The translations under genes were made by a program, and so were the position numbers. This document shows positions 1 through 64,000 of a DNA stretch of 64,000 bases, in pieces. Within the stretch, counting starts at the first letter, position 1, and every line of letters begins with the position of its first letter. The stretch is from an uncultured Alphaproteobacteria bacterium (GTDB lineage Bacteria > Pseudomonadota > Alphaproteobacteria > Geminicoccales > Geminicoccaceae), in NCBI GenBank assembly GCA_963720725.1, contig CAVRGN010000006.1, forward strand, positions 432 through 64,431. The letters run 5' to 3'. The notes beneath the pieces are model-generated. The model did not search any database and was not told where the DNA came from. It was given only the letters and a program-made list of their open reading frames with translations.

Positions 1-1307
1 CTTTTCCGCCAACAAACGATGACTTTACCTTCTACCGCGGCTTTAGTCAAACTCCACAAATTCTGATAATCTGTCCAGCTGCCGCCATGGGTCTCAATGA
101 TCCGTCGAAGTGGTTGTTCGCTTCTCAATGCATCAAAATCCAGTATAGTAGCTACTGGCACCTTAAGCCCAGTCAATGCTGCAACCAATACGGGAACTCG
201 ATCTTTGCCACCGGAGTATGTAAACTGGGTGTCAATACGACTGTCTGGCGTGACCGAGGCTGTAATCAGTGCTTCGTAGAACCGGCAGTCCGCATCGGCC
301 TCCGTAATAACAACGGCTTCATGGAAAAGACCCGCAAGGACATTGCTATATCGCAAATCGGATTGTCCCAGAGCCTCGCAACGGTTTCACTAGATATAAA
401 ATTTGCCGAGATTCGTTGCTTGCTCTACTAAGTCGAATCACGGAGACTCTTGAAGAGTGGGATTGCAATAGGCCCTGCAATACATCAGTGCTGTGTGTAG
501 CTATAAATACTTGTCCACGACTTTCTGTTGCAATGATTTGAGATATGAGCCTCGCCTGTGGCGGATGTAGAAAAGCTTCGGGTTCATCAATAAGTTGAAC
601 AGGGCGGTTCTCTGTTTGAACTCTACCGACGAGCGAAACAAATGCTTTCATTCCATCCCCCTGCAACTCAAGTCGCTGAAGACGCTCCAATCGATCCAAA
701 TAGGTTCGAGAAATTCTGTCCTCACCAGGTGCAAGAGGGGGGCGCGTGCCAACATACGCTGGGATCTTGTCCCCGGCTGTGCGGTGAATAATAAGGTCCA
801 GTTTAAATGCACGGCGGAACTGCTCGGAGATCGTCTTCTCCAGATGATCATCTTGATACATGTAATGAAATGGATGCTGAGCAGCAAAAATTGTAGCGCT
901 GAAACTACTTGCAGGATCGGCATCTGAGAGTCGAAGCCGGGTCGTGAGTTCAGACACAATATATTTCGATAGAAGAGGGCCAATAGTGTATTCTTCAGAT
1001 TGCCACCACGTTAGAAGATTTCCCTCGTAGAAATGGAATTGCGGAAGAATATGGTCCATTGCCCATTCGAGCTTTAGCAAAGAGAGCTTTTACTTGCTCC
1101 AGGGTGGATGTGCGAGCCAATGTCAGATGTTGTACGACTGTCATAATGAATTTCACCAGAAAGCATCCCGACAATATCCGAAAGGGTCGTGCTCTTTCCA
1201 GAGTTATTTGGTCCTACTATGACTAGTATACTGTCTGAGAGAAGCGAAAGGGTTGCCCCATTGGAGAATGTTATTGAGCTGATGTGCGCTGAGAGCCCAG
1301 AGGTCAT
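1..1307 (-). pseudogene. OLD-family-like ATP-dependent nuclease (ABC ATPase + TOPRIM), frameshifted, runs off window start
   Basis: Walker A IVGPNNSGKST in 1074-1307; Walker B LIDEPEAFLHP and ATHS in 346-1080. Manual translation from 353 downward gives RYSNVLAGLFHEAVVITEADADCRFYEAL...ILDFD (TOPRIM Glu and DxD), open to the window edge. Frame breaks near 1075-1110, 406 and 356. AT-richer than flanks. Confidence 0.8.
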
Positions 1308-1372
1308 GCATGGATCCGTGCTGATTATCTGTGGATACTCGGTCGATTATCTGTGTCCCGCAGCATCTATCT

Positions 1373-1660
1373 TTATGCCAGCTCCAGCCTCAACTTTCGC
1401 CCCACGGCCGCGGCCGCGCGCTGCAAGGTGTCCAGCGTCACCGAGGGATTGGCGGGGTCGAGCAGCCGGTCGAGTTGCGGGCGGCTGGTGCGCATGGCCT
1501 TGGCCATGGCAGACTTGGTCAGGCCGCGCTCCTGCATGGCGTGCTCGATCTGCCGCGCGAGCACCCGCTTGCTGGCGGTCGCGGTGCACGCCTCCAGGAT
1601 TCCTTCCTCGTCGAGGAAGCTCTCGAAGGAGGAGCCGATATGTGGATTGGCTTGGGTCAT
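1373..1660 (-). CDS. XRE/Cro-type HTH protein (HigA-like antitoxin/regulator)
   Basis: MTQANPHIGSSFESFLDEEG...TKSAMAKAMRTSRPQLDRLLDP...VTLDTL; ATG at 1660 preferred over the track start 1705. Confidence 0.8.
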   Translation of the reverse strand: MTQANPHIGSSFESFLDEEGILEACTATASKRVLARQIEHAMQERGLTKSAMAKAMRTSRPQLDRLLDPANPSVTLDTLQRAAAAVGRKLRLELA

Positions 1661-1701
1661 GTCCGAAGGTTTGTAGCGGTCGTGGGCAGCCGGTGCCAGC
1701 T

Positions 1702-1947
1702 TCACCCGTGCCGTCGCGCGTAGGCGTCGACGAGCGCCCGGATCATGCGCTGGTAGGGAACGCCGTGACGCGTGGCCTCGCCGCGGAAGAAGTCGACGCT
1801 GGCCCGGCTCAGCGCCAGGGTGACCTTCACCGTGTCCTCGCGGCGGACGAGTCGGTCCGGCGGCGGCAGGAAGTCGGGAAGGGGCCGTTCGGCGATCCCG
1901 TCCATCTCGCCCAGATCGTCCCGGTAGTCAGCCTCGGTGTCGGTCAT
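1702..1947 (-). CDS. CopG/ribbon-helix-helix antitoxin (BrnA-like)
   Basis: VKVTLALSRASVDFFR...GVPYQRMIRALVDAY; overlaps the upstream toxin; ATG at 1947. Confidence 0.75.
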   Translation of the reverse strand: MTDTEADYRDDLGEMDGIAERPLPDFLPPPDRLVRREDTVKVTLALSRASVDFFRGEATRHGVPYQRMIRALVDAYARRHG

Positions 1948-2206
1948 AGATCTTCCTGCCCATTCGCCAGTAGCCCGCGCCGAACACGCGGACACGCCCT
2001 TCGCGCCATGTGAACCGGACGGTCAGCACCCGACCACCGACCATGCCGAGGCAGAAGTAGCGCTGCTCGATCCCGCCATGGGCAAGGTCGGCGAAGATCA
2101 GGCGGTGCGGGTCGAAGAACGCATCCTGCGCCTCGGCGAAGCCGACGCCGTGCTTCGCCTGGTTGGCGACATCCTTGGCCAAGTCCCATTCGAAGCTGGC
2201 CGTCAC
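1928..2206 (-). CDS. brnT: BrnT family ribonuclease toxin
   Basis: FEWDLAKDVANQAKHGVGF...RYFCLG...VLTVRFTWRE. Confidence 0.85.
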   Translation of the reverse strand: MTASFEWDLAKDVANQAKHGVGFAEAQDAFFDPHRLIFADLAHGGIEQRYFCLGMVGGRVLTVRFTWREGRVRVFGAGYWRMGRKIYDRHRG

Positions 2207-2277
2207 GGAACTCCATCCATATAAACCACCATATGACTGTATGGAAGCCTACTGTTGCTGCGGAAGGCGATGGGTGG

Positions 2278-3159
2278 TCAATCTTTGCGCAGCGCGATTG
2301 TCCAAGCGAGGGTTATCAACCATAGAGTGATAAAACCATAGGCCCACTGCGCGCGCACCCCGCGCGGCACCCGCTCGTACCAGCGCGCCAGCACCCACCC
2401 GACCGCGAGCCCCACCGCGAACCCCGCCACGTGGGCGCCGACGTCGGTGCGCTCGCCGCCGAAGCCGAGATAGGCGAGCAGCAGGACGCCGGCCCCGAGC
2501 GGCGCCAGCCGGCGCAGGCGCAGGTCGCGTTGCAGCCAGCGGCGCTGGCGGGTGAAGGCGGAGACGATGCCCAGGGCGGCGAAGACGGCGGTCGAGGCGC
2601 CGATGGCGGTGTGGTCGGGGGCGCGCAAGAGCGCGGCGAGGAGGTTGCCGAGGGTGCCGGCCAGCAGGATGGCGAGCCAGGCGAGGCCGGGGCCGAGGAG
2701 CTGGGCGGCGAGCGTGCCGATGGCCATGCCGGCCAGGAGGTTGCCGATCAGGTGGCCGTGGTCGAGGTGGAGGGTCAGGGCGGTGACGGCACGCCACCAC
2801 TCGCCGGCGCGCATCAGGCCGGCCTGGACCGCACCGGCCTCGAGCCAGTCGATGCCCCACAGGTCGCGGCGGGCGGCACCGTAGAAGAACAGGAGGAGGA
2901 GCGCGTAGGCCAGCGCCGCGGGCCAGCCCTGGTGGATGGCGGCGGCCGGGCGCACGGCGCGGCGGCGGGGGGCGTTCTCGTGCTCGTAGGCGGCGAGCTC
3001 GTGGCGCGCGTCGGCGGCGTCCGCGGCGGCGACGAACAGGCCGACGCCCAGCGGCATGGGCACCTGGCGGCTGGCGATGCCCATGGCGGCCAGGACCAGG
3101 GCCAGCTGGTCGGCCTCGCGCCGGCCGGCGCAGCGGCGGATCTCGACATAGTCCAGCAT
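2278..3159 (-). CDS. Rhomboid intramembrane serine protease with soluble N-terminal domain
   Basis: WWR, HLIGN, catalytic GAS and AHVAGF motifs; multiple hydrophobic helices. Confidence 0.9.
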   Translation of the reverse strand: MLDYVEIRRCAGRREADQLALVLAAMGIASRQVPMPLGVGLFVAAADAADARHELAAYEHENAPRRRAVRPAAAIHQGWPAALAYALLLLFFYGAARRDLWGIDWLEAGAVQAGLMRAGEWWRAVTALTLHLDHGHLIGNLLAGMAIGTLAAQLLGPGLAWLAILLAGTLGNLLAALLRAPDHTAIGASTAVFAALGIVSAFTRQRRWLQRDLRLRRLAPLGAGVLLLAYLGFGGERTDVGAHVAGFAVGLAVGWVLARWYERVPRGVRAQWAYGFITLWLITLAWTIALRKD

Positions 3160-3184
3160 GGCCGCGGCGCCGGCCGCCGGTGGC

Positions 3185-6751
<3,567 letters not shown>

Positions 6752-6755
<4 letters not shown>

Positions 6756-7870
6756 ACCCGCATGGGCATGAGCACGTAGAGCGTGCTCGCGTCGCCCGGG
6801 TCGCGTACCACGGTCGGTGCCGCCGCGCTCGCCATCTCGAAGCGGACCGTGTCGCCGTCGATACCTTGCAGCATGTCGATGATATAGCGAGCGTTGAAGC
6901 CGATTTCGAGGGAATCGCCGCCGTAATCGGCCTCGACCTCCTCGACCGCGCGTCCGGTCTCCGCACTCACCGCGCTGATCGTCAGCGTGCCCTCGCCGAA
7001 GCTCAGCTTCACGGCCTTGGCCTTCTCGGTCGAGATCGTGGCGACGCGGTCGACGGCGTCGCCGAACTCCTTGCGCGCCAGCACCGCCAGCTTGTCGTTG
7101 CCGGAGGGGATCACCCGCTCATAGTCCGGGAAAGTGCCGTCGATCAGGCGCGAAACCAGGACCGCGCGCTCGAGCGCGAACTGGATCCGGGTCGGCGAGA
7201 CGCCGACCTGGACCTCGGCGCCGACCCCTTCGATCAGGCGGCGCACCTCGGCCACGGTCTTGCGTGGAACGATGATGGGCGGGATCTCGGCGGCACCCTC
7301 CGGCAGCGGCACCTCGACCCGGGCCAGCCGGTGGCCGTCGGTGGCGACGCCGCGCAGCATGGCGGTGGCGCCGCTCTTGGTGGCGTGGATGTGGATGCCG
7401 TTGAGATAGTAGCGCGTCTCCTCGGTGGAGATCGCGAAGCGGGTCTTGTCGATCAGCCGCGTGAGGTCGGCGGCGGAGATGGTGAAGCGGACGCCGAGCT
7501 GCTCCTCGCCGATGGCCGGGAACTCGTCGGCGGGCAGGGTGGGGAGGCTGAACACCGAGCGGGCCGCGCGCACGGTGACCTCGCCGCCGCCCTCGGCCTG
7601 CTCGATCCCGACCTCGCTGCCGTCGGGCAGCTTGCGGACGATGTCGAACAGCGTGTGGGCCGCCAGGGTGGTGGTGCCCCGGCGTTGGACCTGCGCCGGC
7701 TCGTGGGCCACCAGCGACAGGTCCATGTCGGTGGCGGTCAGGCCCAGCCGGTCGGCCTCGGCGACGAGCTTGACGTTGGACAGGATCGGGATCGTGGTCC
7801 GCCGCTCGACCACGTTCTGGACATGGGCCAGCGACCGCAACAAGGCCGCGCGCTCGATGCTTAGCTTCAT
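6752..7870 (-). CDS. dnaN: DNA polymerase III beta clamp
   Basis: MKLSIER...TTIPILSNV, ATDGHRL, LIDGTFPDYERVIP, C-terminal VLMPMRV; ATG at 7870. Confidence 0.98.
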
Positions 7871-7983
7871 GGGCGGGTTCGATCCGTGAACGAAATCCGA
7901 CGCATTCTCATCCCCGGCCAAGCGGGGACGCGCACGCTAGCAAAATTGCGCCTGAGGCGACAGTTTTCGTACGGTCCCGCGGC

Positions 7984-9381
7984 CTATGCCTGCAGCTTGC
8001 GGCGCAGGGAGCCGAGATCGTCGGCGATGGCACGGTCCTCGGCGCTCAGCTTCTCGATCTGGCGCACCGCGTGCATGACCGTGGTATGATCGCGGCCGCC
8101 GAACTTCTTGCCGATCTCCGGCAGCGAGCGCGGCGTCAGCTGCTTGGCGAGGTACATCGCCATCTGCCGCGGCCGCGCCACCGCCCGGCTGCGGCGGGCC
8201 GAGGTCATGTCCGCCATGCGGATGCCGTAATGCTCGACCACGGCCTTTTGGATCTCCTCGATCGTCACCCGCCGATCGTTGGCGCGCAACAGGTCGCGCA
8301 GCACGTCCTGCGCCATGTCGATGGTGATCGTCTTCTGGATCAGGCTGGCCTGGTGGACGATGCGGTTCATGGCACCCTCCAGCTCGCGCACATTGCTGGT
8401 GATGCGGCTGGCCAGGAACTCGGTCACGCGCTCGGGGATGTCGACCTTCAGCTGCTCGGCCTTGGCCTGCAGGATGCCCAGGCGCAGCTCGTAGGTGGTG
8501 GGATGGATGTCGGCGACCAGACCCCAGCCCAGGCGCGAGCGGATCCGCTCCTCCAGCCCCGACAGGTCCGAGGGGCTGCGGTCGGCCGAGATCACGATCT
8601 GCCGGCCGCGGTCCACCAGCGTGTTGAAGGTGTGGAAGAACTCTTCCTGGGTGCTGTCCTTGCCGCTGATGAACTGCACGTCGTCGACCATGAGCAGGTC
8701 GACCGAGCGGAACAGCTCCTTGAAGGTCATGGTGTCCTTCGAGCGCAAGGCGCGCACGAACTGGTACATGAACTTCTCGGCGGAGAGGTAGACCACCCGC
8801 CGGTTGGGATCGAGCTGCTTCACCCGGTGCGCGATGGCGTGCATCAGGTGGGTCTTGCCGAGACCGACGCCGCCATAGAGGAACAGCGGGTTGAACGGTG
8901 GCTTGGGCGACGACGCCACGCGCTCGGCCGCAGCGACCGCGAACTCGTTGGGCTTGCCGACGACGAAGGTGTCGAAGGTGAAACGCGGGTCCAGCCGGGC
9001 GCCGAGATCCTCGAGTGCCGCCACCTCGTTGGTGGGTATCACCTGTTCCGCGTCCAGCGGCCGAGCGCTCGTTGCCGGCGCGGACTGTCGGTCGGCAGTG
9101 GAAGTCAGTGCGGCACTCGCCGGCCGCACATTGAGGGCAATCGTGCGGATGCTGGGATTGATCGACGTCCAGAGGCCCCGGATGCGATCCGCGTAGTGCG
9201 CGACCACCCAGTCGCGCATGAACTGGGTCGGCACGGCGATCACGACCCTGTCGCCGTCGACCTGGGCCAGATCGAGGGGCTTCAGCCAAGTGGAATAGGC
9301 GGTGTCGCCAACCTCGGCCCGCAACAGACCTCGCACTTGGGTCCATTGATGCTCGATATCGGACGCTTGCGGAAGGACCAT
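7984..9381 (-). CDS. dnaA: Chromosomal replication initiator DnaA
   Basis: FTFDTFVVG, PLFLYGGVGLGKTHL, DLLMVDD, ELEGA, RQMAMYL, GRDHTTVMHA; start ATG 9381 or GTG 9387. Confidence 0.99.
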   Translation of the reverse strand: MVLPQASDIEHQWTQVRGLLRAEVGDTAYSTWLKPLDLAQVDGDRVVIAVPTQFMRDWVVAHYADRIRGLWTSINPSIRTIALNVRPASAALTSTADRQSAPATSARPLDAEQVIPTNEVAALEDLGARLDPRFTFDTFVVGKPNEFAVAAAERVASSPKPPFNPLFLYGGVGLGKTHLMHAIAHRVKQLDPNRRVVYLSAEKFMYQFVRALRSKDTMTFKELFRSVDLLMVDDVQFISGKDSTQEEFFHTFNTLVDRGRQIVISADRSPSDLSGLEERIRSRLGWGLVADIHPTTYELRLGILQAKAEQLKVDIPERVTEFLASRITSNVRELEGAMNRIVHQASLIQKTITIDMAQDVLRDLLRANDRRVTIEEIQKAVVEHYGIRMADMTSARRSRAVARPRQMAMYLAKQLTPRSLPEIGKKFGGRDHTTVMHAVRQIEKLSAEDRAIADDLGSLRRKLQA

Positions 9382-9856
9382 ACGCACCTAAGACCCTGCC
9401 TTCCAGCTGTGAGTGGCTCGTGGAGCGCTCGCATGGACGCGGCGCGAAACCCTTAATCCTACGCCGGACGGCGGAGTTCCGGGCTACCTTGCACGACCAC
9501 TTCTCCGTGTTCCCCTCGCACCGTTGTGCGCTCCTTTTTCAACTCAAAGACGACCGGCTGGCGCTATCGTCGAACTTGTCAAAGCGTGAGGTTTTACTCG
9601 CGCTTGACTTTTGCACTTCAATTGCCGGTCGATCGAGAACTGACCGGCGAGAGTGCCGGTGTGTCGTTGGAGACTAGATGGCACCCCGGAGGCTGGCAAG
9701 AGGATCGAAGGGTGAACGACGAATTTTGCGCAATGGTTGAGAACAATGCGCCGTCCCAGCCACGCTCGGCGGGACCCAGACACCAAAAGCGCCGGCCGCG
9801 ATTGCGACCGACGCGATAAACAGCAAACCGTAATTTAGGTTCCCGACCCGGACGGG

Positions 9857-10138
9857 TCAGGCGGACGCGGCCGTCGGGGCCATCGCCTTCACCCGCCGCG
9901 ACAGGCGCGAAATCTTGCGCGAGGCGGTATTGATGTGCAGGACGCCCTTGGAGATGCCGCGGCGCAGTTCCGGTTCGGCCTCGCGGAAGGCCGCCTGCGC
10001 CAGCGACGGATCGCCCTTGGCCAATGCGTCCTCGACCTTGCGGACGAACGTCTTGATCCGGCTCATCCGGCTGCGGTTCACCGCCGTACGCTTCTCCGTC
10101 TGGCGAATCCGCTTTTTCGCGGAACGATGATGCGCCAC
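9857..10138 (-). CDS. rpsT: 30S ribosomal protein S20
   Basis: [13 protein letters not shown]...[16 protein letters not shown]. Confidence 0.97.
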
Positions 10139-10168
10139 TACGACCTCTCATGGAATGTGCGAGCGCGC

Positions 10169-10197
10169 CCTATAGCGGCGCGGACCGGCTTCGTCAA
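10169..10197 (-). promoter_or_regulatory. sigma70-type promoter for rpsT
   Basis: Minus strand TTGACG-N17-TATAGG about 30 nt upstream of the rpsT start. Confidence 0.7.
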
Positions 10198-10208
10198 CGC
10201 GAACCGGC

Positions 10209-10988
10209 TCAACGGTGGGTGAAGTGCGGCTCGCGCTTCTCGACGAAGGCACTCATGCCCTCGCGACGGTCGTCGGTGGCGAAGGTGGCGTAGAACAATC
10301 GCCGCTCGGCCTTGATGCCCTCGGCCAGCGTGGTCTCGTAGGCCACGTTCACGGCGTCCTTGGCCATGGCCACGACCACCCGGGACTTGGCGGCGATCGC
10401 CTCGCCGGTCTTCAGCGCCTCGGCCAGCAGATCGGCCACGGGCACAATCCTGGCCACCAGTCCGGAACGCTCGGCCTCGCCGGCATCCATCATGCGCCCG
10501 GTCAGCACCAGGTCCATGGCCTTGGCCTTGCCGATCGCCCTGGTCAACCGCTGCGTGCCACCGGCGCCGGGAATGGTGCCAAGGTTGATCTCGGGCTGGC
10601 CGAACTTCGCATTGTCCGCGGCGAGGATCAGGTCGCACATCATGGCGAGCTCGCACCCGCCGCCGAGGGCGTAGCCCGCGACGGCTGCGATCACCGGCTT
10701 GCGATGGGCGGCGATGCGCTGCCACGGCGCGATGAAGTCCGAGCCGTTGGCGGACGCGAAGTCGCGGTCCAACATCTGCTTGATGTCGGCCCCGGCGGCG
10801 AACGCCTTCTCCGAGCCGGTGATCACGACCGCCCCCACCGCATCGTCCCGGTCGAACGCGTCCAGGGCCGCGTCGACCTCGGCGATCAGCTGGTCGTTCA
10901 ACGCATTCAGCGCCTTGGGGCGGTTGAGGGTGATCAGGCCGACCTTGCCGCGCCGCTCCACCAGAACCGTCTCGTAAGCCATGGCCAT
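10209..10988 (-). CDS. Enoyl-CoA hydratase (crotonase family)
   Basis: [36 protein letters not shown]. Confidence 0.93.
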
Positions 10989-11062
10989 CGTTCTCCATCC
11001 CAGCCTCGGCGCGGGTTAGACACCGGACCTTGCCCGGTCGTCCAGCGGCCAATCGCCGCCGC

Positions 11063-11878
11063 TCAGCGCTGGCAGATCGCGCAGAAGAAGGTGGCTCGGG
11101 CGCCGTGCACGGCGCGGCCGATCGGACCGCCACAGTTCAAGCAGGGCTCGCCGGCGCGGTCGTAGACCCGGAAATTGCGTTGGAAGTTGCCGAGCTCGCC
11201 GTTGGACTGGACATAGTCGCGCAAGGAGGAGCCGCCGGCCAGGATCGCCTCGCGCAGAACCCGGCGGATGCTGTGCGCGAGCCGCTGCGCTTCCGCCGGC
11301 GCGAGGCCTCCGGCCGCTCGCGAGGGGCCGAGGCGGGCCCGAAACAGGCTCTCGCTGGCGTAGATGTTGCCGACGCCCACCACCAGGCGCTGGTCCATCA
11401 GTGCGACCTTGAGGGCGGTGCGGCGGCCGGCCAGCGCCGCGCCGAGGCTGCGGCCGCCGAAGCCGGGATCGAGCGGCTCGAGGCCCAGATGGGCGAGCCA
11501 GCGATGCTCGTCCAGCCGCTCGGCCGGCCACAGGTCCACCATGCCGAAGCGGCGCGGATCGACGAAGCGGAGCAGGGTGCCGTCGTCGAAGGTGAAGGTC
11601 AGATGCTCGTGCGGGCCGCAGGGCTCGCCGTCGAACAGCAGCCGGCCGGACATGCCCAGATGCAGGAGCAGCACGGCACCGTCGTCCAGGAAGCACTCGA
11701 TATACTTGGCCCGGCGCGCGAAGCGCACCAGCGTCCGGCCCACGAGGCGCTGGCCCAGCCGCTCGGGCAGGGGGAACCGGATGTCGGCACGCCGCTGCAC
11801 CAGCCCCGCCACGCTGCGGCCGGCCAGCCGCGCCGCCAGGGCGCGCATGGTGGTCTCGACCTCGGGCAGCTCCGGCAT
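11063..11878 (-). CDS. mutM: Formamidopyrimidine-DNA glycosylase
   Basis: N-terminal MPELPEVE, HLGMSG, GVGNIYASE, C-terminal CxxC...CxxC zinc finger. Confidence 0.98.
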   Translation of the reverse strand: MPELPEVETTMRALAARLAGRSVAGLVQRRADIRFPLPERLGQRLVGRTLVRFARRAKYIECFLDDGAVLLLHLGMSGRLLFDGEPCGPHEHLTFTFDDGTLLRFVDPRRFGMVDLWPAERLDEHRWLAHLGLEPLDPGFGGRSLGAALAGRRTALKVALMDQRLVVGVGNIYASESLFRARLGPSRAAGGLAPAEAQRLAHSIRRVLREAILAGGSSLRDYVQSNGELGNFQRNFRVYDRAGEPCLNCGGPIGRAVHGARATFFCAICQR

Positions 11879-11969
11879 CTTGACGCTTCCCGCCGACCGC
11901 GCGGTTGCCGGGCTTCGCCCGGCGGCCTAGAAGGCCTGACCCGCAGCCCAGATGAGCGCCGCTTTCTGC

Positions 11970-12761
11970 ATGAGCGATGAACGTCCCGCAAGCCCGCTCG
12001 ATCCCGGTGAGGCCGCCGACCGCCTCGCCCGTTCGTTCGGTTTCGCCGAGGTGACCCCGGACGAGAAGGCCGATCGGGTCCGCGACGTGTTCCGACGGGT
12101 GGCTCAGCGCTACGACCTGATGAACGATCTGATGAGCGGCGGCATCCATCGGCTGTGGAAGGAGGCGCTGCTGGATTGGCTGGCGCCGCGCCCGGGCATG
12201 CATCTGCTCGACCTCGCCGGCGGCACCGGCGACGTCGCCATGCGCTTTCTGGAACGGATCGACGGACGGGCGCGGGTGACGCTCGCCGACATCAACGACG
12301 CGATGCTGGGCGTCGGCCGCGACCGGGCGCTCGACGCGGGCTGGCTGGTCGAGATCGACTGGCTCGCCGCCGACGCCATGGCGCTGCCGTTTCCCGACCG
12401 CAGCTTCGACGCGGTCACCATCGCCTTCGGCATCCGCAACGTGACCCGGATCGAGCTGGCGCTGGCCGAGGCGCGGCGCGTGTTGCGGCCGGGCGGGCGG
12501 TTCCTGTGCCTGGAATTCTCCAAGGTCGTGCTGCCGAGCTTGGGGCAGCTCTACGACGCCTATTCCTTCAACGTGGTCCCCTTGCTCGGGCGCTTCGTGG
12601 CCAAGGACGAGGCGAGCTACCGCTATCTGGTCGAGAGCATCCGCAAGTTCCCCGATCAGCCGGCGTTCGCCAGCCTGATGAAGGCGGCCGGGCTCGAGCA
12701 GGTGCGCTATCGCAACCTGTCGGGCGGCATCGCGGCGATCCACTCCGGCTGGCGGCTGTGA
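11970..12761 (+). CDS. ubiE: Ubiquinone/menaquinone C-methyltransferase
   Basis: YDLMNDLMSGGIHRLWK, LDLAGGTGD, FGIRNV, YLVESIRKFP; start 11970 or 11952. Confidence 0.96.
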   Translation: MSDERPASPLDPGEAADRLARSFGFAEVTPDEKADRVRDVFRRVAQRYDLMNDLMSGGIHRLWKEALLDWLAPRPGMHLLDLAGGTGDVAMRFLERIDGRARVTLADINDAMLGVGRDRALDAGWLVEIDWLAADAMALPFPDRSFDAVTIAFGIRNVTRIELALAEARRVLRPGGRFLCLEFSKVVLPSLGQLYDAYSFNVVPLLGRFVAKDEASYRYLVESIRKFPDQPAFASLMKAAGLEQVRYRNLSGGIAAIHSGWRL

Positions 12762-12786
12762 GCCTCATCGGCCGCAAGCCGCGCTG

Positions 12787-14295
12787 ATGCTGCGCGATCT
12801 GCGCAACGGGGCGCGGGTGATCGCGACCGCCCGGTGCCTCGCGCGGCACAACGCCCTGTTCCCGATGGACCTGCTGCCGGTGCCCGCCGCCCTGCGCTGG
12901 CTGGCCGAGCGGATGGCGAACCGGCACGCGCAAGGCCGGCCGGGCGAGCGGCTGGCCAAGGCGCTGCAGGAACTCGGTCCCGCCTTCATCAAGCTGGGCC
13001 AGTCGCTTTCGGTCCGCGCGGACCTCCTGGGCGAGGCGATCGCCCACGACCTGTCGGACCTCCAGGACCGGTTGCCTTCGTTCCCCTCCGCCGAGGCCAG
13101 GGCGACGGTCGAGGCCGAGCTCGAGCGTCCCGTCACCGCCTTGTTCGCCGTCTTCGAGGACCGGCCGGTGGCCGCGGCCTCGATCTCGCAGGTCCACTTC
13201 GCGGTCACCCCCGAGGGCGAGGAGGTCGCGGTCAAGATCCTCCGGCCCGGGATCGAGGCCGCGATCGAGCGCGACCTGGACTTCATGCTCTGGCTCGCGG
13301 AATGGGCCGAACGGGTGCGTCCCGCATTGCGGCGCTACCGGCCCGTGGATTCGGTGAAGATGCTCGCCTCCACCACCCGGCGCGAGATGGATTTGCGGCT
13401 GGAGGCCGCGGCGGCGGCCGAGTTCCGCCAGAACTGCGCCGAGGACGAGGGCTTCAAGGTGCCCCGCGTCGACTGGGTGCGCACCGGCCGGCGGGTGGCG
13501 ACCTTCGAGCGCGTGTCCGGCCTGCCGGCCGACGAGCGCGAGCGGCTGATCGCGCACGGCCACGATCCCGACGCGATCCTGGCCCAGTCGGCCGTCGTCT
13601 TCTTCAACCAGGTGTTCCGCGACGGCTTCTTCCACGCCGACATGCACCCCGGCAACATGCTGATCGACGAGGAGGGCCGGATCGTGGCCCTGGATTTCGG
13701 CATCATGGGCCGGATCGACCTCGCCACGCGCCGGCATCTGGCCGAGATCCTGGTGGGGTTCCTCAGCCGGGACTACCGCCGGGTCGCCGCCGTGTTCTTC
13801 TCGGCCGGCTTCGTCCCCGCCCACCAGGACCAGGCGTCCTTCCAGCAGGCCTGCCGTGCCATCGGCGAGCCGATCCTCGACCTGCCGCTGAACGAGATCT
13901 CCATCGGGCGACTGCTCGGCCAGCTGCTGACGGTGGCCGAACAGTTCGAGATGGAGCAGCAGCCGCAGCTGGTGCTGCTGCAGAAGACCATGGCGGTCTC
14001 CGAGGGGGTCGGCCGGGCCCTGAATCCCAAGGTGAACATCTGGCAGGTGGCGCAGCCCTTGGTGGAGGCATGGATCCGCGAGAACCTGGGGCCCGAGGCG
14101 CAGGTCCGGCAACTCGTCGGCGAGGGCGTGACGCTGCTGCGGGCCCTGCCCGGACTGGTCGCCCGGCTCGAACGAGCCGGCGTCGAGGCAGATCGCCAGG
14201 GCATCCGAATCGTACGCGACAGGGACCGGGGCTGGCGCTGGCTGGCCCCCCTCCTGGCCTTGCTGACGGGTCTGGTGGCGGGCAGCCTGCTCTAG
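12787..14295 (+). CDS. ubiB: Ubiquinone biosynthesis kinase-like protein UbiB
   Basis: LGPAFIKLGQ, AAASISQVH, VAVKILRP, FFHADMHPGN, DFGIMG. Confidence 0.96.
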   Translation: MLRDLRNGARVIATARCLARHNALFPMDLLPVPAALRWLAERMANRHAQGRPGERLAKALQELGPAFIKLGQSLSVRADLLGEAIAHDLSDLQDRLPSFPSAEARATVEAELERPVTALFAVFEDRPVAAASISQVHFAVTPEGEEVAVKILRPGIEAAIERDLDFMLWLAEWAERVRPALRRYRPVDSVKMLASTTRREMDLRLEAAAAAEFRQNCAEDEGFKVPRVDWVRTGRRVATFERVSGLPADERERLIAHGHDPDAILAQSAVVFFNQVFRDGFFHADMHPGNMLIDEEGRIVALDFGIMGRIDLATRRHLAEILVGFLSRDYRRVAAVFFSAGFVPAHQDQASFQQACRAIGEPILDLPLNEISIGRLLGQLLTVAEQFEMEQQPQLVLLQKTMAVSEGVGRALNPKVNIWQVAQPLVEAWIRENLGPEAQVRQLVGEGVTLLRALPGLVARLERAGVEADRQGIRIVRDRDRGWRWLAPLLALLTGLVAGSLL

Positions 14296-14452
14296 TCCGC
14301 AAAGCGACGATCCACAGGATATCCCCGCCCCGTCCACAGCCTTTACCCAAGTTGTCCGCAAGTCAATCGAAGCAGAAGCGGAACGAAGGCAAGCTGGACC
14401 GGATTGCGTATCGAATGCCCTCCCTTCCGGAGGACAATGGATCGGGTGTGCC

Positions 14453-15361
14453 ATGCCACGTCCCTATTGGAAGGGTCACGTACGGCTCTCGCTGGTGACC
14501 TTCCCCGTCCAACTGCACACCGCGACCGCGAGCCAGGCGCGGGTGCAGTTCCATCAGCTCGACCGCAAGTCCGGACAGCGGATCCGTTACCAGAAGGTCG
14601 TCGCTGACCGGGGCCCGATAGCGAACGAGGACATCGTCAAGGGCTACGAGATCGAGCCCGAGCATTACGTGGTGGTGGAGCAGGACGAACTCGCCGCCCT
14701 GAGGCTGGAGTCCAAGCACACCATCGATCTGGTCCAGTTCGTCGACACTTGCGAGATCGATCCGCTCTACTACGAGAAGCCCTATTATGTGGTTCCCGAC
14801 GGGGACATGGCACAGGAGGCGTACCGCGTAGTGCAGCAGGCTTTACGCGACAGCGGCAAGGTAGCACTGGGCGAGGTGGTGCTGAGCGGTCGCGAAAGCC
14901 TGGTGGCGATCCAGCCCTCGGGCGCGGGGCTGCTGTTGGAAACCCTGCGTGCGTCCGACGAGGTGAAGAAGGCGGGCAGCTTCTTCGCCGACATCGAGGC
15001 AGGCGAGATCGACGACGACCAGCTCCAGCTCGCCACGGAGCTGATCAAGCGCAAGTCGGCGCCCTTCGATCCCCGGCGGTTCAAGGACGATTACGAGGCA
15101 GCACTGCGCGAGCTGATCGAGGCCAAGGTTAAGCACCACAAGGTGCGCGCGCCGGATGCGGTGCAGCCGGCCGGCAAGGTGGTCGACCTGATGGAGGCGC
15201 TGAAGCGGAGCCTGGGTGCGGAGCAGGCCGGCCGGCGCAAGCCCGCCGCCGAAAGCGGCAAGTCGGCCGAGGTCCGCAAGCTGCCGAGCAAGACGACGAA
15301 GGCCAAGCCCAAGGGGGCGGCGGGTGCCAAGCCGGCCGCGCGCCAGCGCAAGGCGGGCTGA
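14453..15361 (+). CDS. ku: NHEJ DNA end-binding protein Ku
   Basis: MPRPYWKGHVRLSLVTFPV, IDPLYYEKPYY, VVDLMEALKRSL, Lys/Ala-rich tail. Confidence 0.95.
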   Translation: MPRPYWKGHVRLSLVTFPVQLHTATASQARVQFHQLDRKSGQRIRYQKVVADRGPIANEDIVKGYEIEPEHYVVVEQDELAALRLESKHTIDLVQFVDTCEIDPLYYEKPYYVVPDGDMAQEAYRVVQQALRDSGKVALGEVVLSGRESLVAIQPSGAGLLLETLRASDEVKKAGSFFADIEAGEIDDDQLQLATELIKRKSAPFDPRRFKDDYEAALRELIEAKVKHHKVRAPDAVQPAGKVVDLMEALKRSLGAEQAGRRKPAAESGKSAEVRKLPSKTTKAKPKGAAGAKPAARQRKAG

Positions 15362-17780
15362 GCCTCCCGCCGCTGGCGCGCTCGAACGTTATCGCGCCAA
15401 GCGGAACTTCGCGCGCACGTCGGAGCCGCCCGGTGCTGACGCGCTGGAGGCGGGCCGCCGCTTCGTGGTGCACAAACACGCCGCCCGGCGCCTGCACTAC
15501 GATCTGCGCCTGGAGCTGGGCGGGGCCTACAAGAGCTGGGCGGTCACGCGCGGCCCGAGCTTCGATCCCGGGGACAAGAGGTTGGCGGTCCACGTCGAGG
15601 ACCACCCGCTCGATTACGGCACGTTCGAGGGTACCATCCCCGAGGGCGAGTATGGCGGCGGGACCGTCATGCTCTGGGACAGCGGCGTCTGGGAGCCCGA
15701 GGGCGACGCGGACGAGAACTATGCCGCGGGCCGGCTGAAGTTCCGGCTGCACGGCCAGAAGCTGGGCGGTGCTTGGATGCTGGTGCGGATCAAGGGCAGG
15801 CAGGAGCGGCAGGACCCGTGGCTCCTGATCAAGGAGCGGGACGAGGCCGCGCGGCCCGGCGACCCGTCCTTGCCCGACGACGACCTCAGCGTGCTGTCGG
15901 GACGATCGATGGCCGGAATCGCCGCCGGTGACGCGCCCGAAGCCGGCGTGGCCGGCGGAGATGCGATGCCGCGCTTCGTGAAGCCGCAGCTCGCCACGCC
16001 GGCCGCCGCCCCACCCGCGGGCGACGACTGGCTGTTCGAGATCAAGCATGACGGCTACCGCTGCCAGATCCGGCTCTCGGAGGGCGACGCCACCGTGAGC
16101 ACGCGAGGCGCCCACGATTGGAGTGCGCGCTTCCCCGGCATCGTCGCCGCGGCCGGTAAGCTGCCTGCGCGCTCGGCCCTGCTCGACGGTGAAGCGGTGG
16201 TGCTGGGGAAAGGTGGGAGCAGCGATTTTGCGGCGCTGCGCAAGGCTCTGGAGGGTGGTGGCGACGGGATCGTCTGCTATGCCTTCGATCTTCTCTTTCA
16301 CGATGGCGCCGACCTGCGCGCCCGACCCCTGAGCGAGCGCAAGCGCGAGCTCGCCCGGCTGCTGCGGGGCTCCGACGTCATCCGCTACAGCGACCATGTG
16401 CTGGGTGCCGGCGAGGCCTTGCTCCGCCACGCCTGCGTCCTGGGTGCGGAGGGGCTGATCGCCAAGCGGGCCGACCGGCCCTACCGCTCCGGTCGCGGCA
16501 CGGACTGGCTCAAGCTGAAGTGCGTCGCCCGCGAAGAGGTCGTGATCGGCGGCTTCACCGGCATGCGCGGCGGCAAGCATGGCCTGGGGGCGCTCGCCGT
16601 CGGACATTATGAGGGGAAACGCCTGGTCTATGCCGGGCGGGTGGGCACGGGCTGGAACGCCGCGGACGAGGAGCGGCTGCTCGCGGCGTTGCGGCCACTG
16701 TTGCGCGCGACGATGCCGTTCGAGCGCATGCCGTCCGCCATGCGACGCGGCGTGAGATGGGTGGAGCCGAAGCTGGTGGCGGAGGTCAGCTACCTGGAAC
16801 GGACACCCGATGGGATGCTGCGGCATGCGAGCTGGTTGGGGATGCGCGAGGACAAGGACGTGGCCTCGGTGCGGCAGGAGGTGACCGGCGTGCCGAACGC
16901 ACCGGAGCGTGTGGGCCGGGTGCGGCTCAGCCATCCCGAGCGCATCGTCCTCGCCGAGCCGCCCACGACCAAAGGCGAGGTCTGGGCCTACTACCACGCG
17001 ATGGCGGAACGGGTCCTGGCCGGGATCGCCAACCGGCCGCTGAGCGTCTTGCGCTGCCCATCGGGTGCGGCGGGCACCTGCTTCTTCCAACGCCACCTGA
17101 TGCGGGGCATGCCGAAATCCGTCCGCCCGGTGGCGGCACCGGGCAAGGCGGAAGCCGAGGCGTACTTCGCCATCGACGACCGGGAAGGGCTGCTCGCGCT
17201 GGTCCAGTTCGGCGCCATCGAGCTGCATCCCTGGGGCGTGCGCATCGATCGCCTCGACCGGCCCGACCGTCTGGTCTTCGATCTCGATCCGGCCGAGGGC
17301 CTGGCTTGGCCGCAGGTGGTCGCGGCCGCGGGCGAGTTGCGCGAACGCTTGACGGCGTTGGGGCTGGAGAGCTTCGCACGCACCACCGGCGGTAAGGGAT
17401 TGCATCTGGTGGTGCCGATCGAGCGGCGCCACGGTTGGCCGGCGGCGAAGCGGTTCGCAGCCTCGCTGGCGCGGAGCATGGCCGCCGACAGCCCGCAGCG
17501 CTACACGGCTAAGCTCGCCAAGGTGGCGCGCCGGGGGCGGATCTTCATCGACTATCTGCGCAACGAGGATGGTGCCACCGCGGTGGCGTCCTACTCTCTC
17601 CGCGCAAGGACCGGTGCGACGGTGGCCATGCCGGTGGCATGGGACGAGGTCGACGCCGCGCTGGATCCGCTGGCGTTCACGATCGCCACGGTGCCAGCAC
17701 TGGAAGCGGCGCGGCCGGACCCCTGGGCGGGCATCGACGAGGTGCGTCAGCGCCTACCGGCCCAAAAGCCCAACAACTAA
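15324..17780 (+). CDS. ligD: NHEJ DNA ligase D (phosphoesterase-ligase-polymerase)
   Basis: PE domain FVVHKHAARRLHYDLRLE; ligase EIKHDGYR; polymerase PDRLVFDLDP and IFIDYLRN. Start uncertain: in-frame GTG at 15324 with AGGGGG upstream, overlapping the ku 3' end. Confidence 0.93.
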   Translation: MPSRPRASARRAEPPAAGALERYRAKRNFARTSEPPGADALEAGRRFVVHKHAARRLHYDLRLELGGAYKSWAVTRGPSFDPGDKRLAVHVEDHPLDYGTFEGTIPEGEYGGGTVMLWDSGVWEPEGDADENYAAGRLKFRLHGQKLGGAWMLVRIKGRQERQDPWLLIKERDEAARPGDPSLPDDDLSVLSGRSMAGIAAGDAPEAGVAGGDAMPRFVKPQLATPAAAPPAGDDWLFEIKHDGYRCQIRLSEGDATVSTRGAHDWSARFPGIVAAAGKLPARSALLDGEAVVLGKGGSSDFAALRKALEGGGDGIVCYAFDLLFHDGADLRARPLSERKRELARLLRGSDVIRYSDHVLGAGEALLRHACVLGAEGLIAKRADRPYRSGRGTDWLKLKCVAREEVVIGGFTGMRGGKHGLGALAVGHYEGKRLVYAGRVGTGWNAADEERLLAALRPLLRATMPFERMPSAMRRGVRWVEPKLVAEVSYLERTPDGMLRHASWLGMREDKDVASVRQEVTGVPNAPERVGRVRLSHPERIVLAEPPTTKGEVWAYYHAMAERVLAGIANRPLSVLRCPSGAAGTCFFQRHLMRGMPKSVRPVAAPGKAEAEAYFAIDDREGLLALVQFGAIELHPWGVRIDRLDRPDRLVFDLDPAEGLAWPQVVAAAGELRERLTALGLESFARTTGGKGLHLVVPIERRHGWPAAKRFAASLARSMAADSPQRYTAKLAKVARRGRIFIDYLRNEDGATAVASYSLRARTGATVAMPVAWDEVDAALDPLAFTIATVPALEAARPDPWAGIDEVRQRLPAQKPNN

Positions 17781-17867
17781 GCCGCAGATCCTTGCCTTTG
17801 CGGACAGGGGGGTCTTGCCTCGACGCAAGCGTACTCCACCTTGTTCCCGTAGATTGCATATGCGGCG

Positions 17868-19091
17868 GTGTGGTCAGTGTTGAATGAGCGGCGTGTCCTT
17901 CTGATCATCGGTGGCGGGATCGCCGCGTACAAATGCCTGGAGCTGATCCGCCGCGGCCGCGAGCGGGGTCTGGCGTTCCGCTGCGTGCTCACGGCCGCCG
18001 CGAGCCAGTTCGTCACTCCCCTTTCGGTGGCCAGCCTCGCCGGCGAGAAGGTGTACGACCAGCTGTTCTCGCTCACCGATGAGGCCGAGATGGGCCACAT
18101 CCGCCTGTCGCGCGAGGCCGACCTCATCGTCGTCGCCCCTGCCACCGCCGATCTCATGGCCAAGCTGGCGGCCGGACTGGCCGGCGACCTGGCTTCGACC
18201 CTGTTGCTCGCTTCCGACAAGCCGGTGCTGATGGCACCGGCCATGAACCCGCAGATGTGGGCCCATCCCGCGACCCGCCGCAACCTTCTGCGCCTGGTCG
18301 AGGACGGAGTGCGGGTCGTGGGCCCCAATCCCGGCGACATGGCGTGCGGCGAGATCGGCTCCGGGCGCATGGCCGAGCCCATGGAGATCCTGACGGCGAT
18401 CGAGGCCATGCTCGATCCCCGTACCCGACCTCTGGCCGGCCTGCGGGCGCTGGTCACCAGCGGGCCGACGCGCGAGCCGCTCGACCCGGTGCGCTATCTC
18501 TCCAATCATTCGTCGGGCCGACAGGGGCACGCCATAGCCAGGGCCCTGGCCGAGGCCGGAGCCACGGTCAGGCTGGTCTCGGGGCCGGTGCAGGAGCCCG
18601 ATCCGGCGGGCGTCGCGGTGACCAAGGTCGAGACGGCCGCCGAGATGCTGGCGGCAGCGCAGGCCGCACTTCCGGTCGACATCGCGGTCTTCGCCGCCGC
18701 GGTCGCGGATTGGCGTCCGGCCTCGGTGCGCCAAGCGAAGATCAAGAAGCGCGAGGGCGCCGCCCCGCCGGTGATCGAGCTGGTCGAGAACCCGGATGTC
18801 CTCCGCACCATCTCGCATGGCGAGCCGCGGCCCCGGCTGGTGATCGGCTTTGCCGCCGAGACCGGCGATCTGGAGGCCAAGGCGCGTGCCAAGCGTGCCC
18901 GCAAGGGCTGCGACTGGATCCTCGCCAACGACGTTTCGCCCGGCTCGGGCGTGTTCGGCGGGACCATGAACCGGGTGCTGTTGCTGGCGGACGAAGGTCC
19001 GGGCGAGGCATGGCCGGATCTCGACAAGCTGGAGCTGGCGCGGCGGCTGGCCGAGCGCATCGCGCGTCACTTCACAGCGGCGACGGCATGA
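17868..19091 (+). CDS. coaBC: Bifunctional phosphopantothenoylcysteine decarboxylase/synthetase
   Basis: [49 protein letters not shown]. Confidence 0.97.
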
Positions 19092-19570
19092 CCGGAGTCC
19101 GGGTGGCCATCGAGCGCCTGCCGCATGGGCGCGATCTGCCCCTCCCGGCCTATGCGACGGAGGGTGCGGCCGGGATGGACTTGCTGGCGGCGGTGGCGGA
19201 GCCGGTGACCCTGGCGCCGCTGGCGCGGGTGCTCGTGCCCGCGGGCATCCGTCTGGCGCTGCCCCCCGGCTTCGAGGCGCAGGTGCGGCCGCGCTCCGGC
19301 CTCGCCCTGCGGCACGGCGTGACCGTGCTGAACGCGCCCGGCACGATCGACGCGGATTATCGCGGTGAAATCGGGGTGATCCTGATCAATCTCGGCACCG
19401 TATCGTTCACGGTGGTCCGGGCGGCCGCGATCGCCCAGCTGATCGTTGCCGCCATCGCTGCCGCGACCTGGGTCGAGCGCTCGATCGATCCGGAGGAGAC
19501 CGCGCGGAATGTCGGGGGCTTCGGTTCGACCGACCGTGGGGAGCAACGTCGGGGCGGTCCGCCGCGCTAG
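19088..19570 (+). CDS. dut: dUTP diphosphatase
   Basis: C-terminal part of track ORF 18257-19570: [36 protein letters not shown]; ATG overlaps the coaBC stop. Confidence 0.95.
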
Positions 19571-19578
19571 GGAAGGAG

Positions 19579-20043
19579 GTGCAGGTGATGTTGAGGCCGT
19601 CGAAGAAGTTGGCGCTGGCGCTGGAGGCCGTCGTCGACGTCGCCTATCACGGCGGCTCGGAGCCGGTGCAGAGCCAGGACATCGCGCGACGGCTCGGATT
19701 GCCGCGCCGCTATCTCGAGCAGGTTCTCCAGCAGCTCGTGCGCGCGAGCATCCTCAAGGGCGTGCGCGGGCCGCGCGGCGGCTATCGCCTCGCGCGCGAA
19801 CGGCGCCGGGTGAGCGTGGCCGAGGTCGTGCGCGTGGTCCAGGGCCTCGAGGAGCCCGTGGGCGAGGACGGACCGGTTTCGGAGTCGGCGCTTGGCAAGC
19901 GGGTGATCGCGCCCTTTTGGGACGAGCTCGAAGTCGACCTCATGTCACGGCTCGAGGGAGTTTCGGTGGAAGACCTCTGCCGCGAGGCCGAGCGCCAGAC
20001 GATCGAGAGCGAGGGCCGACGGAGCTTCGACTTCGTGATCTGA
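19579..20043 (+). CDS. Rrf2 family transcriptional regulator (CymR-like)
   Basis: [29 protein letters not shown]; lacks the three-Cys Fe-S motif; precedes cysK. Confidence 0.9.
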
Positions 20044-20111
20044 TCGCCGTCCTGGACGCATGCGGCGCGATGGATAAGGTGGCCCGCCTCACTTGTCGGG
20101 GGAACCGGGCC

Positions 20112-21089
20112 ATGGACTCGCCTGCTGGATCGAACGATCCAGGGACGCCCGAGCGCGGGCGCATCTTGGGATCGATCTGCGAAACAATCGGCAACACGCC
20201 ACTGGTGCGTTTGAACCGCTTGCCCCTGGCCGAGGGCTGCCTGGCGGAAGTGCTGGTCAAGCTCGAGTTCTTCAATCCGCTGTCGTCGGTCAAGGACCGC
20301 ATAGCTCTGGCGATGGTCGAGGCGGCCGAGCGTGCCGGCAAGCTCTCCGCCGACAGCGTCATCGTCGAGCCGACCTCGGGCAACACCGGCATCGCCCTGG
20401 CATTCGTCTGCGCCGCCAAGGGCTACCGCCTGATCCTGACCATGCCCGAGAGCATGTCGCTCGAACGGCGCAAGATGCTCAAGCTGCTCGGCGCCGAGCT
20501 GGAGCTGACCCCGGCGGCGGAGGGCATGCGCGGTGCGCTCCAGGCCGCCGAGCGGCTCCTCGCCGAGCAGCCCAACGCCATCATTCTCCAGCAGTTCGAG
20601 AATCCGGCCAATCCGGCGGTCCACCGCCGCACCACGGCCGAGGAGATCTGGCGTGACACCGGCGGGCGACTGGACGCGATCGTGGCGGGTGTCGGCACCG
20701 GCGGCACCATCACCGGTTGCGCCCAGGCACTGCGCGGCCGCGGCTCGGAGATCCGCTTCATCGCGGTCGAGCCCGAGGACAGTGCGGTCCTCTCCGGTGG
20801 CAAGCCCGGGCCACACAAGATCCAGGGCATCGGCGCGGGATTCGTCCCGGCCAATCTCGACCGCAGCCTGGTCGACGAGGTGATCCGCATCGGCAACGAG
20901 ACCGCCTTCGCCACCGCCCGGCGCGCGGCGGCGCTCGAGGGCCTGCCGGTCGGGATCTCCTCCGGTGCGACCATCGCGGCGGCGATCGAGATCGGCGCGC
21001 GGCCGACCATGGCCGGCAAGCGGATCGTCGCCATCGTGGCGTCCAACGCCGAGCGCTACCTCTCGACCGAGCTGTTCGCCGAGGTCTGA
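20112..21089 (+). CDS. cysK: Cysteine synthase A
   Basis: IGNTPLV, SVKDRIA (PLP Lys), [26 protein letters not shown]; ATG at 20112. Confidence 0.96.
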
Positions 21090-21211
21090 TTCCGGCGGCT
21101 GTGGCATACCTGCATGCCAGTGATGTGCGAATAGCACAGCTATCCTTGTTGCAGCGCAATATATTGAAGGTGCTGGCGAGCGGCCAGCGGCCCTTGCCTG
21201 CGAGCCTCACA

Positions 21212-22150
21212 ATGTCGACCCTCGAGACGGCGATCACCCGCGGCGGCGTGTCCGTGCGGGGCATCGGCTTCGCCGTGCTGAGCTATGCGAGCTTTTCCAC
21301 CGCCGACGCGATGATCAAGCTGGCGAGCCAGCGCTTCTCCGTGTTCCAGATCGCGTTCTCGGTCGCGCTGTTCGCGCTGCTCCCGGTGGCGGTGCTGACG
21401 CGCGGCCAGGGCGGGTGGCGGGCCCTGGTGCCGCAGCGCTGGCAGCTCGTGGCGCTGCGCGGCGGCCTCACCGCGATCTGCGGTCTGCTCGCCTGGCGCG
21501 GCTTCGGCCTGCTGCCTTTGTCCGAGGTCTACGCGATCCTGTTCGCGGCACCCATCCTGGTGACGGCGCTGTCCGCGCTGATCCTGGGCGAGGAGGTCGG
21601 CTGGCGGCGCTGGTCGGCCCAGATCGTGGGCTTCTCGGGCGTGCTGATCATGATCCGCCCGGATTTCGCGACCCTCAACCTGGGCCACCTGCTGACGCTC
21701 CTGGCCGCGGTCGCCGGAGCGCTCAGCCTGATCACGCTCAAGCGGATCGGCGGCCGCGAGACCAGCGCCTCCATCCTGTTCGCCGTGTTCCTGGCGATCA
21801 TGCTGGCGAGCGCGCCGATGGTGCCGTCGACCTTCGTCATGCCGACCTGGGCCGAGGTGGGGCTCCTGGCGCTGGCGGGACTGCTCATGGGCTGCGCGCA
21901 TGCCGGCCTCGTCCTCGCGACCCGTGAGGCGCCGGCGGTGGTCGTGGCACCGTTCCAATATTCGCAGATGATCTGGGGCGTGCTGTTCGGCGTGCTGCTG
22001 TTCGGCGACCACGCGGCGCCGATCCTGTTTGTGGGCATGGCGCTGGTGGTGGGCAGCGGTCTCTACACCGTCTGGCGCGAGACCGCGCGCGCCCGCCCGG
22101 TCACGGTCGGCGGCGGTCGCGGAGAGGTTCCGGCCCGCGCCGCCCGCTGA
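21212..22150 (+). CDS. DMT/EamA family transporter
   Basis: About 10 hydrophobic helices, LGEEVGWRRW and APFQYSQMIW; C-terminal part of track ORF 20717-22150. Confidence 0.9.
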   Translation: MSTLETAITRGGVSVRGIGFAVLSYASFSTADAMIKLASQRFSVFQIAFSVALFALLPVAVLTRGQGGWRALVPQRWQLVALRGGLTAICGLLAWRGFGLLPLSEVYAILFAAPILVTALSALILGEEVGWRRWSAQIVGFSGVLIMIRPDFATLNLGHLLTLLAAVAGALSLITLKRIGGRETSASILFAVFLAIMLASAPMVPSTFVMPTWAEVGLLALAGLLMGCAHAGLVLATREAPAVVVAPFQYSQMIWGVLFGVLLFGDHAAPILFVGMALVVGSGLYTVWRETARARPVTVGGGRGEVPARAAR

Positions 22151-22223
22151 GCCCCTGGCACCCGGCCCGCCGATCGGCTAGCTGCTGGCCGTGACGGCGC
22201 GGGACAGCGGAGATGGCGGGCCG

Positions 22224-23066
22224 ATGCAGGAGAAGTCGCTGGCACTCGAAGGCCCGTTCGCGGGCCTGGATCTCGGCTATCTCGAATGGGGCCCGCCGGA
22301 TGCCGCCCGCACCGTGGTGTGCGTCCACGGCCTGACCCGCAACGCGCACGATTTCGACACCCTCGCCGCCGCCTTGGCCGGGCGCGGCTGCCGCGTCCTC
22401 GCGGTCGACGTCGTGGGGCGCGGCCGCAGCAGCTGGCTGAGCGACCCGCACCAGTACACGCTCGAGGTCTATGCCGCCCAGTTCGGCCAGTTCTTCGACC
22501 GGCTGGACCTTGCCGGCGTGGACTGGATCGGCACCTCGATGGGCGGGCTGATCGGCATGGTCCTGGCGGCCGGCCCGCGGCCGCCGATGGCGCGGCTGGT
22601 GGTCAACGATATCGGGCCCTACGTCGCCACGGCGACGCTGGGCCAGATCCGCAGCTATCTGGGGCTCGACCTGGCGTTCAAGGACATGGGCGAGCTCGAG
22701 GCGCATCTGCGGCTGATCCACGCCAGCTTCGGCCCGCTCAGCGATGCGCAGTGGCGCGCCCTGGCCGAGCACAGCGCGCGGCGCACCGCTGAGGGCCTCC
22801 GCCTGCACTACGACCCGGCGATCCGCGAGCCGTTCATGGCCGCCGCCGCGGACGACACCGATCTCTGGGCGGCTTGGGAGGGCATCCGCTGCCCGATCCT
22901 GGTGCTGCACGGTGCCGACAGCGCGCTGCTCACGGCCGACATCCTGGAGCAGATGCGGGGGCGCGGGCCGGCGTTCGAACTCGTGAGCTTTCCGGGCATC
23001 GGTCACGCCCCGGCCCTGCTGGCGGACGACCAGATCGCGACCGTAGAAAACTGGCTCGGCCTGTAG
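22224..23066 (+). CDS. Alpha/beta hydrolase
   Basis: VHGLTRN, GRGRS, nucleophile GTSMGG, GHAP. Confidence 0.9.
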   Translation: MQEKSLALEGPFAGLDLGYLEWGPPDAARTVVCVHGLTRNAHDFDTLAAALAGRGCRVLAVDVVGRGRSSWLSDPHQYTLEVYAAQFGQFFDRLDLAGVDWIGTSMGGLIGMVLAAGPRPPMARLVVNDIGPYVATATLGQIRSYLGLDLAFKDMGELEAHLRLIHASFGPLSDAQWRALAEHSARRTAEGLRLHYDPAIREPFMAAAADDTDLWAAWEGIRCPILVLHGADSALLTADILEQMRGRGPAFELVSFPGIGHAPALLADDQIATVENWLGL

Positions 23067-23126
23067 CCGGCCACGCCCGCCGCGGCTACGGTCGCGCGCT
23101 CGGCGAACGAGAAGGATCCATGCCTG

Positions 23127-24296
23127 GTGACCGGTGATCGAGTCCGCGGCGCCGCAGCGCTCGTCTTCTGCCTTGTCGTTGCCGGATGCCAGCAGCCGCG
23201 CGCACCGCTGGTGGAGGCGGACATCCCGGCGGGCCGCACCCTGGTCACCGACGGCGTGGCCGAGCGCGGCCAGCGGATCGTGGCGGTGGCGGCGGAGGGT
23301 GCCGATTGCCACATGCCCGAGGCCTGGAGCCGTGCCGGCGACGCCTGGCAGGAGCTCGCGGTCGGCCCGCCGCTGGCGGCGCGGCCATGCCCGGCCGTGA
23401 CCGCACGGCTGGCCGCGGACGGGCGCACGCTCGCGGTCTACGATTTCGGCGCCGGCCGGGCCGAGGTCTTCGGCCTCGACGGGGCCGCGTTCCAGCCACT
23501 GGGCAGCGCCGCGATCACGGCCGAGATCGGCTCGCGCTTCCCGCCGCCCGGCCCGAACGTGGCCTTGTCTGCGGACGGCAGCCGCCTGCTGCTGGGCTCG
23601 ATCAACCGCAACTGCCGCACACCGTCCGCGGCCGAGCGCTATTGCGGCGTCGCCGAGCTGTTCGAACGCCGCGGCGAGCGCTGGGAGCGGGTGGCAACCT
23701 TGTTGCCTCCACCGGACCAGGACGGCTTCACCCGCTTCGGCCAGTCGGTGGCGCTGTCCCCCGACGGCATGCTGGCGCTGGCCGGCGGCACCGGCGAGCC
23801 GGGCTTTGCGGGCAAGCTCTGGGTCTATCCCGTGTCCGGCGCGGAGCCGCCCCCCGGCCAGGAGCTGGCCGCACCCGAGATGCAGACCGGCTTCGCCAAC
23901 GCGGTCAGCTGGTCGGGCGACGGGACGGCGCTGGCCGTGGGCGGCGACCAGGCCGTGCACCTGTTCCAGCGCCGCGGCGACCGGTTCGAGCTGGAGAGGA
24001 CGCTGCCACCGCCCGACGGCTCGGCCGGCTATTTCGGCGAGACCGTGGCCCTGTCCGGCAATGGGCGGCGCCTGCTGGTCGGAGCGCCGCGCACCGACTG
24101 CGCCCAAGGCGACCGCTGCGGTGTCGCCTACCTGTTCGAGCGCGGCCAGTCCTGGGCTCTGGCGCGGACCATCCGTCCGGCCACCAACGCCGGCGACGCC
24201 AATTTCGGCCACCACCTGGCCATCAGCCCCGATGGCCGCCACCTCGCGGTCCAGGGTGCGATCATCCACGTGTTCACGATCGATGGCGGGTCGTGA
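23127..24296 (+). CDS. Lipoprotein with FG-GAP-like beta-propeller repeats
   Basis: Lipobox VVAGC; repeats FGQSVALSPDG, FGETVALSGNG..LVGAP, FGHHLAISPDG. Confidence 0.75.
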   Translation: MTGDRVRGAAALVFCLVVAGCQQPRAPLVEADIPAGRTLVTDGVAERGQRIVAVAAEGADCHMPEAWSRAGDAWQELAVGPPLAARPCPAVTARLAADGRTLAVYDFGAGRAEVFGLDGAAFQPLGSAAITAEIGSRFPPPGPNVALSADGSRLLLGSINRNCRTPSAAERYCGVAELFERRGERWERVATLLPPPDQDGFTRFGQSVALSPDGMLALAGGTGEPGFAGKLWVYPVSGAEPPPGQELAAPEMQTGFANAVSWSGDGTALAVGGDQAVHLFQRRGDRFELERTLPPPDGSAGYFGETVALSGNGRRLLVGAPRTDCAQGDRCGVAYLFERGQSWALARTIRPATNAGDANFGHHLAISPDGRHLAVQGAIIHVFTIDGGS

Positions 24297-24308
24297 CGCG
24301 GGAGCAGG

Positions 24309-25379
<1,071 letters not shown>

Positions 25380-25460
25380 CTATCCACAGGCCGCGCCTTC
25401 CGCAACCGAGCCCTGCCGCGCTCCATTGCCCCGCCCGGTTTGCGCCGACCCGGCGCTGGG

Positions 25461-26021
25461 TCAAGCCGTAGCCCAGAGCTCGCGCAGGGCGGACGCGACC
25501 TCCTCGTGCATCCGCCACTGCCAGTGCCCGAGCGCGCCGCGGGCGGCCACGTCTTCGGCGAGGGCGCGCGTCCACACCGGCACTGCCCGCTTCGCGTAGT
25601 GCGGCGGGTCGATCTCCAGATACTCGGCGAACTTGTGGCCCAGGAGACCGTAATGGAGGTTGGCCACCTTGAAGTTCGCGTAGTCGGCGGAAGCGGCCAG
25701 CTGGGCCGCCGTCAGTGTGCGGTCGGGCGCGTTTGCATGCGCACGCAGCATCTTCTGATCGCGCCCGGCGATGGTCAGCGACTGGAAGGCGCGACGGTAC
25801 TCGGTCGCGGTGCCTATGTGGGGCTCCCGGCGGCGCGAGCGCTCCTCGGCCAGGAGTCCGTCGATCCACCGCTTGGCCTCGAGGACGGCCGCCTCTAGGC
25901 CGACGCCCTCGCACCGGAACCACCGCTCGCGGCCCGAGAAGGCCGCGGCCGTCGGCACGCTCGCCTGGACCGCCGCGATGATCCGAAACGTCCGATAGGA
26001 GAGATCCAGGCGCTGGGACAT
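25461..26021 (-). CDS. Hypothetical protein with putative HTH-like region
   Basis: 186 aa of plausible composition; MLRAHANAPDRTLTAAQLA...ANLHYG. Confidence 0.6.
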   Translation of the reverse strand: MSQRLDLSYRTFRIIAAVQASVPTAAAFSGRERWFRCEGVGLEAAVLEAKRWIDGLLAEERSRRREPHIGTATEYRRAFQSLTIAGRDQKMLRAHANAPDRTLTAAQLAASADYANFKVANLHYGLLGHKFAEYLEIDPPHYAKRAVPVWTRALAEDVAARGALGHWQWRMHEEVASALRELWATA

Positions 26022-26209
26022 CCGATGACGCTCCCCATGGGCCGCGGCGGGCCGCCGCGGCTCCTAGGGCGATTGTCACGCTGGTTCCTCTAGGATCGAT
26101 GAACGAGGGCCGGATCGCTCGCGCGGCAAGCTCGCCGCCGTGGCGCCTGGATTGACCGGGTCCGGGCCACCCGCTACCAGCACCCTGCAGGAGAGTCGGG
26201 AGCAGCAGG

Positions 26210-27352
26210 GTGCAGTTCGAGCTGACGCCGGACCAGACAGCCGTGCGCGACATGGCCAGGGCCTTCGCGCAGGATGCCCTGGCCCCGCACGCGGCCGAAT
26301 GGGACGAGGCCTCCCACTTCCCGGTGGAGACGCTGCGCGAGGCTGCCGGGCTCGGCCTCGCCTCGATCTACGTTCGCGAGGACGTCGGCGGCTCCGGCAT
26401 GACCAGGCTCGACGCCGCGATCGTGTTCGAGGAACTTTCGGCCGGCTGCACCTCGACCGCCGCCTACCTCTCCATCCACAACATGGTGTCGTGGATGGTC
26501 GACACCTTCGGCGACGCGGCGCAGCGCGAGCGCTGGCTGCCGGACCTGTGCGCCATGCGCATCCTGGCGAGCTATTGCCTGACCGAGCCCGGCTCCGGCT
26601 CGGACGCGGCCTCGCTACGGACCAGCGCCCGGGCGGAGGGCAACAGCACCTATGTCCTGAACGGCGGCAAGGCCTTCATTTCGGGTGCCGGCGCCAGCGA
26701 CGTCTATCTCGTGATGTGCCGCACCGGCGGCGAGGGGCCCGCGGGCGTGAGCTCGGTCCTGGTCGAGAAGGGCTCGCCCGGCCTCGCCTTCGGCAAGCCC
26801 GAGAAAAAGCTGGGCTGGCGCTCGCAGCCGACGGCACTGGTCACGTTCGACGACTGCCGCGTGCCGGTGGCCAACCGCATCGGCGCGGAGGGCGACGGGT
26901 TCAAGATCGCCATGCGCGGTCTGGACGGCGGTCGGGTCAACATCGCCGCCTGCTCCCTGGGTGCGGCACGCGCCTGCCTGGAGCGCGCCACCGCCTACCT
27001 GAAGGAACGGCGCCAGTTCGGCCGCCGGCTCGCCGATTTCCAGGCGCTGCAGTTCCGCCTTGCCGACATGGCGACCGAGCTCGATGCGGCGCGGCTGATG
27101 GTGCACCGCGCGGCCGCCAGCCTCGACGCCGGCGCGCCCGACGCGACGCTGCACTGCGCCATGGCCAAGCGCTTCGCCACCGACATCGGCTTCAAGGTGG
27201 TCAACGAGGCGCTGCAGCTGCATGGCGGCTACGGCTACATCCAGGACTACCAGGTCGAGCGCTTCCTGCGCGACTGCCGGGTGCACCAGATCCTGGAGGG
27301 TACGAACGAGATCATGCGGGTGATCATCGCCCGGCGGTTGCTCGCGGAATGA
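26210..27352 (+). CDS. Acyl-CoA dehydrogenase (isobutyryl-CoA type)
   Basis: [46 protein letters not shown]. Confidence 0.93.
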
Positions 27353-28419
27353 CCGAGGAGATCCGGTTCGAGCGCCGGGGCCGGCTGGGCGTGGCCGTCC
27401 TCGACCGGCAGCAGTCCCTGAACGCACTCACCCACGGCATGGTCCGCGCCCTGGGCCGGCAGCTCGCCCGCTGGCGCGAGGACGACGCGATTGGTGCCGT
27501 CCTGGTCAAGGCGGCACCCGGTCGGGCGTTCTGCGCCGGCGGCGACATCGTGGCGGTGGCCGAGCTCGTGCGCACGGGCGGGGTCGCGGCGGCGGCGCCG
27601 TTCTTCCGCGACGAGTACCGCCTCAACTGGCGGGTCCACACCTTTCCCAAGCCCTACATCGCCTTCATCGACGGCATCACCATGGGGGGTGGGGTCGGGA
27701 TCTCGGTGCATGGCGACTTCCGGGTGGCGACCGAGCGCACCCTGTTCGCCATGCCCGAGACCGGCATCGGCTTCTTCCCCGACGTCGGCGGAACCTGGTT
27801 CCTGCCGCGCTGCCCGGGCGAGGTCGGGATGTGGCTCGGGCTCACCGGCGCGCGGTTGCGCGGCGTCGACTGTGTCGACGCGGGCGTCGCGACGCATGCG
27901 GCACCCTCGGCGGAGCTGGACGGGCTGGAAGGCCGGCTGGTCGAGGCGGCGGCGGCGTCCGACCCGCACGCAGCCATCGCCGAATGCCTGGCGGGCCTGG
28001 AGCTGGACCGCCGGGGAGCGGTCCTGCACGCCCAGCGGCCGCAGATCGACCGCTGCTTCGCCTCCGCTACCCTGGCCGACGTGCTGCGGCTCCTGGCGGA
28101 CGAGCCCGGCAGCTTCGGCGCCGAGCAGCTGGCCGAACTCGGCCGCAAATCCCCCTTTTCCCTCGCGCTCGCCTTCGCTCAGTTGCGGCGCGGTCGCGGG
28201 CTCGGCATCGAAGAGGCATTGCGCCTGGAGTACCGGATGGTCCACGGTGTACTCGCGGGCCATGATTTCGTCGAAGGGGTTCGTGCGCTCCTCGTCGCGA
28301 AGGACCGGCAGCCGCGCTGGCGGCCAGCGAATCTCGCCGAAGTGGCCGAGGCCGCACTCGACCGCTGCATGGTGCAGCCGCCGACGGGCGACCTGGGGTT
28401 CGATTGGGACGAGGTCTGA
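27349..28419 (+). CDS. 3-hydroxyisobutyryl-CoA hydrolase-like (crotonase family)
   Basis: C-terminal part of track ORF 26140-28419: [39 protein letters not shown]. Confidence 0.9.
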
Positions 28420-28442
28420 GCCGCTCGGCTCAGGAGGATGAT

Positions 28443-29336
28443 ATGGCGACGGTCGGATTTGTCGGGCTCGGCCATATGGGCTTGCCCATGGCGCGCAACC
28501 TGGTCAAGGCCGGCCATGTCGTCCAGGGCTATGACGTCAGCACGGCGGCGGTGAACCGGCTGGCGGACGCCGGCGGCATCGGCGCGGTGAGCATCCAAAA
28601 GGCGGTGGCCGACGCCGACCACGTGGTGACCATGCTGCCCGAGGGCCGTCACGTGCGCTCGGTGTACATGGACCAGGGCGGCGTGTTCACCGCGGCCGCG
28701 TCGAGCGCGCTCCTGATCGACTGTTCGACCATCGACGTCGAGACCGCCCGCACGGTGGCGGCGGCCGCCGCCGCGCGCGGCTTCGCCATGGTCGATGCGC
28801 CGGTCTCCGGCGGGGTTTCCGGTGCGGAGGCCGCGACGCTCACCTTCATGGTCGGCGGAGCCGAAGCCGCGTTCGCGCGCGCCGAGGAGGTGCTCGCGAG
28901 AATGGGCAAGGCGGTGATCCACGCCGGCGGCGCCGGCAACGGGCAGGCGGCCAAGATCTGCAACAACATGATGTTGGGCATCCAGATGATCTCGGTCTGC
29001 GAGGCGATGTCGCTGGCGCGGCGTCTTGGCCTTGCGACCGACCGGCTGTTCGAGATCGGCCGGGTGTCCTCCGGACAGTGCTGGTCGCTGACCAGCTATT
29101 GCCCGGTGCCCGGCCCCGTGCCGACTTCGCCGGCCAACCGCGACTACCGGCCGGGCTTCACCACTGCGATGATGCTGAAGGACCTGCGGCTGGCCCAGGC
29201 GGCGGCGCAGGCCTCGGGCGCCAGCACACCATTGGGCGCAGAAGCATACCAGCTCTTCAGCCTGTTCGCGGCTGGCGGCAATGAAGGGCTGGATTTTTCC
29301 GCCATTATCAAGATGATCGAAGGCGAACCCGCTTAG
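28443..29336 (+). CDS. mmsB: 3-hydroxyisobutyrate dehydrogenase
   Basis: GFVGLGHMG, DAPVSGG, AAKICNNM; follows ACAD and hydrolase (valine catabolism). Confidence 0.93.
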   Translation: MATVGFVGLGHMGLPMARNLVKAGHVVQGYDVSTAAVNRLADAGGIGAVSIQKAVADADHVVTMLPEGRHVRSVYMDQGGVFTAAASSALLIDCSTIDVETARTVAAAAAARGFAMVDAPVSGGVSGAEAATLTFMVGGAEAAFARAEEVLARMGKAVIHAGGAGNGQAAKICNNMMLGIQMISVCEAMSLARRLGLATDRLFEIGRVSSGQCWSLTSYCPVPGPVPTSPANRDYRPGFTTAMMLKDLRLAQAAAQASGASTPLGAEAYQLFSLFAAGGNEGLDFSAIIKMIEGEPA

Positions 29337-29396
29337 GGTCGTTCCGGCATAAGTCCGCCGGCGGCTTGAGGCGAAAAATCGAGAACCGAGGCGGAC

Positions 29397-29876
29397 GTGA
29401 AGGAACAATACCTTATCAGCATTCGTCTCATCGAGCGCCTTCACCGGCGGTTCCTCGACGTGATCAAGGCAGAACTGGATCGACTGGGTATCGAGGACAT
29501 CAACAATGTTCAGACGTTGATCCTGTTCAACATCAACGAGGAACAGCTTACCGTCGGCGAGCTCACGGTTCGTGGCTACTACCTGGGGTCGAACGTATCG
29601 TACAATGTTAAAAAGTTGGTTGAGAACGACTATCTGATACAGGAGCGGTCCTCGCATGATCGACGCATGACGCGCGTGCGCCTGTCGGCCAAGGGCCTCG
29701 ACCTGACCGCGCGGATCAGCGAGCTCTACCAGCGCAACAGCGAGGAGTTGGCCGGGAGGTTCGTGGGCGAGGAGCAACTGCGCCAGACCAATCAGGCGCT
29801 GATGAGCCTGGAGCGTTACTGGAGCAGCCAGATCAGCTACGGCCCGGCTTTTGGGATGATCGAGCCGGAAGAGTAG
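29397..29876 (+). CDS. MarR family regulator (LdtR-like)
   Basis: RGYYLGSNVSYNVKKL, DRRMTRVRLS. Confidence 0.85.
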   Translation: MKEQYLISIRLIERLHRRFLDVIKAELDRLGIEDINNVQTLILFNINEEQLTVGELTVRGYYLGSNVSYNVKKLVENDYLIQERSSHDRRMTRVRLSAKGLDLTARISELYQRNSEELAGRFVGEEQLRQTNQALMSLERYWSSQISYGPAFGMIEPEE

Positions 29877-29895
29877 GCCCGGAGCGGCTCGCGCC

Positions 29896-30558
29896 CTATT
29901 CGGACGTCTCGCGCGGCTTGTGCATGGTGTCGAGCTGCCGCTGGAGGGACTCCATGCGGCCGCGCAGCTCGCGCATCTCCTGGTCCAGGCCGGCCGGCTT
30001 GTCGACAGCGGCCGGCTCCCGGACCACCTGCCAGGGCTCGTCGGTCGCCGCTGCCTGATGCTCGCTTTCGCCGCCGCCCGCGCCGGGGCGGAACATGCTG
30101 GCCGCGCGCTGGAACAGCGCCATGTTCTGGCGGGTCATGTCCTCGAGCTGGTTCAGCGGAAAGAACCGGCCGAACGTCTGCTCGACATAGGACCGCATCT
30201 GGTCCTGATGCTTGGCGAAGTTCTCCATGCTCATCTCGAGATAGCGCGGCAGGAAGGACTGCAGGCTGTCGTCGTAATAGCCGATGACGTGCCGCAGGAA
30301 CCCGATCGGCAGCAGGTTGCGGCCCTTGCTGTCCTCTTCCAGGATGATCTGGGTCAGGACGGAGCGGGTGATGTCCTCGCCGGTCTTGGCGTCGAACACC
30401 ACGAACTCCTCGCCCTTGCGCACCATCTGGCTGAGCTCGTCGAGAGTGACGTAGCTGCTGGTGGCGGTGTTGTAGAGGCGGCGGTTGGCGTACTTCTTGA
30501 CCACCGCCGGCTTGCTCGCCACCGTGGCCGCCTCCGACTCGACCTTGCCCAGGCTCAT
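29896..30558 (-). CDS. phaR: Polyhydroxyalkanoate synthesis repressor
   Basis: KKYANRRLYNTATSSYVTL, DAKTGEDIT, LTQII. Confidence 0.93.
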   Translation of the reverse strand: MSLGKVESEAATVASKPAVVKKYANRRLYNTATSSYVTLDELSQMVRKGEEFVVFDAKTGEDITRSVLTQIILEEDSKGRNLLPIGFLRHVIGYYDDSLQSFLPRYLEMSMENFAKHQDQMRSYVEQTFGRFFPLNQLEDMTRQNMALFQRAASMFRPGAGGGESEHQAAATDEPWQVVREPAAVDKPAGLDQEMRELRGRMESLQRQLDTMHKPRETSE

Positions 30559-30682
30559 TCCCGTCCCAGTCGCACCGGCGCGCGCATGAACGCCGCGCCC
30601 ACACCCGACGCTATCGCCCGCTCCGCGGCGGGACAAGCAGCAAATGCTGCGCTGCCGAAGGCCTGCCGCGAAGGCGGCATGG

Positions 30683-31228
30683 TCAGATCAGCGCCGCCAG
30701 CTCCTCCTCGAGGGTGAGCTCGCGCTCCTCCTCCTCGGCGGGCTCTTCGGGCGCTGCCTTGCCGGCCTGGAGATCGGCCTCGGCCTGCGAGCGGGCGATG
30801 TTGACCTTGACCGTCACCTCGACCTCGGGGTGCAGTGCCACCGCGACGTCGTGCAGGCCCAGGGTCTTGAGCGGCTGGTCGAGGCGGACCTGCTGCCGCT
30901 CCAGGCTGATGCCGGCCTCGGTGAAGGCCACGGCGACGTCGCGCGCATTGACCGAGCCGTAGAGCTGGCTGGTTTCGCTCGCCTGCCGGAGCAGGGTGAC
31001 CATCTGGCCCTCGACCTTGCCGGCCATGGCCTGGGCGTCCTGCTTGCGCTCGAGATTGCGCGCCTCGAGCTGGGCCCGGCGCTTCTCGAAATCGCCGATC
31101 GAAGCCTTGGTCGCGCGCAGCGCCTTGCCGTGCGGGATCAGGAAGTTGCGGGCGTAGCCCGGCTTGACGTTGACCACCTCGCCCATCTGGCCGAGCTTGG
31201 GCACGCGCTCGAGAAGGATGATCTGCAT
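30683..31228 (-). CDS. rplI: 50S ribosomal protein L9
   Basis: [33 protein letters not shown]. Confidence 0.98.
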
Positions 31229-31242
31229 CGCTCGCCTCCCGC

Positions 31243-31554
31243 TCAGCCGGTCACGTAGGGCAGGAGGGCCAGCTCGCGGGCGCGCTTGACCGCCTGGGCC
31301 AGCTGCCGCTGCTCGCCGGCGGTGACCGCCGTGATGCGCCGCGGCACGATCTTGCCGCGCTCGGACACGAAGCGCTGCAGCAGCTTGATGTCCTTGTAGT
31401 CGATCTTCGGCGCGTCGGCGTGCGCGAACGGGCTCGACTTGCGGCGCCGGAAGAACGGCCGGCGGATGGTGATGTTCGGCGGCTCGCCGCCACGGCTGCG
31501 GCCCTGGTAGCCGCCATCCTCGGACCGAGCCGGGGTCTCGTCGTCTCTAGCCAT
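31243..31554 (-). CDS. rpsR: 30S ribosomal protein S18
   Basis: [25 protein letters not shown]...[13 protein letters not shown]. Confidence 0.97.
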
Positions 31555-31566
31555 CGCTCAGCGCTC

Positions 31567-31992
31567 TCAGAAACGGGGTTCGCGGTCGGGGCGGTCGCCG
31601 CGGTCGCGGTCGCGGCCGCCGCCACGCGGGCCGTCGAAGTCGCGGCGCGGGCCACGCTCGTCGCGGCTGGTCTTGGCCACCATCACCTGCGAGGGGCCCT
31701 CCTCGAACTTCTCGACCCGGACCGTGAGGTAGCGCAGCACGTCCTCGTGGATGCGCTGCGTGCGCTCCAATTCGGTGATCGCCGCCGCCGGGGCGTCGAT
31801 GTTCAGGTGCAGGTAATGGCCCTTGCGGTGCTTCTTGACCCGGTAGGCCAGGTTGCGCAGGCCCCAATACTCGGTCTTGCCGAGGGTGCCGCCCTGGGCG
31901 GTGATCACCTCGCCGAAGGCGGTGGAGAGGTCCTGGGCCTGCTGGTTGGACAGGTCCGGCCGGGCGATGACGGTGTGCTCGTAAAGAGGCAT
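31567..31992 (-). CDS. rpsF: 30S ribosomal protein S6
   Basis: MPLYEHTVIARPD, WGLRNLAYRV, DVLRYLTVRV; ATG at 31992. Confidence 0.97.
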   Translation of the reverse strand: MPLYEHTVIARPDLSNQQAQDLSTAFGEVITAQGGTLGKTEYWGLRNLAYRVKKHRKGHYLHLNIDAPAAAITELERTQRIHEDVLRYLTVRVEKFEEGPSQVMVAKTSRDERGPRRDFDGPRGGGRDRDRGDRPDREPRF

Positions 31993-32126
31993 CGGTAGCG
32001 ACGATCCTTTCCGTTGGACAACAGGACGGGGCCCGCCAGCCATTCCGGCGTTCCAGGCGTCCGGTCTTCCATTGGGGCGGCGCGAAAGGGCGCGACGATG
32101 CACCCGCCCGCGCGGCGAAGGGCAGG

Positions 32127-32154
32127 CTTATACACGCTCCGGTGCGGCAGGCAA
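32127..32154 (-). promoter_or_regulatory. sigma70-type promoter for rpsF-rpsR-rplI
   Basis: Minus strand TTGCCT-N16-TATAAG, implying a leader of roughly 130 nt. Confidence 0.55.
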
Positions 32155-32209
32155 GGCCGGCTTTCCGTGCTAGACGGGACGGACCAGCGGCTGGGCGAGG
32201 GGCGGGAAC

Positions 32210-32887
32210 ATGGCGGCACGGCGCATGGCTTTGGTGTTCGATCTCGACGGTACGCTGGTCGACAGCGTCTACCAGCATGTGGTGGCATGGCACCATGCGC
32301 TGCTCGCCAACGGGATCGAGCTGTCGATCTGGAAGATCCACCGCCGCATCGGCATGAGCGGCGGGCTGTTCACCCGCGCGCTCCTGCGCGAGACGGGCCG
32401 GGAGTACGATCCAGAGCTGCTGGAGCGGCTGCGCCAGGCGCATGCGGACGCCTACAAGCGGACGTCGGGCGACGTGCGGCCGCTGCCGGGGGCGGTCGAG
32501 CTCCTGGCCCGGCTCACCGCCATCGGCTGTCCCTGGGGCATCGCCACCAGCGGCCGGATCGAGACTGCGGGGCCGGTGATCGCCAAGCTGGGCGTGCCCG
32601 AGGGCGTGCCGATCATCACCCGCGACATGGTGGCCCACGCCAAGCCCGACCCCGACCTGTTCCTGGCGGCGGTGGACCGGCTGGGCGTCGATCCTTCGGG
32701 CGTCTACGTCATCGGCGACAGCGTCTGGGACCTGCTGGCGGCGCGGCGGGCGGGGACCCTGGGGATCGGCCTGCTGTCGGGCGGCTACGGCACCGAGGAA
32801 CTCGAGCGCGCCGGCGCGTACCGCGTGTACGACGACCCGGCCATGCTCCTGACCCGCCTCGACGAGTTGGGCGTGCGCGAGGCGTAG
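32210..32887 (+). CDS. HAD family phosphatase
   Basis: FDLDGTLVDS, ATSG, KPDPD, IGDSVWD. Confidence 0.93.
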   Translation: MAARRMALVFDLDGTLVDSVYQHVVAWHHALLANGIELSIWKIHRRIGMSGGLFTRALLRETGREYDPELLERLRQAHADAYKRTSGDVRPLPGAVELLARLTAIGCPWGIATSGRIETAGPVIAKLGVPEGVPIITRDMVAHAKPDPDLFLAAVDRLGVDPSGVYVIGDSVWDLLAARRAGTLGIGLLSGGYGTEELERAGAYRVYDDPAMLLTRLDELGVREA

Positions 32888-33066
32888 GCTTCTCCGCCCG
32901 CCCTCCGCTCAGGTTGCCCGCTTGCGCTGCATCGCGGCCAAGGCGCGGCGCCGGCAAAGCGCAAGGTCAAAGGAGAGGGTCCGTTTCATGACATGGCGGT
33001 CGCGTGTCTTGCCCTTGAAACCGTCTCGGCTTCGCTCGCGCCCGCCCGGCCCGGGCCGCCGGCGCC

Positions 33067-33186
33067 TTGCTCCGATTCAAGGAGCTCTATGGCAACGTCA
33101 GCGTGCTGGGGCTGACCTTTTCCGACAAGGTGAAGGCGCTGGCCGGCTGCGAGGTCAGCATGCGCGGCTTCATGGCGCCGCCGCCA
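33067..33186 (+). pseudogene. Truncated N-terminal fragment of a conserved alphaproteobacterial periplasmic protein (DUF3299-like)
   Basis: FKELYGNVSVLGLTFSDKVKALAGCEVSMRGFMAPP, then similarity stops; recognised from memory. Confidence 0.45.
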
Positions 33187-33224
33187 GCTTCGCCTGGTCG
33201 ATGCACGGTTCTGGACGGTGTAGA

Positions 33225-33305
33225 TCATCTCAGCCGGCGATCTCCCGCCAGGAAGTCCAGGAAGGTTCTGACCTTGGCGGAAAGCCATTTCCGGCTCGGA
33301 CAGAA
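33225..33305 (-). pseudogene. C-terminal remnant of a LysR-type regulator
   Basis: PSRKWLSAKVRTFLDFLA followed by a stop; no upstream LysR body. Confidence 0.6.
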
Positions 33306-33408
33306 CGCTCGCGGCCGGGCGTTCACCGTCGCCGCCTTCGCGACCACCAGCTCGCAGGCGCCCCTCGGCGAGGTTGCGCCGATGCGGCCGCACGTCGTCA
33401 ATGAGGCC

Positions 33409-34986
33409 TCACAGACTCCTGGCGCAGACATTGTGCCACGTCTTCAGTCCTAGGGCGGCCGGCGGCGGCGGGATGAGACAGACGATGGCGATCGCCATGA
33501 GCAGCGTGACGCCGATCGCGATCAGGACGTCGGCGTAGGCCATGGTCGTCGCCTGTGCCCGGAGCTGGCCGGCGACCGTCGCGAGCGCCGCCGCATCGCC
33601 GAGGAACGGGCGCAGCGCGCCGAGGCGATCCGGCAGGCCGCTCGAGAGGGCCGTCACCGTCTCCGTCAGCCGGGCCGAGTGGAACTGCTCGCGTTTGGTG
33701 AACAGGGTTGCGATGAGGCCAGCGCCGATGGTCGTCGACAGGGCGCGAATGGTGTTGAAGAGCGCATTGGCCGATGGCGCCTCCCGGGGGCCGATGCGCG
33801 AGGTCGCGATCACCATGATCGGAACCTGGACGAAGGGTTGGGCCATGCCTTGCACGATCTGGCTCAACAGGAACTGCGTCTCCTGGTATTGACTGGTCAC
33901 GCCGGCATTCATCAGCACGCCGGTTGCGAACAGCAGCAGGCCGAAGATCATGATCGGCCGCTCGTCGATCTGCCGGGCCAACGCCAGCACGAGTGGCGCC
34001 AGCAGCAGCTGCGGCAGCCCTACCCACAGAAGCGCGGTGCCGACCTCGAGCGGCCGATGGTTGTGGATGGTGACCAGAAAGGCCGGGATGATCATCGCGG
34101 CGGCGAGGAGGCCGACACGGAAGAGCGAGTTGCAGAGCACGGCCAGACCGAAATCGGGCCAGCGAAGGAGCCCAAGGTCGACGAGCGGAGCCTCGGTGCG
34201 CAGCTCGTGCCAGACGAAGAGGGTGACGAAGACGAGGGCCAGGGCCGACAGGTTCGCGATCAGCGGGCTGGCGAACCAGTCGAGCCGGTTGCCCTGGTCG
34301 AAGACGCATGCGGTACAGGCAAGGCCGAGCGCGATGAGGATCGCACCCTTCCAGTCGATCCGGCGCAATCTGGCGAGGTCGAGCGGGTCGCGCGGCAGGC
34401 CAACCCAGGCGCAGATCATGCAGATCAATCCCGGCACCAGGTTCTGGTGGAAGATCCCCCTCCAGCCAACCGCATCGGTGATCCAGCCATCGGTGGTGGC
34501 GGCGATCGTCGGCGTGAAGGTCAAGGTGACCGCGAAGAGTGCGATCCCCAGTGGCTTGTGCGGACCGGTGAAGGTCCGGAGCGTGATCTGGAATGCCAGC
34601 GGAATCATCGCACCGCCGGTCAATCCTTGCAGGAAACGGAGAGCCAGGAGCTGCTCGAGCGTGGTGGCAGCAGCGCAGGCAACGCAGATCGCAAGGAACA
34701 GCAGGACGTTCACGCACAGCCAGAGCCGGGTCGAGAAGACCGCCGCCAGGGCCGCGGTGACGGGTATGATGGCGAACTCACCGATCGAGTAGGCCGTGGG
34801 GATCCATGCGCCTTCGTCGAAGGCGGCACCGATGCCGCCCCGAATGTCGGCGATGGCGAATGCGGTGGTCTGCGTGTTCAAGAGCGCCATCACCGATCCG
34901 GTCAGACCGGCCGCCATGGCGAACCAGGCACGCGGCGTCAGTGACTCCGCGCCCGTGTCCGACGGGCGCTGGAGCTCTGCCGTCAT
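33409..34986 (-). CDS. DHA2/EmrB-type MFS efflux transporter
   Basis: WIPTAYSIGE, RFLQGLTGG, VFDQGNRLDWF, about 14 TM helices. Confidence 0.92.
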   Translation of the reverse strand: MTAELQRPSDTGAESLTPRAWFAMAAGLTGSVMALLNTQTTAFAIADIRGGIGAAFDEGAWIPTAYSIGEFAIIPVTAALAAVFSTRLWLCVNVLLFLAICVACAAATTLEQLLALRFLQGLTGGAMIPLAFQITLRTFTGPHKPLGIALFAVTLTFTPTIAATTDGWITDAVGWRGIFHQNLVPGLICMICAWVGLPRDPLDLARLRRIDWKGAILIALGLACTACVFDQGNRLDWFASPLIANLSALALVFVTLFVWHELRTEAPLVDLGLLRWPDFGLAVLCNSLFRVGLLAAAMIIPAFLVTIHNHRPLEVGTALLWVGLPQLLLAPLVLALARQIDERPIMIFGLLLFATGVLMNAGVTSQYQETQFLLSQIVQGMAQPFVQVPIMVIATSRIGPREAPSANALFNTIRALSTTIGAGLIATLFTKREQFHSARLTETVTALSSGLPDRLGALRPFLGDAAALATVAGQLRAQATTMAYADVLIAIGVTLLMAIAIVCLIPPPPAALGLKTWHNVCARSL

Positions 34987-36107
34987 CGCTGCCGGGGATC
35001 GGCGTGCGCCTGCCGATCGCCAAGCCCCAGCAGGGCGAGCAGGCGCTCGATCAGCGGCAGCGGCTCCGCGTCCGGAGCGGTGTCGACCGCGACCACGGCC
35101 GACATGCCGGGAAGAAGTCGCCCCACGAGCTCCTGCTTCGGCTCGATCACGACCTTGAGCGGAATCCGCTGCACGATCTTGGTGAAGTTGCCGGTCGCGT
35201 TGTCGGGTGGAAGCAGGGCCGTTGCGGCGCCGCTGGCGGATGCCAGGGCCGCCACGTGGCCGCGCACCTTCGCTCCAGGAAAGCTGTCGACCGTGATCGT
35301 GACCGGCTGGCCGGGGCGTACCCGGCCCAGCTGCGTCTCCTTGAAATTCGCATTGATCCAGACGGAATCGAGTGGGACCAGAGTGATGATCCCGGCTCCG
35401 ACTCCCACATACTGGCCTTCGAACACCGCCCGTTTGCCGAGCTGGCCGCGCACTGGCGCCCGGATGACGGTGTGCCCGAGATCGATCCGAGCGAGCTCGG
35501 TGGCTGCCCTGGCTTGGTCCAGCTCGGCCTCCGCCTGCCGCTGCTGCGCGGCAAGCACCGGGAGATGACCCTCGGCTTCCTGGATCGAGGCCGCGCTGCT
35601 CTTGAGCGCGGCGCGGTGCGCGAGATGGGCCGCCCTGGCCTCGTCCAGGGCTTCCTGCGTGCCGAAGGTCGTCTTGCGCAGGGAGCGGGCACGCTCCAGC
35701 TGCACCGACGCGAGGTCAAGATTGGCCTGCGTTGCTTCGTGCTGCGCGCGTGCCTGGGCGATCACGTCCTGCTGCTGGCGCAGCTGCGCGCCGATATGGT
35801 CGACCGCCGCCTGCCTTGCCTGCACGACGGCTTCGGCCTGGGCCACCTTTGCATGGTAGTCGTTGTCCTCGATCCGCAAGAGGGGCTGGCCCGCGTCCAC
35901 CATCTGGAAGTCCTGCACCAGAACGGCGGCGACGTAGCCCGGCACCTTCGCCGCAAGCATCCGCAAGTCACCTTGGACGGAGGCGTCATCCGTCGTCTGG
36001 ACACGGCGATCGACGCGCCACCAGTCCCAGCCCAAGGGCACGCCGACCGTCGCCAGGAGGGCAAGGACGGCAGCAACCAGCAAAAACTCGATGACCCGCA
36101 TGCTCAT
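34983..36107 (-). CDS. HlyD/EmrA membrane fusion protein
   Basis: TTDDA, VPGYV, TVIRAP, ANFKETQL, PPDNATGNFTKIVQRIP; start 36107 preferred. Confidence 0.92.
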   Translation of the reverse strand: MSMRVIEFLLVAAVLALLATVGVPLGWDWWRVDRRVQTTDDASVQGDLRMLAAKVPGYVAAVLVQDFQMVDAGQPLLRIEDNDYHAKVAQAEAVVQARQAAVDHIGAQLRQQQDVIAQARAQHEATQANLDLASVQLERARSLRKTTFGTQEALDEARAAHLAHRAALKSSAASIQEAEGHLPVLAAQQRQAEAELDQARAATELARIDLGHTVIRAPVRGQLGKRAVFEGQYVGVGAGIITLVPLDSVWINANFKETQLGRVRPGQPVTITVDSFPGAKVRGHVAALASASGAATALLPPDNATGNFTKIVQRIPLKVVIEPKQELVGRLLPGMSAVVAVDTAPDAEPLPLIERLLALLGLGDRQAHADPRQR

Positions 36108-36246
36108 CAGCGATGCCCCCGCTCGCGGAGCGCGTCGGTTGAGCCAGATCCCGACGCCGGGTCGGTCCACCCCGCTACCAACGTGAGGCCGAACATTGAG
36201 CCTATTCGCGTCCGTCGCTCTCCACCGATGGGAAGAGCACGCTGGC

Positions 36247-36834
36247 TCATCGACCGGTCGTCGTCAGACGAATGTCGATCTCGCGATCCATGAACGACCA
36301 CTCCCTGGTCGCCCGCAGCTGATCGAGCATCTCCTCGAACGCGATTTCACTCCCGGGCGCGAAATCGAGGAATCCGATGAAGTCGAAGGGCGCTTCGTGA
36401 TCCAGATCCCTGCAGTGAAGCAGGCGTCGGGCGACGGCCGGCAGATAGCGCATGCCGATGGCGATGTGGTGCGAGTCCTCTTCGAGGATCGTGCGCCGTT
36501 CATCCTGCGTGAGCGCCCACCACTCGGCCCGCTTGCGCAGCAGGATCAGCGCCGCATGGGTCGCCTCGGGACGTCCGATCGTGGCTTGCTTGCTGGTCAG
36601 CTCGGTCTTTTCCGATCGTGTCGTGTACCGGTCGTTGGACGCGACGCCGTGGAAAGCCCAGACCGCATCGGCGGGCAGATCCGCCGCGACGCCGGAGATC
36701 ATGTCGATGGCGGTGACACGCGCGATCGGCTGTCCGGAGATCGTGGTGTGGGAAACGACCTGCATGCTCCCCGTCTTGCCCCCGATGAAAGTGGTCGCTC
36801 TCGAATTCGAGGGCATCCGCCCATCTACTGTCAT
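36247..36834 (-). CDS. Chlorite dismutase-like heme protein, short clade II type
   Basis: SNDRY, GRPEAT, RK..EWW.L.QDERR, proximal His in SHHI, distal Arg in VARRLLHCRDL, EW..DREIDIRL. Confidence 0.85.
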   Translation of the reverse strand: MTVDGRMPSNSRATTFIGGKTGSMQVVSHTTISGQPIARVTAIDMISGVAADLPADAVWAFHGVASNDRYTTRSEKTELTSKQATIGRPEATHAALILLRKRAEWWALTQDERRTILEEDSHHIAIGMRYLPAVARRLLHCRDLDHEAPFDFIGFLDFAPGSEIAFEEMLDQLRATREWSFMDREIDIRLTTTGR

Positions 36835-36891
36835 GCTCGAGCCCTCCGATTGCTTGCGGCATATCTTCCGGCGATGCCCGACCTGCACCTG

Positions 36892-37947
36892 TCAACTGCC
36901 CGCGGCGCCGGCCGGGATGTCGTCCAGCCGCTTGAGTCGATAGACGCTGACCGACACGGCCCACGCGACGATGAACACGCCGATGATGGCGAAGCCGAGC
37001 GCGTTGAAGTTGTCGTTGAGCGCGCCAACGAGCCGCCAGAGATCACCTTCGAGCCCGTACCGATCGCCGACCAGGCCCAGCACCTCTATGCTGCCGATCA
37101 GCACGGCGACCAGCACCGAAACCAAGGTGATCGTCAGGTTGTAGTAGAGCTTGCGGATCGGTGCCCTGAACGCCCAGTCGTAGGCGCCCAGCATCACGAG
37201 GCCGTCGGTCGTGTCGACGAGAGACATCCCGGCAGCGAAAAGAGCGGGGAACACCATAATGGACCAGAGGGACTCGCCTTGCGCGACATGTGTCGCGGAA
37301 ATGCCAAGCAATGCCACCTCAGTCGCGGTTTCGAAGCCGATGCCGAAGAGGAAGCCGAGCGGGAACATATGCCAGCTCTTCGTCACCAGCCGAAACAGCG
37401 GCCGGAAAATCCGGGCGAGGAAGCCGCGGTTGTCGAGCAGGATGTCGAAATCCTCGTCCGCATAGACACCCCCCCGACGAACATGGCGGAACGCACGCCA
37501 GACCCCGCGCAGGATGATGATGTTTGCTGCCGCGACGGTGAACAGGAAGAATGCCGAGACCAGCGTGCCGACAAGCCCACCCACCGACTTGAGCGTGTCG
37601 GCGGGACCGAGCACTGCCGTAGCTGTGCCCGCAACCGCAACGGCAAGGACGACCACGGTCGAGTGTCCGAGCGCGAAGAAGAAACCGACCCCGACTGGCC
37701 GCTCTCCGGTCTGCATCAGCTTGCGAATGACGTTGTCGATCGCGGCGATGTGGTCGGCATCCACCGCATGGCGCAGCCCAAAGCCGTAAGCCAGCAGAGC
37801 CGTCCCAAGCAGCACCGGCTGGTCGTGAAACAGCAGTAGAGCACAGGTCCAAGCAGCGAGATTGGCGACAATCAACAGGGCATAGATGCCGATGACGCGT
37901 GGATGTAGCTCCGAAGGCTCGGAGAAGATGCGGCTGATCCGGGTCAT
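36892..37947 (-). CDS. HoxN/HupN/NixA (NiCoT) Ni/Co transporter
   Basis: Signature GLRHAVDADHIAAID, FFALGHSTVV, GIGFETATE. Confidence 0.95.
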   Translation of the reverse strand: MTRISRIFSEPSELHPRVIGIYALLIVANLAAWTCALLLFHDQPVLLGTALLAYGFGLRHAVDADHIAAIDNVIRKLMQTGERPVGVGFFFALGHSTVVVLAVAVAGTATAVLGPADTLKSVGGLVGTLVSAFFLFTVAAANIIILRGVWRAFRHVRRGGVYADEDFDILLDNRGFLARIFRPLFRLVTKSWHMFPLGFLFGIGFETATEVALLGISATHVAQGESLWSIMVFPALFAAGMSLVDTTDGLVMLGAYDWAFRAPIRKLYYNLTITLVSVLVAVLIGSIEVLGLVGDRYGLEGDLWRLVGALNDNFNALGFAIIGVFIVAWAVSVSVYRLKRLDDIPAGAAGS

Positions 37948-37983
37948 CTTGGCTGGATCCGATGGGCTGTCTTCGGATTCACG

Positions 37984-38733
37984 TCAGACTTGCGCCGATC
38001 CGCCGTCGACGAACAGTTCGCTTCCACTCATGAAGCTGCTGTCGTCCGAGGCGAGGAAGAGGGCGGCGCGCGCGATCTCATCGGGCTCGCCCATCCGTCC
38101 GAGCGGAATGGACGCGACCGCGGCTTCGATCATGGCCTCGTGCACGTCCTCGCTTGGTGCGAGGCCATGCCAGCCGGGCGTGGAGGTGGCGCCCGGTACC
38201 AGCACATTGACCCGTATCTTCCGCGGTGCGAGATCCAGCGTCCAGGTGCGGGCGAAGTTGCGCACCGCTGCCTTGCTGGCGCTGTAGACGCTGAAGGCAG
38301 GCGTTCCGGTCGTGCCCGTGGTGGACCCGGTCAGGATGATGGAGCCACCCTCCTTCATCAGCGGCAGCGCCTTTTGCACGGTGAACAGCGTACCCTTGAC
38401 GTTGGTCGCGAAGATCGTGTCGAACTGCTCCTCCGTGATCGAACCGAGCGGCGCGAACGTCCCGCCGCCTGCGTTGGCGAAGAGCACGTCAACGGTTCCA
38501 GCCGCATCCCGGACGGTTGCGAACAGACGGTCGAGGTCCGCAAGGTTCGAAACGTCGCTTCGCACGCCGTGCGCACCTCGACCGATCGCCTGTACGGCGG
38601 CGTCGAGTTCCCGCTGGCGTCGTGCCGTCATGAAGACGGTGGCACCCTCCTCGACAAACAGCCGCGCCGAAGCCAAGCCGATGCCGCTGTTGGCACCGGT
38701 GATGACGGCGACCTTGCCTTGAAGTCTTCCCAT
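37984..38733 (-). CDS. SDR oxidoreductase
   Basis: ITGANSGIG, FANAG, YSASK, PLGRMGEPDEIA. Confidence 0.93.
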   Translation of the reverse strand: MGRLQGKVAVITGANSGIGLASARLFVEEGATVFMTARRQRELDAAVQAIGRGAHGVRSDVSNLADLDRLFATVRDAAGTVDVLFANAGGGTFAPLGSITEEQFDTIFATNVKGTLFTVQKALPLMKEGGSIILTGSTTGTTGTPAFSVYSASKAAVRNFARTWTLDLAPRKIRVNVLVPGATSTPGWHGLAPSEDVHEAMIEAAVASIPLGRMGEPDEIARAALFLASDDSSFMSGSELFVDGGSAQV

Positions 38734-38802
38734 GCGACCTGCACTCCCTTGGCTCACGCAAACGTCTCGGCGGGCGTCGAGCACGACAGCCGGAAATGTC
38801 CG

Positions 38803-39234
38803 TCAGGTTGAACTCTCGGCCGTTCCGGCGGCCTCGTGCGCGATCTCGGCCAAGGCCTCTTGCATGCCTTGGACGGCGGGGATCCTGTCGGTCGGGAGAC
38901 CGTGCCGGCACCCGATCCAGGCGGGTTCGTTGAAGCCGAGCCACGCCACTCCGTCTCCGTCCTGCCAGACGAGGACCTTGAGCGGGAGGTCGATGCCGGC
39001 AGTCTGCGCCGCCTGCATCAGCGGCGTACCGCCGCGTGCGCTTCCGAAGACCAGAAGTTCGGTCGGGCGAAGCGACAGCCCCGCCTCTGCCGCTCCGGCC
39101 CCATGGTCAATTCGGGCGAAGATGGTCATTCCCCGGCCCGTGACGCTGGCAACCAGGCGATCCATGGTCTCCAGCGGTCCGTGGCTGCTCCTGAGGCACG
39201 TCAGTCCGGCCGGGGGGTCCATCGGTTCGCTCAC
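38803..39234 (-). CDS. DUF302 domain protein
   Basis: IFARIDH, LLVFGS..GTPLMQ, DLPLKVLVW. Confidence 0.88.
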   Translation of the reverse strand: MSEPMDPPAGLTCLRSSHGPLETMDRLVASVTGRGMTIFARIDHGAGAAEAGLSLRPTELLVFGSARGGTPLMQAAQTAGIDLPLKVLVWQDGDGVAWLGFNEPAWIGCRHGLPTDRIPAVQGMQEALAEIAHEAAGTAESST

Positions 39235-39587
39235 GTCGCGACAAGCTCAGCCGGAGGCAGCTCGGCAGACCAGCGCGCCTCGATCTCGTTCATCTTCTCG
39301 GCAAGGCCGGTCGGCGTCAGGACACCCTTCTGGAACAATAGGACGGCGAAGGCGGTGGCCCACCGTTCATAGTAGCCCAACCGATCGATCGTCGCTGCCC
39401 CGAGCGCCTCGACGCCACGGCGCTTCTCCTCGGTGCTGATGAGCTTGTGATAGTCCAAGACATCGGCCAGGGCGTGGCAGCGCCTCTCCCAGGCGGCGAG
39501 TTCGCGTTCTACTCGCGCGAAGGCAGGCGAGGGCTGACCGCCCACGTCGTTGGGCAGCCGGCGCATGAAGTCTTCCAAGCCCGTCAT
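39231..39587 (-). CDS. Thiocyanate hydrolase beta-like subunit (N-terminal half of NHase beta)
   Basis: RLPNDVGG, WE, TEEKRRGVE, YYERW. Confidence 0.8.
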   Translation of the reverse strand: MTGLEDFMRRLPNDVGGQPSPAFARVERELAAWERRCHALADVLDYHKLISTEEKRRGVEALGAATIDRLGYYERWATAFAVLLFQKGVLTPTGLAEKMNEIEARWSAELPPAELVAT

Positions 39588-40225
39588 GCCGCGGCCCTCT
39601 GTTCATCGACCTTGACAGGGACGACGCCGATCATCGCGTCGCGCGTGACCAGGGTCGCTAGCTGCTCCTCGGTGTAGCCGTCGGTGCCCTCGGGTCGGAC
39701 CGGCAGCACGAGAAAGCGCAATGCGGAAGTCGAGTTGGCGACCCGGATCTCCACCTCCTGCGGGATGATGGTGCCGAACTCGGCCAGCAGCGCGCGCGGC
39801 TCAGCTACGGCGCGGGCGCGGTAGGGTTTCAACTTGTACCACTCGGGTGGCAAACCAAGGAGCGGGCGGGGATAGCAGGAGCACAGTGTGCAGACGACCA
39901 GGTTGTGAACCTGCTCGGTGTTCTCGAGAACGATGAGGCCCGTGTCGTCGTAGAAGGTGACGCCGAGCTCCTCGCAAGTCCCCCGGCCGTCGGCGAGCAG
40001 GCGAGCGCGGAAAGCGGGGTCCGTCCAGGCGCGGGCGACGACCTTGGCGCCCAGGGCGGGTGTGCGGGAGTCCAGAACGTCGATCTGGCGCTCGATCTCG
40101 CCGGTCTGCAGGATCTTGCGCTCGATCAGCATCTCCTCGAGCGCCGCTTGCAGGATGTCGAAATAACCGGGCCGCTCCGGCGCCCCGATCTCCTCATGGG
40201 CATGGTCCCGATCGTGGTCATGCAT
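39584..40225 (-). CDS. Thiocyanate hydrolase gamma / nitrile hydratase alpha-like cobalt subunit
   Basis: Metal motif VCTLCSCYPRPLLG, GAKVVARAWTDP, WYK...YRARAV.EPR. Confidence 0.93.
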   Translation of the reverse strand: MHDHDRDHAHEEIGAPERPGYFDILQAALEEMLIERKILQTGEIERQIDVLDSRTPALGAKVVARAWTDPAFRARLLADGRGTCEELGVTFYDDTGLIVLENTEQVHNLVVCTLCSCYPRPLLGLPPEWYKLKPYRARAVAEPRALLAEFGTIIPQEVEIRVANSTSALRFLVLPVRPEGTDGYTEEQLATLVTRDAMIGVVPVKVDEQRAAA

Positions 40226-40571
40226 TGCGGGCGGCCTCCAGCCAGGTTTCGAAGACTTCGATGTACAGGCGGTCGCGGTGACTCCCGGCGTAGTCGGTCC
40301 AGATGTCGGACATGGGGACGGCGATCCGGTAGTAATGTCGCTTCACGCCGGCGTTCAGGCCGAAGCCCTCCTCCTCATTGTCGACGGCCGGTTGGACGAG
40401 CCTCTCAACTATGCCCGTCCGGCCGCGAAGATATAGAGGCACGCGGTAATGCCCGAGCGGGAACCGCTCCACGACCCGGACCCGCTCGCCCGGTCGGAAG
40501 ACTGGTGTCTCGCCAAGTGCCGGCACCACTTTGGCAAGTCGTGGATCATCGACCGGTGGCTGTGATTCCAT
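40218..40571 (-). CDS. Thiocyanate hydrolase alpha-like subunit (SH3-like C-terminal half of NHase beta)
   Basis: FRPGERVRV, HYRVPLYLRGRTG, YYRI, DIW, VFETWLE. Confidence 0.85.
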   Translation of the reverse strand: MESQPPVDDPRLAKVVPALGETPVFRPGERVRVVERFPLGHYRVPLYLRGRTGIVERLVQPAVDNEEEGFGLNAGVKRHYYRIAVPMSDIWTDYAGSHRDRLYIEVFETWLEAARNA

Positions 40572-40655
40572 TCCGAAATTCCTTCGATCAGTCCCTCGCC
40601 CGACTTCGGACCTGGACGTCGGCGTGAGTCATCGCTTCCCTGTGCCGCTCGGCCC

Positions 40656-41480
40656 TCAGCTCTCGATGAAGGCAAGAAGATCGGCATTGATGGTGTCGGC
40701 CTGAGTAGTCGGCATGCCGTGCGGGAAGCCCTCATAAGTCTTGAGCGTTCCCTTCTTCAGCAGCTTGGCCGATAGTGGCCCGGAATCGGCGTATGGGACG
40801 ATCTGATCGTCCTTGCTGTGCATCACCAGCACGGGCACGTCGATCTCCTCGAGATCGGCCGTGAAGTCCGTCTGCGAGTAGGCGACGATGCCGTCATAGT
40901 GGGCCTTGGCGCCGCCCATCATTCCCTGGCGCCACCAGTTCTGGATGATCGCCTCCGAGGGTTTCGCACCAGGCCGGTCGTAGTTGTAGAACGGACCAGC
41001 GGCGATAGCGCGATAGAATTCCGATCGGTTCGCGGCGAGCTGCGCCTGGAGGCCGTCGAACACGTCCTTCGGCACCCCCCCTGGATTGGCGGCGGTCTTC
41101 ACCATCAGCGGCGGCACCGCACTGATGATGGCGGCCTTGGTCGCCCGGCCCTTGCCATGCCGTGCGAGGTAGTGGACCACTTCGCCGCCGCCGGTCGAAT
41201 GGCCGATGTGAATTGCGTTGGTCAAATCGAGATGCGCCGTCAGTGCGGCGAGATCGTCGGCGTAGTGATCCATGTCATGACCGTCATCGACCTGCGTCGA
41301 ACGGCCATGCCCGCGCCGATCGTGGGCGATGACGCGATAACCCTTGCCGAGAAAGAACAACATCTGGGTGTCCCAATCATCGGCCGACAGGGGCCAGCCG
41401 TGACTGAAAACAATGGGTCGGCCCTTGCCCCAATCCTTGTAGTAGATTTCGATGCCGTCGCGAGTGGTTACTGTGTTCAT
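40656..41480 (-). CDS. Non-heme chloroperoxidase/arylesterase-family alpha/beta hydrolase
   Basis: [35 protein letters not shown]. Confidence 0.92.
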   Translation of the reverse strand: MNTVTTRDGIEIYYKDWGKGRPIVFSHGWPLSADDWDTQMLFFLGKGYRVIAHDRRGHGRSTQVDDGHDMDHYADDLAALTAHLDLTNAIHIGHSTGGGEVVHYLARHGKGRATKAAIISAVPPLMVKTAANPGGVPKDVFDGLQAQLAANRSEFYRAIAAGPFYNYDRPGAKPSEAIIQNWWRQGMMGGAKAHYDGIVAYSQTDFTADLEEIDVPVLVMHSKDDQIVPYADSGPLSAKLLKKGTLKTYEGFPHGMPTTQADTINADLLAFIES

Positions 41481-41526
41481 ACCGTCCTCCGGACGTTGGG
41501 ATGACTAGCGGAGCTGGCCGGCAGGG

Positions 41527-42531
41527 TCACTTGAGGCCCTGTGCAAAGGCGAGAAGGTCGCCGTTGAACTCGTCCTTGTGGGTGACGGTCAGCCCATGCG
41601 GCGCGCCCGGATAAACCTTCAGCGTTGCGTTCTTGATCAGCTTCGCCGAGATCCTCGCGGTGGTCGCGATCGGGACGTTCTGGTCGTCCTCGCCGTGAAT
41701 GATCAGCGTCGGGACATCGAATCTCCGTAGATCCGGTGTGAAGTCGGTTTCGGAAAAGGCCTTGATCCCTTCGTAGGATGCTCGCAGCCCGACCTGCATG
41801 CACCAAAGCCAGAAGGCGTCCCTGATGCCTTGCGACACGTTCGAGCCCGGGCGATTGGCGCCGAAGAACGGCCCGTCGCCGAGATCACGGTAGAATTGTG
41901 CGCGGTCGCCGGCGACGCCGGCACGGATGCCGTCGAACACCTCGATCGGCACGCCATCGGGATTTGCCGGTGTCTTGAGCAGCAGCGGCGGGATGGCAGA
42001 GACAAGGACCGCACCGGAAAGTCTGTCCGTCCCGTACCTGCCGATGTAGCGGGCGACGTCTCCGGCCCCGGCTGAATGACCCACCAAAGTTGCGGTCTCG
42101 AGGTCCAGCGCGCGGATCAGTTCTGAGAGGTCCTCGGCGAAGGTGTCATAATCGTTCCCTTGCCAGGGCTGGCTCGACCGGCCATGCCCGCGACGATCGA
42201 AAGCAACGCAGCGGAAGCCGTGCGATGCCATGAACATCATCTGATCGTCCCAGATGTCGGCGTTCAAAGGCCAGCCATGGCTGAAGACCACCGGCACTCC
42301 TTCGCCCCAGTCCTTGTAGTATATGTCGGTGCCGTCCTTCGTCCTGATGAAGCTCGACCTCTGTCCTGCAGCACTCGGCCGTTCGCCCGACCCGCCCGTC
42401 TCTTGCGCGTGCGCGGCGATGGTGATGTTCGGGACTGGCGCCAAACTCGACGCCGCCGCAAGGCCGCCGAGCAGCACATTGCGGCGAGCCGCGGCTCCGT
42501 GGGTGAGCGGAAATCGGTCCGGACGTGTCAT
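41527..42531 (-). CDS. Tat-signal-bearing non-heme chloroperoxidase-family alpha/beta hydrolase
   Basis: [14 protein letters not shown] signal; [28 protein letters not shown]; ATG at 42531. Confidence 0.88.
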
Positions 42532-42575
42532 GCTGGTCCCTCGATCGAAGCCGCCATGGCGATGGCGCGGATTAT

Positions 42576-43550
42576 TCACTGCGGAGCGGTTGAGCGGTCG
42601 AGAAAGTCACGGATCATCGGCGCCATGACGTCGAGCTTGTCTTCGAGAGCGAAGTGCCCGGTGTCCAGCAGATGCAGTTCAGCCTTGGGAAGGTCGCGAA
42701 GATAGGGGCTCGCCCCGGCAGCCGGAAAAATCTGATCGTTCTTGCCCCATACAATCAACGTAGGCGGTTGGTATTTGCGAAAGAAGGACTGAAATTCGGG
42801 ATACAGCGGCACATTGGTGCCATAGTCATGGAATAGGTCGAGCTGAATGTCTCTGTTGCCGGGCCTGTCAAGAAGCGCTTGGTCGTGAACCCAATTGTCC
42901 GGACTGATGCGCGACACGTCGCTGACGCCGTCGACGTATTGGAATCTCGTGATCGCGGGGGTCACGAGAAAGTCCAGCGCCCGTCGATGCGCTTCTGATC
43001 CGTTCGCCCAATACGCCTTGATCGGATCCCAGAACGCTCCGAGACCTTCCGCGTAGGCGTTGCCATTCTGCACCACGAGCGCAGTAACCCGCTCGGGATG
43101 CAGCAGTGCCAAGCGGTAGCCAACGGGTGCGCCATAATCCATGACGTACATCGCGTAGCGCGTGGCCCCGAGTTGCTGCAGCAGGGCGTCCACCAAGCTG
43201 GCGTAATGTGCAAAGGTGTAGCTGAATTCCGAATGGTCGGGCGCGGCGCTCTGGCCGAAGCCAGGATAGTCCGGTGCAATCACGCGATAGTGGTCGGCCA
43301 GCGTCGGGATGAGGTTTCGGAACATGTGCGACGAGGTCGGAAACCCGTGCAGTAGAACCACGACCGGGCCGTCCGGTGGGCCGGCCTCCCGGTAGAACAA
43401 GCTGATCCCGTCGACGGTCGCGGTTCGGTAGTGCGTAGCGTTCCCTGCGGCCTGCAGCGCCGTCTGCGCGTCCGCGGCCGAGAACCCCGCCTCGGCGACG
43501 CAGGTCAGGAGCGTGATGGCCGCCGCGACGGCCAGCCTGTTCCGCTTCAC
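42576..43550 (-). CDS. Secreted Asp-nucleophile alpha/beta hydrolase (epoxide hydrolase/dehalogenase-like)
   Basis: GTG 43550 with AAAGGGGA upstream and a signal-like [14 protein letters not shown]; [29 protein letters not shown]. Confidence 0.88.
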
Positions 43551-44270
43551 TGCCGGGTCCCCTTTCGTAGCGGTCAGGTGCGAACCCAGCGCGACACGCA
43601 GTGCGCTCACCATCGACGCGTCGACTGCCATGTTGAAACCCTGCGCTGCCGTGATCTCGTGGTGCGACAGGACAGTGCCCGAGATCGGCGGAACGCGGGT
43701 GTTAGGTGTTGCTAAAAGCTGCTCAGCGGCCTGTGCCGAGGATGCTTTGGAGCGCGCACCATGCTTGGCGGCGGATGGGTCACCGGTTCCGCTGGCCGGA
43801 GCATGCCCCGCTCGCTCCGGGCTGGCCATCGCAGCGGCGGAAGTGGCTCCGCGCCGGCGCGGGACGAGGTGTTTTCTCCCGGCGGGCAACCGCGTCTTCG
43901 CCGGTGCCGCCGCGATGCTGGGGGCAACGAAGCAGTAACCCCTGCCGGGGACGTTGGTGATGTATCGGGGCCGATCCGGCCGGCACCCCAGGGCCTTTCT
44001 CAAGGACGCCAGATGCACCCGCGGAGTGCCTGGACTGACCCGGACATCGGCCCATACGTGAGCGATGAGTTCCTCGTGCTTCACGACCTGACCTGCGCGT
44101 TGCACGAGAACAGTGAGGATGTCGAAGGCCCGGCTGCCGAGCGGGACAGGAAGACCGTCCCGCCGCAACGATCGCTCGGCGAGGTCCAGTTGGAACGGGC
44201 CGAACACGAACGATTGCACGCCCGCGAAACCGGCCAGCGCGGCGTCTGGCCAATGGTTGGCTTGCCCCAC
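43551..44270 (-). CDS. OmpR-type winged-helix DNA-binding domain reading in frame into the hydrolase
   Basis: GTG 44270 with GGAGGTG upstream; [41 protein letters not shown]; no stop before 42576. Confidence 0.75.
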
Positions 44271-44593
44271 GGTCCACCTCCGTCCCGCTGGCCGACGGCC
44301 TTGATCGGCCTCGATCCACGCGGTGAATGCAGTCACTGTCAACTACGAGATACAGTCGGTCAAGGGAATTGATGGCAGTGCCAGTTGGAGCGGATATGAG
44401 CATCCTCCGCTGCTACGTCGGAGCCGTGCCGCGCGGGCAAGGTGCGAGACCAGCGTAGGCACTGGAATGACGTTGCTCGGTCTGATAGATGCTCCTGTGC
44501 CTGGGCGGTGCAGGCAGGCTTTGCACCGCAGCGACTGGCGTGTTATGCATGGATGTGCCGGATACAATGCGCGGCGGGTGACTGGAATCAGAC

Positions 44594-45976
44594 ATGAGCG
44601 AATGGGTGCCAAGCTTGGGCAACGGCACGAAACCGCGCTACATAGCGATTGCAGAAGCGATCGAGGTCGACCTGGTTCAAGGGCGGCTTGCTCCTGCCCA
44701 GCGACTGCCCGCACAGCGGCAACTGGCCCGATTGCTCGGTCTGGATTTCACGACGGTGGCGCGGGGCTATGGCGAGGCTCAGCGACGCGGTCTGATCGAG
44801 TCGCGCGTCGGGGAAGGCACCTTCGTTACGGCTGCGCCGACGGCTGGCGGCAGACCGGCCGGACGCGTGGAGGCCGCCGACTTCTCGATGAACATGCCGC
44901 CCGAGTTCGACGACGTGGCGCTCTGGACGAGGCTCAACGCGAGTTTCGAGACGATCACCCACGATCTTGCCCGTGTGCTGCGATACCAACGCTTTGGCGG
45001 AACCGAGGCCGACAAGCAGGCGGCGGTCGGCTGGCTTGGCCGCCGCGGCGTAGTGGCGGGACCGGACAGGTTGTTCGTGGTTCCGGGTGCTCATTCGGCA
45101 CTGCTGGCTGCAATGATGATCCTGTCGGAGAAAGGGCGCGGGATTGTCCTGACGGAGACGCTCACCTACCCCGGGGTGAAGGCGATTGCCGAACAGCTTG
45201 GGCTCCAGCTGCTTGGGGTCCCGGTCGACCAGCATGGATTGTCCCCCACTGCGCTCGCAGAGGCTTGCAAGCACCACCTGCCCAAAGCACTTTATCTGAA
45301 CCCGACGCTGTCCAACCCGACCACGCGGACGATGCCGATCCAGCGCCGGCACGAGATTGCCGCGATTGCCCGGGAGCACGGCGTCGCGATCATCGAAGAT
45401 GATCCGTACAGCCCTCTTCCAGATGATGCTCCGCCGGCTTTCGCGACGGTCGCACCTGAAATCACCTGGCATGTCGCGACGCTGTCCAAATGCCTTGGCG
45501 CGGGGCTGCGCGTCGCCTACGTCGTGGTTCCCGACGTGCGTTCAGGCTGGAAATTCGCGTCCGCGGTGCGGTCCGCGAACGTGATGGTCTCGCCCGTCAC
45601 GGCGACGCTGGCGACACGGTGGATCATGGACGGCACGGCGGACGCGGTGTTGAGGGCGATCCGAGCGGAGACCCGTGAGCGGCAGGCTCTCGTCGCATCG
45701 ATCCTGCCGACCGAACTGGTGGCGACGGACCCGGCTGGATTTCATGCCTGGCTCTCTCTGCCTCCCCGCTGGAGCCGCTCCGCGTTCGTTGGCCACATGG
45801 CTTCCTGCGGGCTTGGCGTCGTCCCGAGCGACGTGTTCGGGACACAGGAGCCTGCCCCGGAGGCGGTTCGCATCTGTCTCGGTGGACCAGCGCCGCGCCC
45901 GGTCGTACGGACCGCGCTGGAGTTTGCTGCGCACGCTCTGTCCGAATCGCCGGCCGGGGCTTCCAGCTTCCTGTGA
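44594..45976 (+). CDS. MocR/GabR family regulator (GntR HTH + PLP aminotransferase-like domain)
   Basis: RLPAQRQLA, TVARGY, GEGTFV, PTLSNPT, EDDPY, TLSKCLGAGLRVAY. Confidence 0.93.
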   Translation: MSEWVPSLGNGTKPRYIAIAEAIEVDLVQGRLAPAQRLPAQRQLARLLGLDFTTVARGYGEAQRRGLIESRVGEGTFVTAAPTAGGRPAGRVEAADFSMNMPPEFDDVALWTRLNASFETITHDLARVLRYQRFGGTEADKQAAVGWLGRRGVVAGPDRLFVVPGAHSALLAAMMILSEKGRGIVLTETLTYPGVKAIAEQLGLQLLGVPVDQHGLSPTALAEACKHHLPKALYLNPTLSNPTTRTMPIQRRHEIAAIAREHGVAIIEDDPYSPLPDDAPPAFATVAPEITWHVATLSKCLGAGLRVAYVVVPDVRSGWKFASAVRSANVMVSPVTATLATRWIMDGTADAVLRAIRAETRERQALVASILPTELVATDPAGFHAWLSLPPRWSRSAFVGHMASCGLGVVPSDVFGTQEPAPEAVRICLGGPAPRPVVRTALEFAAHALSESPAGASSFL

Positions 45977-46151
45977 CCTTCGGTGCGTGGCGCCGCTGTC
46001 CGGTTGAATGCAGCGGCACAGGCTCTCTCCCGAGCGCCGGGAGAGAGCCACGGCCAAGCGGTACGACGAGGGCCGAGCCCGATGCGGTTTCGGCAGTCGT
46101 CGAGCCGCACCTGCCGCCGGCCAAGCCGGGGTGGTCGGACGCGCCCGAGCG

Positions 46152-48245
46152 TCAGTTCACGGGTCGCAGCAGACCGCCGAGCAGGTTGCGGGCGAACAGA
46201 TCGCCGGTGTTGGGATCGCACCAGGCTTTCTTGACGCCTGCGGCGCCGACCGCGATCAGCTTCAGCTTGCGGTCGCGCAACCGCGTCTTCAGGGGCAAGG
46301 TCTCGAAGTGACCGTCGGTGATCTTGAGCTCCGGATGGTCGAACGGCGCCCGGTGGCAGGCGACGCGCGGATCGGTCAGTGCTTTGAGGAACTCGACCAG
46401 GTTGGTGATCTCGCTCTCGCTGAGATCGAGCTGCTCGATGTCCGGGTCGAGATTGCTGCCGCCCATGCCGGACTTGACCGGCCGGCCCTCGCCATTGTCA
46501 CCGGTGCCGGTGGTGTCGTCGCCGTTGGGGCCGCGCCGGTCGCCGCCGCGATTGTAGAACTCGACCACCTGGCGCAGCGTCGCCTGGCCCCCATTGTGGA
46601 AGTAGGGCGCGGTCAAGGCCACGTTGCGCAAGGTCGGAACCTTGAATGCGCCGTCCACGGCCACTCGCTGATGTTGGCTGAAGCTCGAGCGGTCGAAGCT
46701 GTCGCCGTTGGTGGTGCCGCGCTTGAACTGCCGAGTGAAGGAGAGCGGGATGCCGTACGGGTCCTCCCCACCGAGACCGATGTCTTCGAAGGTCGGCCGC
46801 ACGCCGATATTGTAGAAGCCGCCGTCATAATTGGCCTGGGCGCCGTCCCCCATGACCATCAGCTCGATCAGCTCGTCCTGCTGGCGCGGCGGCACCGCGG
46901 CGCCGCTGAACACCGGGCCGGTGTGACAGTTGACGCACTTGCCCTTGACGTTGAAGACCGCCAGGCCCGCGATCTGCTGGGCGGTCATGGCACGGCGTTT
47001 TCCGCGCATGTAGGCGTCGAACGGCGTCTGATCGGAGATCAGCGTCCGTTCATAGGCGTCGATGGCCAGACCCCAGAACAGCGAGAAATTGTTCTCGATC
47101 TGGCGGAAGCCGCCGCTCGGCGCCGGCACGATCTGGCCGCCGCTGATGTTGAACTGGCCGGTGCCGTCCCAGAGATCGCGAGCGAACGCTTGCTGGATCA
47201 TCTGCTCGTAGGTCGCGCTCAGCCCCCTCAGCGGGCCGACCAGCCCCATCGGGCCGAAGACGCTGTCCTGCGGGTGGACCTTCTGTGTCGCCAGCGCTTG
47301 CCGTCCCAGCAGCTTCTTGCCGATATAGGCGAAGGACCGGTTGGCGCAGGCCATCTCGAACGAGCTGTTGGGTGGGCCGACCGCCTGCGAGGCGAGGCTC
47401 ATGTTCTCCAGCAGCAGCGTGTCGAGCACGAAACTGCCGCCCTGGTTGCGCACGATTCGCGCGTTCGGGTTGTTCTCGACGTCGCGGCGGCCGAACACGT
47501 CCTTGCCGTTGAAGACGTTGTTGGCGCGGCCGTCCCAGAAATTGCGATAGAAGTAGGCCGCGTTGATCACGGTCGGCGTGTTGCGCGGCTCGACCTTGCG
47601 CGTTCGGCGCGGGCCGTTGACGTCGAGCTTGAAGATCGTCGTCGCGTCGAGAATCGGGCTGCACAGGTCGCGCTTGCCGTTGCGGGTCGAGAGCACCTCG
47701 TCGACGCCGATCAGGAGACCGTCGAACACGCCCTGCGACGAGGCGACATCGTTGCTGTCGTAGAGGATGTCCGCATTGCGGTCGGTGATGTCGGCCAGCT
47801 GGTGGAAGGGGAAATCACGCCCCTCCAGCTTGGTGTTCGGCCGCGCGAGGTTGCCCGAGGACTCCAGGAACCCGCCGCGGGTGAGCCCGGCTGCCCCGGC
47901 CGGTGCGATGCCGCCGAACGCGATGTCGGCCAGAGGCTCGACCTTGAGGCCGGGCGAAAGCTGGTTCGTGATTCTTGGATCGGCGCCGGCATGGAAATGG
48001 CAGCTGGCGCAGGCCTGGCCGTCGCTGCCGACGGCGCCGTCCCAGAACAGCGCCTTGCCCAGCGCCACCAGCATCTTCCGATCGGTCACCAGCGCATCAT
48101 ACTGACTGGCGGGCGGAGCCGGCGGTGCCACGTCCAGCGCTCCGACCGTGGGTGGCGCCTCGGGCACCTGCGCCCAGCCGGCTGATGGCGCCGCCGCGAG
48201 CATCAACGCCGTGCTCACGAACAGCACGCCCGTCGTCCGAATCAT
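46152..48245 (-). CDS. Large secreted diheme cytochrome c peroxidase/MauG-superfamily protein
   Basis: Signal peptide after ATG 48245; CASCH and CVNCH; RNTPTVINA, FWDGRA, FKVPTLRNV.LTAPYFHNG, VVEFYNRGG. Confidence 0.9.
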   Translation of the reverse strand: MIRTTGVLFVSTALMLAAAPSAGWAQVPEAPPTVGALDVAPPAPPASQYDALVTDRKMLVALGKALFWDGAVGSDGQACASCHFHAGADPRITNQLSPGLKVEPLADIAFGGIAPAGAAGLTRGGFLESSGNLARPNTKLEGRDFPFHQLADITDRNADILYDSNDVASSQGVFDGLLIGVDEVLSTRNGKRDLCSPILDATTIFKLDVNGPRRTRKVEPRNTPTVINAAYFYRNFWDGRANNVFNGKDVFGRRDVENNPNARIVRNQGGSFVLDTLLLENMSLASQAVGPPNSSFEMACANRSFAYIGKKLLGRQALATQKVHPQDSVFGPMGLVGPLRGLSATYEQMIQQAFARDLWDGTGQFNISGGQIVPAPSGGFRQIENNFSLFWGLAIDAYERTLISDQTPFDAYMRGKRRAMTAQQIAGLAVFNVKGKCVNCHTGPVFSGAAVPPRQQDELIELMVMGDGAQANYDGGFYNIGVRPTFEDIGLGGEDPYGIPLSFTRQFKRGTTNGDSFDRSSFSQHQRVAVDGAFKVPTLRNVALTAPYFHNGGQATLRQVVEFYNRGGDRRGPNGDDTTGTGDNGEGRPVKSGMGGSNLDPDIEQLDLSESEITNLVEFLKALTDPRVACHRAPFDHPELKITDGHFETLPLKTRLRDRKLKLIAVGAAGVKKAWCDPNTGDLFARNLLGGLLRPVN

Positions 48246-48744
48246 GGAGTTCTCCCGCCCTAGCTTCATGCGAGTGAGGTGGCTCTTGCGGCTCTTCACT
48301 CGGCCATTCTGGCGCCATATCGTCGCCGCGCGATTTGTTGCTGAACCGCCATTTGCCAGCAATATGCTTTTTGTTGTCCACTCTGCAGTGCGCGTTGAAT
48401 AGAGTAGAAAGCCGTACAATAGGGCAACTCAGTTATGCTTTTGCGCTTCTCTAAGTTCATGTTATTCTATCATCGGTACGCATAGGCGCAGAAGCTCGTT
48501 GCGCTCGGGATTTGAGGAGTGTTTGGCTGTTTCTCCAGACGATACGGCGTTGCCGGCTTCTTGTATCGCTGCCGCAGAGACTCCCAACTGTTGGATCTTG
48601 GTCACGAAGCGGCCGCGATGGGCTGCGACGTGCGCCGCCCCCTCCACGACCCGCACATGGCGGCCGAGATCGTAGCATGGGTCTCGTCGGCATCAACGCT
48701 CGCCAGAAGGCGCAGCGGTCGCGCCGCGGCGCGCCTTACGTCCA

Positions 48745-49518
48745 CTACCCGCAGCGCCCGTGCACCTTGCCGTTGAGTGTCTGGGTCTTGAAGATCAGTG
48801 GCGCGCCGATCCCCGCGGCGAGTTTGCAGTAAGTCGCCATCCGGTCGGGCCGGTTCGTATAGGCGACGAGTTGGACCGGCTTGCCGGCCTTGAGGAACGG
48901 CTGGACCTTGGCGCAGTCACCGAGAGTGACGCAATTGTCGGCGACGAGAAAGTCGAAGTCCCGCGCGAGGCCGGCAGCCTGGGCGAGATCGTCGACCAGG
49001 CCGACGGACAGGCCGCGCGCATGGGCGGCCATGGCGAGCCTGCGATTGAATGTCAGTTGGTCCTCGGCCGAGATGGTGAACCCCGTATTTCTGGCGTAGC
49101 CGTCGACGTCGCCCAGCAACACGCCGACGAACCCTCGATCTCGACACAGATCCAGCCGGAGCTCGAGTACCGCCGTGACGGACGGGTCACGGACATCCAG
49201 CCAACGCTCGCCGCGCCAAGCCGACGGGCTGCGTCCCAGCGCAGTCACCGCAACGTTCGCGGCGTCGGGGCGCCAGTTCTGCCACCGTCCAGCGGAGAGG
49301 TAACACAGGGCGGCGACATTGCGCGCGCGCAGTCCTGCCAAGCGCTCGCGCGAGGTGCCGAACGGCTCCAGCACGATTGCGTCGGCAATGCGGCCGAGGT
49401 CGTAGGGTGCGGTGAGCTGGAGGTCGAAGAGCAGCCCCGGCTGGGGCCGCCAGTCTGCGCTCGCAGCGCTCAACGGCGCCAGGGCCAAGAACGCGATCGC
49501 GAGGAGCCGAGCGTACAT
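48745..49518 (-). CDS. GH114 (endo-alpha-1,4-galactosaminidase-like) protein with atypical active site
   Basis: Signal peptide; CYLSAG.W..WRPD, W.GERWLDVR, RLDLCRDRGF, EDQLTFNR.LA..AH.RGLSVGL. Confidence 0.75.
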   Translation of the reverse strand: MYARLLAIAFLALAPLSAASADWRPQPGLLFDLQLTAPYDLGRIADAIVLEPFGTSRERLAGLRARNVAALCYLSAGRWQNWRPDAANVAVTALGRSPSAWRGERWLDVRDPSVTAVLELRLDLCRDRGFVGVLLGDVDGYARNTGFTISAEDQLTFNRRLAMAAHARGLSVGLVDDLAQAAGLARDFDFLVADNCVTLGDCAKVQPFLKAGKPVQLVAYTNRPDRMATYCKLAAGIGAPLIFKTQTLNGKVHGRCG

Positions 49519-49528
49519 GTTCGATCGC

Positions 49529-50086
49529 TCACGAGTGGACGACGATGCCAATGAAGGATACGGCGCTGCCGGGCACCGATCCAAGACCGACCCGAATATG
49601 GTAGAATCCGCCGTCGACCAAGCCGCCGGCGCAGACCACACGTGCCGTCGTGCCCACCAGTGTCCCGCCCGCTGCACTGCTCCAGCCGCACACCGGGAAT
49701 TCTGCGAAGCCGTCGGGGTCAGCGGCGAGCTCGGTGCGGACCAGTTCGACCGTGACCAGCGCCGCGCCGGAGCCGTCGCCGTCCAGGTACGAGATATCGA
49801 GCGTGATCGCGTCGTCGCGGTCGACGGAATGGTCGAGTTCGTCGGATGGCAACGCGCAGATCAGGCTCGCGCTCGCGCCATCGCGGACCGTGAACGCGCC
49901 ACCGGAACGCGCCGACGCTACATCACTGGCCGAGGCGATCTCGGTGCAGGCAGCCGCTGGAATCGTCAGAGGGTGCCCAGCAACGCCATTGTCGCGGCCC
50001 TCTTTGGCATGGACGAGAAGGGGAGTAGCGCAAGCGAGCGAAGCCAAGAGGATGATGTACTGCGAGGGATGGCGAGTATTGGACAT
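49529..50086 (-). CDS. Secreted hypothetical protein
   Basis: Signal-like IILLASLACATPLLVHA; about 185 aa with paired Cys. Confidence 0.65.
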   Translation of the reverse strand: MSNTRHPSQYIILLASLACATPLLVHAKEGRDNGVAGHPLTIPAAACTEIASASDVASARSGGAFTVRDGASASLICALPSDELDHSVDRDDAITLDISYLDGDGSGAALVTVELVRTELAADPDGFAEFPVCGWSSAAGGTLVGTTARVVCAGGLVDGGFYHIRVGLGSVPGSAVSFIGIVVHS

Positions 50087-50267
50087 GGACGTTCCTCCGT
50101 GGCGGCCTCGCGGCCGGAGAGTGGCACTGCGACAAGCAGGGTGGAGCGGCCCAGGCCACGTCCACCCTGCCGGCCCGCGCCTGGGTCCGAGGCGGATCTC
50201 CGCGCCGGGGGCGAAGCGGGTGGCTTGTCCCGACAAGCCCGCGGTGCGGCTTTCGAACGGTGGATGG

Positions 50268-51305
50268 TTACGGAAGAGGAACCGGCTCCTGGTAGTACCA
50301 ATTGGCCAGGCCGACCGCGGCGCCACCCGACGGGTCTGCGGCAAAGTAGAGCCTGGGACCGTTGGACACTGTCGCCGGGGCCGCCGCGAAACCGGACACG
50401 CCGGCAAAGAAGCCTGGCACGAGGGCGAATCCGCCGTTCACCGGGTCGGGATTGTAGATGTTCACCGTGTCCAATGATTGGAGATCGCTGATGAACAGGT
50501 TGGTCCCGTCCGAACCGACGGCCAGCGGCAGGAAGCCCAGACCGACGTCGCTAGCAAGGCAGGAATTATTCGGGGTGCAAAGGCCCTCGCCGTCGATGTT
50601 GGCGGGAACGCGGTTCGACGGGTCCTGGATCATCGTGACGCCCGTGGCCTCGGCGATGTAGAGATCGCTGCCTACGAAGGCCAGGCTCTGCGCGCCGCCG
50701 CCGTCGGAGGTCGAGGCGACCAGTTGGACACCAGACGGATTGTTCGTGAGGGCGTTCCTGATCCGATAGATATCGCCCCCCGCCCGCTGAGTGATGATGT
50801 AGAGATCACCGCCCGGGTCCAAGGCCGCCGCGATCGGACGACAACCGGCGAGATTGCCGCTCTTGCAGCGACGGTTGGCGACGTTGCCGTTGAGCGTCCT
50901 GCGACTGCCGGTGAACAGCTTGGTGTTGGTCCGATACTGCACCCGAATGATCCCGACCGACTTCGAGGAATCGTCGGGCAGGAACGCCGTCAGTGTGGCA
51001 GGGTCCATGGCCGGCTGGCCGCCGGCGAGGATGCAGCCCGTCGGCGCCAGCGGGCTTCCGATGAATGCAGCGCTGGAGTTCGTCGCGGTGGTGGGCTGCA
51101 CCGGACAGAAGCCGAAGGTGTGATCGGCGACCCAGAGCCGGCCGCCGGTGGGCAGCGCGCCATCCGGGACCCAGAGGCCGCCGGTCGGTGCCGTGGCGCC
51201 CGAAAGATAGACATTTGCCGCATCGGCCGGATCGGCCAAGGCGAGACTGGCTACCAAGCCAAGCGCTGCGGTCGCCAGAGCAAGATTTCGAGACATCATT
51301 TTCAC
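50268..51305 (-). CDS. Secreted Cys-rich protein, probable beta-propeller
   Basis: Signal peptide ending ADA; repeated LDPGGDLYI, FVGSDLYIA, SDGTNLFIS, PRLYFA strands; six Cys. Confidence 0.7.
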   Translation of the reverse strand: MKMMSRNLALATAALGLVASLALADPADAANVYLSGATAPTGGLWVPDGALPTGGRLWVADHTFGFCPVQPTTATNSSAAFIGSPLAPTGCILAGGQPAMDPATLTAFLPDDSSKSVGIIRVQYRTNTKLFTGSRRTLNGNVANRRCKSGNLAGCRPIAAALDPGGDLYIITQRAGGDIYRIRNALTNNPSGVQLVASTSDGGGAQSLAFVGSDLYIAEATGVTMIQDPSNRVPANIDGEGLCTPNNSCLASDVGLGFLPLAVGSDGTNLFISDLQSLDTVNIYNPDPVNGGFALVPGFFAGVSGFAAAPATVSNGPRLYFAADPSGGAAVGLANWYYQEPVPLP

Positions 51306-51381
51306 TCCGCTAGGACAGCCGGCACCTGCCGACTCTCACGGTCTGACGAATTTGTTCGGTGTATTTGGCGTGGTGCGTTAC

Positions 51382-53201
51382 TTACTTCGGTGGTCGGATA
51401 CTCCACGTGGTCATCATCGCATTGTCCTCGTGCACCACGTTGTGGCAGTGCATCACGTAGCGGCCGTGATCCGCCTTGGTCTCACGGACCTGGCCGCCGG
51501 ACGGGCTGTAGCCATCCATCGGGAAATCGCGGAAGCGCAGGACCAGCTCGTGCACGCTCTGGCGCAGCCGGTAGATGTCGGCGCGGTAGCGCTTGCCCGC
51601 CGGCACGGCTACTCCGTTGGTGCGGATGATCTGGCCTTCCTCGAAGTGGATGTGCAGCGGGTGGTCCCAGCCGCCCTGGGAGCTGTCCAGCACCCAGAGT
51701 TCGGCCGTGTCGCGCGTCACCTCGTTGGGAGAGATGTTGAGCGCGGCATTGTCATGGTCGATGTCCGGGTCCCAGAACTTGTCGTTGATCGCCCACATCC
51801 CGTTCTTGCGCCCGAACTTGAACACCTTGCGCGGCAGGGTGCTGGGGTCGGGCAAGGGCGGCAGCGGCCGGAACGATTTGGGCAGCTTGAGCTTCGGGTA
51901 GGTGGCCTGCTTGCGACGGACGATGAACTTGACCAGCTGGTTCGCCGGGTCGTCCGGATTCAGTTTCTTGCCGACCTCCTCGCCGCGCCCGTCGTCGCGC
52001 ATCTTGAGCGTGTTGCTCATGATGATCTCGGTGCCGTCGGGATAGGCGCTGAAGTCGACCCAGATGTCGTTGCGCTCGGCGACCCAGAAGTCGGTGCTGG
52101 TCTGGTTCAGTCTCGGCTTCGGCAGGAAGTTGCCGCTGAGCGCCATGATCGCGAACGGCACGTCCTGGCCGGCCTTGCGGAACACGCAGCGATAGAACCG
52201 TGACGGCCCGCCGTTCAGCAGACGGAACCGGTACGCGCGCGGCTCGACCTCGAAGTAGGGCTTGTAGGCGCCGTTGACCGTCAGATAGGGGCCGATGAAG
52301 CCATCGGTGGCGAACTGGTTGAAGGTCATCTCGCCGGTGTCGCCGACGATCTCCTTGTCCTGGAACAGCAGCGGCACGTCGTAGTCGCCGCTTGGCAGCT
52401 TCCAGCCGGTCTGCTCGTTACCAGTATCCTGGTTGTCGAACATGCGGACCATCATGAACAAGCCCTTGTAGAGGTTGGGCGCTGTGAAGTCCGGCATGTG
52501 ATCATGGATGAACAGCGTGGTCAGTGTCTCGCGCAGATCGCCGCCGCCGTCGGGCGCCCACCAGCTACCGCCAGGCGCCAGCGGGTCGGCGTAGGTCGCC
52601 GGCGTGTGCGTGAAGCCGGCACGCGCCATGCAGTAGTGCTGGATCCGCGACTCGCCAGGATTGAGCCAGTTCCATGGGCCGCCGTCGCTTTCGGTGGCGG
52701 TGTGCATGTTGTGCAGATGAGAGGTGGTGCGCGGGTCGCCATAGCCCCGATGGTTGGGGTCGAGTTCGTTCTTCAGCTTGAAGCAGAACGCATCGCCCCA
52801 CTTGGCGTCGAGGACCGGCCCGCCGAAGACGCCGTTGAAGCTCCACACCCTGCTCGGCGGCAACTCGCTGTGGAACTGGTGATCATGCTCCCGCTGCTTG
52901 AGTTCGTAGCAGCGGCTGTTGGGCGCATCGTACCGTTCGGAATATTGGTGGTCATCGTGGCCGTAGGTGAAGTCCGCCCCGCCTTTCAGGGTCGACGGCA
53001 CCGGCATCGGGTCCTTCCATGGCGTCAGCGGCCGGACCGGGACCTCCTGGCGATGGCCTCGCGCAGCGAGGCCCCCTTGGCATAGGCGGCCCCTCCGGCG
53101 ATCAGTCCCAGCTTCGACAGTTCGCGACGGTTGAGTTTGGCGGCGTCCAACTCCGCCCGAAGCTGCAGCGCGCGCTTCGTCGCTCGATTCAATCCGAACA
53201 T
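51382..53201 (-). CDS. Tat-exported multicopper oxidase (CotA/bilirubin oxidase-like), frameshift near 53050
   Basis: HLH, IHDH, HPLHIH, HCHNVVHEDNAM all present. ATG 53201 encodes MFGLNR...NRRELSKLGLIAGG...EAIA in another frame that joins QEVPVRP with one extra C. Confidence 0.88.
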
Positions 53202-53264
53202 GCTCTGCCCTCACTCACGATTTTTGTTGTCTCGAGGCCCTGTGGCGGCGCGGCCGCCACTGCC

Positions 53265-53855
53265 TCAGCCCATATCGGCCAGCATCGTCACCGCCTTGGC
53301 GATCCAGGCCGGGCGCTGGACACCGGGTGCGCAGCCCCAACGGTCGAGTCGGTCATTGCCGTAGCGCACCATCCCGGTGTGGCTGTCGCGCTCGCCGGCG
53401 AAGTCCGGTTCGCTGTCCTGAAAGCCGGTCGCGCGCCGCAGCTCCGCGATCCGGTCCGGCCGGCCGGTGACGAAGCTCCAGCCGGGCCTTGCGTCCCACA
53501 GCTTCGCATAGTCGCGCAGGATCGGCGGCGTCTCGAGTTCCGGCTGCAGCGTGACCGAGACCATGAAGATGTCCCGTCCCATCCGGTCACGGAGGATGTC
53601 CTGCACCTCGCGCAGGTTCTCGGTGACCAGCGGGCAGGTATCGCCACACGCGGTGTAGAAGAAGTTCAACAGCACCGCCCGGTCGCGGATCAGATCGTCG
53701 TAGAAGGCGAGCTCGCGGCCGGTGTGGTCCACCACAGGCGTGTTGGGTATGGTCGTGCCGGCGGATGCCGGGCGTGCTTCGCCTGTAAGTAGTGAACCTG
53801 CAATGCCACCTGCGAGGGCGACAGCGCCCACGCGCAGAAAATCAACTCTACGCAT
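53265..53855 (-). CDS. SCO1/SenC family copper chaperone
   Basis: FYTACGDTCP (CxxxC), conserved His in DSHTG, RR-type signal. Confidence 0.92.
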   Translation of the reverse strand: MRRVDFLRVGAVALAGGIAGSLLTGEARPASAGTTIPNTPVVDHTGRELAFYDDLIRDRAVLLNFFYTACGDTCPLVTENLREVQDILRDRMGRDIFMVSVTLQPELETPPILRDYAKLWDARPGWSFVTGRPDRIAELRRATGFQDSEPDFAGERDSHTGMVRYGNDRLDRWGCAPGVQRPAWIAKAVTMLADMG

Positions 53856-53980
53856 TGTTTCCGCCTCGTCTTGGCCTGGATAACTACCAGGTTGGTTTCG
53901 ACGCAGGTCTTCTGTATCTATGGGAGCAATGATTGCTCTCGTAGCCCGTCGGAAGACTACTGCATCTACAGAGAGCGGCT

Positions 53981-53997
53981 ATGCACAAGCCGTGCCA
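53981..53997 (-). promoter_or_regulatory. sigma54 (-24/-12) promoter for the SCO-MCO operon
   Basis: Minus strand TGGCACGGCTTGTGCAT (GG-N10-GC), about 125 nt upstream of the SCO start. Confidence 0.7.
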
Positions 53998-54230
53998 ACT
54001 GTCCGATCGACCGAACCGATCCATTTTGCGCCGTGCGATGCAGCGGTTTGATCGCCGAGCCGGGGTTTTTCACCCGCTTCTTTGGAATAGCTCGCGGTCG
54101 GGCTTGTAAGTATCGCGTCTATTCGCATTATGCGCGAGACAACTGGAGCCAGAATAGAACTTGAACGATATTTCTTGTGAAGGTCCGTATCTATCTTCGG
54201 TTTGGACCGGTGTCTGGCGGTTCGCTCGCC

Positions 54231-55610
54231 TCACTCTGCGCGCAATTGGAACTTCTCGACCCGATAGCGCATGGCGTCCCGAGACATCCCGAGCAGCCGG
54301 CCCGCATGGGTCATGTTCCACGCCGTGCGCTCGAGCGCCTGAAGGGTGAGGTCGCGCTCGAGCTGCTCGAGGTCGATGCCCCCTGCGGGCAGCACGAAGC
54401 CGGCCCCGCCCCCCTGGGGGGGTGACGGGATCAGCATTGGGAACGCGCCCGCGTCAAGATCGCCGCCGCCGCTGGCGAAGACCACGACCTGTTCCAGCAT
54501 GTTACGGAGTTCGCGGACGTTGCCGGGCCAGTCATGGGCCAGCAGCGCGGCACACGCATCCTCGGTCAATCTGGATACCGCATGGCCGTAGGATCGAGCA
54601 TGAAGCTCCAGGAAATGGCCGGCGAGCATGAGCACGTCGTCGCCACGTTCGCGCAGGGGCGGTGAGTGGAGCCCGATGATCGACAACCGGAAGAACAGAT
54701 CGGCGCGGAACCGGCCTGCGTCGACCAGTTCGCGCAGCGGACGGTTGGTCGCCGCCACGACCCGTACATCGATCGGACGCTCCCGTACCGCGCCCAGGCG
54801 GCGCACGGTGCGGCTCTCCAGAACCCGCAGCAATTTGGCCTGCAGCCCCAGGTCGAGTTCGCCGACCTCGTCGAGGAACAGCGTTCCACCGCTCGCGGCC
54901 TCGATCAAGCCGATCCGCTTTTCCCTGGCATCCGTGAACGCGCCGCGCTCGTGCCCGAAGAGCTCGCCCTCGACGATCGACGGCGGCAGCGCCGCGCAGT
55001 TCAGTTCGATGAATGGGCCGGCTGCGCGCGGACCGTCGAAATGGAGCGCCCGGGCGATCAGCTCCTTGCCCGATCCGGTTTCCCCGCCGATCAGCACCGA
55101 GGGTGGCGGTCCCTGCATCGCCGCCTCGGCGTCGAGGAGCTGTCGGATTCGCCTCCGCAACGCCTGAATGGCGGCACTCTCTCCGAGAATGGCGCCGAGA
55201 TCTCCCGAGCTTCGGCGCCGATAATAGGCCAGGGCACCCCCGGCCCGGTCGTCCTGCAAGGCGCGGTCGATGACCCGGCGCAGCTCGCTCAGCACGACCG
55301 GTTTGGTCAGATATTCGTAGGCGCCGGCCCTCATGGCCTCCACGGCGGTCTGAACGCTGCCGTGCGCGGTGAGCATGATCGCGTGGATCGAAGGGTCACG
55401 TTGGCGCAGCTCCCGCAGCAGCGTCAGCCCGTCCATGCCCGGCAGCCGCAGGTCGAGCACCACCACGTCGGGGTGGAAATTCTCGAGTGCCAGCAGGGCC
55501 GCCTCACCGTCGGCGCAGACTCGCGCGTCGAAGCCCTCGACGACCAGGTATTCCTTGAGGTTGCGGGCGAGGGACGCCTCGTCTTCGACGATCAGTGCGC
55601 CGTAGGCCAT
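54231..55610 (-). CDS. NtrC-family sigma54-dependent response regulator
   Basis: Receiver domain, GETGSGKE, ELFGHERGAFTDA, LFLDEV, HDWPGNVREL, Fis-type HTH. Confidence 0.96.
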   Translation of the reverse strand: MAYGALIVEDEASLARNLKEYLVVEGFDARVCADGEAALLALENFHPDVVVLDLRLPGMDGLTLLRELRQRDPSIHAIMLTAHGSVQTAVEAMRAGAYEYLTKPVVLSELRRVIDRALQDDRAGGALAYYRRRSSGDLGAILGESAAIQALRRRIRQLLDAEAAMQGPPPSVLIGGETGSGKELIARALHFDGPRAAGPFIELNCAALPPSIVEGELFGHERGAFTDAREKRIGLIEAASGGTLFLDEVGELDLGLQAKLLRVLESRTVRRLGAVRERPIDVRVVAATNRPLRELVDAGRFRADLFFRLSIIGLHSPPLRERGDDVLMLAGHFLELHARSYGHAVSRLTEDACAALLAHDWPGNVRELRNMLEQVVVFASGGGDLDAGAFPMLIPSPPQGGGAGFVLPAGGIDLEQLERDLTLQALERTAWNMTHAGRLLGMSRDAMRYRVEKFQLRAE

Positions 55611-55996
55611 GCCTTGCCAGCTGCCTCCCGCGCCTGCGCGACAACACGTCCGAGCTCGCTGAGCGCCAATGGCTTGGGCAGGAAATCGTAAGCACCCGCG
55701 GCGAGCACGGCCGCCCCGGTGTCTGCGCTGCCATGCGCGGTTACCACGATCACCTTAACGGCCGGCTCCAATACCTGCAATCGTGCGAGGACGGCGAGAC
55801 CGTCGATGCCCGGCAAGCGCATGTCCAACACCACTACCGGGTGGGCGCGCGCCGCGAACAGCTCCAATCCCAACTCGCCGTCCGGGCACACATCGGCTTC
55901 CAGGCCATCGACCTCGAGATATTCCTTGATGTTGCGGGCCAGAGAAAGCTCGTCGTCGATCACCAGGACATCGTAGGGCATGATCGCGTCCGTCAT
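55592..55996 (-). CDS. Stand-alone receiver domain response regulator
   Basis: IDDE, VVLDMRLPG, TAHG, KP. Confidence 0.9.
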   Translation of the reverse strand: MTDAIMPYDVLVIDDELSLARNIKEYLEVDGLEADVCPDGELGLELFAARAHPVVVLDMRLPGIDGLAVLARLQVLEPAVKVIVVTAHGSADTGAAVLAAGAYDFLPKPLALSELGRVVAQAREAAGKAWPTAH

Positions 55997-57447
55997 GGCG
56001 CAATAGGTAGGGTGAGCGACACGGTGGTACCGTGCCCGAGCTTGCTTTCGATGGCAATCCGCCCGGCATGGCGGGCCAGAATCCGTCGGGTCAAGGCCAA
56101 GCCGAGGCCGAGGCCGGACTGTTTGGACGTGACGAACGGTTCGAACGCGCGCCGCAGCTGGCTCTCGTCCATGCCGCGCCCATTGTCGGCGACGCTCAGC
56201 GTCACGCTTCCACCTCCCGCCGACCCGGCGATCCGGATAACGCCGCCTTCCGGCATGGCCTGCATGGCGTTGGTGGCGATGCCGTTCAGGACCTGCTCGA
56301 GCAGGGCGCCGCCGATGGCGACGGGCGGCAGCGCCGACGGAAGCTGATTGTTCCAGGCGATCCCCTGCCGCTCGAGCTGATCCGCAAGATTGGCCCGGAC
56401 GGCCTCGACCACGGCCCCGACCTGCTCGCAGCGGTCTGCCGAGTTCGGCTCGGCAGCGGTCAGGTATTGTCGCACCCAGTGCTCGAGCCGGTCCGCCTGC
56501 AGCACGATGTCCTCGAGCAATGGGACGGTCCGCTCGGCCGACCGCAAGCGCAGCGCGAGCTCGGCCGAAGAGCGGATGACCGCCAGCGGATTGCGCAAGC
56601 CGTGCGCTACCGCCGCCGCCATCTCGCCGGCCGTGGCCAATCGTTCGCCATCGGCTATGGCCTGAGCCTGGCGCCGGATCATGCGATCGGCATAGGCGAC
56701 CAGCGAGCCGAGGGCGGCGATGATCAGCAGGGCACCCGCCGCGGCGCCGAGATAGACCAGCCGCTGCCCGGTACTGATCCGATCGAAGAGATCCTTGGGC
56801 GTGCGGTAGACCTCGGCGACCGCGACGACGGGCTGGCGCAAGTCGCCGTCGCGATACATCGGCATGTAGTTCTCGACGAACTGCGTGCCGGGCGAGGCGA
56901 GTCCGACATGCTCGTCCTTGTCGTCGTCGGTGATCCGCGCGACTTCCGCCTGCGGTTCCCCTTCAACGGCCTCCGCCAGCTCGTCATTGCCCGTGAACTG
57001 GCGTCCGACGATCGACGGTTCGGTCGACCAGTAGACCGTCCCGTCGAGCAGATAGATGTTGGCCCGGAGGATATCGGGCATCTGGCCGACCTGAGCGAAG
57101 AACTTCGCCAATGCAGGTGGGACCGGCCGCTCGGGGGATGCCGTGAACGCCGTGTCGGCACCCTCGAAAGCGAACAGATGGTTGATGAATTCCGTGGTCA
57201 GTCGGCCATCGAGGTTCAGCAAGCTCTCGGTCACGTAGCGCGACAGCAGCGCCGCCGACGCCAGGCTCACGGCCGTCACCGAGAGCAGGCTCAGCAGGAG
57301 GAACCAAATCAGCAGGCGAAATCGCCCCGCCGTCGATCTGCTCCGGCTCCGCTCGGCGGCATGGTGTGTCGCTGTGGTGTGTTCCTCCTTGAGCGGCGCC
57401 TCCTTGCGAGCGATGCCCTCGAGGGCTGGCTGGGATCCGTTGGTCAT
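55993..57447 (-). CDS. Membrane sensor histidine kinase
   Basis: Two TM helices around a periplasmic domain; AHGLRNPL, NAMQAM, DNGRG, F box PFVTSK, GLGLGL. Confidence 0.94.
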   Translation of the reverse strand: MTNGSQPALEGIARKEAPLKEEHTTATHHAAERSRSRSTAGRFRLLIWFLLLSLLSVTAVSLASAALLSRYVTESLLNLDGRLTTEFINHLFAFEGADTAFTASPERPVPPALAKFFAQVGQMPDILRANIYLLDGTVYWSTEPSIVGRQFTGNDELAEAVEGEPQAEVARITDDDKDEHVGLASPGTQFVENYMPMYRDGDLRQPVVAVAEVYRTPKDLFDRISTGQRLVYLGAAAGALLIIAALGSLVAYADRMIRRQAQAIADGERLATAGEMAAAVAHGLRNPLAVIRSSAELALRLRSAERTVPLLEDIVLQADRLEHWVRQYLTAAEPNSADRCEQVGAVVEAVRANLADQLERQGIAWNNQLPSALPPVAIGGALLEQVLNGIATNAMQAMPEGGVIRIAGSAGGGSVTLSVADNGRGMDESQLRRAFEPFVTSKQSGLGLGLALTRRILARHAGRIAIESKLGHGTTVSLTLPIAP

Positions 57448-57613
57448 TGTTATTGTCCGGGTCCGACGTGGAAGAGCAACCGGCGCGTGGCACGTGCCCG
57501 CGTCTGGGGGCGGATAGATGAAAGCCGCAGATGGCCGGAGATCGGCCCGCAAGAGAGTGCGTCACCGGTGGCGCCAACATGCTTGCGGCCGTCCGGGCCG
57601 GCTTGGCCACACC

Positions 57614-57630
57614 ATGCACGTCACGTGCCA
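57614..57630 (-). promoter_or_regulatory. sigma54 (-24/-12) promoter for the kinase-regulator operon
   Basis: Minus strand TGGCACGTGACGTGCAT, same TGGCACG-N4-GTGCAT form as 53981-53997. Confidence 0.6.
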
Positions 57631-57764
57631 CGGCCACCTTCGCGGTCCCGGCCGGCATCGGCGCGCCTTCTGTCTCGCGACCTGCGTTCGGGATGCGAAC
57701 TCGTCCGCGGAGACCGCGCGGATTTCCCCGCAAGCACGGCATGGTCTGCGCTGCGGCCCGGGCT

Positions 57765-58103
57765 TCAGAGGGGGACGGCGGGAGAGCGCCACTGACCTTC
57801 CGTGCTACGGCAGGCTGTCGCCTGGGATACCGATCCGCTCCCGTCCACATGGCGTGTCGTGACCTGGTAGTCCCTGCAGAAGAGCGCGGCGTTCTTGAAG
57901 GTGCGGAGCGGCGTGATCGTGCCAGACAGGCCGCCTGCCGCATCGTTCCAGGCGACGAGTTCCCCGCTCGGGGTGGTGGTGAGCGTGTATTGAACCACCA
58001 CGTCCGGGACGGCGGTCCCGGACGTGGTCACGTCGCCGCCTCGGGTGGCGCAGGCGGTCAGCATGACGATCCAACCGACGGCCACGATCGCCCTGGGGCT
58101 CAT
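57765..58103 (-). CDS. Lipoprotein with 17 kDa surface-antigen-like (RT0821/Lpp0805-type) domain
   Basis: Lipobox LTAC; SG..VAW, GTITPLRTF, CRDY, ACR..GQW. Confidence 0.78.
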   Translation of the reverse strand: MSPRAIVAVGWIVMLTACATRGGDVTTSGTAVPDVVVQYTLTTTPSGELVAWNDAAGGLSGTITPLRTFKNAALFCRDYQVTTRHVDGSGSVSQATACRSTEGQWRSPAVPL

Positions 58104-59003
58104 TGCCAGCCACCTCGGATCAACGCGGCTTCCTGTTCCGGCGACAGGTCCCCGCTCACCTGATGCGGCGCGCGGGCAGTGGCCGGGTTGGCGCCGCCGT
58201 GAGGTTTGGTGACGGTGACGCCATGCTCCACCTCGACCTCGAGCCGACCTTGACGATCGACGGTCACCTGCCGTGCCGGCTGGCCCGCGACCTCCACGGC
58301 TCGAACACCCGTGACGGCACCTGGCTGCCGGACCGCATCCTCGCCGTGGGGCTTGACCGTCACGGTGCGTACGCCGTGCTCGATTTCCACCTCGACCTCG
58401 AGCACGCGGCCGAGGTCGTCCACCAGAACGCGGTCGCCGCTCAAGACACCATCGATGTCGCGATCGCGGAGCTCGACTTCTGCGCGACCTTGACGGCGAC
58501 CGGAATCGTCGGTGCCGCTGCGACCGGTGCCGGACCTTTCGCCATCGTCGCTGCGATCGCCCGATCCGGAGCTGCCACCATCATCGCTGCCGCTGCGGCC
58601 CGATCCGGAGCTGCCGCCATCATCGCTGCCGCTGCGGCCCGAGCCGGAGCTGCCGCCGTCATCGCTGCCACCGCCCGAACCGGACCCGCCACCATCGTCG
58701 CTGCCGCCGCCGGAGCCGGAACTGCCGCCGTCGTCACTGCCGCCGCCAGAGTCGAGAGCCGCCGCCATCGTCGCTGCCGCCGCCGGAGTGAGAGCCGCCG
58801 CCGTCACCTCCGCGACCCGAGCCGCCGCCGTCGCCGCCACGACCCGACCCGCCGCCCTTGCCGCTGTCCGCCAGCGCGGTGGACCAAGCCATGGCAAGGC
58901 CATTCTTGTCGGTTGGCACGAACTTGACGGGCACTGTGACGGCACTGGCAGCCAGCAATGCCATGATTCCAACCTGTGCCATCAGGGCGCTGCGCATCTT
59001 CAT
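58100..59003 (-). CDS. Secreted Gly/Ser/Asp-repeat protein, frameshift near 58753
   Basis: ATG 59003 with GGAGAG upstream and a signal ending ALA; repeat unit TCTCACTCC becomes TCTCGACTCT (+1), switching to the frame of track ORF 58100-58972. Confidence 0.75.
58500..58860 (-). repeat. Coding tandem repeat (GGSDDG, 36-39 nt period)
   Basis: Seven SDDG units plus one TDDS, preceded by two GGSGRGGDG units. Confidence 0.9.
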
Positions 59004-59158
59004 GATAACTCTCCGCTCGGCCTGTCGCGGCAGCGTGAGCGCCGCCATGCCGAGACAACCCTTGGCGGCCGAATTTCCTTCCGCGCCCGTCGTAGAAGAA
59101 TTTTTAAAAGATGCCGGACGAAAGTCTGTCGAGAGGTGTTTTCGAGCAGAGCGATTAC

Positions 59159-59707
59159 ATGAGCGCTGCGGCAGACCATGATATGGCCAGAACGGCAGAT
59201 GACGAGGTTCGCGAGCAGATGGTGGCGTTGATGCCGCGGCTGAGGCGCTTCGCGCTGCTGCTCACGGCGTCCCGCGCCGACGCGGACGACCTCGTCCAGG
59301 CGGCCCTGGAGCGCGCCATCCAGCGGCTCGATCTGTGGCAGCGGGGCACGGCGCTCGACCGCTGGCTGTTCAAGGTCGCGCACAATCTGCATCGCAACCA
59401 GCGTCGCGACTTTGCGACCCGTCTGCGGCTGGTCCAGCGGCACGGGGAGACCATGGACTTCGCGGAGGACGGCGCAAGACGGGCGGAAGCTGCGACGGAG
59501 TTGGCCGAGGTGCGCCAGCGCATGCTCGCGCTGCCAGAGGAACAACGGTCCGTGCTGACGCTGATCGCCATCGAGGGCTTCTCCTACCAGGAGGCAGCTG
59601 ATTTGCTGGAACTGCCGATCGGCACCGTCACGAGCCGTCTAGGTCGCGCCCGCGATGCTCTGCGGGCCGCCCTGGCGGGCCACGACAAGCAGTTGGAGTC
59701 GGCATGA
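59159..59707 (+). CDS. ECF RNA polymerase sigma factor
   Basis: PRLRRFA, DADDLVQ, WLFKVAHN, FSYQEAADLLELPIGTVTSRLGRAR; start 59159 or 59111. Confidence 0.95.
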   Translation: MSAAADHDMARTADDEVREQMVALMPRLRRFALLLTASRADADDLVQAALERAIQRLDLWQRGTALDRWLFKVAHNLHRNQRRDFATRLRLVQRHGETMDFAEDGARRAEAATELAEVRQRMLALPEEQRSVLTLIAIEGFSYQEAADLLELPIGTVTSRLGRARDALRAALAGHDKQLESA

Positions 59708-60327
59708 TGGATGACGAGCGCAAGGTCGTGCTCATGTGCATGGTGGATGGCGAAGTCGATCGATCCGACGCCGCTGCGCTGGCCCGAGGCAGGCAGCTGT
59801 CGACGGAAGATTGCGAATATGTCGCAATGCTGGTGGCCGAGCGGGCGCTGCTCAAGGCGGCGTTTCCGGTCGAGCGATCGGCCAGTGCCGCGGACCAGCG
59901 CATGCTCGACCGAGCGGTCGCGAGAAGGCCCCGGACCCGAATTTCCTGGCGCATCGCCGCCCCTCTCGCCGCCTCGATCCTGGCCATCGCGGTGATGGCA
60001 GGTGGAACGGTGCTGCTGGCCGAGCACCGCGCGGAGCAGACCGCTGCCCGGCTGTTCGCCTCGTTCGCCGACGACCAGAAGCTGCGGCTCGCAGCGTTCG
60101 CCGAGGCACTCGATCGGACCATCTCCGGGCAGAGCGTTGCCTGGCGCAACTCCGAAAGCGGCAGCCGTGGCACGGTCACGCCGCTGCGGACCTTCCAGGC
60201 GGCCGATGGCCGCTGGTGCCGGGAGTATCGCCAGCAATTGCAGGTTCCAGGCGGGGACGAGCAAATGACCGGCATTGCCTGCCGCGAGGACGGTGGCTGG
60301 CTGCCGATGGGTCCGCAAGAGTCTTAG
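59704..60327 (+). CDS. Anti-sigma factor with periplasmic surface-antigen-like domain
   Basis: N-terminal LMCMVDGEV, a TM helix, then SGQSVAWRN..SRGTVTPLRTF...WCREY...ACR.DGGW; overlaps the sigma stop. Confidence 0.8.
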   Translation: MMDDERKVVLMCMVDGEVDRSDAAALARGRQLSTEDCEYVAMLVAERALLKAAFPVERSASAADQRMLDRAVARRPRTRISWRIAAPLAASILAIAVMAGGTVLLAEHRAEQTAARLFASFADDQKLRLAAFAEALDRTISGQSVAWRNSESGSRGTVTPLRTFQAADGRWCREYRQQLQVPGGDEQMTGIACREDGGWLPMGPQES

Positions 60328-60329
60328 CC

Positions 60330-60600
60330 AGCGCAGGCGGCGAACATCGCCTAACAGCACACGGTTCGCCGCCGAGCGCGCTATCGGGCCGCCTCAATCG
60401 CGCCTGATGGCCGCTGGTCGAGATCGCATGCGCACTCGGCACATGAGCCGGATCGGGTGCTCGAAACGGTGGTCCTCGATGAACCGGAACCTCTCTGCTC
60501 GCCGCTTCCGAGTAGGTGGCAAAGTCCTTCCTCTAACGTCACGTACCTTACGCGCCCGGTCGAGTTCGCGCGCCAGGCGCCCGATCTCAGCCGATGTCGG
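60330..60600 (-). mobile_element. Degenerate IS3-family remnant (OrfA end/OrfB start)
   Basis: AEIGRLARELDRARKVRD, RFRFIEDHRFEHPIRLMCRV, then ARSAANRVLLGDVRRL after a stop. Confidence 0.7.
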
Positions 60601-60635
60601 CATGAGGAGGTGGACCAGGTCCGCGCTGGCGGCGC

Positions 60636-62126
60636 CTATTCCGCCCGCGACGGCCGTAGCCGGATTCGCTGCCGCAGCGGTCCCGCTGCGATTCGCCGAG
60701 CGGACCGGAGCCAATGGCGCACCTCACCGGCCAAGGGATGCTCCAGCGTCAGGATCGCGCCGAGCCAGCCCGCGACGGCCGCAAGGCCAGCCAGCGCCGC
60801 GATGGGCAGGCTCGCCTGCAGGACGGACCCGGCTGCCGCGAGGACCGTGGCGGCCGGGGCGGCGGCGCAGGCGGTGGCGATGGCGCCCGGCCGGATCGCG
60901 GCCAGCAGCTGGCGCCAGGTGAAGCCGGTGGCGCGGCGCACGAAGCGCAGCGCCACCGCCATCTGCAGAGCGGCGCAGGTGGAGATCGCCGCGGCCGTGG
61001 CGTCGACGCCCCACATCGCGGCGACCCCGACGATGAGGAGCGAGGGTGGCAGGGAAATCAGGCTGGCGGTGAGGGTGTCGCGCACCCGGCCCACCGCGAC
61101 CAGGGTCGGGAAGGTGAGGAACCCGGCGAACAGGAACAGATAGCCGACGGTCAGGATGCGGATGACCCGCGCCGCCTCGGTCCATTGCGCGCCGAGCACC
61201 ACGTCGACGATGGGCTCGGCGAGCAGGAAGACGCCGACCAGGAACGGCCATTGGACCGTGACCCCGAGGTCGACCCCGCGCAGATAGACGGAACGCACTT
61301 CGCCGTCGCCGCGCGCGCGGCGGGCCAGCGCCGGCAGCAGCACGGGGCTCAGCACGCTGACGACGAGCCGATCCTGCAGCTGGCACAAGGTGGCGGCCCG
61401 GTTGAACAGACCTGTCGCGTCCAACCCCACGAACCGGCCGAGGGCGAGCTGCGGCAGCATGGTGTAGAGCATGTTCAGCAGGTTGGTGGCGCTGGCCGTG
61501 CCGCCGAACGCCACCACCTCGCGCCAGCCCGCCAGATTGGGTCGGAAGATCCAGGCGCCCGGCCCCAGCATCGTGACCGCGACGGCGCTGCCCAGCTGGT
61601 AGGCGACCATCGCCAGGACGAGACTGAGATAGCCCTGGCCGAGCAGACCCAGGGCGAGCGCGGTGGTCAGTTGCGCCAGCGACCCGGTCAGGTTGACCAG
61701 CGCCACCCGTCCGAACTGCATCTCGCGGCGGAGCAGGCCGAGGCCGGGGCCGCTGAACGGCACCAGGACGAAGCCGATGCTGGTCAGGGACAATGCGGTG
61801 AACAGCCGGTGGTCGCCGTAAAATCTCGCCACCGCCGGCGCGAGCGCCATGACCGCCGCGGCCATGGCCAGGGACAGGAGCAAGCCCACGGTGAAGGCGG
61901 TGCGGATCCGCCCGGCATCCAGCGTCCGCGCCTGGACGAGAAACGCTCCGACACCGAACTCCCGCAGCAATTCGGCCAGCGCCACCAACGCCACCGTCAC
62001 CCCGAAGATACCGAACTCCTCCGGCGTGACGAGCCGTGCCAGCACCGCGGTGATGACCAGGTTGACGAGAATCGCGGCGTAGCGGTCGCACAGCGAGAAC
62101 AGCACCGAACGGCGAAAGCTTGGCAT
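60636..62126 (-). CDS. Polysaccharide flippase (Wzx/PST family)
   Basis: LARLVTPEEFGIFG, LLRREMQF, GLFNRA, GAQWTEAA; about 12 TM helices. Confidence 0.9.
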   Translation of the reverse strand: MPSFRRSVLFSLCDRYAAILVNLVITAVLARLVTPEEFGIFGVTVALVALAELLREFGVGAFLVQARTLDAGRIRTAFTVGLLLSLAMAAAVMALAPAVARFYGDHRLFTALSLTSIGFVLVPFSGPGLGLLRREMQFGRVALVNLTGSLAQLTTALALGLLGQGYLSLVLAMVAYQLGSAVAVTMLGPGAWIFRPNLAGWREVVAFGGTASATNLLNMLYTMLPQLALGRFVGLDATGLFNRAATLCQLQDRLVVSVLSPVLLPALARRARGDGEVRSVYLRGVDLGVTVQWPFLVGVFLLAEPIVDVVLGAQWTEAARVIRILTVGYLFLFAGFLTFPTLVAVGRVRDTLTASLISLPPSLLIVGVAAMWGVDATAAAISTCAALQMAVALRFVRRATGFTWRQLLAAIRPGAIATACAAAPAATVLAAAGSVLQASLPIAALAGLAAVAGWLGAILTLEHPLAGEVRHWLRSARRIAAGPLRQRIRLRPSRAE

Positions 62127-62676
62127 CGGGCTGTCCCCTGCGGTGCCTTGACCAGGCGCGGCCGCGCTCGGCGGAAGCCAAGGCGGCGGGCACCACCGGC
62201 AACCTAGGACCCGGCCTCATCTGGCGCGATTACTACTAACGGCGCGCAAGCCTGCCCCAGGGCGCCCGGAACCTGCCTATCACGGGAACGATGGCCAAGC
62301 GGACGGCCCGCACGGCGATCGAGGGCCCATCATGGTAAGTGGCTGTACCCATTGGGTGTCGCGGAATATCCGAAAGGCGTACGGCGTCAGCCTTACGGCC
62401 ATAGCGGCCCGGCCTCCCTGAAACGCAACGCCGAACGTGGCTCCGCCGTAGAAGGACAATCCCCGCAGGCGATATATTCCACATAATTTCGCCTTGAACG
62501 TGTGCAGCATGGATTGTAGGTTTTCCATTAGGCCTGCACAGTAACAGGGCCCAGCGCATTGCGGTCATTCAGCAACCGCAGGTAATGCCGTGCGCCTGTC
62601 ACCCCGCCATGCTGCCGCGTGGTGACGCGTTCCTCTGCTCTCGGCGGAGCTCGTTTCCTTCAGCGGGGAACAGTTG

Positions 62677-64000
62677 ATGATGGAAACCTACCAATCCGAC
62701 CGCGCGTCGGATCGGATGCGGTCACGCGCGCCGGGCCCGGGCCCATTCGGCGCCGCGTGCAGACGGAGCCAGTGGCGGACTGCCACCGGCGTCGCCGCCC
62801 GGTTGGCAGCGCTGCTGCTGATCGGCGGCCCGGCCCTGGCCGTGGCACCCGTCGAGGCGGCCCAATCGCTCTGGTCCAATTCCGACGTACCGGCCACGCT
62901 GGCCGACAGCGACACGGCGGCGGTGGAATTGGGCGTCAAGTTCAGCAGTTCGGTCGCCGGCTCGGTCACTGGCGTCAGATTCTACAAGGGGCCTAGCAAT
63001 CGCGGCACCCACACGGGTAGCTTGTGGACCGCAAGTGGCACGAGACTTGCGCGAGGAACTTTCGTGAACGAGACTGCCTCTGGATGGCAGACCCTGATGT
63101 TCGCGGCCCCGGTGGTGATCGCCGCGAACACGACCTACGTCGCCTCGTACTACGCGCCGCAGGGGCGCTACGCCTTCACCAACGGCTACTTCGCGAGCGC
63201 GCGCACCAATGGCGTGCTGACCGCCCCGGCCAATGGCGGCGCTGGCAACGGGGTCTATCGCTACGGCAGGTCCGGCTTTCCCAGGCAGAGCTATCAGGCC
63301 TCGAATTACTGGATCGATGTCCTGGTCGAGGCCGGCTCGACGGCTCCACCTCCGCCACCGCCGCCAGCACCAGCACCAGTCGCTACCGGCGGCCCTCCCG
63401 CGGGCTACACGCTGGCGTGGAGCGACGAGTTCAACAGTCTGAGCCTCGGCGGTCCCGCGAGCGGCAAGAACTGGGCGCCGTACTTCACGGGATGGAACGT
63501 TCGTTACCTTGCGGGCAACAGCGATGACGCGGTGAAGGCCGGCGACTACGAGCAGTTGGTGAACGGCCGCAGCACGGCCGGCGACGCGCTGAGCCAGACC
63601 GGTCTCTGGGGATCGCGATCGGGCTACCTGCACGAGATCATGGGCGGGCAGCTCGCTCTGCGCGGCTACCCGGTGCCGAGCGGGCAGCAGTCGGCCTTCT
63701 GGGGCAAACCCTATGTCGCCAGCATGATCAGCGGCCAACCGAGCTTCTCACAGCGCTACGGTTATTGGGAGGTGCGACTGCGCCTGACCAACGTCAGCCA
63801 GGGACATCACTTCGCCGTCTGGCTCATGCCTACCGACAATTCCTGGCCGCCGGAGATCGACATGCTCGAGGTGGTCGGCTTGGATCCGAGCAAGTACCAC
63901 ATGACCTCGCACGGCTCCTCGAATGACCAGCTCGTCTGGTTTCACCCGAGCGATCCGACCGGCTGGCATACGCTCGGCTTTCTTTGGACGCCGGACAGGA
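62677..64000 (+). CDS. Secreted DUF4082 + Pro-linker + GH16 glycoside hydrolase, truncated by window end
   Basis: Open frame from ATG 62677 to 64000: VELGVKF..GVRFYKG..NETASGWQ..ASNYWIDV; PPPPPPPAPAP; WSDEFN, YGYWEVR, WPPEIDMLE (63853-63870). Confidence 0.88.
   Translation, partial: MMETYQSDRASDRMRSRAPGPGPFGAACRRSQWRTATGVAARLAALLLIGGPALAVAPVEAAQSLWSNSDVPATLADSDTAAVELGVKFSSSVAGSVTGVRFYKGPSNRGTHTGSLWTASGTRLARGTFVNETASGWQTLMFAAPVVIAANTTYVASYYAPQGRYAFTNGYFASARTNGVLTAPANGGAGNGVYRYGRSGFPRQSYQASNYWIDVLVEAGSTAPPPPPPPAPAPVATGGPPAGYTLAWSDEFNSLSLGGPASGKNWAPYFTGWNVRYLAGNSDDAVKAGDYEQLVNGRSTAGDALSQTGLWGSRSGYLHEIMGGQLALRGYPVPSGQQSAFWGKPYVASMISGQPSFSQRYGYWEVRLRLTNVSQGHHFAVWLMPTDNSWPPEIDMLEVVGLDPSKYHMTSHGSSNDQLVWFHPSDPTGWHTLGFLWTPDR

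Follow-up and report, generated by a model that had tools for sequence, protein, structure and literature searches.

A recurrent gene cluster combining a split nitrile-hydratase-family enzyme with a chlorite dismutase, possibly for defence against oxidised (pseudo)halogen species

In the window (the whole stretch of 64,000 nucleotides that was analysed), a run of 12 co-oriented open reading frames on the minus strand, spanning positions 33409 to 44342, encodes a chlorite dismutase (Cld) together with a three-piece enzyme of the nitrile hydratase (NHase) family. Judged by its sequence, this hydratase represents a distinct cobalt-type subfamily with a split beta subunit, and its gene order, betaC-alpha-betaN, is previously undescribed. 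The neighbourhood was compared in 24 independent related loci from metagenome-assembled genomes and cultured strains of Alpha-, Beta- and Gammaproteobacteria and Acidobacteria, and its recurrence exceeds chance. We tentatively propose that the locus may be a horizontally acquired, mobile and modular island for defence against oxidised (pseudo)halogen compounds and the products of their breakdown; the specific chemistry may be that of SCN-, OSCN-, ClO2- or HOCl. A coordinated (pseudo)halide system had been suggested in a preliminary description of this DNA. The conserved neighbourhood, the intact Cld, the cobalt supply and several traits of thiocyanate hydrolase (SCNase) speak for it, whereas the identification as SCNase and the membership of the efflux genes did not hold. 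The parts are as follows.

44594-45976, plus strand: MocR-type regulator, divergent, 460 aa (Pfam GntR and Aminotran_1_2)
42576-44342, minus strand: g01, winged helix plus alpha/beta hydrolase (Pfam Trans_reg_C and Abhydrolase_1)
41527-42579, minus strand: g02, Cpo-family alpha/beta hydrolase (Pfam; twin-arginine-like signal)
40656-41480, minus strand: g03, Cpo-family serine hydrolase, 274 aa (structure matches, GHSTGG motif)
40218-40571, minus strand: NHase-family betaC, 117 aa (PF02211, NHase_beta_C)
39584-40225, minus strand: NHase-family alpha, catalytic, cobalt type, 213 aa (PF02979, NHase_alpha, 256 bits)
39231-39587, minus strand: NHase-family betaN, 118 aa (PF21006, NHase_beta_N)
38803-39234, minus strand: DUF302 protein (PF03625)
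37984-38784, minus strand: SDR oxidoreductase, Cld-linked type (Pfam adh_short_C2)
36892-37947, minus strand: NiCoT (HoxN/NixA family) nickel/cobalt permease (TIGR00802, 420 bits versus a cut-off of 333)
36247-36834, extendable to 36888, minus strand: clade-2 (dimeric, short) Cld, 195 aa (E = 1.6e-57 to PaCld 9GTJ)
34983-36170, minus strand: HlyD/EmrA-type membrane fusion protein (Pfam HlyD_D23 and HlyD_3)
33409-34986, minus strand: MFS transporter, EmrB-like, 525 aa (Pfam MFS_1)

The co-oriented run with short gaps or overlaps that had been described earlier was confirmed, with intergenic distances of -4, 76, 3, 36, 18, -4, -4, -8, 84, 46 and -4 nt (range, -8 to +84 nt), and all of the earlier family assignments agreed with Pfam and TIGR profiles and structure matches. 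Scans of the cluster for promoters and terminators returned nothing above chance. The MocR-type regulator belongs to the unit as a thirteenth part, since a 460-aa homologue with 77% identity lies divergently beside the same genes, including the same g01 fusion, in locus L050. The Cld likely starts at 36834, and the 195-aa product is present in the protein collection. Homologue lengths indicate that later starts are likely for the SDR (about 38733, giving 249 aa) and for g02 (about 42531).

The predicted cytoplasmic hydratase possesses all catalytic residues, and its alpha subunit carries the motif VCTLCSCYPRP (CTLCSCY). The arginine following CSCYP is shared by ordinary NHases of Alphaproteobacteria and is not specific to the subfamily. 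Alpha scored 245.2 bits against TIGR01323 (cut-off, 249.85) and 208.6 bits against TIGR03887, the curated SCNase model (cut-off, 291.45). It thus falls below both NCBIfam cut-offs, and identity as an SCNase by the curated model was rejected. Among solved structures, it was closer to the cobalt-type NHase alpha 1IRE (214 bits) than to SCNase gamma (179 bits). Both beta halves, in contrast, resemble thiocyanate hydrolase. BetaC aligned to positions 135-226 of TIGR03888 and betaN to positions 27-101; the best solved-structure match of betaC was SCNase alpha (41.8 bits), and the arginine of its HYRVP motif is kept in all members. The betaN family profile gave 54.7 bits to SCNase beta versus 34.8 bits to the best NHase beta, and the invariant residues of the family include K55, R56, Y72, Y73 and W76. 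The betaN pocket motif TEEKRR parallels AEERRR of SCNase beta, and in every split-family member the hydrophobic pocket Leu and Phe of NHase beta (LDEFRH) are exchanged for Thr and Lys. The label "Scn-like" used in the preliminary description therefore stands for the split beta, its best structure matches and the Lys/Thr pocket but fails for alpha and for the curated model, and the SCNase subunit order was not found. BetaN occupies the position that activators take in beta-alpha-activator clusters; no accessory-protein model matched it. It probably doubles as a cobalt-insertion chaperone, for which AnhD of Streptomyces canus, a demonstrated cobalt-insertion chaperone, is the proposed parallel. 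Three-subunit NHases without an activator have precedent (PMC7329996).

The NiCoT permease is the sole copy in the genome and presumably imports cobalt. Partner genes were counted in 23 of the 24 related loci, L050 being the 24th. NiCoT was present in 8 of these 23 and CbtAB in 4 more, which is consistent with the earlier suggestion that the permease supplies cobalt to an NHase-type enzyme. DUF302 was the most constant partner (15 loci) and often separates the NHase genes from the cobalt transporter. Its 4-nt overlap with betaN suggests translational coupling. In L051, which has DUF302 without the NHase, it adjoins sulfite-dehydrogenase-like genes.

The Cld, the only one in the genome, matched Cyanothece and Nitrobacter Clds with E values of about 1e-50. 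In the printed alignments, its identity to proteins whose chlorite dismutase activity has been measured exceeds 50%. The ten functional residues of PaCld, among them the distal Arg and the proximal His, are all conserved in it and in every NHase-linked homologue. Clds are rare in the host family (2 of 107 genomes). SDR orthologues with 61 to 87% identity were found in 8 of the 23 loci, and the SDR gene immediately precedes that of Cld in L034, L050 and L051. The Barnum and Coates atlas of Cld neighbourhoods lists an SDR subfamily among the strongest Cld-linked families, together with alpha/beta hydrolases of about 280 aa, a non-heme chloroperoxidase and LysR/OmpR regulators, and further cupin, AhpD-like and GST families and reactive-chlorine regulators (PMC9751292). 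The main text of that atlas contains no NHase, DUF302 or cobalt link (PMC9751292). The earlier remark that no described pathway joins these parts thus needs amending for the combination of Cld with SDR, hydrolases, chloroperoxidase and regulators, but stands with respect to that text for NHase, DUF302 and cobalt.

Of the 23 counted loci, 22 have the order betaC-alpha-betaN. The 23 loci also contained Cpo hydrolases (12 loci), the Asp-nucleophile hydrolase (10) and Cld (7); when loci were chosen through alpha, a fully intact clade-2 Cld was present in 6 of 22. L050 combines MocR, the full-length g01 fusion, ABH274, SDR-Cld and NHase. Linkage to Cld occurred in four arrangements, in Beijerinckiaceae, Caulobacterales, Sphingomonadales and unclassified Alphaproteobacteria, at alpha identities of 68 to 88%. 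With Cld as the starting point, two of five contexts held a split NHase and two more held the same partner set without NHase. The match lists of alpha and Cld were linked by eight apparent shared contigs, a split NHase is encoded 2.5 kb away from the only plasmid-borne Cld with more than 60% identity, and Cld-partner families flank split NHases even where Cld is missing. The synteny search proposed earlier thus gave a positive answer: in several phyla a split NHase is found together with a clade-2 Cld and a cobalt importer, and the arrangement varies. Polymorphobacter sp. PAMC 29334 is one of the cultured carriers. Several other neighbours were observed: aquaporin genes come after betaN in Rhizobiaceae; genes for cytochrome P460, MOSC and sulfite-dehydrogenase-like proteins recur; sulfite-oxidase-like genes are present in L001, L044 and L045; and a cyanase and a cyanate-type ABC transporter adjoin the module in Burkholderia sp. 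PAMC 26561.

The GC3 of the cluster was 0.74 to 0.87, compared to 0.90 to 0.96 in upstream core genes. The closest relatives of alpha (85 to 92% identity) belong to other lineages, and the same genus reaches just 73 to 74%; an integrase and a resolvase adjoin relatives. These observations point to a probable foreign origin.

The 12-gene run begins with g01, which consists of a winged helix (residues 65-138), a low-complexity linker, a single hydrophobic segment (about 269-290) and an Asp-nucleophile hydrolase (326-569). This architecture resembles ToxR or CadC, the CadC match being weak. The hydrolase part gave 85 bits to the haloalkane dehalogenase core and kept the nucleophile Asp (MDYG); it does not have the halide-binding Asn and Trp of that enzyme. 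The full-length fusion is conserved in L050 (72% over 587 aa), and elsewhere the hydrolase stands alone (10 loci, 70 to 88% identity). The products of g02 and g03 are 51% identical. A twin-arginine-like signal (...AHA), read directly from the g02 N terminus, makes this protein probably periplasmic; orthologues of 334 aa with 76 to 82% identity occur in L003, L034 and L037. The g03 product is a cytoplasmic enzyme of the non-heme haloperoxidase, perhydrolase or esterase type. Its scores were 457 bits for esterase 1ZOI, 442 for non-heme chloroperoxidase 4DGQ and 398 for CPO-L, and gamma-lactamase 1HKH of the same family was matched as well. Its orthologues (85 to 89%) are found in L003, L034, L036, L037 and L050. 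The HlyD protein has one N-terminal transmembrane segment, and its gene overlaps the MFS gene by 4 nt. This pair, previously counted as part of the system, is not a consistent member: analogues accompany a split NHase only in L034 (HlyD, 43%, then MFS, 26% identity), and RND pumps replace it in the Cld loci L040 and L051.

In the proposed defence island, the hydratase would most likely hydrate small polar or anionic species with a C-N triple bond, because its pocket carries Lys and Thr as in thiocyanate hydrolase and profile searches found no amidase gene in the window cluster. Candidate substrates are thiocyanate, cyanate, cyanide, cyanogen-derived compounds and nitriles from chloramine decay, and the reaction would be expected to yield either a small amide or ammonia along with COS or CO2. 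Cld would remove chlorite, the SDR and the hydrolases would handle aldehydes, peracids or esters and chlorinated by-products, and the EmrAB-like pump would export the remainder. By its domains, the g01 protein is a winged-helix regulator that is anchored in the membrane and carries an Asp-nucleophile hydrolase. Several observations count against this model. Only about one in four split-NHase loci has a Cld, which means that the hydratase has to function in its absence as well; alpha is nearer to ordinary cobalt-type NHases; and our literature search returned no publication connecting NHase with reactive chlorine. The negative promoter and terminator scans and the unspecific arginine after CSCYP count on the same side. 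The Rhizobiaceae aquaporins would sooner suit a small neutral solute than an anion, and the neighbours of the P460, MOSC and sulfite-dehydrogenase-like types point to chemistry of N-O or sulfur compounds, for which the model accounts only loosely.

The strongest competitor, which we nevertheless consider unlikely, is ordinary catabolism of organic nitriles or xenobiotics in a mosaic island, where the NHase would hydrate an organic nitrile, the Cpo hydrolase would serve as amidase or esterase, the SDR would oxidise or reduce the product, and Cld and the pump would be independent passengers gathering in the same mobile accessory regions. The similarity of alpha to cobalt-type NHases acting on organic nitriles fits this, as do the organic-nitrile substrates of characterised three-subunit NHases (PMC7329996), the amide-cleaving lactamase 1HKH within the Cpo family, the roughly three quarters of loci without Cld, and the mosaic loci flanked by IS elements, integrase or resolvase. 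However, the window cluster has neither a canonical amidase nor an aldoxime dehydratase, and a single annotated amidase was seen among the related loci (L043, about 6 kb from the split NHase). The uniform loss of the hydrophobic Leu/Phe pair also argues against it. Hitch-hiking hardly explains why so rare a Cld is co-located in varied orders and lineages, or why its partner families flank the NHase where Cld is absent.

Still less probable is a nutritional role, in which thiocyanate or cyanate would supply nitrogen and sulfur: a true thiocyanate hydrolase variant would release COS and NH3, DUF302 and the sulfite-dehydrogenase-like neighbours would process the sulfur, and Cld would be incidental. 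The split beta, both halves of which match SCNase subunits best among solved structures, and the TEEKRR motif favour it, and such a pathway could do without an amidase. Sox sulfur-oxidation operons are a known setting of DUF302 (PMC5248467), and the SorAB-like genes beside it in L051, the three loci with sulfite-oxidase-like genes and the Burkholderia cyanase neighbourhood agree. Against this, alpha missed the SCNase gamma model by 83 bits and is nearer to NHase, the window cluster lacks genes for a COS hydrolase or carbonic anhydrase, for sulfide oxidation and for anion import, and the recurrent Cld, SDR and Cpo partners are left unexplained. A neighbour with a metallo-beta-lactamase fold does not belong to the persulfide dioxygenases, which also counts against thiocyanate use. 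Aldoxime dehydratase and NHase form a known pathway, and aldoxime dehydratase and Cld, both heme proteins, share a ferredoxin-like fold; a Cld-like protein that makes the hydratase substrate, for example as a heme dehydratase of an oxime-like compound, with the recurrent P460 and MOSC handling hydroxylamine-type side products, is nonetheless highly improbable given the complete set of clade-2 residues, the identity to measured chlorite dismutases and the lack of Cld in most split-NHase loci.

If the proposed defence island is real, these findings suggest that its carriers have a so far undescribed means of defending themselves against compounds of oxidised chlorine or of a cyanide-like kind.

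Twelve open reading frames lie on the minus strand between 33409 and 44342 of the window, whose source genome is high in GC and comprises 4.7 Mb in 13 contigs. The protein families named for these genes in the preliminary description were all confirmed by Pfam and NCBIfam searches. From the upstream end, the cluster and its divergent regulator read as follows.

Genes of the cluster and the adjoining regulator
44594-45976, divergent, upstream of the cluster: MocR-type regulator
42576-44342, minus strand: g01, winged-helix plus alpha/beta-hydrolase protein
minus strand: g02 and g03, two Cpo-type hydrolases
minus strand: betaC, alpha and betaN, three separate genes for NHase_beta_C, NHase_alpha and NHase_beta_N (NHase, nitrile hydratase)
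minus strand: DUF302 protein
minus strand: SDR, an oxidoreductase
minus strand: NiCoT, a nickel/cobalt permease (TIGR00802, 420 bits against a cut-off of 333)
minus strand: Cld, chlorite dismutase
minus strand: HlyD-family protein
minus strand: MFS transporter

Successive genes are spaced by -4, 76, 3, 36, 18, -4, -4, -8, 84, 46 and -4 nt, and it is this spacing that points to a candidate operon structure. A promoter and terminator scan of positions 32800-46200 returned nothing above the shuffled expectation, consensus scans being uninformative in such high-GC DNA, and Rfam and tRNA scans of the window gave no matches. Downstream, the cluster is followed by a HAD hydrolase gene and then by the core genes rpsF, rpsR and rplI. 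The region further upstream (46-62 kb) holds unrelated genes for a peroxidase-like dihaem protein, a GH114 protein, a multicopper oxidase, SCO1, an NtrC-type two-component pair and an ECF sigma factor. Just upstream of the MocR regulator, a 755-aa protein (46152-48419, minus strand) combines a MauG/dihaem cytochrome c peroxidase domain with a weak match to RoxA-like cytochrome c; it was not seen at the related loci.

The alpha subunit carries the cobalt-type motif VCTLCSCY, and the metal-binding motif of Co-type NHases (C-T-L-C-S-C, in the Thr and Tyr variant for cobalt) was found as VVCTLCSCYPRP in the window alpha and all relatives. Alpha scored 214 bits against a Pseudonocardia Co-type NHase, compared to 179 bits against the gamma subunit of thiocyanate hydrolase (SCNase) and about 157 bits against Fe-type NHases. 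It narrowly missed the cut-off of the NHase alpha equivalog TIGR01323 (245.2 bits; cut-off, 249.85) and clearly missed that of the SCNase gamma equivalog TIGR03887 (208.6 bits; cut-off, 291.45); a search with the latter model in 400 genomes of the phylum, controls included, gave no match. The single beta subunit of about 220 aa expected of a Co-type NHase was replaced by two half-size genes flanking alpha, with betaC (before alpha) covering positions 135-226 of TIGR03888 and betaN (after alpha) positions 27-101. The best matches among solved structures were SCNase beta for betaN and SCNase alpha for betaC, and a betaN profile built from 19 sequences gave 54.7 bits to SCNase beta versus 34.8 bits to the best NHase beta. 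The enzyme had been called Scn-like in the preliminary description; this stands for the split beta, both halves of which are best matched by SCNase subunits, but not for alpha, which falls below the TIGR03887 cut-off and is nearer to Co-type NHases.

The catalytic and cysteine-holding residues of the beta subunit are present but spread over two polypeptides: R56, Y72, Y73 and W76 are invariant in betaN, as is the Arg of GHYRVP in betaC. At the predicted pocket positions, betaN shows TEEKRR (STEEKRR or NTEEKRR), compared to AEERRR in SCNase and the hydrophobic LDEFRH in NHase beta. Across the 19 aligned members, the Thr, the Lys and the first Arg of this motif are invariant, while both Glu residues and the second Arg occur in at least 90%. 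An Arg also follows CSCYP in alpha (CSCYPR), at the position swapped in the paired mutant PDB entries 3VYG/3VYH; in SCNase, these pocket positions would bind SCN-, in keeping with those entries. This Arg, considered as a mark of SCNase-like specificity, does not discriminate, because ordinary fused-beta alphaproteobacterial NHases carry it too. Models of accessory (activator) proteins matched no gene of the cluster. The reading of betaN as an activator rather than a subunit was rejected, since none of these models matches it and the Arg, Tyr and Trp needed for catalysis are among its residues. Judged from these residues, the hydratase is an intact, cobalt-type, three-polypeptide enzyme with a predicted polar and basic pocket. 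Its gene order, betaC-alpha-betaN, which is followed by DUF302 in the window, corresponds to none of the six NHase orders listed in PMC7193024.

Homologues of alpha with 63 to 92% identity were numerous in soil and peat metagenomes. We gathered 24 independent loci with flanks of 8 to 10 kb and counted partner genes on 23 of them; the 24th is L050, from an unrelated metagenome contig. Loci from metagenome-assembled genomes came from Rhodopila, Beijerinckiaceae, Caulobacterales, Acidobacteria, unclassified Alphaproteobacteria and relatives within the host family. For the Gammaproteobacteria, one assembled genome with flanks (L008) was counted, and two short or truncated contigs (L011 and L012) were seen but left out of the counts. 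Plasmids of cultured strains contributed further loci, namely, those of Polymorphobacter sp. PAMC 29334, Rhizobium leguminosarum ATCC 14479, Rhizobium spp. WYJ-E13 and AB2/73, Agrobacterium tumefaciens cl001, Microvirga terrae and Burkholderia sp. PAMC 26561. The paralogous cluster on contig C11 of the window's own genome was also included.

Partner genes of the split nitrile hydratase in the 23 counted loci
betaC: 22/23
betaN: 23/23
DUF302: 15/23
Cpo-type hydrolases: 12/23
g01-type Asp-nucleophile hydrolase (70-88% identity): 10/23
SDR orthologue (61-87% identity): 8/23
NiCoT: 8/23
CbtAB cobalt transporter: 4/23
homologous winged-helix DNA-binding domain: 7/23
Cld: 7/23 (6/22 among loci chosen through alpha)
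HlyD/MFS pair: 1/23

The order betaC-alpha-betaN was kept in 22 of these loci. A synteny search for an Scn-like enzyme with clade II Cld and NiCoT had been proposed at the outset, and the neighbourhood indeed recurs across the 24 loci, with Cld joined in four arrangements: it immediately follows betaN, follows NiCoT on either the same or the opposite strand, or follows SDR. Among Cld-linked loci, alpha identity spans 68 to 88%. When contexts were instead collected from Cld homologues, a split NHase was found in two of five (L039 and L050); two others (L040, in Rhizobium sp. IBUN, and L051) had the same partner set without the NHase, and the fifth was a contig end adjoining an IS element. Eight further pairs of alpha and Cld matches come from contigs of equal size. 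Among 72,556 plasmids, the sole Cld above 60% identity was that of Polymorphobacter, located 2.5 kb from the split NHase; in strain PAMC 29334 the Cld-linked version is carried by plasmid p29334-1. The efflux pair did not hold up as a regular member, being present in a single counted locus; L034 has nearly the gene order of the window and an analogous HlyD-MFS pair.

Several other neighbours were observed at the related loci. On the Rhizobiaceae plasmids L043, L046 and L047, betaN overlaps at its end with a gene for an aquaporin, after which come DUF302, CbtB and CbtA in L046 and L047 and CbtB and CbtA in L043; this position suggests a small neutral substrate or product of the hydratase in those strains. 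In L001, L044, L045 and L051, a molybdoenzyme of the sulfite-oxidase fold is encoded close to the split NHase or its Cld; in L051 its gene immediately follows DUF302 and precedes that of a cytochrome c, as in SorAB. Cytochrome P460 genes abut the NHase genes in L002, L036, L037 and L044 and lie within 2.5 kb in L035 and L050. In L049, the plasmid of Burkholderia sp. PAMC 26561, a cyanase gene (cynS) and a CmpA/NrtA-type ABC transporter are found about 3 to 8 kb from the split NHase-NiCoT module. On long-read metagenome contigs, alpha or betaC is in places broken into frames (L039:8144-8985, L012:10001-10562 and L037:9654-9993), which could reflect assembly errors or decay.

The Cld of the cluster (195 aa) is collinear without gaps with the Pseudomonas aeruginosa enzyme (PaCld, 9GTJ; E = 1.6e-57) and strongly similar to the dimeric Clds of Cyanothece (E = 8.6e-51) and Nitrobacter (E = 1.8e-49); its PF06778 score was 29.3 (cut-off, 25). 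Both the short length, near 190 aa, and the similarity to characterized dimeric enzymes place it in clade 2. Ten functional or clade-2 residues, listed in the PaCld paper and covering the proximal His, the distal Arg, the Glu-Lys network and the clade-2 Arg, are all identical (Tyr62, Ile89, Lys93, Trp98, Arg105, Arg106, His115, Leu123, Arg128 and Glu170). All NHase-linked Cld homologues retain the proximal His and the distal Arg. The gene is present in a single copy in the genome and was found in 2 of 107 genomes of the host family.

The two Cpo-family proteins are 51% identical to each other. Protein g03 showed near full-length similarity to esterase 1ZOI (457 bits) and to the non-heme chloroperoxidases 4DGQ (442 bits) and CPO-L (398 bits) and has a GHSTGG motif, in agreement with the Ser-Asp-His triad family of non-heme haloperoxidases and perhydrolases; g02 begins with a twin-arginine-like signal. 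We predict a periplasmic g02 and a cytoplasmic g03, with esterase, perhydrolase and amidase as candidate activities. The hydrolase domain of g01 keeps its Asp (MDYG) and His (GHFALED). It departs from haloalkane dehalogenases, whose Asn and Trp are replaced by the Phe of HGFPTSS and by the Tyr that follows the Asp, and scored far under the cut-offs of the NCBIfam dehalogenase models (108 versus 241). A winged-helix DNA-binding domain, a low-complexity linker and one hydrophobic segment precede this domain, so that g01 looks like a membrane regulator of the ToxR or CadC kind with a putative enzyme-fold sensor. An accidental in-frame fusion or an artifact of ORF calling was ruled out, since the full-length fusion is conserved in L050:3893-5578 with 72% identity over 587 aa; g01 is thus a conserved architecture. 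In other loci, the g01-type DNA-binding domain heads regulators of 930 to 1000 aa with NB-ARC or TPR domains. The divergent MocR regulator has a 77% identical counterpart in L050 and is considered part of the unit because L050 shares it.

NiCoT carries the RHAVDADH signature and belongs to the TIGR00802 subfamily; as a nickel/cobalt permease by family, it is predicted to be the dedicated cobalt importer of the cluster. The idea that DUF302 serves as an NHase-specific cobalt chaperone is weakened by its occurrence in Cld loci without NHase and beside sulfite-dehydrogenase-like genes. Neighbouring proteins of the metallo-beta-lactamase fold were also considered as persulfide dioxygenases or chlorothalonil dehalogenases and rejected as such: their best matches were of the B3-type metallo-beta-lactamase fold, and the dehalogenase match reached only 33 bits.

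Base composition and phylogenetic distribution were examined for signs of foreign origin. GC3 ranges from 0.74 to 0.87 in the cluster, compared to 0.90 to 0.96 in the core genes at 2-33 kb. The nearest relatives of alpha (85 to 92% identity) belong to other lineages, whereas those from the same genus and family reach only 70 to 74% and match a paralogue on contig C11 of the same genome. The split-NHase subfamily is thinly spread, occurring in 8 of 107 family genomes and in 1 of 400 genomes sampled from the class, and relatives lie beside integrase, resolvase or IS elements or on plasmids. The cluster was likely acquired horizontally. Lower GC extends over 33400-58000 (GC of 0.63 to 0.69; GC3 of 0.74 to 0.87 in most called genes), compared to 0.65 to 0.74 and 0.86 to 0.96, respectively, at 2-33 kb; the foreign segment may be larger than the cluster. 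The start of the window (1-2206) is much lower in GC (0.54 over the first 2,000 nt) and contains, on the minus strand, a fragment of an AAA/ABC-type ATPase resembling those of OLD or Abi-like defence proteins (346-1080) and a BrnT-like (DUF497) toxin gene with small HTH/antitoxin genes (1373-2206). The related cluster of L050 also ends in a BrnT/HTH pair and a resolvase. The C11 paralogue (L023, C11:147688-152395) is a second split-NHase module with 61 to 69% identity to the window copy; it comprises an Asp-nucleophile hydrolase of the g01 type standing on its own (73%), together with betaC, alpha, betaN and DUF302, and lacks NiCoT, Cld and SDR. The orthologues in the genus and family belong to this paralogue and not to the window copy. 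A third, ordinary NHase alpha is encoded at C3:569985-570587.

A NiCoT-family permease beside a Co-type NHase is present in the nhlBAE-nhlF cluster of Rhodococcus rhodochrous J1, where it supplies the metal. The J1 cluster differs in having an undivided beta, the dedicated activator NhlE and a link to amidase-dependent nitrile catabolism, and it lacks Cld, DUF302 and Cpo partners. SCNase (ScnABC of Thiobacillus thioparus; PDB 2DD4) resembles the cluster enzyme as an NHase-family protein with non-corrin cobalt, a beta equivalent in two polypeptides, basic residues at the predicted pocket positions (AEERRR versus TEEKRR) and no amidase partner. However, its catalytic subunit comes last (alpha-beta-gamma-activator; PMC7193024), whereas that of the cluster stands between the beta halves; the cluster has no P15K-type activator, and its context is Cld, SDR and hydrolases instead of a sulfur oxidizer's energy metabolism. 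The three-subunit cobalt NHases of Streptomyces (AnhD/AnhE/AnhA; ToyJKL of S. rimosus) share with the cluster an alpha and two half-betas of about 10 to 13 kDa. In S. canus, the AnhD/AnhE/AnhA enzyme is of Co type and works without a separate activator, the N-terminal half AnhD acting as metal and subunit-swapping chaperone (PMC7329996). The Streptomyces order is betaN-betaC-alpha, compared to betaC-alpha-betaN here, and that paper does not connect these enzymes with Cld, DUF302 or a cobalt transporter. Their substrates are organic nitriles, or they form part of a nucleoside antibiotic pathway; the comparison with the cluster is one of published descriptions.

Neighbourhoods of group-2 Clds have been described by Barnum and Coates (2022; PMC9751292), who linked Cld to an SDR subfamily and found a chlorite-specific fitness defect for a related SDR. 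Further links in that work include alpha/beta hydrolases of about 280 aa, non-heme chloroperoxidase, cupin, AhpD-like RcsA, GST, LysR and OmpR regulators and mobility genes. The window represents a neighbourhood of this type at the family level, since no more than 8 kb separates Cld from SDR, the two Cpo hydrolases and regulators. Split NHases without Cld were also flanked by cupin, AhpD-like, OsmC, GST and PNPOx-like genes. The main text of PMC9751292 makes no mention of nitrile hydratase, DUF302 or cobalt, and two supplementary files make none of nitrile hydratase, DUF302 or nickel. In the literature on NHase with Cld, DUF302 or reactive chlorine (hypochlorous acid, hypochlorite, chlorite and hypothiocyanous acid), we found no paper treating them as a system. 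The statement that no described pathway joins these parts therefore has to be narrowed: the SDR-Cld-hydrolase association was already known, while the module of split hydratase, DUF302 and cobalt transporter, along with its link to Cld, appears to be undescribed.

The island had been proposed to be a (pseudo)halide detoxification or utilization operon. The recurrence of the modules together and the intact Cld active site support this in part; identity of the hydratase as an SCNase fails at TIGR03887. We tentatively interpret the island as a defence against oxidized (pseudo)halogen species, which is quite possible but far from assured. It is established that amino acids, on reaction with hypochlorous acid, yield aldehydes and nitriles by way of chloramines. 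In such a defence, Cld would remove chlorite, and the hydratase would remove small polar or anionic C-N species, such as SCN-, OCN-, cyanide or cyanogen-derived compounds, or nitriles. SDR and the hydrolases could clear aldehydes, peracids or esters and chlorinated adducts, and the pump could export the remainder. The window cluster contains no amidase, which fits a self-decomposing product (thiocarbamate or carbamate) or a small amide.

The defence interpretation has weak points. Most split-NHase loci lack Cld, and the aquaporin directly after betaN in Rhizobiaceae favours a neutral solute of small size. Reactions of N-O or sulfur compounds are hinted at by the cytochrome P460, MOSC and sulfite-dehydrogenase-like genes that recur nearby. 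Among the alternatives, we regard ordinary nitrile catabolism in a mosaic island as rather doubtful, and a nutritional role, with thiocyanate or cyanate as the nutrient, seems quite unlikely to us. That Cld acts on a substrate other than chlorite is highly improbable, given its fully conserved active site. Within the defence interpretation, betaC-alpha-betaN might even constitute a new functional class of the NHase family, which would detoxify small species with C-N triple bonds arising from reactive halogen chemistry, together with Cld and SDR. Thiocyanate or its S-oxides, cyanate, products of cyanogen chloride and nitriles from chloramine decay would be candidate substrates. We consider such a class unlikely, if less so than a nutritional role.

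To our knowledge, only two reaction types are established for the NHase family, nitrile hydration and thiocyanate hydrolysis, and clade-2 Clds occur widely in aerobes without (per)chlorate respiration. In a conserved and mobile neighbourhood, Cld and its partners are brought together with a distinct subfamily of NHase whose predicted pocket is SCNase-like. Because carriers are in culture, among them Polymorphobacter sp. PAMC 29334, Rhizobium leguminosarum ATCC 14479 and Agrobacterium tumefaciens cl001, the hypothesis is open to direct testing. The membrane-anchored combination of a winged-helix and a hydrolase domain in g01 would be an unusual sensor design. Possible gains are a new substrate class for the NHase family, roles for DUF302 and the Cld-linked SDR, and a view of the oxidized chlorine or pseudohalogen stress that soil bacteria really meet. 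If betaC-alpha-betaN does form a new class, DUF302 could be a required subunit or a cofactor-handling partner, and the cluster would be the first case in which enzymes link the redox biology of chlorine to the metabolism of cyanide or pseudohalides. It would also give clade-2 Cld a physiological context in aerobic soil bacteria.

Follow-up and report, generated by a model that had tools for sequence, protein, structure and literature searches.

Thiocyanate hydrolase (SCNase) has so far been regarded as a specialised side branch of the nitrile hydratases (NHases), standing apart from the rest. Its substrate selectivity is reportedly controlled by two arginines, betaR90 and gammaR136, a result ascribed to Yamanaka et al. 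in J Biosci Bioeng in 2013, and the pocket of canonical NHases is said, after Miyanaga in 2001, to involve betaLeu48, Phe51 and Trp72. In the activator-less three-subunit NHase of Streptomyces canus, the betaN subunit acts as a chaperone (PMC7329996).

We analysed a related locus in a 64,000-nucleotide stretch of bacterial DNA, hereafter the window. On balance, we favour reading its product as a functional alpha/betaN/betaC non-corrin cobalt enzyme of the NHase family, from a clade neighbouring SCNase, acting most likely on a small nitrile that is anionic or strongly polar. Judging by sequence, thiocyanate would be the leading single candidate.

A predicted cobalt enzyme with a split beta chain

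The initial annotation described a three-subunit cobalt-type enzyme whose beta chain is split into two genes flanking the metal subunit, in a non-canonical order. Open reading frames and Pfam matches recover every element of this layout (Table 1): betaC matches only NHase_beta_C (4e-16), alpha matches NHase_alpha (2e-76) and betaN only NHase_beta_N (8e-13). Scores of 256, 49 and 60 bits for PF02979, PF21006 and PF02211, each past its cut-off, place the proteins in the NHase superfamily.

Table 1 Features of the locus (window coordinates)
Feature	Coordinates	Strand	Length and basis
Clade-2 (short, dimeric type) chlorite dismutase homologue	36247..36888	-	phmmer against PDB
NiCoT (HoxN/NixA family) nickel/cobalt permease	36892..37947	-	TIGR00802, 420 bits (cut-off 333)
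SDR-family oxidoreductase	37984..38784	-	adh_short_C2 at 5e-61
DUF302 protein	38803..39234	-	143 aa; PF03625 at 1e-18
betaN subunit (N-terminal half of NHase beta; SCNase beta counterpart)	39231..39587	-	118 aa; PF21006
Predicted Co-type alpha (metal) subunit, His-rich N-terminus	39584..40225	-	213 aa; PF02979; CTLCSCYPRP with R120
betaC subunit (SH3-like C-terminal half of NHase beta; SCNase alpha counterpart)	40218..40571	-	117 aa; PF02211
Alpha/beta hydrolase (perhydrolase / 'non-haem haloperoxidase' / esterase-like by sequence pattern)	40656..41480	-	Abhydrolase_1 at 6e-25
Second alpha/beta hydrolase, N-terminal Tat-like signal (ARRNVLLGG)	41527..42579	-	translation, family matches, recurrence
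Winged-helix (Trans_reg_C/CadC-like) and HGFP-type alpha/beta hydrolase fusion	42576..44342	-	NCBIfam matches

By junction reading, betaC and alpha overlap by 8 nt, alpha and betaN share an ATGA, and betaN and DUF302 share a GTGA; betaC, alpha and betaN are translationally coupled. The four core genes all evolve under purifying selection (dN/dS 0.07-0.29), with values of 0.13-0.20 for betaC, 0.07-0.12 for alpha, 0.11-0.19 for betaN and 0.29 for DUF302. The true start of the SDR gene probably lies some 17 codons downstream of its GTG. A promoter and terminator scan of the locus gave no signal exceeding chance.

The metal motif VVCTLCSCYPRP of alpha contains C112, C115, S116, C117 and R120, CTLCSC spanning residues 112-117. 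It reads V-C-T-L-C-S-C-Y, with the Thr and Tyr of the cobalt type, and not the Fe-type C-S-L-C-S-C-T, which predicts a cobalt centre. In betaN we read RLPNDVGG...STEEKRRG...YYERW, with T52-E-E-K55-R56-R57 and Y72-Y-E-R-W76; the translations thus contain both the CTLCSCYPR and the RLPNDVGG...TEEKRR...YYERW quoted by the annotation.

Against TIGR01323, alpha scores 245.2, below the cut-off of 249.85, and against the SCNase gamma equivalog TIGR03887 it reaches 208.6 bits where 291.45 are needed. TIGR03888, the model for a fused beta chain, has a cut-off of 152 and gives the two halves 51 and 36. Each hallmark of a canonical two-subunit NHase is missing: TIGR01323, TIGR03888 and an activator of the P14K/NhlE type. 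Among PDB entries, alpha is about 57% identical to the alpha subunit of the Pseudonocardia thermophila Co-NHase, which it matches at about 1e-62 (its CSCYPR variant, 3vyh, at 1e-63); the match to SCNase gamma stands at 1e-51. The top PDB matches of the other two subunits are both from SCNase: its alpha chain for betaC (2dd4_A, 1e-9) and its beta chain for betaN (2dd4_B, 3e-7).

Putative pocket positions compared with the family

The annotation had tentatively placed a lysine at the betaR90 position; the phmmer alignment to 2dd4_B bears this out, pairing residues 90, 91 and 92 of SCNase beta (R-R-R) with K55, R56 and R57. Likewise, alpha R120 aligns with the SCNase gamma arginine. The SCNase gamma genes that we fetched carry CTLCSCYPRP, with the arginine at position 135 of a 242-aa orthologue, consistent with R136 in the 243-aa Thiobacillus thioparus protein. 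The proposed SCNase-type pocket holds in that both positions are basic, but the CSCYPR arginine is unspecific. It was rejected as an SCNase marker, being present in 72 of 88 typed alpha genes, among them those of nearly all ordinary split-beta operons; in the very large split-beta branch it is the rule. CTLCSCYPRP occurs in all 120 closest alpha homologues.

The betaR90 column is more telling. It holds Lys in all nine window-clade members, Arg in SCNase and the Nocardia type, and Ile, Leu, Met or Val in 53 of the 65 other enzymes; outside the SCNase neighbourhood it is usually Leu or Met, with Phe or Ala in canonical enzymes. A basic residue was found there only in the window clade, in SCNase and in an actinobacterial (Nocardia-type) SCNase-like group. 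Lys occupies the column in 71 of 150 library representatives, and one representative of the clade (P0250, TEERRRG) is a natural K-to-R variant. Lysine is shorter than arginine and binds anions differently.

At the column of alpha A168, 64 of the 65 other enzymes have Asp or Glu and SCNase has Lys; the window clade has a neutral residue (Ala or Met). Among the enzymes sampled, the acidic residue is missing only from the window clade, SCNase and Nocardia-type groups, and beside the window clade no group but the SCNase lineage combines its loss with a basic residue at the K55 position. Two betaC residues, E68 and Y80, are likewise found elsewhere only in the SCNase lineage, their columns being hydrophobic in 56 and 64 of the 65 other enzymes, respectively. 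The YYERW of betaN is the generic split-beta form, as opposed to YYGRW in SCNase, and the 11-residue insertion of SCNase gamma is missing from the window alpha.

Phylogeny and distribution of the clade

A concatenated maximum-likelihood tree of alpha, betaN and betaC (80 taxa, 414 columns, unrooted) was built from taxa found in a genome-collection scan (at least 600 pattern matches), in which the clade is under-sampled among named genomes. It separates the window clade, SCNase and the Nocardia type from all other enzymes with UFBoot 100 and SH-aLRT 99. The window clade itself is supported at 100/99; SCNase and the Nocardia type group together at 100/100 with the window clade outside, so it is not nested in SCNase. 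A betaN-only tree gives the same neighbourhood (support 95). The branch leading to the SCNase lineage is long, at 1.1 substitutions per site, and some long-branch attraction may contribute to this grouping.

Among the taxa sampled, and in this unrooted tree, the window clade is the nearest neighbour of the SCNase lineage by sequence. The tree check proposed in the annotation hence sets the enzyme outside ordinary NHases. Its SCNase-type reading stands in part: both selectivity positions are basic and the tree position adjoins SCNase, but TIGR03887 fails and the gamma insertion, P15K, cyanase and ABC importer context are missing. The best reading of the sequences is a new sister subfamily rather than a member of SCNase.

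The clade is present in metagenomes from peat, bog and soil, and also in MAGs labelled Rhodopila and Beijerinckiaceae, in a Chitinophagaceae MAG, in Accumulibacter and in Rhodanobacter, where one cultured carrier is Rhodanobacter sp. 7MK24 (locus L009). The low GC3 of the cluster relative to housekeeping genes, together with a patchy distribution (5 of 60 relatives), suggests that it was horizontally acquired. The contig carries dnaA, dnaN and gyrB, and a plasmid or phage origin was rejected on this ground.

Genomic context

Of the 35 clade loci scanned, 25 contain the three genes in full, and each of these has the order betaC-alpha-betaN; the other 10 are truncated. After betaN, in transcription order, come DUF302, the SDR, the NiCoT permease and the clade-2 chlorite dismutase homologue. 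The annotation had named DUF302 and NiCoT for co-expression with the three genes, and both are present (PF03625; TIGR00802 beyond its cut-off).

DUF302 is a clade-specific partner of the enzyme. About 26 clade loci have sufficient flanking sequence, and 20 of them contain the gene, 13 directly after betaN; it was not seen in any non-clade NHase locus sampled. Its product is about 55% identical to PDB 7tj1, and some sulfur oxidisers also have DUF302 within their sox clusters (PMC5248467).

Several other neighbours recur across the clade. The SDR gene again follows DUF302 in two loci (L093, L096), and NicO is found in six (L001, L009, L010, L100, L101, L103). The first alpha/beta hydrolase, which reaches no NCBIfam equivalog, lies upstream of betaC in six further loci (L004, L091, L093, L095, L096, L098), and the second recurs as well. 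The fusion protein combines a CadC/OmpR-type domain (residues 43-178) with a haloalkane-dehalogenase-like domain (301-582), both by NCBIfam; it is a candidate regulator, and its homologues flank L001, L004, L095 and L096. In a paralogous locus, an MBL protein is SoxH-related and weakly matches chlorothalonil dehalogenase 6uxu (E 1.7e-4).

The chlorite dismutase homologue matches PDB 9gtj (1.6e-57), 5k8z (9e-51) and 3qpi (2e-49) in phmmer and is found again in L001, L004 and L096. We discarded the idea that it is an aldoxime-dehydratase-like nitrile producer: it is about 50-55% identical to characterised clade-2 chlorite dismutases and present in only four clade loci.

No amidase gene was found in any clade locus examined. 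P15K, cynS and an NMT1-type ABC importer, all of which flank real scnBAC operons, are likewise missing from every clade locus, and no cyanase was found in the genome.

Proposed mechanism and maturation

By analogy with established NHase and SCNase chemistry, Co(III) would be bound by alpha C112, C115, S116 and C117, with C115 and C117 presumably oxidised to sulfinate and sulfenate. R56 of betaN and an arginine of betaC would hydrogen-bond the oxidised cysteines. The C-N triple bond of the substrate is expected to bind at or next to the metal and then to be hydrated; thiocyanate, if it is the substrate, would yield thiocarbamate and then COS and NH3. The pocket is predicted to be more positive than in nitrile-hydrating relatives, with alpha R120 in place of Trp, betaN K55 in place of a hydrophobic residue and A168 in place of an acid. 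A small anionic or polar nitrile is likely because of these three changes, the last two of which were found elsewhere only in the SCNase lineage.

The annotation saw no separate P14K/P15K-type activator. We extended the search to the 4.74 Mb genome with a betaN profile, shown to detect P15K in SCNase loci; it found only three betaN genes and no activator-like gene. The 39231 gene, proposed as a subunit, keeps R56 and YYERW and does not resemble a P14K/P15K-type activator at the sequence level. An orthology between betaN and P15K was rejected: the activators of SCNase and of the Nocardia type split off from the beta lineage of their own group and no longer carry YY.RW, reading FPERQ or FPIRTRS in place of YYERW, whereas the window betaN keeps it.

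Maturation would thus proceed without a P14K/P15K-type activator. BetaN probably also serves as a swapping chaperone, the role that AnhD has in S. canus; cobalt probably enters through the NiCoT permease, and the clade-specific, translationally coupled DUF302 protein would be a required accessory.

Alternative readings

The pocket changes could be idiosyncrasies of the clade in an otherwise ordinary NHase, one whose substrate is an organic nitrile, neutral or zwitterionic (from plants or microbes, or an N-cyano compound; compare the S. canus enzyme), with the neighbouring hydrolases processing the amide. CSCYPR is normal in split-beta NHases, those characterised hydrate neutral nitriles, YYERW is generic, and alpha is close to the P. 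thermophila subunit; the recurring alpha/beta hydrolases, MBL and SDR also suggest an organic catabolic pathway. We consider this unlikely, though a serious contender: three charge-changing substitutions fall at otherwise conserved columns and are found elsewhere only in the SCNase lineage, the clade adjoins SCNase in the tree, and its loci contain no amidase. A true SCNase isoenzyme, converting SCN- to COS and NH3 as a source of nitrogen (and sulfur) for heterotrophic soil bacteria, would account for that tree position, for a CTLCSCYPRP identical to that of SCNase gamma, for TEEKRR against AEERRR with its natural TEERRR variant in the clade, and for the joint loss of the acidic alpha residue and presence of betaC E68. 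DUF302 in sox clusters and the SoxH-related MBL point the same way. Yet the TIGR03887 cut-off is missed, the gamma insertion is absent, SCNase has Lys where the window enzyme has Ala/Met and YYGRW for YYERW, and the clade loci lack P15K, cynS and the anion importer. These missing features, and an alpha closer overall to Co-NHase alpha than to SCNase gamma, weigh against the favoured reading too. We know of no thiocyanate degrader that relies on the window clade, and we rate an isoenzyme as slightly less probable still.

It is improbable, in our view, that the clade represents a new anion-specific hydratase distinct from SCNase, for pseudohalides or their oxidised forms such as cyanate, selenocyanate or oxidation products of SCN-/CN-. 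DUF302 would then be an obligatory partner (maturation factor or anion carrier) replacing P14K/P15K, in a module with the clade-2 chlorite dismutase and perhydrolase-type hydrolases that detoxifies reactive (pseudo)halogens in peatland bacteria. Least probable of all, the 39231-39587 product would be an activator or chaperone and the mature enzyme would consist of alpha and betaC only. Its gene does follow alpha, the position of NhlE, P14K and P15K; such activators are betaN homologues, and the S. canus betaN subunit has chaperone activity. Against this, the protein retains YYERW, which P15K-type activators lack, and R56, the arginine that hydrogen-bonds the oxidised cysteines; K55 and the betaN motifs are near-invariant across the clade, and its dN/dS resembles that of the other subunits.

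Significance

The clade, the closest SCNase relative found here, shows intermediate states at the presumed nitrile-to-anion switch positions: it has Lys at the Arg90 position, and its residue is neutral at the site that is acidic in NHases and Lys in SCNase. It could reveal the origin of anion specificity in this metalloenzyme family and provide a possible new catalyst for the remediation of thiocyanate, cyanate or anionic nitriles. Its coupling with betaN offers the first testable functional context for DUF302, a widespread domain of unknown function, and its cobalt insertion would be the second natural activator-free system after the S. canus enzyme. Peat and bog metagenomes often contain the clade, so the substrate of its enzyme may have a bearing on how nitrogen or sulfur is cycled in these habitats.

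Comparison with known systems

Canonical Co-NHases (P. thermophila 1IRE; P. putida 3QXE) have the same metal ligands, catalytic betaArg and betaTyr and fold families as the window enzyme. Unlike it, they have a fused beta chain, a dedicated activator gene and the acidic alpha residue, and their pocket is hydrophobic, with alpha Trp (CSCYPW) and beta Phe at the R90 column.

The NHase of S. canus CGMCC 13662 (AnhD-AnhE-AnhA; PMC7329996) and ToyJKL, both compared by description only, share with the window a split beta chain, a Co-type alpha and the lack of a separate activator gene. Their order differs, however: betaN-betaC-alpha in AnhDEA and alpha first in ToyJKL, against betaC-alpha-betaN, and the substrates known for them are neutral nitriles. 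L039, a split-beta locus labelled Streptomyces, belongs to a distant clade and reads VDELRR, with no basic residue at the R90 column.

SCNase itself (ScnBAC of T. thioparus and relatives; PDB 2DD4/2DD5; operons L088-L090) is arranged as betaN-betaC-gamma-P15K, whereas the window has betaC-alpha-betaN-DUF302. Its operons include P15K, cynS and an NMT1-type ABC importer where the window locus has DUF302; it has Arg and not Lys at residue 90, Lys and not Ala/Met at alpha 168, YYGRW for YYERW, and the 11-residue gamma insertion. Both are nonetheless three-subunit enzymes with a split beta chain, with CTLCSCYPRP and its Arg at the Trp position, a basic betaR90 residue within [ST/A]EE[KR]RR, the acidic alpha residue lost, and betaC Glu68 with an aromatic residue at position 80.

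Gene set and architecture

As read from its sequence, the locus is a real, conserved, activator-less three-subunit cobalt hydratase with a permuted gene order. Because domain matches, the alpha metal motif (VVCTLCSCYPRP, R120 included) and a phmmer alignment agree, the elements first noted all stand: ORFs and domain matches bear out the split-beta set, its order, coordinates and motifs (in betaN, RLPNDVGG...STEEKRRG...YYERW). Residues 90-92 of thiocyanate hydrolase (SCNase) beta (2dd4_B), R-R-R, align to betaN K55-R56-R57, so the betaR90 equivalent is Lys, as had been proposed. Successive genes from betaC through alpha and betaN to DUF302 overlap by 8, 4 and 4 nt.

Coordinates of the hydratase genes, their neighbours and related loci
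Feature	Position	Strand	Remark
betaC gene	40218-40571	-	NHase beta C-terminal (SH3-like) domain only
alpha gene	39584-40225	-	Co-type NHase alpha
betaN gene	39231-39587	-	NHase beta N-terminal domain only
DUF302 gene	38803-39234	-	overlapped by betaN
Chlorite dismutase homologue	36247-36888	-	clade-2 (short, dimeric type); 1.6e-57 to PDB 9gtj
EmrA/EmrB-type MFS efflux pump pair	33409-36170	-	directly 3' of chlorite dismutase gene
588-aa fusion	42576-44342	-	CadC/OmpR-type winged-helix DNA-binding domain + full HGFP-type alpha/beta hydrolase domain
gyrB, dnaN, dnaA and neighbours	2278-9387		chromosomal replication-origin gene set
Paralogous betaC-alpha-betaN-DUF302 locus	C11:147607-152548		contig 11, outside window
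Ordinary betaN-betaC-alpha NHase locus	C3:569132-570605		contig 3; CSCYPRL, DELRR
Fused betaN-alpha ORF	L014:7200-8654		alphaproteobacterial MAG
Fused betaN-alpha ORF	L018:7272-8564		alphaproteobacterial MAG

When the 88 alpha genes in the fetched loci were typed by subunit order and motif, the commonest architecture was split beta in the order betaN-betaC-alpha, mostly with CSCYPR; CSCYPW is the motif of canonical fused-beta enzymes. The Arg of CSCYPR, taken in the initial annotation as an SCNase marker, is usual in split-beta enzymes and therefore marks that whole branch, not SCNase. The gene order is indeed non-canonical, betaC-alpha-betaN occurring among typed loci only in the window clade and one unrelated Dongiaceae locus (L012). 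L012, with its independent order, is also the nearest relative of the two MAG loci in which betaN and alpha apparently form one ORF through a His-rich linker, neither with a betaC found nearby.

The genome holds three alpha genes, at the window, contig 11 and contig 3 loci. Ahead of the contig 11 copy lie genes for a SoxH-related MBL with a Tat signal, for cytochrome P460 and DUF1348, and for an alpha/beta hydrolase of HGFP type.

Conservation and spread

All three subunits are under purifying-range dN/dS (0.07-0.20 against three relatives; DUF302, 0.29-0.39). CTLCSCYPRP is present in 120/120 closest alpha homologues (72-100% identity). Most of these come from metagenomes of soil, peat and bog, and some carry Rhodopila or Beijerinckiaceae labels. 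We scanned 35 clade loci (the two copies in the window genome plus loci out of assemblies, named genomes and metagenomes): the order is kept in all 25 that span the three genes, and the other 10 end early at contig or fetch boundaries.

The clade is found patchily (5/60 relatives) and the cluster has lower GC3 than neighbouring housekeeping genes, which suggests horizontal acquisition. GC falls from ~0.70 to ~0.64 across window 36-56 kb, the region holding the cluster. The contig is chromosomal, since it carries the replication-origin gene set.

Phylogeny and the role of betaN

A search with an SCNase beta fragment recovered three real scn operons (Thiobacillus sp., Thioalkalivibrio thiocyanodenitrificans, Thiohalophilus sp.), each in the order scnB-scnA-scnC-P15K, with cynS, a LysR regulator and an NMT1-type ABC transporter as neighbours. 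In a careful maximum-likelihood tree of concatenated alpha, betaN and betaC (80 taxa, 414 columns; unrooted, with limited sampling and a long SCNase stem of 1.1), the window clade (UFBoot 100/SH-aLRT 99) groups with SCNase and a Nocardia-type actinobacterial clade against the rest (100/99). The grouping is weak in a quick alpha-only tree (81) and reaches 95 with betaN only. SCNase and the Nocardia type are joined at 100/100. The latter (L029, L036 and L060, from Nocardia and an Actinomycetota MAG) carries SEERRR, YYARW and CSCYPRP as well as a P15K homologue; it appears to be an actinobacterial enzyme of the SCNase type, so far uncharacterised.

The betaN gene might itself have been an activator. 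In the betaN tree, SCNase and Nocardia-type activators derive from their own beta lineage, with YY.RW lost; the window betaN branches outside that duplication and retains R56 and YYERW, so that by sequence it is a catalytic subunit, as first annotated. A betaN profile, which picks up P15K and P14K-like genes in other loci, found only three betaN genes in the genome and no activator, again as anticipated. The window betaN may also serve as a swapping chaperone, as reported for AnhD, the betaN subunit of the Streptomyces canus three-subunit NHase (PMC7329996).

Candidate pocket residues

Candidate pocket columns
Column	Window clade	SCNase	Nocardia type	Others
betaR90	K (9/9)	R	R	ILMV 53/65 (canonical Phe or Ala)
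alpha A168	A/M/I/L/N	K	K	Asp/Glu 64/65
betaC 68	E	E	E	hydrophobic 56/65
betaC 80	Y	F	F	ILMV 64/65

These four differences are departures shared by the window clade, SCNase and the Nocardia type where the others are conserved, and three of them alter charge. Among the groups compared, [ST/A]EE[KR]RR was found only in these three. TEEKRR-type Lys occurs in 71 of the 150 library representatives matched with betaN, and TEERRRG in one window-clade member. Yamanaka et al. reportedly described, in 2013, roles of SCNase betaR90 and gammaR136 in substrate selectivity. Of the three charge-altering changes, betaN K55 and the loss of the acid at alpha 168 (like betaC 68 and 80, a putative pocket position) would favour anion binding.

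Neighbouring genes

DUF302 is the sole tightly linked extra gene, found in 20 of ~26 clade loci with enough flank (immediately 3' of betaN in 13) and in none of the other sampled NHase loci. The nearest structure to its product is 7tj1, annotated CrcB, of function not known; in some sulfur oxidisers DUF302 genes lie inside sox clusters (PMC5248467). Downstream on the same strand follow an SDR, a NiCoT permease scoring above its NCBIfam cut-off, and the chlorite dismutase homologue, which closely matches Cyanothece and Nitrobacter winogradskyi Clds (weak Pfam match, 29 bits), shares the hydratase strand block and is found again at three clade loci (L001, L004 and L096). Upstream of betaC, also on that strand, are two alpha/beta hydrolases and the unusual 588-aa fusion, whose hydrolase domain is dehalogenase/epoxide-hydrolase-like; large Trans_reg_C regulators akin to it flank further clade loci. 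Perhydrolase-like and HGFP-type alpha/beta hydrolases, Tat-exported SoxH-related MBL, NiCoT, chlorite dismutase, cytochrome P460, DUF1348 and AraC-type and winged-helix regulators recur loosely and do not define a pathway.

Comparison with thiocyanate hydrolase

The most likely substrate class would be a small nitrile, anionic or strongly polar; thiocyanate itself is plausible, if on the unlikely side. On the SCNase gamma equivalog, alpha reaches 208.6 bits where the cut-off is 291.45; on the NHase alpha model it reaches 245.2, slightly below the cut-off of 249.85. None of the clade loci contained P15K, cynS or the NMT1-type ABC importer, and a search of the window genome found no cyanase. Overall, alpha resembles the NHase alpha of P. 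thermophila more closely than it does SCNase gamma, whose insertion it lacks, and betaN reads YYERW where SCNase has YYGRW. The sub-cut-off gamma score and these absences and differences place the enzyme, as far as can be judged, outside SCNase proper, and the window clade forms a new subfamily, sister to thiocyanate hydrolase.

Follow-up and report, generated by a model that had tools for sequence, protein, structure and literature searches.

A conserved, sigma-54-linked multicopper oxidase–SCO gene cluster in an uncultured Geminicoccaceae bacterium: a possible Mn(II) oxidase system

We analyzed a 64,000-nucleotide stretch of an uncultured alphaproteobacterial genome (hereafter the window) and found that a minus-strand cluster of nine genes within it (46152-57447) is a real, conserved gene set. 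Our preferred interpretation, held with a little less than even confidence, is that the cluster encodes an inducible extracytoplasmic oxidase system, most probably a Mn(II) metal oxidase. The first-pass annotation had listed nine minus-strand genes with specific domains and read them as a sigma-54-controlled oxidation module. All nine genes are present, with their domain calls backed by Pfam, NCBIfam and an AlphaFold model. That reading is partly supported. Synteny, a sigma-54 promoter, a multicopper oxidase (MCO) distinct from CueO and the parallel with Mn oxidases bear it out; the module is no fixed unit, and its propeller is not of the MtoX type.

Conservation of the cluster and its lineage-specific components

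A search of other genomes and metagenomic loci found the cluster genes to be syntenic in relatives. The kinase, receiver, activator and SCO–MCO genes are kept in three further genomes of the same genus and in three metagenomic relatives. Locus L092 (genome G010) reads HK-REC-EBP-SCO-MCO-propeller-orphan-GH114, and its di-haem gene lies at a distance of 3.5 kb. The other two genus members show HK-REC-EBP-SCO-MCO-orphan (L121, G006) and SCO-MCO-propeller-orphan-GH114-HK-HK (L120, G013), while the order is EBP-SCO-MCO in L090 and REC-dihaem-HK-EBP-SCO-MCO-propeller in L001. The module is no fixed nine-gene unit: its invariant core is the MCO plus SCO pair, to which the di-haem enzyme is tied by phyletic pattern.

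Three further secreted proteins are shared by only some of the relatives. The first, of 345 aa (50268..51305, minus strand), is modeled as a six-bladed beta-propeller (AF2 pLDDT 78.8, pTM 0.82). It matched no Pfam or NCBIfam family, and Foldseek places the model nearest to NHL/sGDH-type propellers at a TM of ~0.5. Within the clade its orthologues are limited to a part, namely L092, L120, L001 and L002; the domain itself has 954 representatives, often in tandem inside large proteins. The second is a 185-aa orphan (49529..50086, minus strand) without a Pfam or NCBIfam family, which is found at 45-61% identity in all three other module-carrying members of the genus and is restricted to that genus. 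The third is a GH114-family glycoside hydrolase (48745..49518, minus strand; Pfam E 4.7e-49), present at this position only in G010 (L092) and G013 (L120) and absent at every other locus examined; its conservation is limited to the genus. The earlier statement that all six effectors carry export signals stands for the SCO protein, propeller, orphan, GH114 and di-haem proteins, as judged by eye, but needs correcting for the MCO, whose Tat signal is out of frame with its body in this assembly.

Regulatory genes and sigma-54-type promoters

The sensor histidine kinase (55993..57447, minus strand; HisKA E 4.8e-10, HATPase_c E 1.3e-23) has two transmembrane segments flanking a ~160-aa periplasmic domain that matched no known sensor family. 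It is accompanied by a stand-alone, REC-only receiver (55592..55996, minus strand; Response_reg E 3.3e-25) and by an NtrC-type sigma-54 enhancer-binding response regulator (54231..55610, minus strand; Sigma54_activat E 1.7e-60) with a REC + AAA+ + HTH_8 architecture. Orthologues are 54-70% identical for the kinase (L092, L121, L120, L090 and L001), 50-72% for the receiver and 66-78% for the activator. The sigma-54 contact loop of the activator reads GAFTDA, as it does in every orthologue; this departure from GAFTGA was counted against the reading of the cluster as a sigma-54-dependent oxidase system.

These three genes adjoin a predicted sigma-54-type promoter (TGGCACGGCTTGTGC; 53983..53997, minus strand), located ~130 nt upstream of the SCO ATG and preceding the SCO-MCO-propeller-orphan-GH114 series. 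A scan of the whole window on both strands for TGGCAC-N5-TTGC, allowing at most one mismatch, returned only eight sites, two of them correctly oriented in the two relevant intergenic regions. The second of these (TGGCACGTGACGTGC; 57616..57630, minus strand), ~170 nt upstream of the kinase ATG, has one mismatch to that consensus and the same form, TGGCACG-N4-GTGCAT, as the SCO-upstream site; it is a putative promoter. TGGCACG-N4-RTGC precedes SCO in all four subclade loci that cover the region (the window, L001, L090 and L092) against one of 77 other loci, with an expectation of 0.011 per region. This conservation, together with the rpoN gene found in the window's genome, supports the predicted sigma-54 control. 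The di-haem gene lies outside the sigma-54 operon, which was also counted against this reading; it has an AT-rich upstream region of its own (~470 bp), and its position shifts between relatives.

The MCO–SCO pair and its probable substrate

The SCO1/SenC-family copper chaperone (53265..53855, minus strand; SCO1-SenC E 3.9e-14) displays C70GDTC74 and His159 and starts with a Tat-like signal, MRRVDFL... (RRVDFL). The MCO gene as called (51382-53214, minus strand) has all four copper motifs, which lie in a three-domain, bilirubin-oxidase/CotA-like body (51382..53040, minus strand) as HLHNMH, HDH, W-D-HPLHIH and HCHNVVHEDNAM. In Pfam its Cu-oxidase_3 score stays under the gathering threshold, and we found no characterized orthologue. 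It belongs to a large unnamed family, carried by at least 567 species genomes and marked by the motifs ESDGGPW and HED[HN]AMM. An SCO gene adjoins 86 of the 96 family genes examined, across at least eight phyla, and the other neighbours vary by lineage: a large di-haem enzyme, MopA-like haem peroxidases or beta-propellers.

The best reading of the system is that it is analogous to the McoA-SCO/MnxS1S2R system of Pseudomonas while lying outside that subfamily. In Pseudomonas, SCO1/SenC genes are found linked to both mcoA and mnxG, sigma-54/MnxR activates both, and a beta-propeller and a cytochrome c protein are further products of the mnxG operon (PMC13689576, PMC11409713). The Mn loci of P. 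putida GB-1 share with the window an exported MCO beside a dedicated SCO1/SenC gene, one or more sensor kinases with an NtrC-type activator (MnxS1/MnxS2/MnxR in GB-1), and an oxidase promoter that bears sigma-54 sites; the regulators adjoin the MCO–SCO pair in some strains. There are also differences: McoA and MnxG have 1,131 and 1,944 aa against ~600 aa for the window MCO, and the window has the order SCO then MCO, a stand-alone receiver and, as haem partner, a CCP/MauG-type di-haem enzyme of ~700 aa. Membership of the window MCO in the long-form McoA subfamily was rejected. The Pseudomonas frames that are probably orthologous to McoA (L118, L119) are long, precede an SCO gene and make up a form of their own; their match to the window MCO, split into two pieces, reaches 160 bits, no better than that of fungal bilirubin oxidase to the orthologue P0003 (135 bits).

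A second link to Mn oxidation comes from the family at large. In 13 betaproteobacterial loci, genes for giant MopA-like proteins of the animal-haem-peroxidase/RTX kind flank MCO–SCO, and T1SS ABC genes are present at roughly half of these loci (the Pfam check covered two giant proteins and one ABC gene), which strengthens the Mn-oxidase parallel drawn in the first-pass annotation. These distant family members lie in apparent operons with the MopA-like and T1SS genes, recalling the MopA-type Mn oxidases and the mofA-mofB-mofC/ompB systems; in MofA/OmpB clusters an MCO is accompanied by a cytochrome c and, in some cases, by an SCO (PMC13689576, PMC5566968). They differ from the window in that its haem partner is of the CCP/MauG superfamily; MopA-like genes flank only distant members of the family, with none in the window and, elsewhere in the genome, only a weak An_peroxidase-like frame. 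Because of the analogy with the Pseudomonas mcoA-SCO and mnxG operons under sigma-54 MnxS1S2R and the family link to MopA-like genes, rather than through orthology, Mn(II)/Mn(III) is the likeliest substrate, an assignment that taken on its own remains doubtful.

Nothing in the cluster sequence pinpoints a substrate, and the strongest competitor is an MCO acting on iodide (as in IoxA), Fe(II) or Cu(I), or phenolic or pigment compounds in the manner of a laccase or bilirubin oxidase, with neighbours that are only loosely related helpers; we consider this unlikely, if the least so among the alternatives. Among solved structures, bilirubin oxidase and CotA laccase come nearest to P0003, and the best NCBIfam match of the window MCO is the o-aminophenol oxidase PhsA. 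With bilirubin oxidase and CotA (PDB 2xll, 6iqz, 1gsk) it shares the overall fold, the four copper motifs and the Met axial ligand, and with bilirubin oxidase also a Trp two residues ahead of the first type-1 His ligand. However, the E-values are only 2e-38 to 1e-28 with P0003 as query, and the window family stands apart in its long Tat leader, which is conserved, and in being obligately linked to SCO. Phenol-oxidase operons are not known to depend on an SCO protein, on a di-haem enzyme or on regulation by sigma-54, which counts against a phenolic substrate. For iodide, the ioxABCDEF cluster of Iodidimonas and Roseovarius likewise encodes an MCO described as phylogenetically distinct from CotA, CueO, CumA and CopA, together with three SCO1/SenC genes and one or more secreted partners whose function is not established (PMC9415286). 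For IoxA, relatives have been described from Gammaproteobacteria and Nitrospirae (PMC9415286), where the window family also occurs, and SCO-MCO triplets in tandem are found at L005 and L058. Against this, the window contains a single SCO gene and lacks a recognizable IoxC (71 kDa); iox, compared here by its published description, further includes IoxE and has no reported sigma-54 system or haem protein, and its spectra show 320/590 nm peaks only (PMC9415286). Cu(I) detoxification, the generic role that would have emptied the earlier proposal, is unlikely because there is no Met-rich region (2.6% Met), no copper-type regulator and no copper-resistance neighbour (cop/pco/cus), and the MCO is not CueO-type (97 bits against a cut-off of 525).

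The di-haem enzyme

The ~700-aa secreted di-haem enzyme of the CCP/MauG superfamily (46152..48245, minus strand; CCP_MauG E 6.9e-20) has CxxCH motifs at residues 79 and 437. It shares with di-haem cytochrome c peroxidases, MauG, MbnH and BthA the two CxxCH motifs and the signatures PRNxPT...FWDGRA and FKxPxLRN...PYFHNG, but these have 310-480 aa and are without its three large insertions (~80-140 aa each); its AF2 model was unusable (pLDDT 47.6). It forms a separate, well-conserved orthologous group, with members 43-68% identical beside MCO–SCO in Alpha-, Beta- and Deltaproteobacteria and Nitrospira. The gene adjoins MCO–SCO for 16 of the 96 MCO genes, at 15 loci, six of them in Nitrospira MAGs. 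Of 41 related genomes, the five that have the MCO are precisely those that have the di-haem enzyme, although the two genes are on separate contigs in G006 and G013; in a 250-genome sample of the phylum the sole genome with full-length di-haem copies is the sole one with the MCO family. A paralogue without an MCO beside it lies elsewhere in the window's genome.

This shared phyletic pattern, which holds even where the genes are unlinked, can also be read as cofactor maturation: a MauG-type enzyme would modify a protein partner, either the MCO, e.g., by a Trp-His cross-link at the type-1 copper, or the propeller or orphan, with SCO supplying copper. W-x-H-P-x-H-x-H is invariant in the MCO family, and W510/H512 occupy what we take to be the cross-link site of bilirubin oxidase, the closest solved relative of P0003. 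That cross-link is reported to form in bilirubin oxidase without a helper, which counts against the proposal. The di-haem protein does score against the MauG and MbnH models, though far under their cut-offs (89 vs 444 and 118 vs 363 bits), and its best PDB matches are true peroxidases. Roughly 80 of the 96 MCO genes lack a di-haem neighbour, and therefore the MCO does not generally depend on the enzyme, at least in cis. By analogy, the proposal draws on MauG/MADH and on the mtoX-SCO1/senC-mauG cluster, the sole literature match to unite a MauG-like di-haem protein with an SCO copper chaperone and a beta-propeller that is secreted (PMC5739008). Of this methanethiol oxidase parallel the combination stands and the propeller does not: the window propeller lacks the SBP56 (MtoX) signature and matches nothing in Pfam, and it is absent from G006 and G028, both of which keep the di-haem enzyme. 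The window di-haem protein is also twice the size of MauG, and the conserved centre of its module is an MCO. We regard maturation as improbable.

The interrupted MCO frame

In this assembly the MCO reading frame is interrupted, an observation counted against a working oxidase. A Tat-signal fragment, MFGLNRATKRALQLRAELDAAKLNRRELSKLGLIAGGAAYAKGASL (53025..53201, minus strand), opens with an ATG at 53201 and runs for 58 codons to a stop in a frame different from that of the body, and it aligns to residues 1-51 of intact MCO orthologues. An apparent 1-nt deletion (CCAGGAGG|TC; 53042..53050, minus strand), placed by alignment to orthologues, separates the signal from the mature enzyme. Taken at face value, the frameshift would leave the enzyme unexported and the module decaying and non-functional in this strain; the MCO is also broken in G010 of the same genus, and the module is patchy, being carried by four of ten genus members. 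Yet the gaps, which fall in one and the same short G-run within a CCAGG motif, differ in size: compared with intact L090, L002 and L001, the window is short by 1 nt and L092, the G010 locus, by 2 nt. Both affected assemblies have few contigs (13 and 20), whereas the MCO is unbroken in the many-contig G006 and G013; the G010 gene has further breaks, and the remaining cluster genes of the window are all intact. Such a pattern appears typical of long-read homopolymer or methylation-motif errors. The gap is probably a long-read assembly error, and genuine decay is improbable.

A model for the system

Under the favoured reading of an inducible extracytoplasmic oxidase, a periplasmic signal would activate the kinase, and the phosphorylated activator would open the sigma-54 promoter. 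The MCO would be exported by Tat, receive its copper from the dedicated SCO protein in the periplasm and oxidize a one-electron substrate while reducing O2 to water. The peroxidase-like di-haem enzyme may work with it, either by consuming H2O2 or by itself oxidizing that substrate as a second oxidant, the latter role being modeled on the MopA-type haem peroxidases beside relatives of the window MCO. The propeller, orphan and GH114 protein may represent lineage-specific accessories, e.g., for handling the substrate or product in the envelope or exopolysaccharide matrix.

Gene content of the cluster and the interrupted oxidase frame

The ORF listing and the Pfam and NCBIfam scans bore out the nine same-direction genes of the minus strand that the first-pass annotation had described from the sequence alone. 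At the 5' end of the run lie the genes for a histidine kinase (55993–57447; HisKA and HATPase_c domains, with a periplasmic domain of ~160 aa between two TM segments), a receiver-only protein (55592–55996; Response_reg) and an NtrC-type activator (54231–55610), in which the REC, AAA+ Sigma54_activat (E = 1.7e-60) and HTH_8 domains are all present. Next come a SCO1/SenC gene (53265–53855; PF02630, E = 3.9e-14), whose product has the thioredoxin-like domain with the CxxxC motif (C70GDTC74) and the distal histidine (His159) of SCO1/SenC copper chaperones, and the long ORF of a multicopper oxidase (MCO; 51382–53214). The run ends with a 345-aa protein (50268–51305) and a 185-aa orphan (49529–50086), neither assigned to a family, a GH114 hydrolase (48745–49518; E = 4.7e-49) and a di-haem protein of ~700 aa (46152–48245; CCP_MauG, PF03150, E = 6.9e-20).

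Searches of Pfam, NCBIfam and the PDB revealed no relatives of the 345-aa protein by sequence. Its AlphaFold model, of fair confidence (pLDDT 78.8, pTM 0.82), folds as a generic six-bladed β-propeller (NHL/soluble-dehydrogenase type; TM ~0.5 in Foldseek), so that the earlier designation of this protein as a propeller is right, if generic, on the predicted structure. A 336-aa protein at locus L006 and a 258-aa protein at locus L004, considered as its homologues, are not homologous.

The four copper motifs of three-domain MCOs of the CotA/bilirubin-oxidase type, HxH, HxH, HxxHxH and HCHxxxHxxxxM, are all present in the MCO, as HLHNMH (166), HDH (237), HPLHIH (518) and HCHNVVHEDNAM (589). Among the 11 family members compared, the copper-ligand His and Cys residues of motifs 2–4 are invariant in all, and both His residues of motif 1 are kept in at least 90%. 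The original gene description requires one correction: the Tat signal of the MCO is out of frame with the enzyme body. The long ORF starts with non-signal sequence, and a classic Tat leader (…LNRRELSKLGLIAGGAAYAKGASL) is found in another frame, which opens at the ATG at 53201 and then hits a stop. The orthologues are single proteins of 606–623 aa, whose first ~50 residues match the out-of-frame leader of the window, and a whole-genome search likewise recovered the MCO match split in two. When the DNA sequences are aligned, the gap falls at CCAGGAGG|TC (~53042–53050), where the window is short of 1 nt and the same-genus locus L092 of 2 nt, with the metagenomic relatives L090, L002 and L001 intact. 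Within the genus, the gene is intact in the many-contig assemblies G006 and G013 and broken in both few-contig ones, namely the window's own G000 (13 contigs) and G010 (20 contigs), the latter with additional breaks beyond the shared site. We infer a long-read error at a homopolymer or methylation motif; a real frameshift mutation, and with it decay of the cluster, appears improbable.

The Tat leaders of the window's MCO clade (53025–53201 in the window; proteins P0003, P0022, P0026 and P0054–57) are unusually long, at ~45–55 aa, with a conserved charged, helix-like stretch (R.LELR.EL.AAKL) preceding the twin arginines. They recall leaders bound by dedicated Tat proofreading chaperones.

Conserved gene order and modularity

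The genes had been interpreted as a sigma-54-controlled extracytoplasmic oxidation module, a proposal that is partly supported: they are syntenic elsewhere, because six relatives' loci keep parts of the gene order, and the MCO is not of the copper-detoxification type, but they do not constitute one fixed unit. Three of these loci are from the window's genus (HK, kinase; REC, receiver; EBP, activator). L092 (G010) displays the order HK-REC-EBP-SCO-MCO-propeller-orphan-GH114, followed by a 17-kDa lipoprotein, an ECF sigma/anti-sigma pair and, on the opposite strand, the di-haem gene. L121 (G006) has HK-REC-EBP-SCO-MCO-orphan and L120 (G013) SCO-MCO-propeller-orphan-GH114-HK-HK, each with the di-haem gene on a different contig, in G013 beside an ECF sigma gene. 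The metagenomic relatives carry EBP-SCO-MCO-244 aa (L090; MCO 79%), SCO-MCO-propeller-IS-dihaem-RTX protein (L002; MCO 76%) and, in a Geminicoccaceae MAG, REC-dihaem-HK-EBP-SCO-MCO-propeller-295 aa (L001; MCO 62%). The cluster is a modular unit, with the GH114 and orphan genes confined to the genus and the propeller present in part of the clade only.

Just upstream of the kinase gene, the window codes for a 17-kDa-antigen-type lipoprotein and an ECF sigma/anti-sigma pair (57765–58103, minus strand; 59111–59707 and 59704–60327, plus strand), the anti-sigma featuring the same 17kDa_Anti_2-like domain as the lipoprotein. At L092 this trio lies between the GH114 and di-haem genes, and at L116 of G013 the ECF sigma gene is divergent from the di-haem gene; an ECF sigma system may control the di-haem gene. 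A 290-aa ORF (58100–58972, minus strand), made up mostly of SGSGGGSDDGG-type repeats and with no Pfam match, may code for a low-complexity protein that is secreted or may be spurious. The di-haem gene is flanked by three genes (41527–44342, minus strand; 44594–45976, plus strand), coding for an α/β hydrolase with a Tat-like signal, a CadC-type winged-helix/α/β-hydrolase fusion and a MocR-type GntR/aminotransferase regulator. MocR-type genes, considered as a linked partner, clustered by BLAST in the window and four Pseudomonas loci (3–4 kb from the MCO); we regard this as family abundance and probably coincidence. The first 2000 nt of the window have a GC content of 54%, compared to ~68% across the remainder.

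A large MCO family with a dedicated SCO gene

The family to which the MCO belongs, recognized by the motifs ESDGGPW[ND] and HED[HN]AMM, was found in at least 567 genomes in a scan of one genome per species, and the family libraries searched contain no entry specific to it. Its loci were analyzed with our own scripts, using the best 79 of the loci from those at least 567 genomes together with the loci fetched earlier. In this set, 86 of the 96 MCO genes have a SCO gene on their own strand no more than 700 bp away, and the MCO–SCO dependency extends across the family. The order is SCO followed by MCO in the window's alphaproteobacterial clade, with the SCO gene ending 63 nt 5' of the MCO ATG in the window itself, and MCO followed by SCO elsewhere.

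Members of the family include nitrifiers, Acidobacteriota and pseudomonads. At 13 betaproteobacterial loci (Nitrosomonas, Ramlibacter, Polaromonas, Variovorax and Noviherbaspirillum), the genes flanking the MCO–SCO pair, in many cases in what look like operons with it, code for giant proteins combining animal-haem-peroxidase and RTX domains, which is the architecture of MopA; T1SS ABC genes are present at about half of these loci (Pfam calls at L060, L044 and L065, BLAST clustering at the others). A search of the window's own genome for a MopA-like gene returned just a weak 58-bit An_peroxidase-like frame on another contig. In Acidobacteriota, eight loci have a 333-aa NHL propeller gene after the SCO gene. 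Members of the putida group of Pseudomonas (G001, G051, G053 and G058) code for up to about 10 paralogues of the ~600-aa family per genome and also for a long-form MCO (frames of 950–1,270 aa) with a SCO gene directly after it, which its length and context mark as probably McoA.

A di-haem enzyme linked to the MCO

With two CxxCH motifs (CASCH at 79 and CVNCH at 437) and a CCP_MauG domain, the di-haem protein is a member of the bCCP/MauG superfamily, with PDB profile matches to 1iqc (2.7e-31), 6e1c (7e-30) and MauG (~1e-19). It is not a MauG/MbnH equivalog, scoring 89 bits against a cut-off of 444 for TIGR03791 and 118 against 363 for TIGR04039 (NCBIfam). Its AlphaFold model (pLDDT 47.6) is not good enough to support a fold search.

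This enzyme is tied to the MCO in two ways, by adjacency and by phyletic pattern. Of the 96 MCO genes, 16 have an orthologue of it (43–68% identity, 380–1,000 bits) next to the MCO–SCO pair, in 15 loci that include six Nitrospira MAGs, Polaromonas, Noviherbaspirillum and one deltaproteobacterial MAG. In a set made up of the window's genome and those of 40 relatives, 5 genomes have the MCO (E ≤ 1e-60), precisely these 5 also have the di-haem enzyme (E ≤ 1e-30), in 2 cases on separate contigs, and the other 36 have neither; the chance of such an identical pattern is ~1 in 750,000, without phylogenetic correction. In a sample of 250 genomes spread evenly over the phylum, the sole genome with full-length di-haem copies was also the sole genome with the MCO family. 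A literature search found no description of a module of MCO, SCO and large di-haem protein, or of such a recurrent partner in this context; as a partner of the MCO–SCO pair, the di-haem enzyme is well supported.

The window's genome has a second di-haem paralogue (57% identity; G000:C3:343093–345147, L114 8064–10151) with no MCO beside it. The next gene codes for a 407-aa RTX calcium-binding protein (L114 6764–7987), an arrangement shared with L002, where a 406-aa RTX protein comes after the di-haem gene. Genes for a DUF1513 protein and an imelysin are located near this paralogue.

Sigma-54 sites and the activator

Sigma-54-type sites were found ~130 nt 5' of the SCO gene (TGGCACGGCTTGTGC) and ~170 nt 5' of the kinase gene (TGGCACGTGACGTGC), there being just eight such sites with at most one mismatch on both strands of the whole window. 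The regions upstream of the orthologous SCO genes contain TGGCACGCTTGATGC in L001, TGGCACGCAAAATGC in L090 and TGGCACGCCTTATGC in L092. Overall, 5 of 81 loci have such a site ahead of the MCO/SCO run, 4 of them from the window's subclade, with a background expectation of 0.011 per region. The window's genome possesses rpoN. The sigma-54 loop of the activator reads GAFTDA rather than the canonical GAFTGA, as it does in all four orthologues, whereas that of the Nitrospira neighbour is GAFTGA; we argue that the GAFTDA-bearing activator would be functional because the candidate sigma-54 promoters are conserved. A SCO–MCO operon with a predicted link to sigma-54 and a two-component system is conserved, its kinase, sigma-54 response regulator and promoter site being recognized from sequence.

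The di-haem gene has its own AT-rich upstream region of ~470 bp, with no convincing sigma-54 site in it (the best is a poor 2-mismatch match at 48303–48317). A scan for terminators and sigma-70 promoters gave counts no higher than those of shuffled sequence. A perfect TGGCAC-N5-TTGC match at 63036–63050 (plus strand), within the coding region of a secreted protein starting at 62674, is probably fortuitous. In L001, a CACAGCT heptamer microsatellite of ~13 copies (8680–8770) lies between the activator gene and the SCO sigma-54 promoter. In L092 (6800–7290), a stretch of ~150 bp upstream of the SCO gene occurs twice as a direct repeat, accompanied by a copy of the activator gene's 3' end; this duplication is either real or an assembly artefact.

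Comparison with known systems and possible function

Oxidation of Mn(II), other metals or halides by bacterial MCOs is environmentally important, and its genetics are understood in few models. The cluster belongs to the known type of MCO–SCO metal-oxidase operon, with a di-haem partner that the literature searched does not describe. It resembles the McoA-type Mn(II) oxidase system in the adjacency of the MCO and SCO1/SenC genes and, as far as sequence can indicate, in the kinase(s), sigma-54-dependent response regulator and putative sigma-54 site 5' of the oxidase. It differs in that the McoA-type enzyme is a long-form MCO of ~1,100 aa (1,131 aa in McoA itself; PMC13689576), compared to ~600 aa in the window; because of this length and the score of the probable Pseudomonas McoA orthologues (frames of 973–1,273 aa followed by SCO), whose alignments to the window's MCO are split and reach no more than 160 bits, orthology to McoA of P. 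putida GB-1 was rejected. SCO genes are found in the mcoA and mnxG operons, the latter also with a propeller and a cytochrome c protein, and control is by sigma-54/MnxR (PMC13689576, PMC11409713).

Under the proposed mechanism, the SCO protein would metallate the Tat-exported MCO in the periplasm, the MCO would oxidize a one-electron substrate and the haem enzyme would cooperate with it, a scheme that we rate at a little below an even chance. A dedicated CxxxC chaperone for an MCO has a precedent in CutF, with the housekeeping SenC being dispensable for the CueO-type CutO (PMC8456105). Mn(II) oxidation offers the strongest functional analogy, to which the SCO genes, propeller, cytochrome c and sigma-54/MnxR control of the mcoA/mnxG operons contribute together with the MopA-like linkage of the family, and it is a possible but tentative assignment. 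Neither rating is set higher because there is no orthology to a proven Mn oxidase.

Other substrates, iodide included, are somewhat less probable still. The iodide oxidase cluster ioxABCDEF differs in having three SCO1/SenC genes interleaved with IoxC and IoxE, the window's cluster having one, and searching plasmids by tblastn yielded no match from Iodidimonas or Roseovarius. L005, a locus with three SCO–MCO pairs, is not an iox cluster because its GC content is 65%, compared to a reported 55.6% in Iodidimonas, and the copper motifs are retained in each of its three MCOs. The 345-aa propeller was likewise rejected as an SBP56-family MtoX of an mtoX-SCO1-mauG cluster, having no Pfam or NCBIfam match. 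A copper-resistance oxidase of the CueO/PcoA type was also discarded: the MCO has 2.6% Met and no Met-rich stretch, it scores 97 bits on the CueO model versus a cut-off of 525, and the cluster's neighbours (~41.5–64 kb of the window) include no cop, pco or cus genes.

More speculatively, and on balance doubtfully, the di-haem enzyme and the SCO-dependent MCO family might constitute an undescribed obligate two-enzyme unit of Alpha-, Beta- and Deltaproteobacteria and Nitrospira, placed in the window's lineage under a dedicated substrate-sensing sigma-54 two-component switch. Either the di-haem enzyme would modify the MCO by introducing a cross-link or a protein-derived cofactor, the invariant Trp located two residues ahead of the type-1 His being one candidate site, or the two enzymes would work jointly as a haem/copper metal-oxidizing machine, one dealing with peroxide that the other produces or uses. 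Maturation by a MauG-like enzyme as the cluster's function is distinctly unlikely.

This work defines a very large MCO family whose hallmark is a gene for a dedicated SCO copper chaperone beside the MCO, and suggests a concrete reason for Mn oxidizers keeping both copper and haem oxidases. In the window's lineage, the adjacent kinase/sigma-54 switch offers an experimental handle, as identifying the inducer of the promoter would reveal the substrate.

Follow-up and report, generated by a model that had tools for sequence, protein, structure and literature searches.

We describe a four-gene envelope-signalling unit that recurs across many Alphaproteobacteria and comprises an ECF sigma factor, an anti-sigma factor that acts as a sensor in the membrane, a separate protein carrying the same sensor domain, and an acidic secreted protein whose short tail is conserved. 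The version described here lies in a 64,000-nucleotide stretch of DNA (the window) from an uncultured member of the Geminicoccaceae, in which the secreted protein and a lipoprotein are transcribed divergently from the sigma gene (Table 1). Based on the pattern of conservation detailed below, we propose that the secreted tail is probably the ligand of the anti-sigma sensor. The first-pass annotation had interpreted the locus as a compact circuit in which the ECF sigma factor induces a ligand or partner (the repeat protein) and a decoy or co-receptor (the lipoprotein) that feed back on the anti-sigma factor, and this interpretation as a whole is partly supported by our results. We found no published description of the module in the literature on PF16998, 17 kDa surface antigens and Hint domains associated with ECF or anti-sigma factors, and the main text of the ECF classification paper does not mention an anti-sigma factor with a PF16998 domain.

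Table 1. Features of the locus, with positions in the window
Feature	Position	Strand	Remarks
Lipoprotein, 112 aa	57765..58103	-	Signal peptide, lipobox LTAC (Cys18), then PF16998 domain with two conserved cysteines
C-terminal motif of secreted protein	58103..58165	-	HQVSGDLSPEQEAALIRGGWQ; profile match 74.9 bits; predicted short helix
Lineage-specific folded part	58166..58522	-	Small module of alpha/beta type, plus a pair of (L/I)EVEVEHGVxxTKPHG elements
Acidic Gly/Ser/Asp low-complexity repeats (GSDDGG)	58523..58868	-	Include an apparent frameshift
N-terminal signal region	58869..59003	-	MKMRSALMAQVGIMALLAAS...STALA / DSG (slash, predicted cleavage); likely ATG 59003, GGAGAG upstream
ECF-type promoter-like site	59053..59082	-	GGAAGGAA-N11-AAGGGTTGTCT; faces secreted-protein/lipoprotein operon
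ECF-type promoter-like site	59116..59144	+	GGACGAAA-N10-AGGTGTTTTCG; faces sigma gene
ECF sigma factor	59183..59707	+	Sigma-2 and sigma-4 domains; ATG 59183 likely, as a longer ORF from 59111 would include its own promoter; the L039 orthologue begins MASTADDE
Anti-sigma factor, 207 aa	59704..60327	+	Start overlaps sigma stop

The sigma factor and a shared two-cysteine domain

The sigma factor matches profiles for the sigma-2 (PF04542/PF22029; Sigma70_r2) and sigma-4 (PF08281/PF04545; r4_2) domains, all above their cut-offs, as well as TIGR02937 sigma70-ECF (69 bits, cut-off 42.9), and its possession of these two domains only, within about 170-200 residues, is typical of ECF (group 4) sigma factors; of the NCBIfam models, PRK12511 comes closest, at 118.6 bits against a cut-off of 185. 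The product encoded immediately downstream has the organization of a class I anti-sigma factor, with a helical N-terminal anti-sigma domain (ASD; residues ~1-55) and a single TM helix (~82-106), followed in the periplasm by a helix and then by PF16998 (~122-203; 38.6 bits, E 1.1e-9, gathering score 26.6), which contains Cys172 and Cys193. An AF2 model of this protein displays helices over residues 4-53, a long TM helix, and a pLDDT above 92 for residues 121-200. As a fold search initiated with the model recovered nothing below E 0.1, and only weak similarity to NTF2/SnoaL-like sheets, we assign it to no fold family. The ASD shares an LxxxxDGE...LLRAAF block with relatives that match PF13490 zf-HC2 (P0028-P0031); however, profile searches and the alignment reveal neither a PF13490 match nor an HxxxCxxC zinc motif in the window's protein, and we accordingly regard it as a non-zinc ASD variant.

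The lipobox of the lipoprotein, MSPRAIVAVGWIVMLTAC, was read by eye and fits the pattern [LVI][ASTVI][GAS]C; the remainder of the protein matches PF16998 with 34.4 bits (E 2.1e-8), again above the gathering score. BLASTP aligns it to the anti-sigma factor with 27/66 identities (41%; E 4e-11) over a region spanning both cysteines and the GT(V/I)TPLRTF block, and the two cysteines are invariant in 27 homologues. Thus the two-cysteine domain that the first-pass annotation had noted in both proteins is confirmed, and these alignments make the lipoprotein and the sensor domain of the anti-sigma factor paralogues. The suggestion of a duplication also holds as far as paralogy is concerned, but not as a local event: in a tree of the domain the lipoprotein and anti-sigma versions form two mostly separate halves with matching branching within the family, indicating that the duplication is old rather than local. 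A search of solved structures with the lipoprotein sequence yielded nothing below E 0.3.

Beyond this unit, stand-alone PF16998 proteins are present in 253 of the 401 genomes of the class and fall in 12,104 clusters, mostly without a sigma factor nearby, while the domain serves as an anti-sigma sensor in about 220 clusters at E<=1e-30. The former, the RT0821/Lpp0805-type surface proteins of NCBI, are the '17 kDa surface antigen' proteins; they share this domain and both its cysteines, and the lipoprotein of the window looks like a typical member. That family has no assigned function, whereas here the domain serves an anti-sigma factor and is paired with a tail-motif protein, two uses that we did not encounter in the literature searched.

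The secreted protein and its C-terminal motif

The lipoprotein start codon overlaps the stop codon of the secreted-protein gene in a 4-base ATGA (TGA 58100-58102; ATG 58101-58103), as expected from the translational coupling noted in the first pass. The same annotation had pointed to the GSDDG-repeat protein as the partner in the circuit; the gene is indeed present, but its conserved part is not the repeats, which like the His-containing modules are lineage-specific. The sole segment conserved across the family is a tail motif of roughly 20 residues, QVGxDL(S/T)xxEExxxIxxGW(Q/R), that lies 1-5 residues from the C-terminus or, in L057, internally. In this genome the strict pattern occurs once, at this locus, and the motif profile detects one further, weaker copy beside a second sigma/anti-sigma locus. 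Word-based protein searches with the tail region, which is too short for that method, recovered only four near relatives, and six-frame profile searches of genomes found tails more effectively.

The signal region of the protein is supported by alignment with the N-termini of L039, L040 and L020. A model of its C-terminal part has a pLDDT of 57 overall and of about 75 over residues 10-78, with a low-confidence helix at residues 128-136; a fold search with this low-confidence model returned nothing below E 0.5, and the folded part upstream of the tail has no Pfam or PDB fold match. We considered whether the EVEVEHG modules might be PepSY-like, and dropped the idea for want of profile or fold support.

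The repeat gene does not form a single intact ORF in the window: the signal peptide and the remainder of the protein (58100-58972) are read in different frames, apparently because of a +1 frameshift within the repeats, near 58745-58760 (GGCTCTCGACTCTGGC). As the partner gene is frameshifted here, the circuit may be broken in this genome, and the split between the signal peptide and the rest of the gene could indicate a true pseudogene in a decayed locus, with the module non-functional or reduced to the sigma factor, the anti-sigma factor and the lipoprotein. We consider such decay unlikely: the orthologue in a close relative (L039) is intact, with 259 residues, and over the last 130 residues it hardly differs from the window's protein, which argues against any further decay. 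Furthermore, two such genes (L019 and L034) of the few-contig relative G006 are interrupted by the same kind of break, pointing to assembly indels. Given the intact gene in the close relative, the frameshift is probably an assembly error.

In many loci (L037, L029-31, L034, L043, L045, L047, L062 and L064) a Hint (intein-like) self-cleaving domain immediately follows the signal peptide and precedes the tail. Among these is the second locus in this genome (L037, contig C13), whose partner is paralogous to the secreted protein of the window; the Hint match (PF05203, 36.6 bits against a cut-off of 32.1) is found in it and in many orthologous partners, and a profile search found no such match in the window's own secreted protein. 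The Hint-type partners have a mature start of the form Cys-Phe-x-x-G-T and a domain end of His-Asn followed by a non-nucleophilic Lys, an arrangement that would be expected for cleavage without splicing. BIL/Hint and 'pre-toxin' modules release a C-terminal cargo by self-cleavage, and relatives of the partner have matching blocks; however, unlike in BIL/Hint modules, the predicted cargo here is an acidic linker with the 20-residue motif rather than a toxin or an enzyme.

A further clue is a natural fusion, L059, in which a single protein combines an anti-sigma factor, PF16998, a linker and the motif (LSASEEARLLRNRWQE). It is a single protein from a MAG and matches the motif only weakly (E 3e-3 in a search of the ORFs from the retrieved loci, Z=1000), and a word-based protein search for a second example of this type returned only itself.

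Conservation of the unit and its promoters

Consistent with the co-occurrence that the first-pass annotation had predicted, synteny is kept within the same genus and family, and the four-gene layout is seen in at least 15 alphaproteobacterial families. Representatives from other families of the class and from metagenomes include L041, L043, L044, L045, L052-L055, L057, L058 and L062-L065. A motif-bearing gene adjoins 29 of the 33 informative loci with a sigma factor and a PF16998-containing anti-sigma factor, a figure inflated by the selection of part of the loci via the motif search itself, though about 15 of 18 still do so in the set chosen by the anti-sigma factor only; the partners of L029-L031, L034 and L054 were recognized with a looser motif pattern. 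Loci of subfamily B comprise the sigma factor, the anti-sigma factor and the motif protein without a lipoprotein, and at L028 and L047 pairs of motif and PF16998 proteins lie away from any sigma gene. Several lineages (L062, L064) possess a free PF16998 protein without a lipobox, which would be soluble, and five Hint-type loci have no free PF16998 protein at all. Consequently, a decoy role cannot be general, and the lipoprotein, which was proposed in the first pass as part of the circuit and is present here, is better viewed as an optional member.

The two promoter-like sites lying back to back between the operons share the motif GGAAGaa-N~11-cGkGTTgt, which recurs in distant families. The first-pass annotation had placed a candidate promoter on the minus strand near 59053-59078; the place is correct and the register slightly off, the conserved element running from 59082 to 59053. 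This site scores 22.5 bits and ranks 2-3 genome-wide in a scan of 9.5 Mb that yielded only 16 sites above 17 bits. The other sites of the scan (the best at contig C13:705657) have no obviously related downstream gene, and we therefore claim no wider regulon. Paired divergent motifs are present in the 8 training loci, and out-of-sample matches on both strands were recovered in L039, L040, L041, L043 and L044; upstream of the sigma gene, sequence matches to GGA(A/C)GAA-N10-11-(C/G)G(G/T)GT(T/A) are found in 13 loci, the elements usual for ECF-type promoters being GGAAC-like at -35 and CGT-like at -10. The same matrix did not detect the motif in L027, L045 and L052, and subfamily B displays only a related element, GGATAAAG-N14-CGCGTTATGC. 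As matching motifs face both operons, and do so also in distant families, these predicted sites support control of the divergent operon by the ECF sigma factor.

This evidence supports sigma control and is silent on feedback. The divergent operon might be purely an output, a sigma regulon whose acidic periplasmic protein and lipoprotein serve envelope repair or modification, with the PF16998 domains sharing an envelope ligand (peptidoglycan, a lipid or a cation-dependent feature) instead of the tail. The wide distribution of stand-alone PF16998 proteins away from sigma factors is in keeping with this, as is the 9- to 17-fold induction by NaCl of two '17 kDa surface antigen' genes in Sphingomonas wittichii (PMC3238334). 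Nevertheless, we judge it rather unlikely that the operon is output only, because the tail motif follows the PF16998-containing anti-sigma factors much more closely than one would expect of a mere regulon member, persists where there is no free PF16998 protein, is fused once to the sensor (L059), and is the sole segment to be conserved while the rest of the protein varies freely.

A proposed self-regulated circuit and its relatives

The conservation of the C-terminal motif alone, its company with nearly every such anti-sigma factor and its single fusion to the sensor together strengthen the idea of a ligand or partner. In light of this, we favor, as somewhat better than an even prospect, a self-regulated ECF circuit in which the secreted tail binds both paralogous sensor domains. 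The sigma factor would be held at the inner membrane by the single-pass anti-sigma factor, whose periplasmic sensor is the PF16998 domain with its predicted disulfide. The back-to-back ECF-type promoter motifs face the two operons, and the divergent one encodes an acidic protein for export, which is mostly disordered and ends in the tail motif, together with the outer-membrane lipoprotein that is coupled to it in translation. The predicted C-terminal helix of the exported protein would be the ligand common to the two PF16998 domains. How far it occupies the anti-sigma sensor would depend on its own abundance or processing and on competition from the lipoprotein; sensor occupancy would then govern the release of the sigma factor, closing the feedback loop. 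From the single L059 fusion, an inhibitory or protective (auto-inhibiting) ligand fits slightly better than an activating one. An arrangement in which the lipoprotein pairs with the homologous anti-sigma domain to report envelope state (compare RseB-RseA and NlpE-CpxA), the secreted protein being a cargo or tether whose tail binds the lipoprotein only, would accord with the frequency of homotypic pairs among paralogous domains, with a 1:1 complex suggested by translational coupling and with the pairs lacking a nearby sigma gene, but is improbable given that subfamily B dispenses with the lipoprotein, that free PF16998 proteins of several lineages are predicted to be soluble and that the L059 fusion joins the motif to the anti-sigma factor rather than to the lipoprotein.

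The tail-ligand circuit resembles E. coli RpoE-RseA-RseB, where outer-membrane proteins provide C-terminal peptides that activate sigma-E via DegS, in combining an ECF sigma factor and a single-pass anti-sigma factor with a co-encoded periplasmic accessory protein predicted to be under the control of the system, putative autoregulation and a proposed short C-terminal peptide signal. It differs in that the proposed peptide has a single dedicated source, a protein encoded at the locus, instead of the bulk porins, and in that the accessory protein and the sensor domain are themselves paralogues; Pfam and NCBIfam searches of the five products found no RseA_N/RseA_C, RseB (MucB) or DegS-type/PDZ-protease domains. 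As the motif is a predicted helix that lies 1-5 residues from the end or even internally, the tail is unlikely to be a PDZ-type carboxy-terminal signal. CpxA-CpxP offers another parallel, in that a periplasmic protein that induces its own synthesis is thus proposed to exert feedback by docking on the sensor: CpxP is a periplasmic inhibitor, itself a regulon member, with LTXXQ motifs, and some tails read LTHQQ or LSPEQ, which is similar. However, Cpx is a two-component rather than an ECF system, the secreted protein has no match to CpxP/Spy PF07813 or to PepSY PF03413 at E<=1, and the resemblance may be accidental, since it concerns one short motif with which an acidic, disordered protein ends. 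In Mycobacterium, which belongs to a different phylum, the SigK-RskA pair of ECF sigma and anti-sigma factors adjoins and controls a secreted protein and a lipoprotein (mpt70/mpt83). These are paralogous to each other through the FAS1 domain, and not to the anti-sigma sensor, and no conserved tail motif is known in that system.

More tentatively, we posit as a possible elaboration a so far undescribed type of self-signalling ECF pathway, in which a dedicated exported precursor would be trimmed by signal peptidase and, in most lineages, by its own Hint domain, and the C-terminal helix of the released acidic peptide would act as the PF16998 ligand, buffered by the free paralogue, whether lipoprotein or periplasmic protein. 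Such a pathway could constitute an autocrine or cell-density signal, or a gauge of cations or ionic strength via the polyanionic linker. Few signalling systems are as abundant in bacteria as ECF sigma factors, and for most groups the actual input is unknown; if the above is true, no earlier ECF anti-sigma factor would have had a protein or peptide ligand genetically dedicated to it. The system is unusually testable, with its small sensor domain, co-encoded candidate ligand of ~20 residues, built-in competitor and, in many lineages, a self-cleaving Hint domain that would set the ligand free. Binding of the tail to PF16998 would provide a new way to gate an anti-sigma factor and a compact orthogonal set of sigma factor, anti-sigma factor and ligand for synthetic circuits. 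It would also furnish the first biochemical function for PF16998, a domain that thousands of proteins share under the name '17 kDa surface antigen', those of Rickettsia, Bartonella and Legionella among them.

A divergent four-gene unit

The unit in the window comprises four genes, two on each strand, coding for a secreted repeat protein and a lipoprotein on one side and for an ECF sigma factor, with sigma-2 and sigma-4 domains in Pfam, and an anti-sigma factor on the other. The first-pass annotation had proposed that the anti-sigma C-terminus and the lipoprotein share a two-Cys domain, and this was correct, since Pfam detects the 17kDa_Anti_2 domain (PF16998) above threshold in both (residues 32-106 of the lipoprotein and 122-198 of the anti-sigma factor) and pairwise alignment gives 41% identity over 66 residues (E 4e-11), with both cysteines common to the two. 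The translational coupling of the lipoprotein to the repeat protein, and the divergence of this pair from the sigma gene, likewise hold, the former through an ATGA overlap and the latter through an opposed orientation that is kept in relatives.

Features of the four-gene unit and of the second locus in the same genome (window positions unless another contig or locus is named)
Feature	Position	Strand	Remarks
Lipoprotein	57765-58103	minus	112 aa; lipobox LTAC; start overlaps repeat-protein stop (ATGA)
Secreted repeat protein	58100-59003	minus	
Promoter-like site facing secreted-protein operon	59082-59053	minus	GGAAGGAA...AAGGGTTGTCT
Promoter-like site facing sigma gene	59116-59144	plus	GGACGAAA...AGGTGTTTTCG
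ECF sigma factor	longest ORF from 59111; likely true start ATG 59183	plus	start as in the L039 orthologue
Anti-sigma factor	59704-60327	plus	207 aa; start overlaps sigma stop
Second-locus partner gene	L037 3615-4502 = contig C13:75614-76501	minus	found by tail profile
Second-locus sigma and anti-sigma factors	L037 about 4729-5858	plus	

The sigma factor is probably of 174 rather than 198 residues, because one promoter-like site falls inside the extension of the longest ORF (59111-59182) and the orthologue in L039, the nearest relative, begins at the equivalent of the later ATG. The anti-sigma gene is followed by genes for a multi-pass, flippase-like membrane protein (polysaccharide; Wzx/MOP type; 60636-62126, minus strand) and a glycoside hydrolase-like secreted protein (62674-63999, plus strand), both judged by eye; neither gene is conserved beside the module in L039 or in another relative, L040.

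The repeat-protein gene displays an apparent +1 frameshift: its signal peptide (MKMRSALMAQVGIMALLAAS...) and first Gly-rich repeats share one frame, which stops at 58734, and the remaining repeats and C-terminal part occupy the +1 frame (58100-58972, minus strand), with the switch falling within GGCTCTCGACTCTGGC (about 58745-58760) inside the GSDDG repeats. We consider an assembly indel the probable cause. L039 is a JGI metagenome contig; it shares the flanking two-component genes, its lipoprotein differs at 4 of 112 residues, and it carries the secreted-protein gene intact as a single 259-aa ORF with an identical C-terminus. Moreover, in a few-contig relative (G006) the partner genes of both modules are split across two frames (L019 4088-4919 and L034 5791-6725), suggesting that GC-rich repeats of this kind suffer indel errors in assemblies of few contigs, probably built from long reads. 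A real break, making the gene a pseudogene or a very recent casualty, is the less likely reading.

Variable secreted proteins with a constant tail

The anti-sigma factor, searched against 61 related genomes, has full-length relatives within its genus and family, and every one of them is accompanied by a second PF16998 match about 2 kb away on the opposite strand. Mapping all four proteins onto the fetched regions established the order of lipoprotein and secreted protein on one strand, divergent from sigma and anti-sigma factor on the other, in L001, L019, L020, L022, L023, L024, L026, L039 and L040. The secreted proteins of these genus and family loci differ greatly, being built of GSDDG repeats, Gly/Ala-rich or poly-Asp stretches, yet all begin with a signal peptide and end with the same motif of about 20 residues, QVGxDL(S/T)xxEExxxIxxGW(Q/R) (hereafter the tail; QVSGDLSPEQEAALIRGGWQ in the window, QVGGDLSPAEEAALIAGKWR and QVGPNLSPAEEAQAIADGFSQ elsewhere). 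The GSDDG repeats and duplicated EVEVEHG...KPHG elements are limited to the window's own subclade.

In a six-frame search of 401 genomes spread over the class with a 41-position tail profile, every clear match adjoins a PF16998 gene. Most adjoin a sigma/anti-sigma(PF16998) pair (L041, L043, L044, L045, L052); in two, L047 and L042 (the latter truncated at its contig end), the neighbour is a free PF16998 gene and a nearby sigma gene is lacking. The reverse search with an anti-sigma profile found the full architecture in about 17 of these genomes and the PF16998 domain alone in 253. Inspection of the anti-sigma loci revealed more divergent tails (ELSDDEESSAISNGWSG in L053, SLSVEQEQDMISKGWE in L055, SLSRSQEAASISKGWE in L058 and GPDLDSSAEAALIERGWKR in L054), and two more distant metagenomic anti-sigma relatives carry the same four genes (L062-L065), one of them also in an NCBI assembly. 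The recurrence across genomes that the first-pass annotation had named as a check is thus found within the genus and family and in other families. Altogether, the flanks are usable at 33 sigma/anti-sigma(PF16998) loci, and a tail-motif gene adjoins 29 of them. The set of 33 was partly reached through the motif itself (loci reached by the anti-sigma factor only still give about 15/18). Of the other four, L060 has an acidic secreted protein with no recognisable tail, and L006, L033 and L056 have no partner beside the pair. Among 1.84 billion cluster representatives, 222 clusters match the anti-sigma profile at E<=1e-30, nearly all of the matches listed being of 200-240 aa and aligned full length; the PF16998 domain occurs in 12,104 proteins at E<=1e-3. 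We are highly confident that the conserved module is real.

A second locus in the same genome has a tail match (24 bits) and, facing away from it, another ECF sigma/anti-sigma(PF16998) pair; there is no adjacent free PF16998 gene. The 295-aa partner comprises a signal peptide, a Hint domain (CFVAGTRVLMADG ... DGWIVHN; PF05203, 36.6 bits against a cut-off of 32.1), a linker and the related tail PLSPDQEREVIQKQWQQPN. This layout recurs in L029, L030, L031 and L034, which likewise lack a free PF16998 protein. In L043, L045, L047, L042, L062 and L064, from other families, it occurs together with acidic repeats and with a free PF16998 protein. The Hint catalytic Cys lies 2-4 residues past the predicted signal-peptidase site, and the His-Asn is followed by Lys. 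Lys is not a splicing nucleophile in established intein chemistry, and we accordingly predict that the domain would cleave instead of splicing and thereby release a linker-plus-tail fragment.

The free PF16998 protein, a lipoprotein in the window, is without a lipobox in L062 and L064. In these unrelated metagenomic copies a cytoplasmic-looking 2OG-Fe(II) oxygenase (PF13640, PKHD-type; L062 426-1100 and L064 391-1062, both minus strand), absent from the window, directly follows the free PF16998 gene. Since Hint domain, acidic repeats and free PF16998 protein vary among loci and are optional, the constant elements are the tail and the PF16998 anti-sigma factor. The tail/PF16998 pair can also exist apart from ECF genes: in one relative (G012; L028 3536-6340) two tandem tail-motif proteins (AGPDLTHQ(E/Q)ERALIA(K/E)GW) accompany a PF16998 protein with no sigma gene within 5 kb.

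The shortness of the domain leaves a tree of 65 PF16998 domains poorly resolved, but one half of it holds 26 of 30 anti-sigma domains and the other half 22 of 25 module-linked free domains, with within-family branching agreeing between the halves. The two copies are old paralogues with a shared line of descent rather than the product of a recent duplication at this locus.

Divergent promoter-like sites

Eight loci have two outward-facing sites between the operons, GGAAGaa-N10-11-(c)G(G/T)GT(T/A). The promoter earlier proposed here, GGAAAT-N16-GTCT, was rightly placed, being overlapped by the site facing the secreted-protein operon, but its exact motif gives way to this conserved form. When both strands of the 4.7-Mb genome were scanned with a matrix built from the eight loci, only 16 sites exceeded 17 bits, the two local ones ranking second and third. 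Loci outside the training set also match on both strands: L039 (23.2 and 19.7 bits), L040 (22.3 and 22.5) and, from other families, L044 (21.9 and 21.1), L041 (20.7 and 15.3) and L043 (26.4 and 14.9). The matrix finds no match in L027, L045 or L052; Hint-type loci without a free PF16998 protein have, ahead of the Hint gene, a related GGATAAAG-N14-CGCGTTATGC element. The sequences thus give good, if not conclusive, evidence for control by the sigma factor of both its own operon and the divergent one. The best match outside the locus, GGAAGAAGACCGCGAGTCGGCGTGTTCTCC (C13:705657, plus strand; 23.1 bits), precedes no recognisable reading frame and is possibly an extra regulon member.

The tail as a candidate ligand

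An AlphaFold model of the anti-sigma factor (27 homologues as input; mean pLDDT 82, >92 for residues 121-200) has a helical N-terminal anti-sigma domain, one long transmembrane/periplasmic helix (residues 82-137) and a five-stranded antiparallel sheet (residues 145-202). Foldseek against solved structures gave nothing convincing (best E 0.12, NTF2/SnoaL-like sheets), and no solved structure was found for any sequence relative of PF16998.

Gene fusion usually points to physical interaction. In a MAG labelled Alphaproteobacteria at NCBI, a single 246-aa protein (P0039; L059 92-829, plus strand) unites an anti-sigma domain, a TM helix, PF16998, a linker of about 45 residues and, at its very end, LSASEEARLLRNRWQE, which we interpret as a natural fusion of the sensor with its candidate ligand; the motif score is modest and the case single, no second such fusion having been found. 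The fusion in cis hints weakly at a tail that holds the anti-sigma factor in the inhibitory state, either by plugging it in an auto-inhibitory manner or by protecting it as RseB does; the sign could also be the reverse.

The evidence best fits an ECF circuit that regulates itself: the PF16998 sensor of the anti-sigma factor would have as its ligand the C-terminal helix of the secreted protein, and the free paralogue would compete by binding this helix too. On balance, we lean modestly towards the tail binding PF16998 domains and feeding back on the sigma factor. The circuit first envisaged is partly supported: the secreted protein as candidate ligand survives, favoured by the prevalence of the tail and by the fusion, and the ECF-type motifs facing both operons favour ECF control of the divergent one; the emphasis on the GSDDG repeats and lipoprotein shifts to the tail as the conserved part. 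In light of the polyanionic disordered linker and the reported strong salt induction of stand-alone "17 kDa surface antigen" genes in Sphingomonas wittichii (PMC3238334), ionic or cation conditions are a reasonable, if speculative, first guess for the input.

In logic the closest analogues include RpoE-RseA-RseB/DegS and CpxA-CpxP, but none of the defining domains of either occurs in the window module. Our literature search found no description of PF16998 as an anti-sigma sensor, of the tail motif or of the Hint link; the module is a candidate for a new form of ECF sigma/anti-sigma signalling, one with a dedicated candidate ligand.
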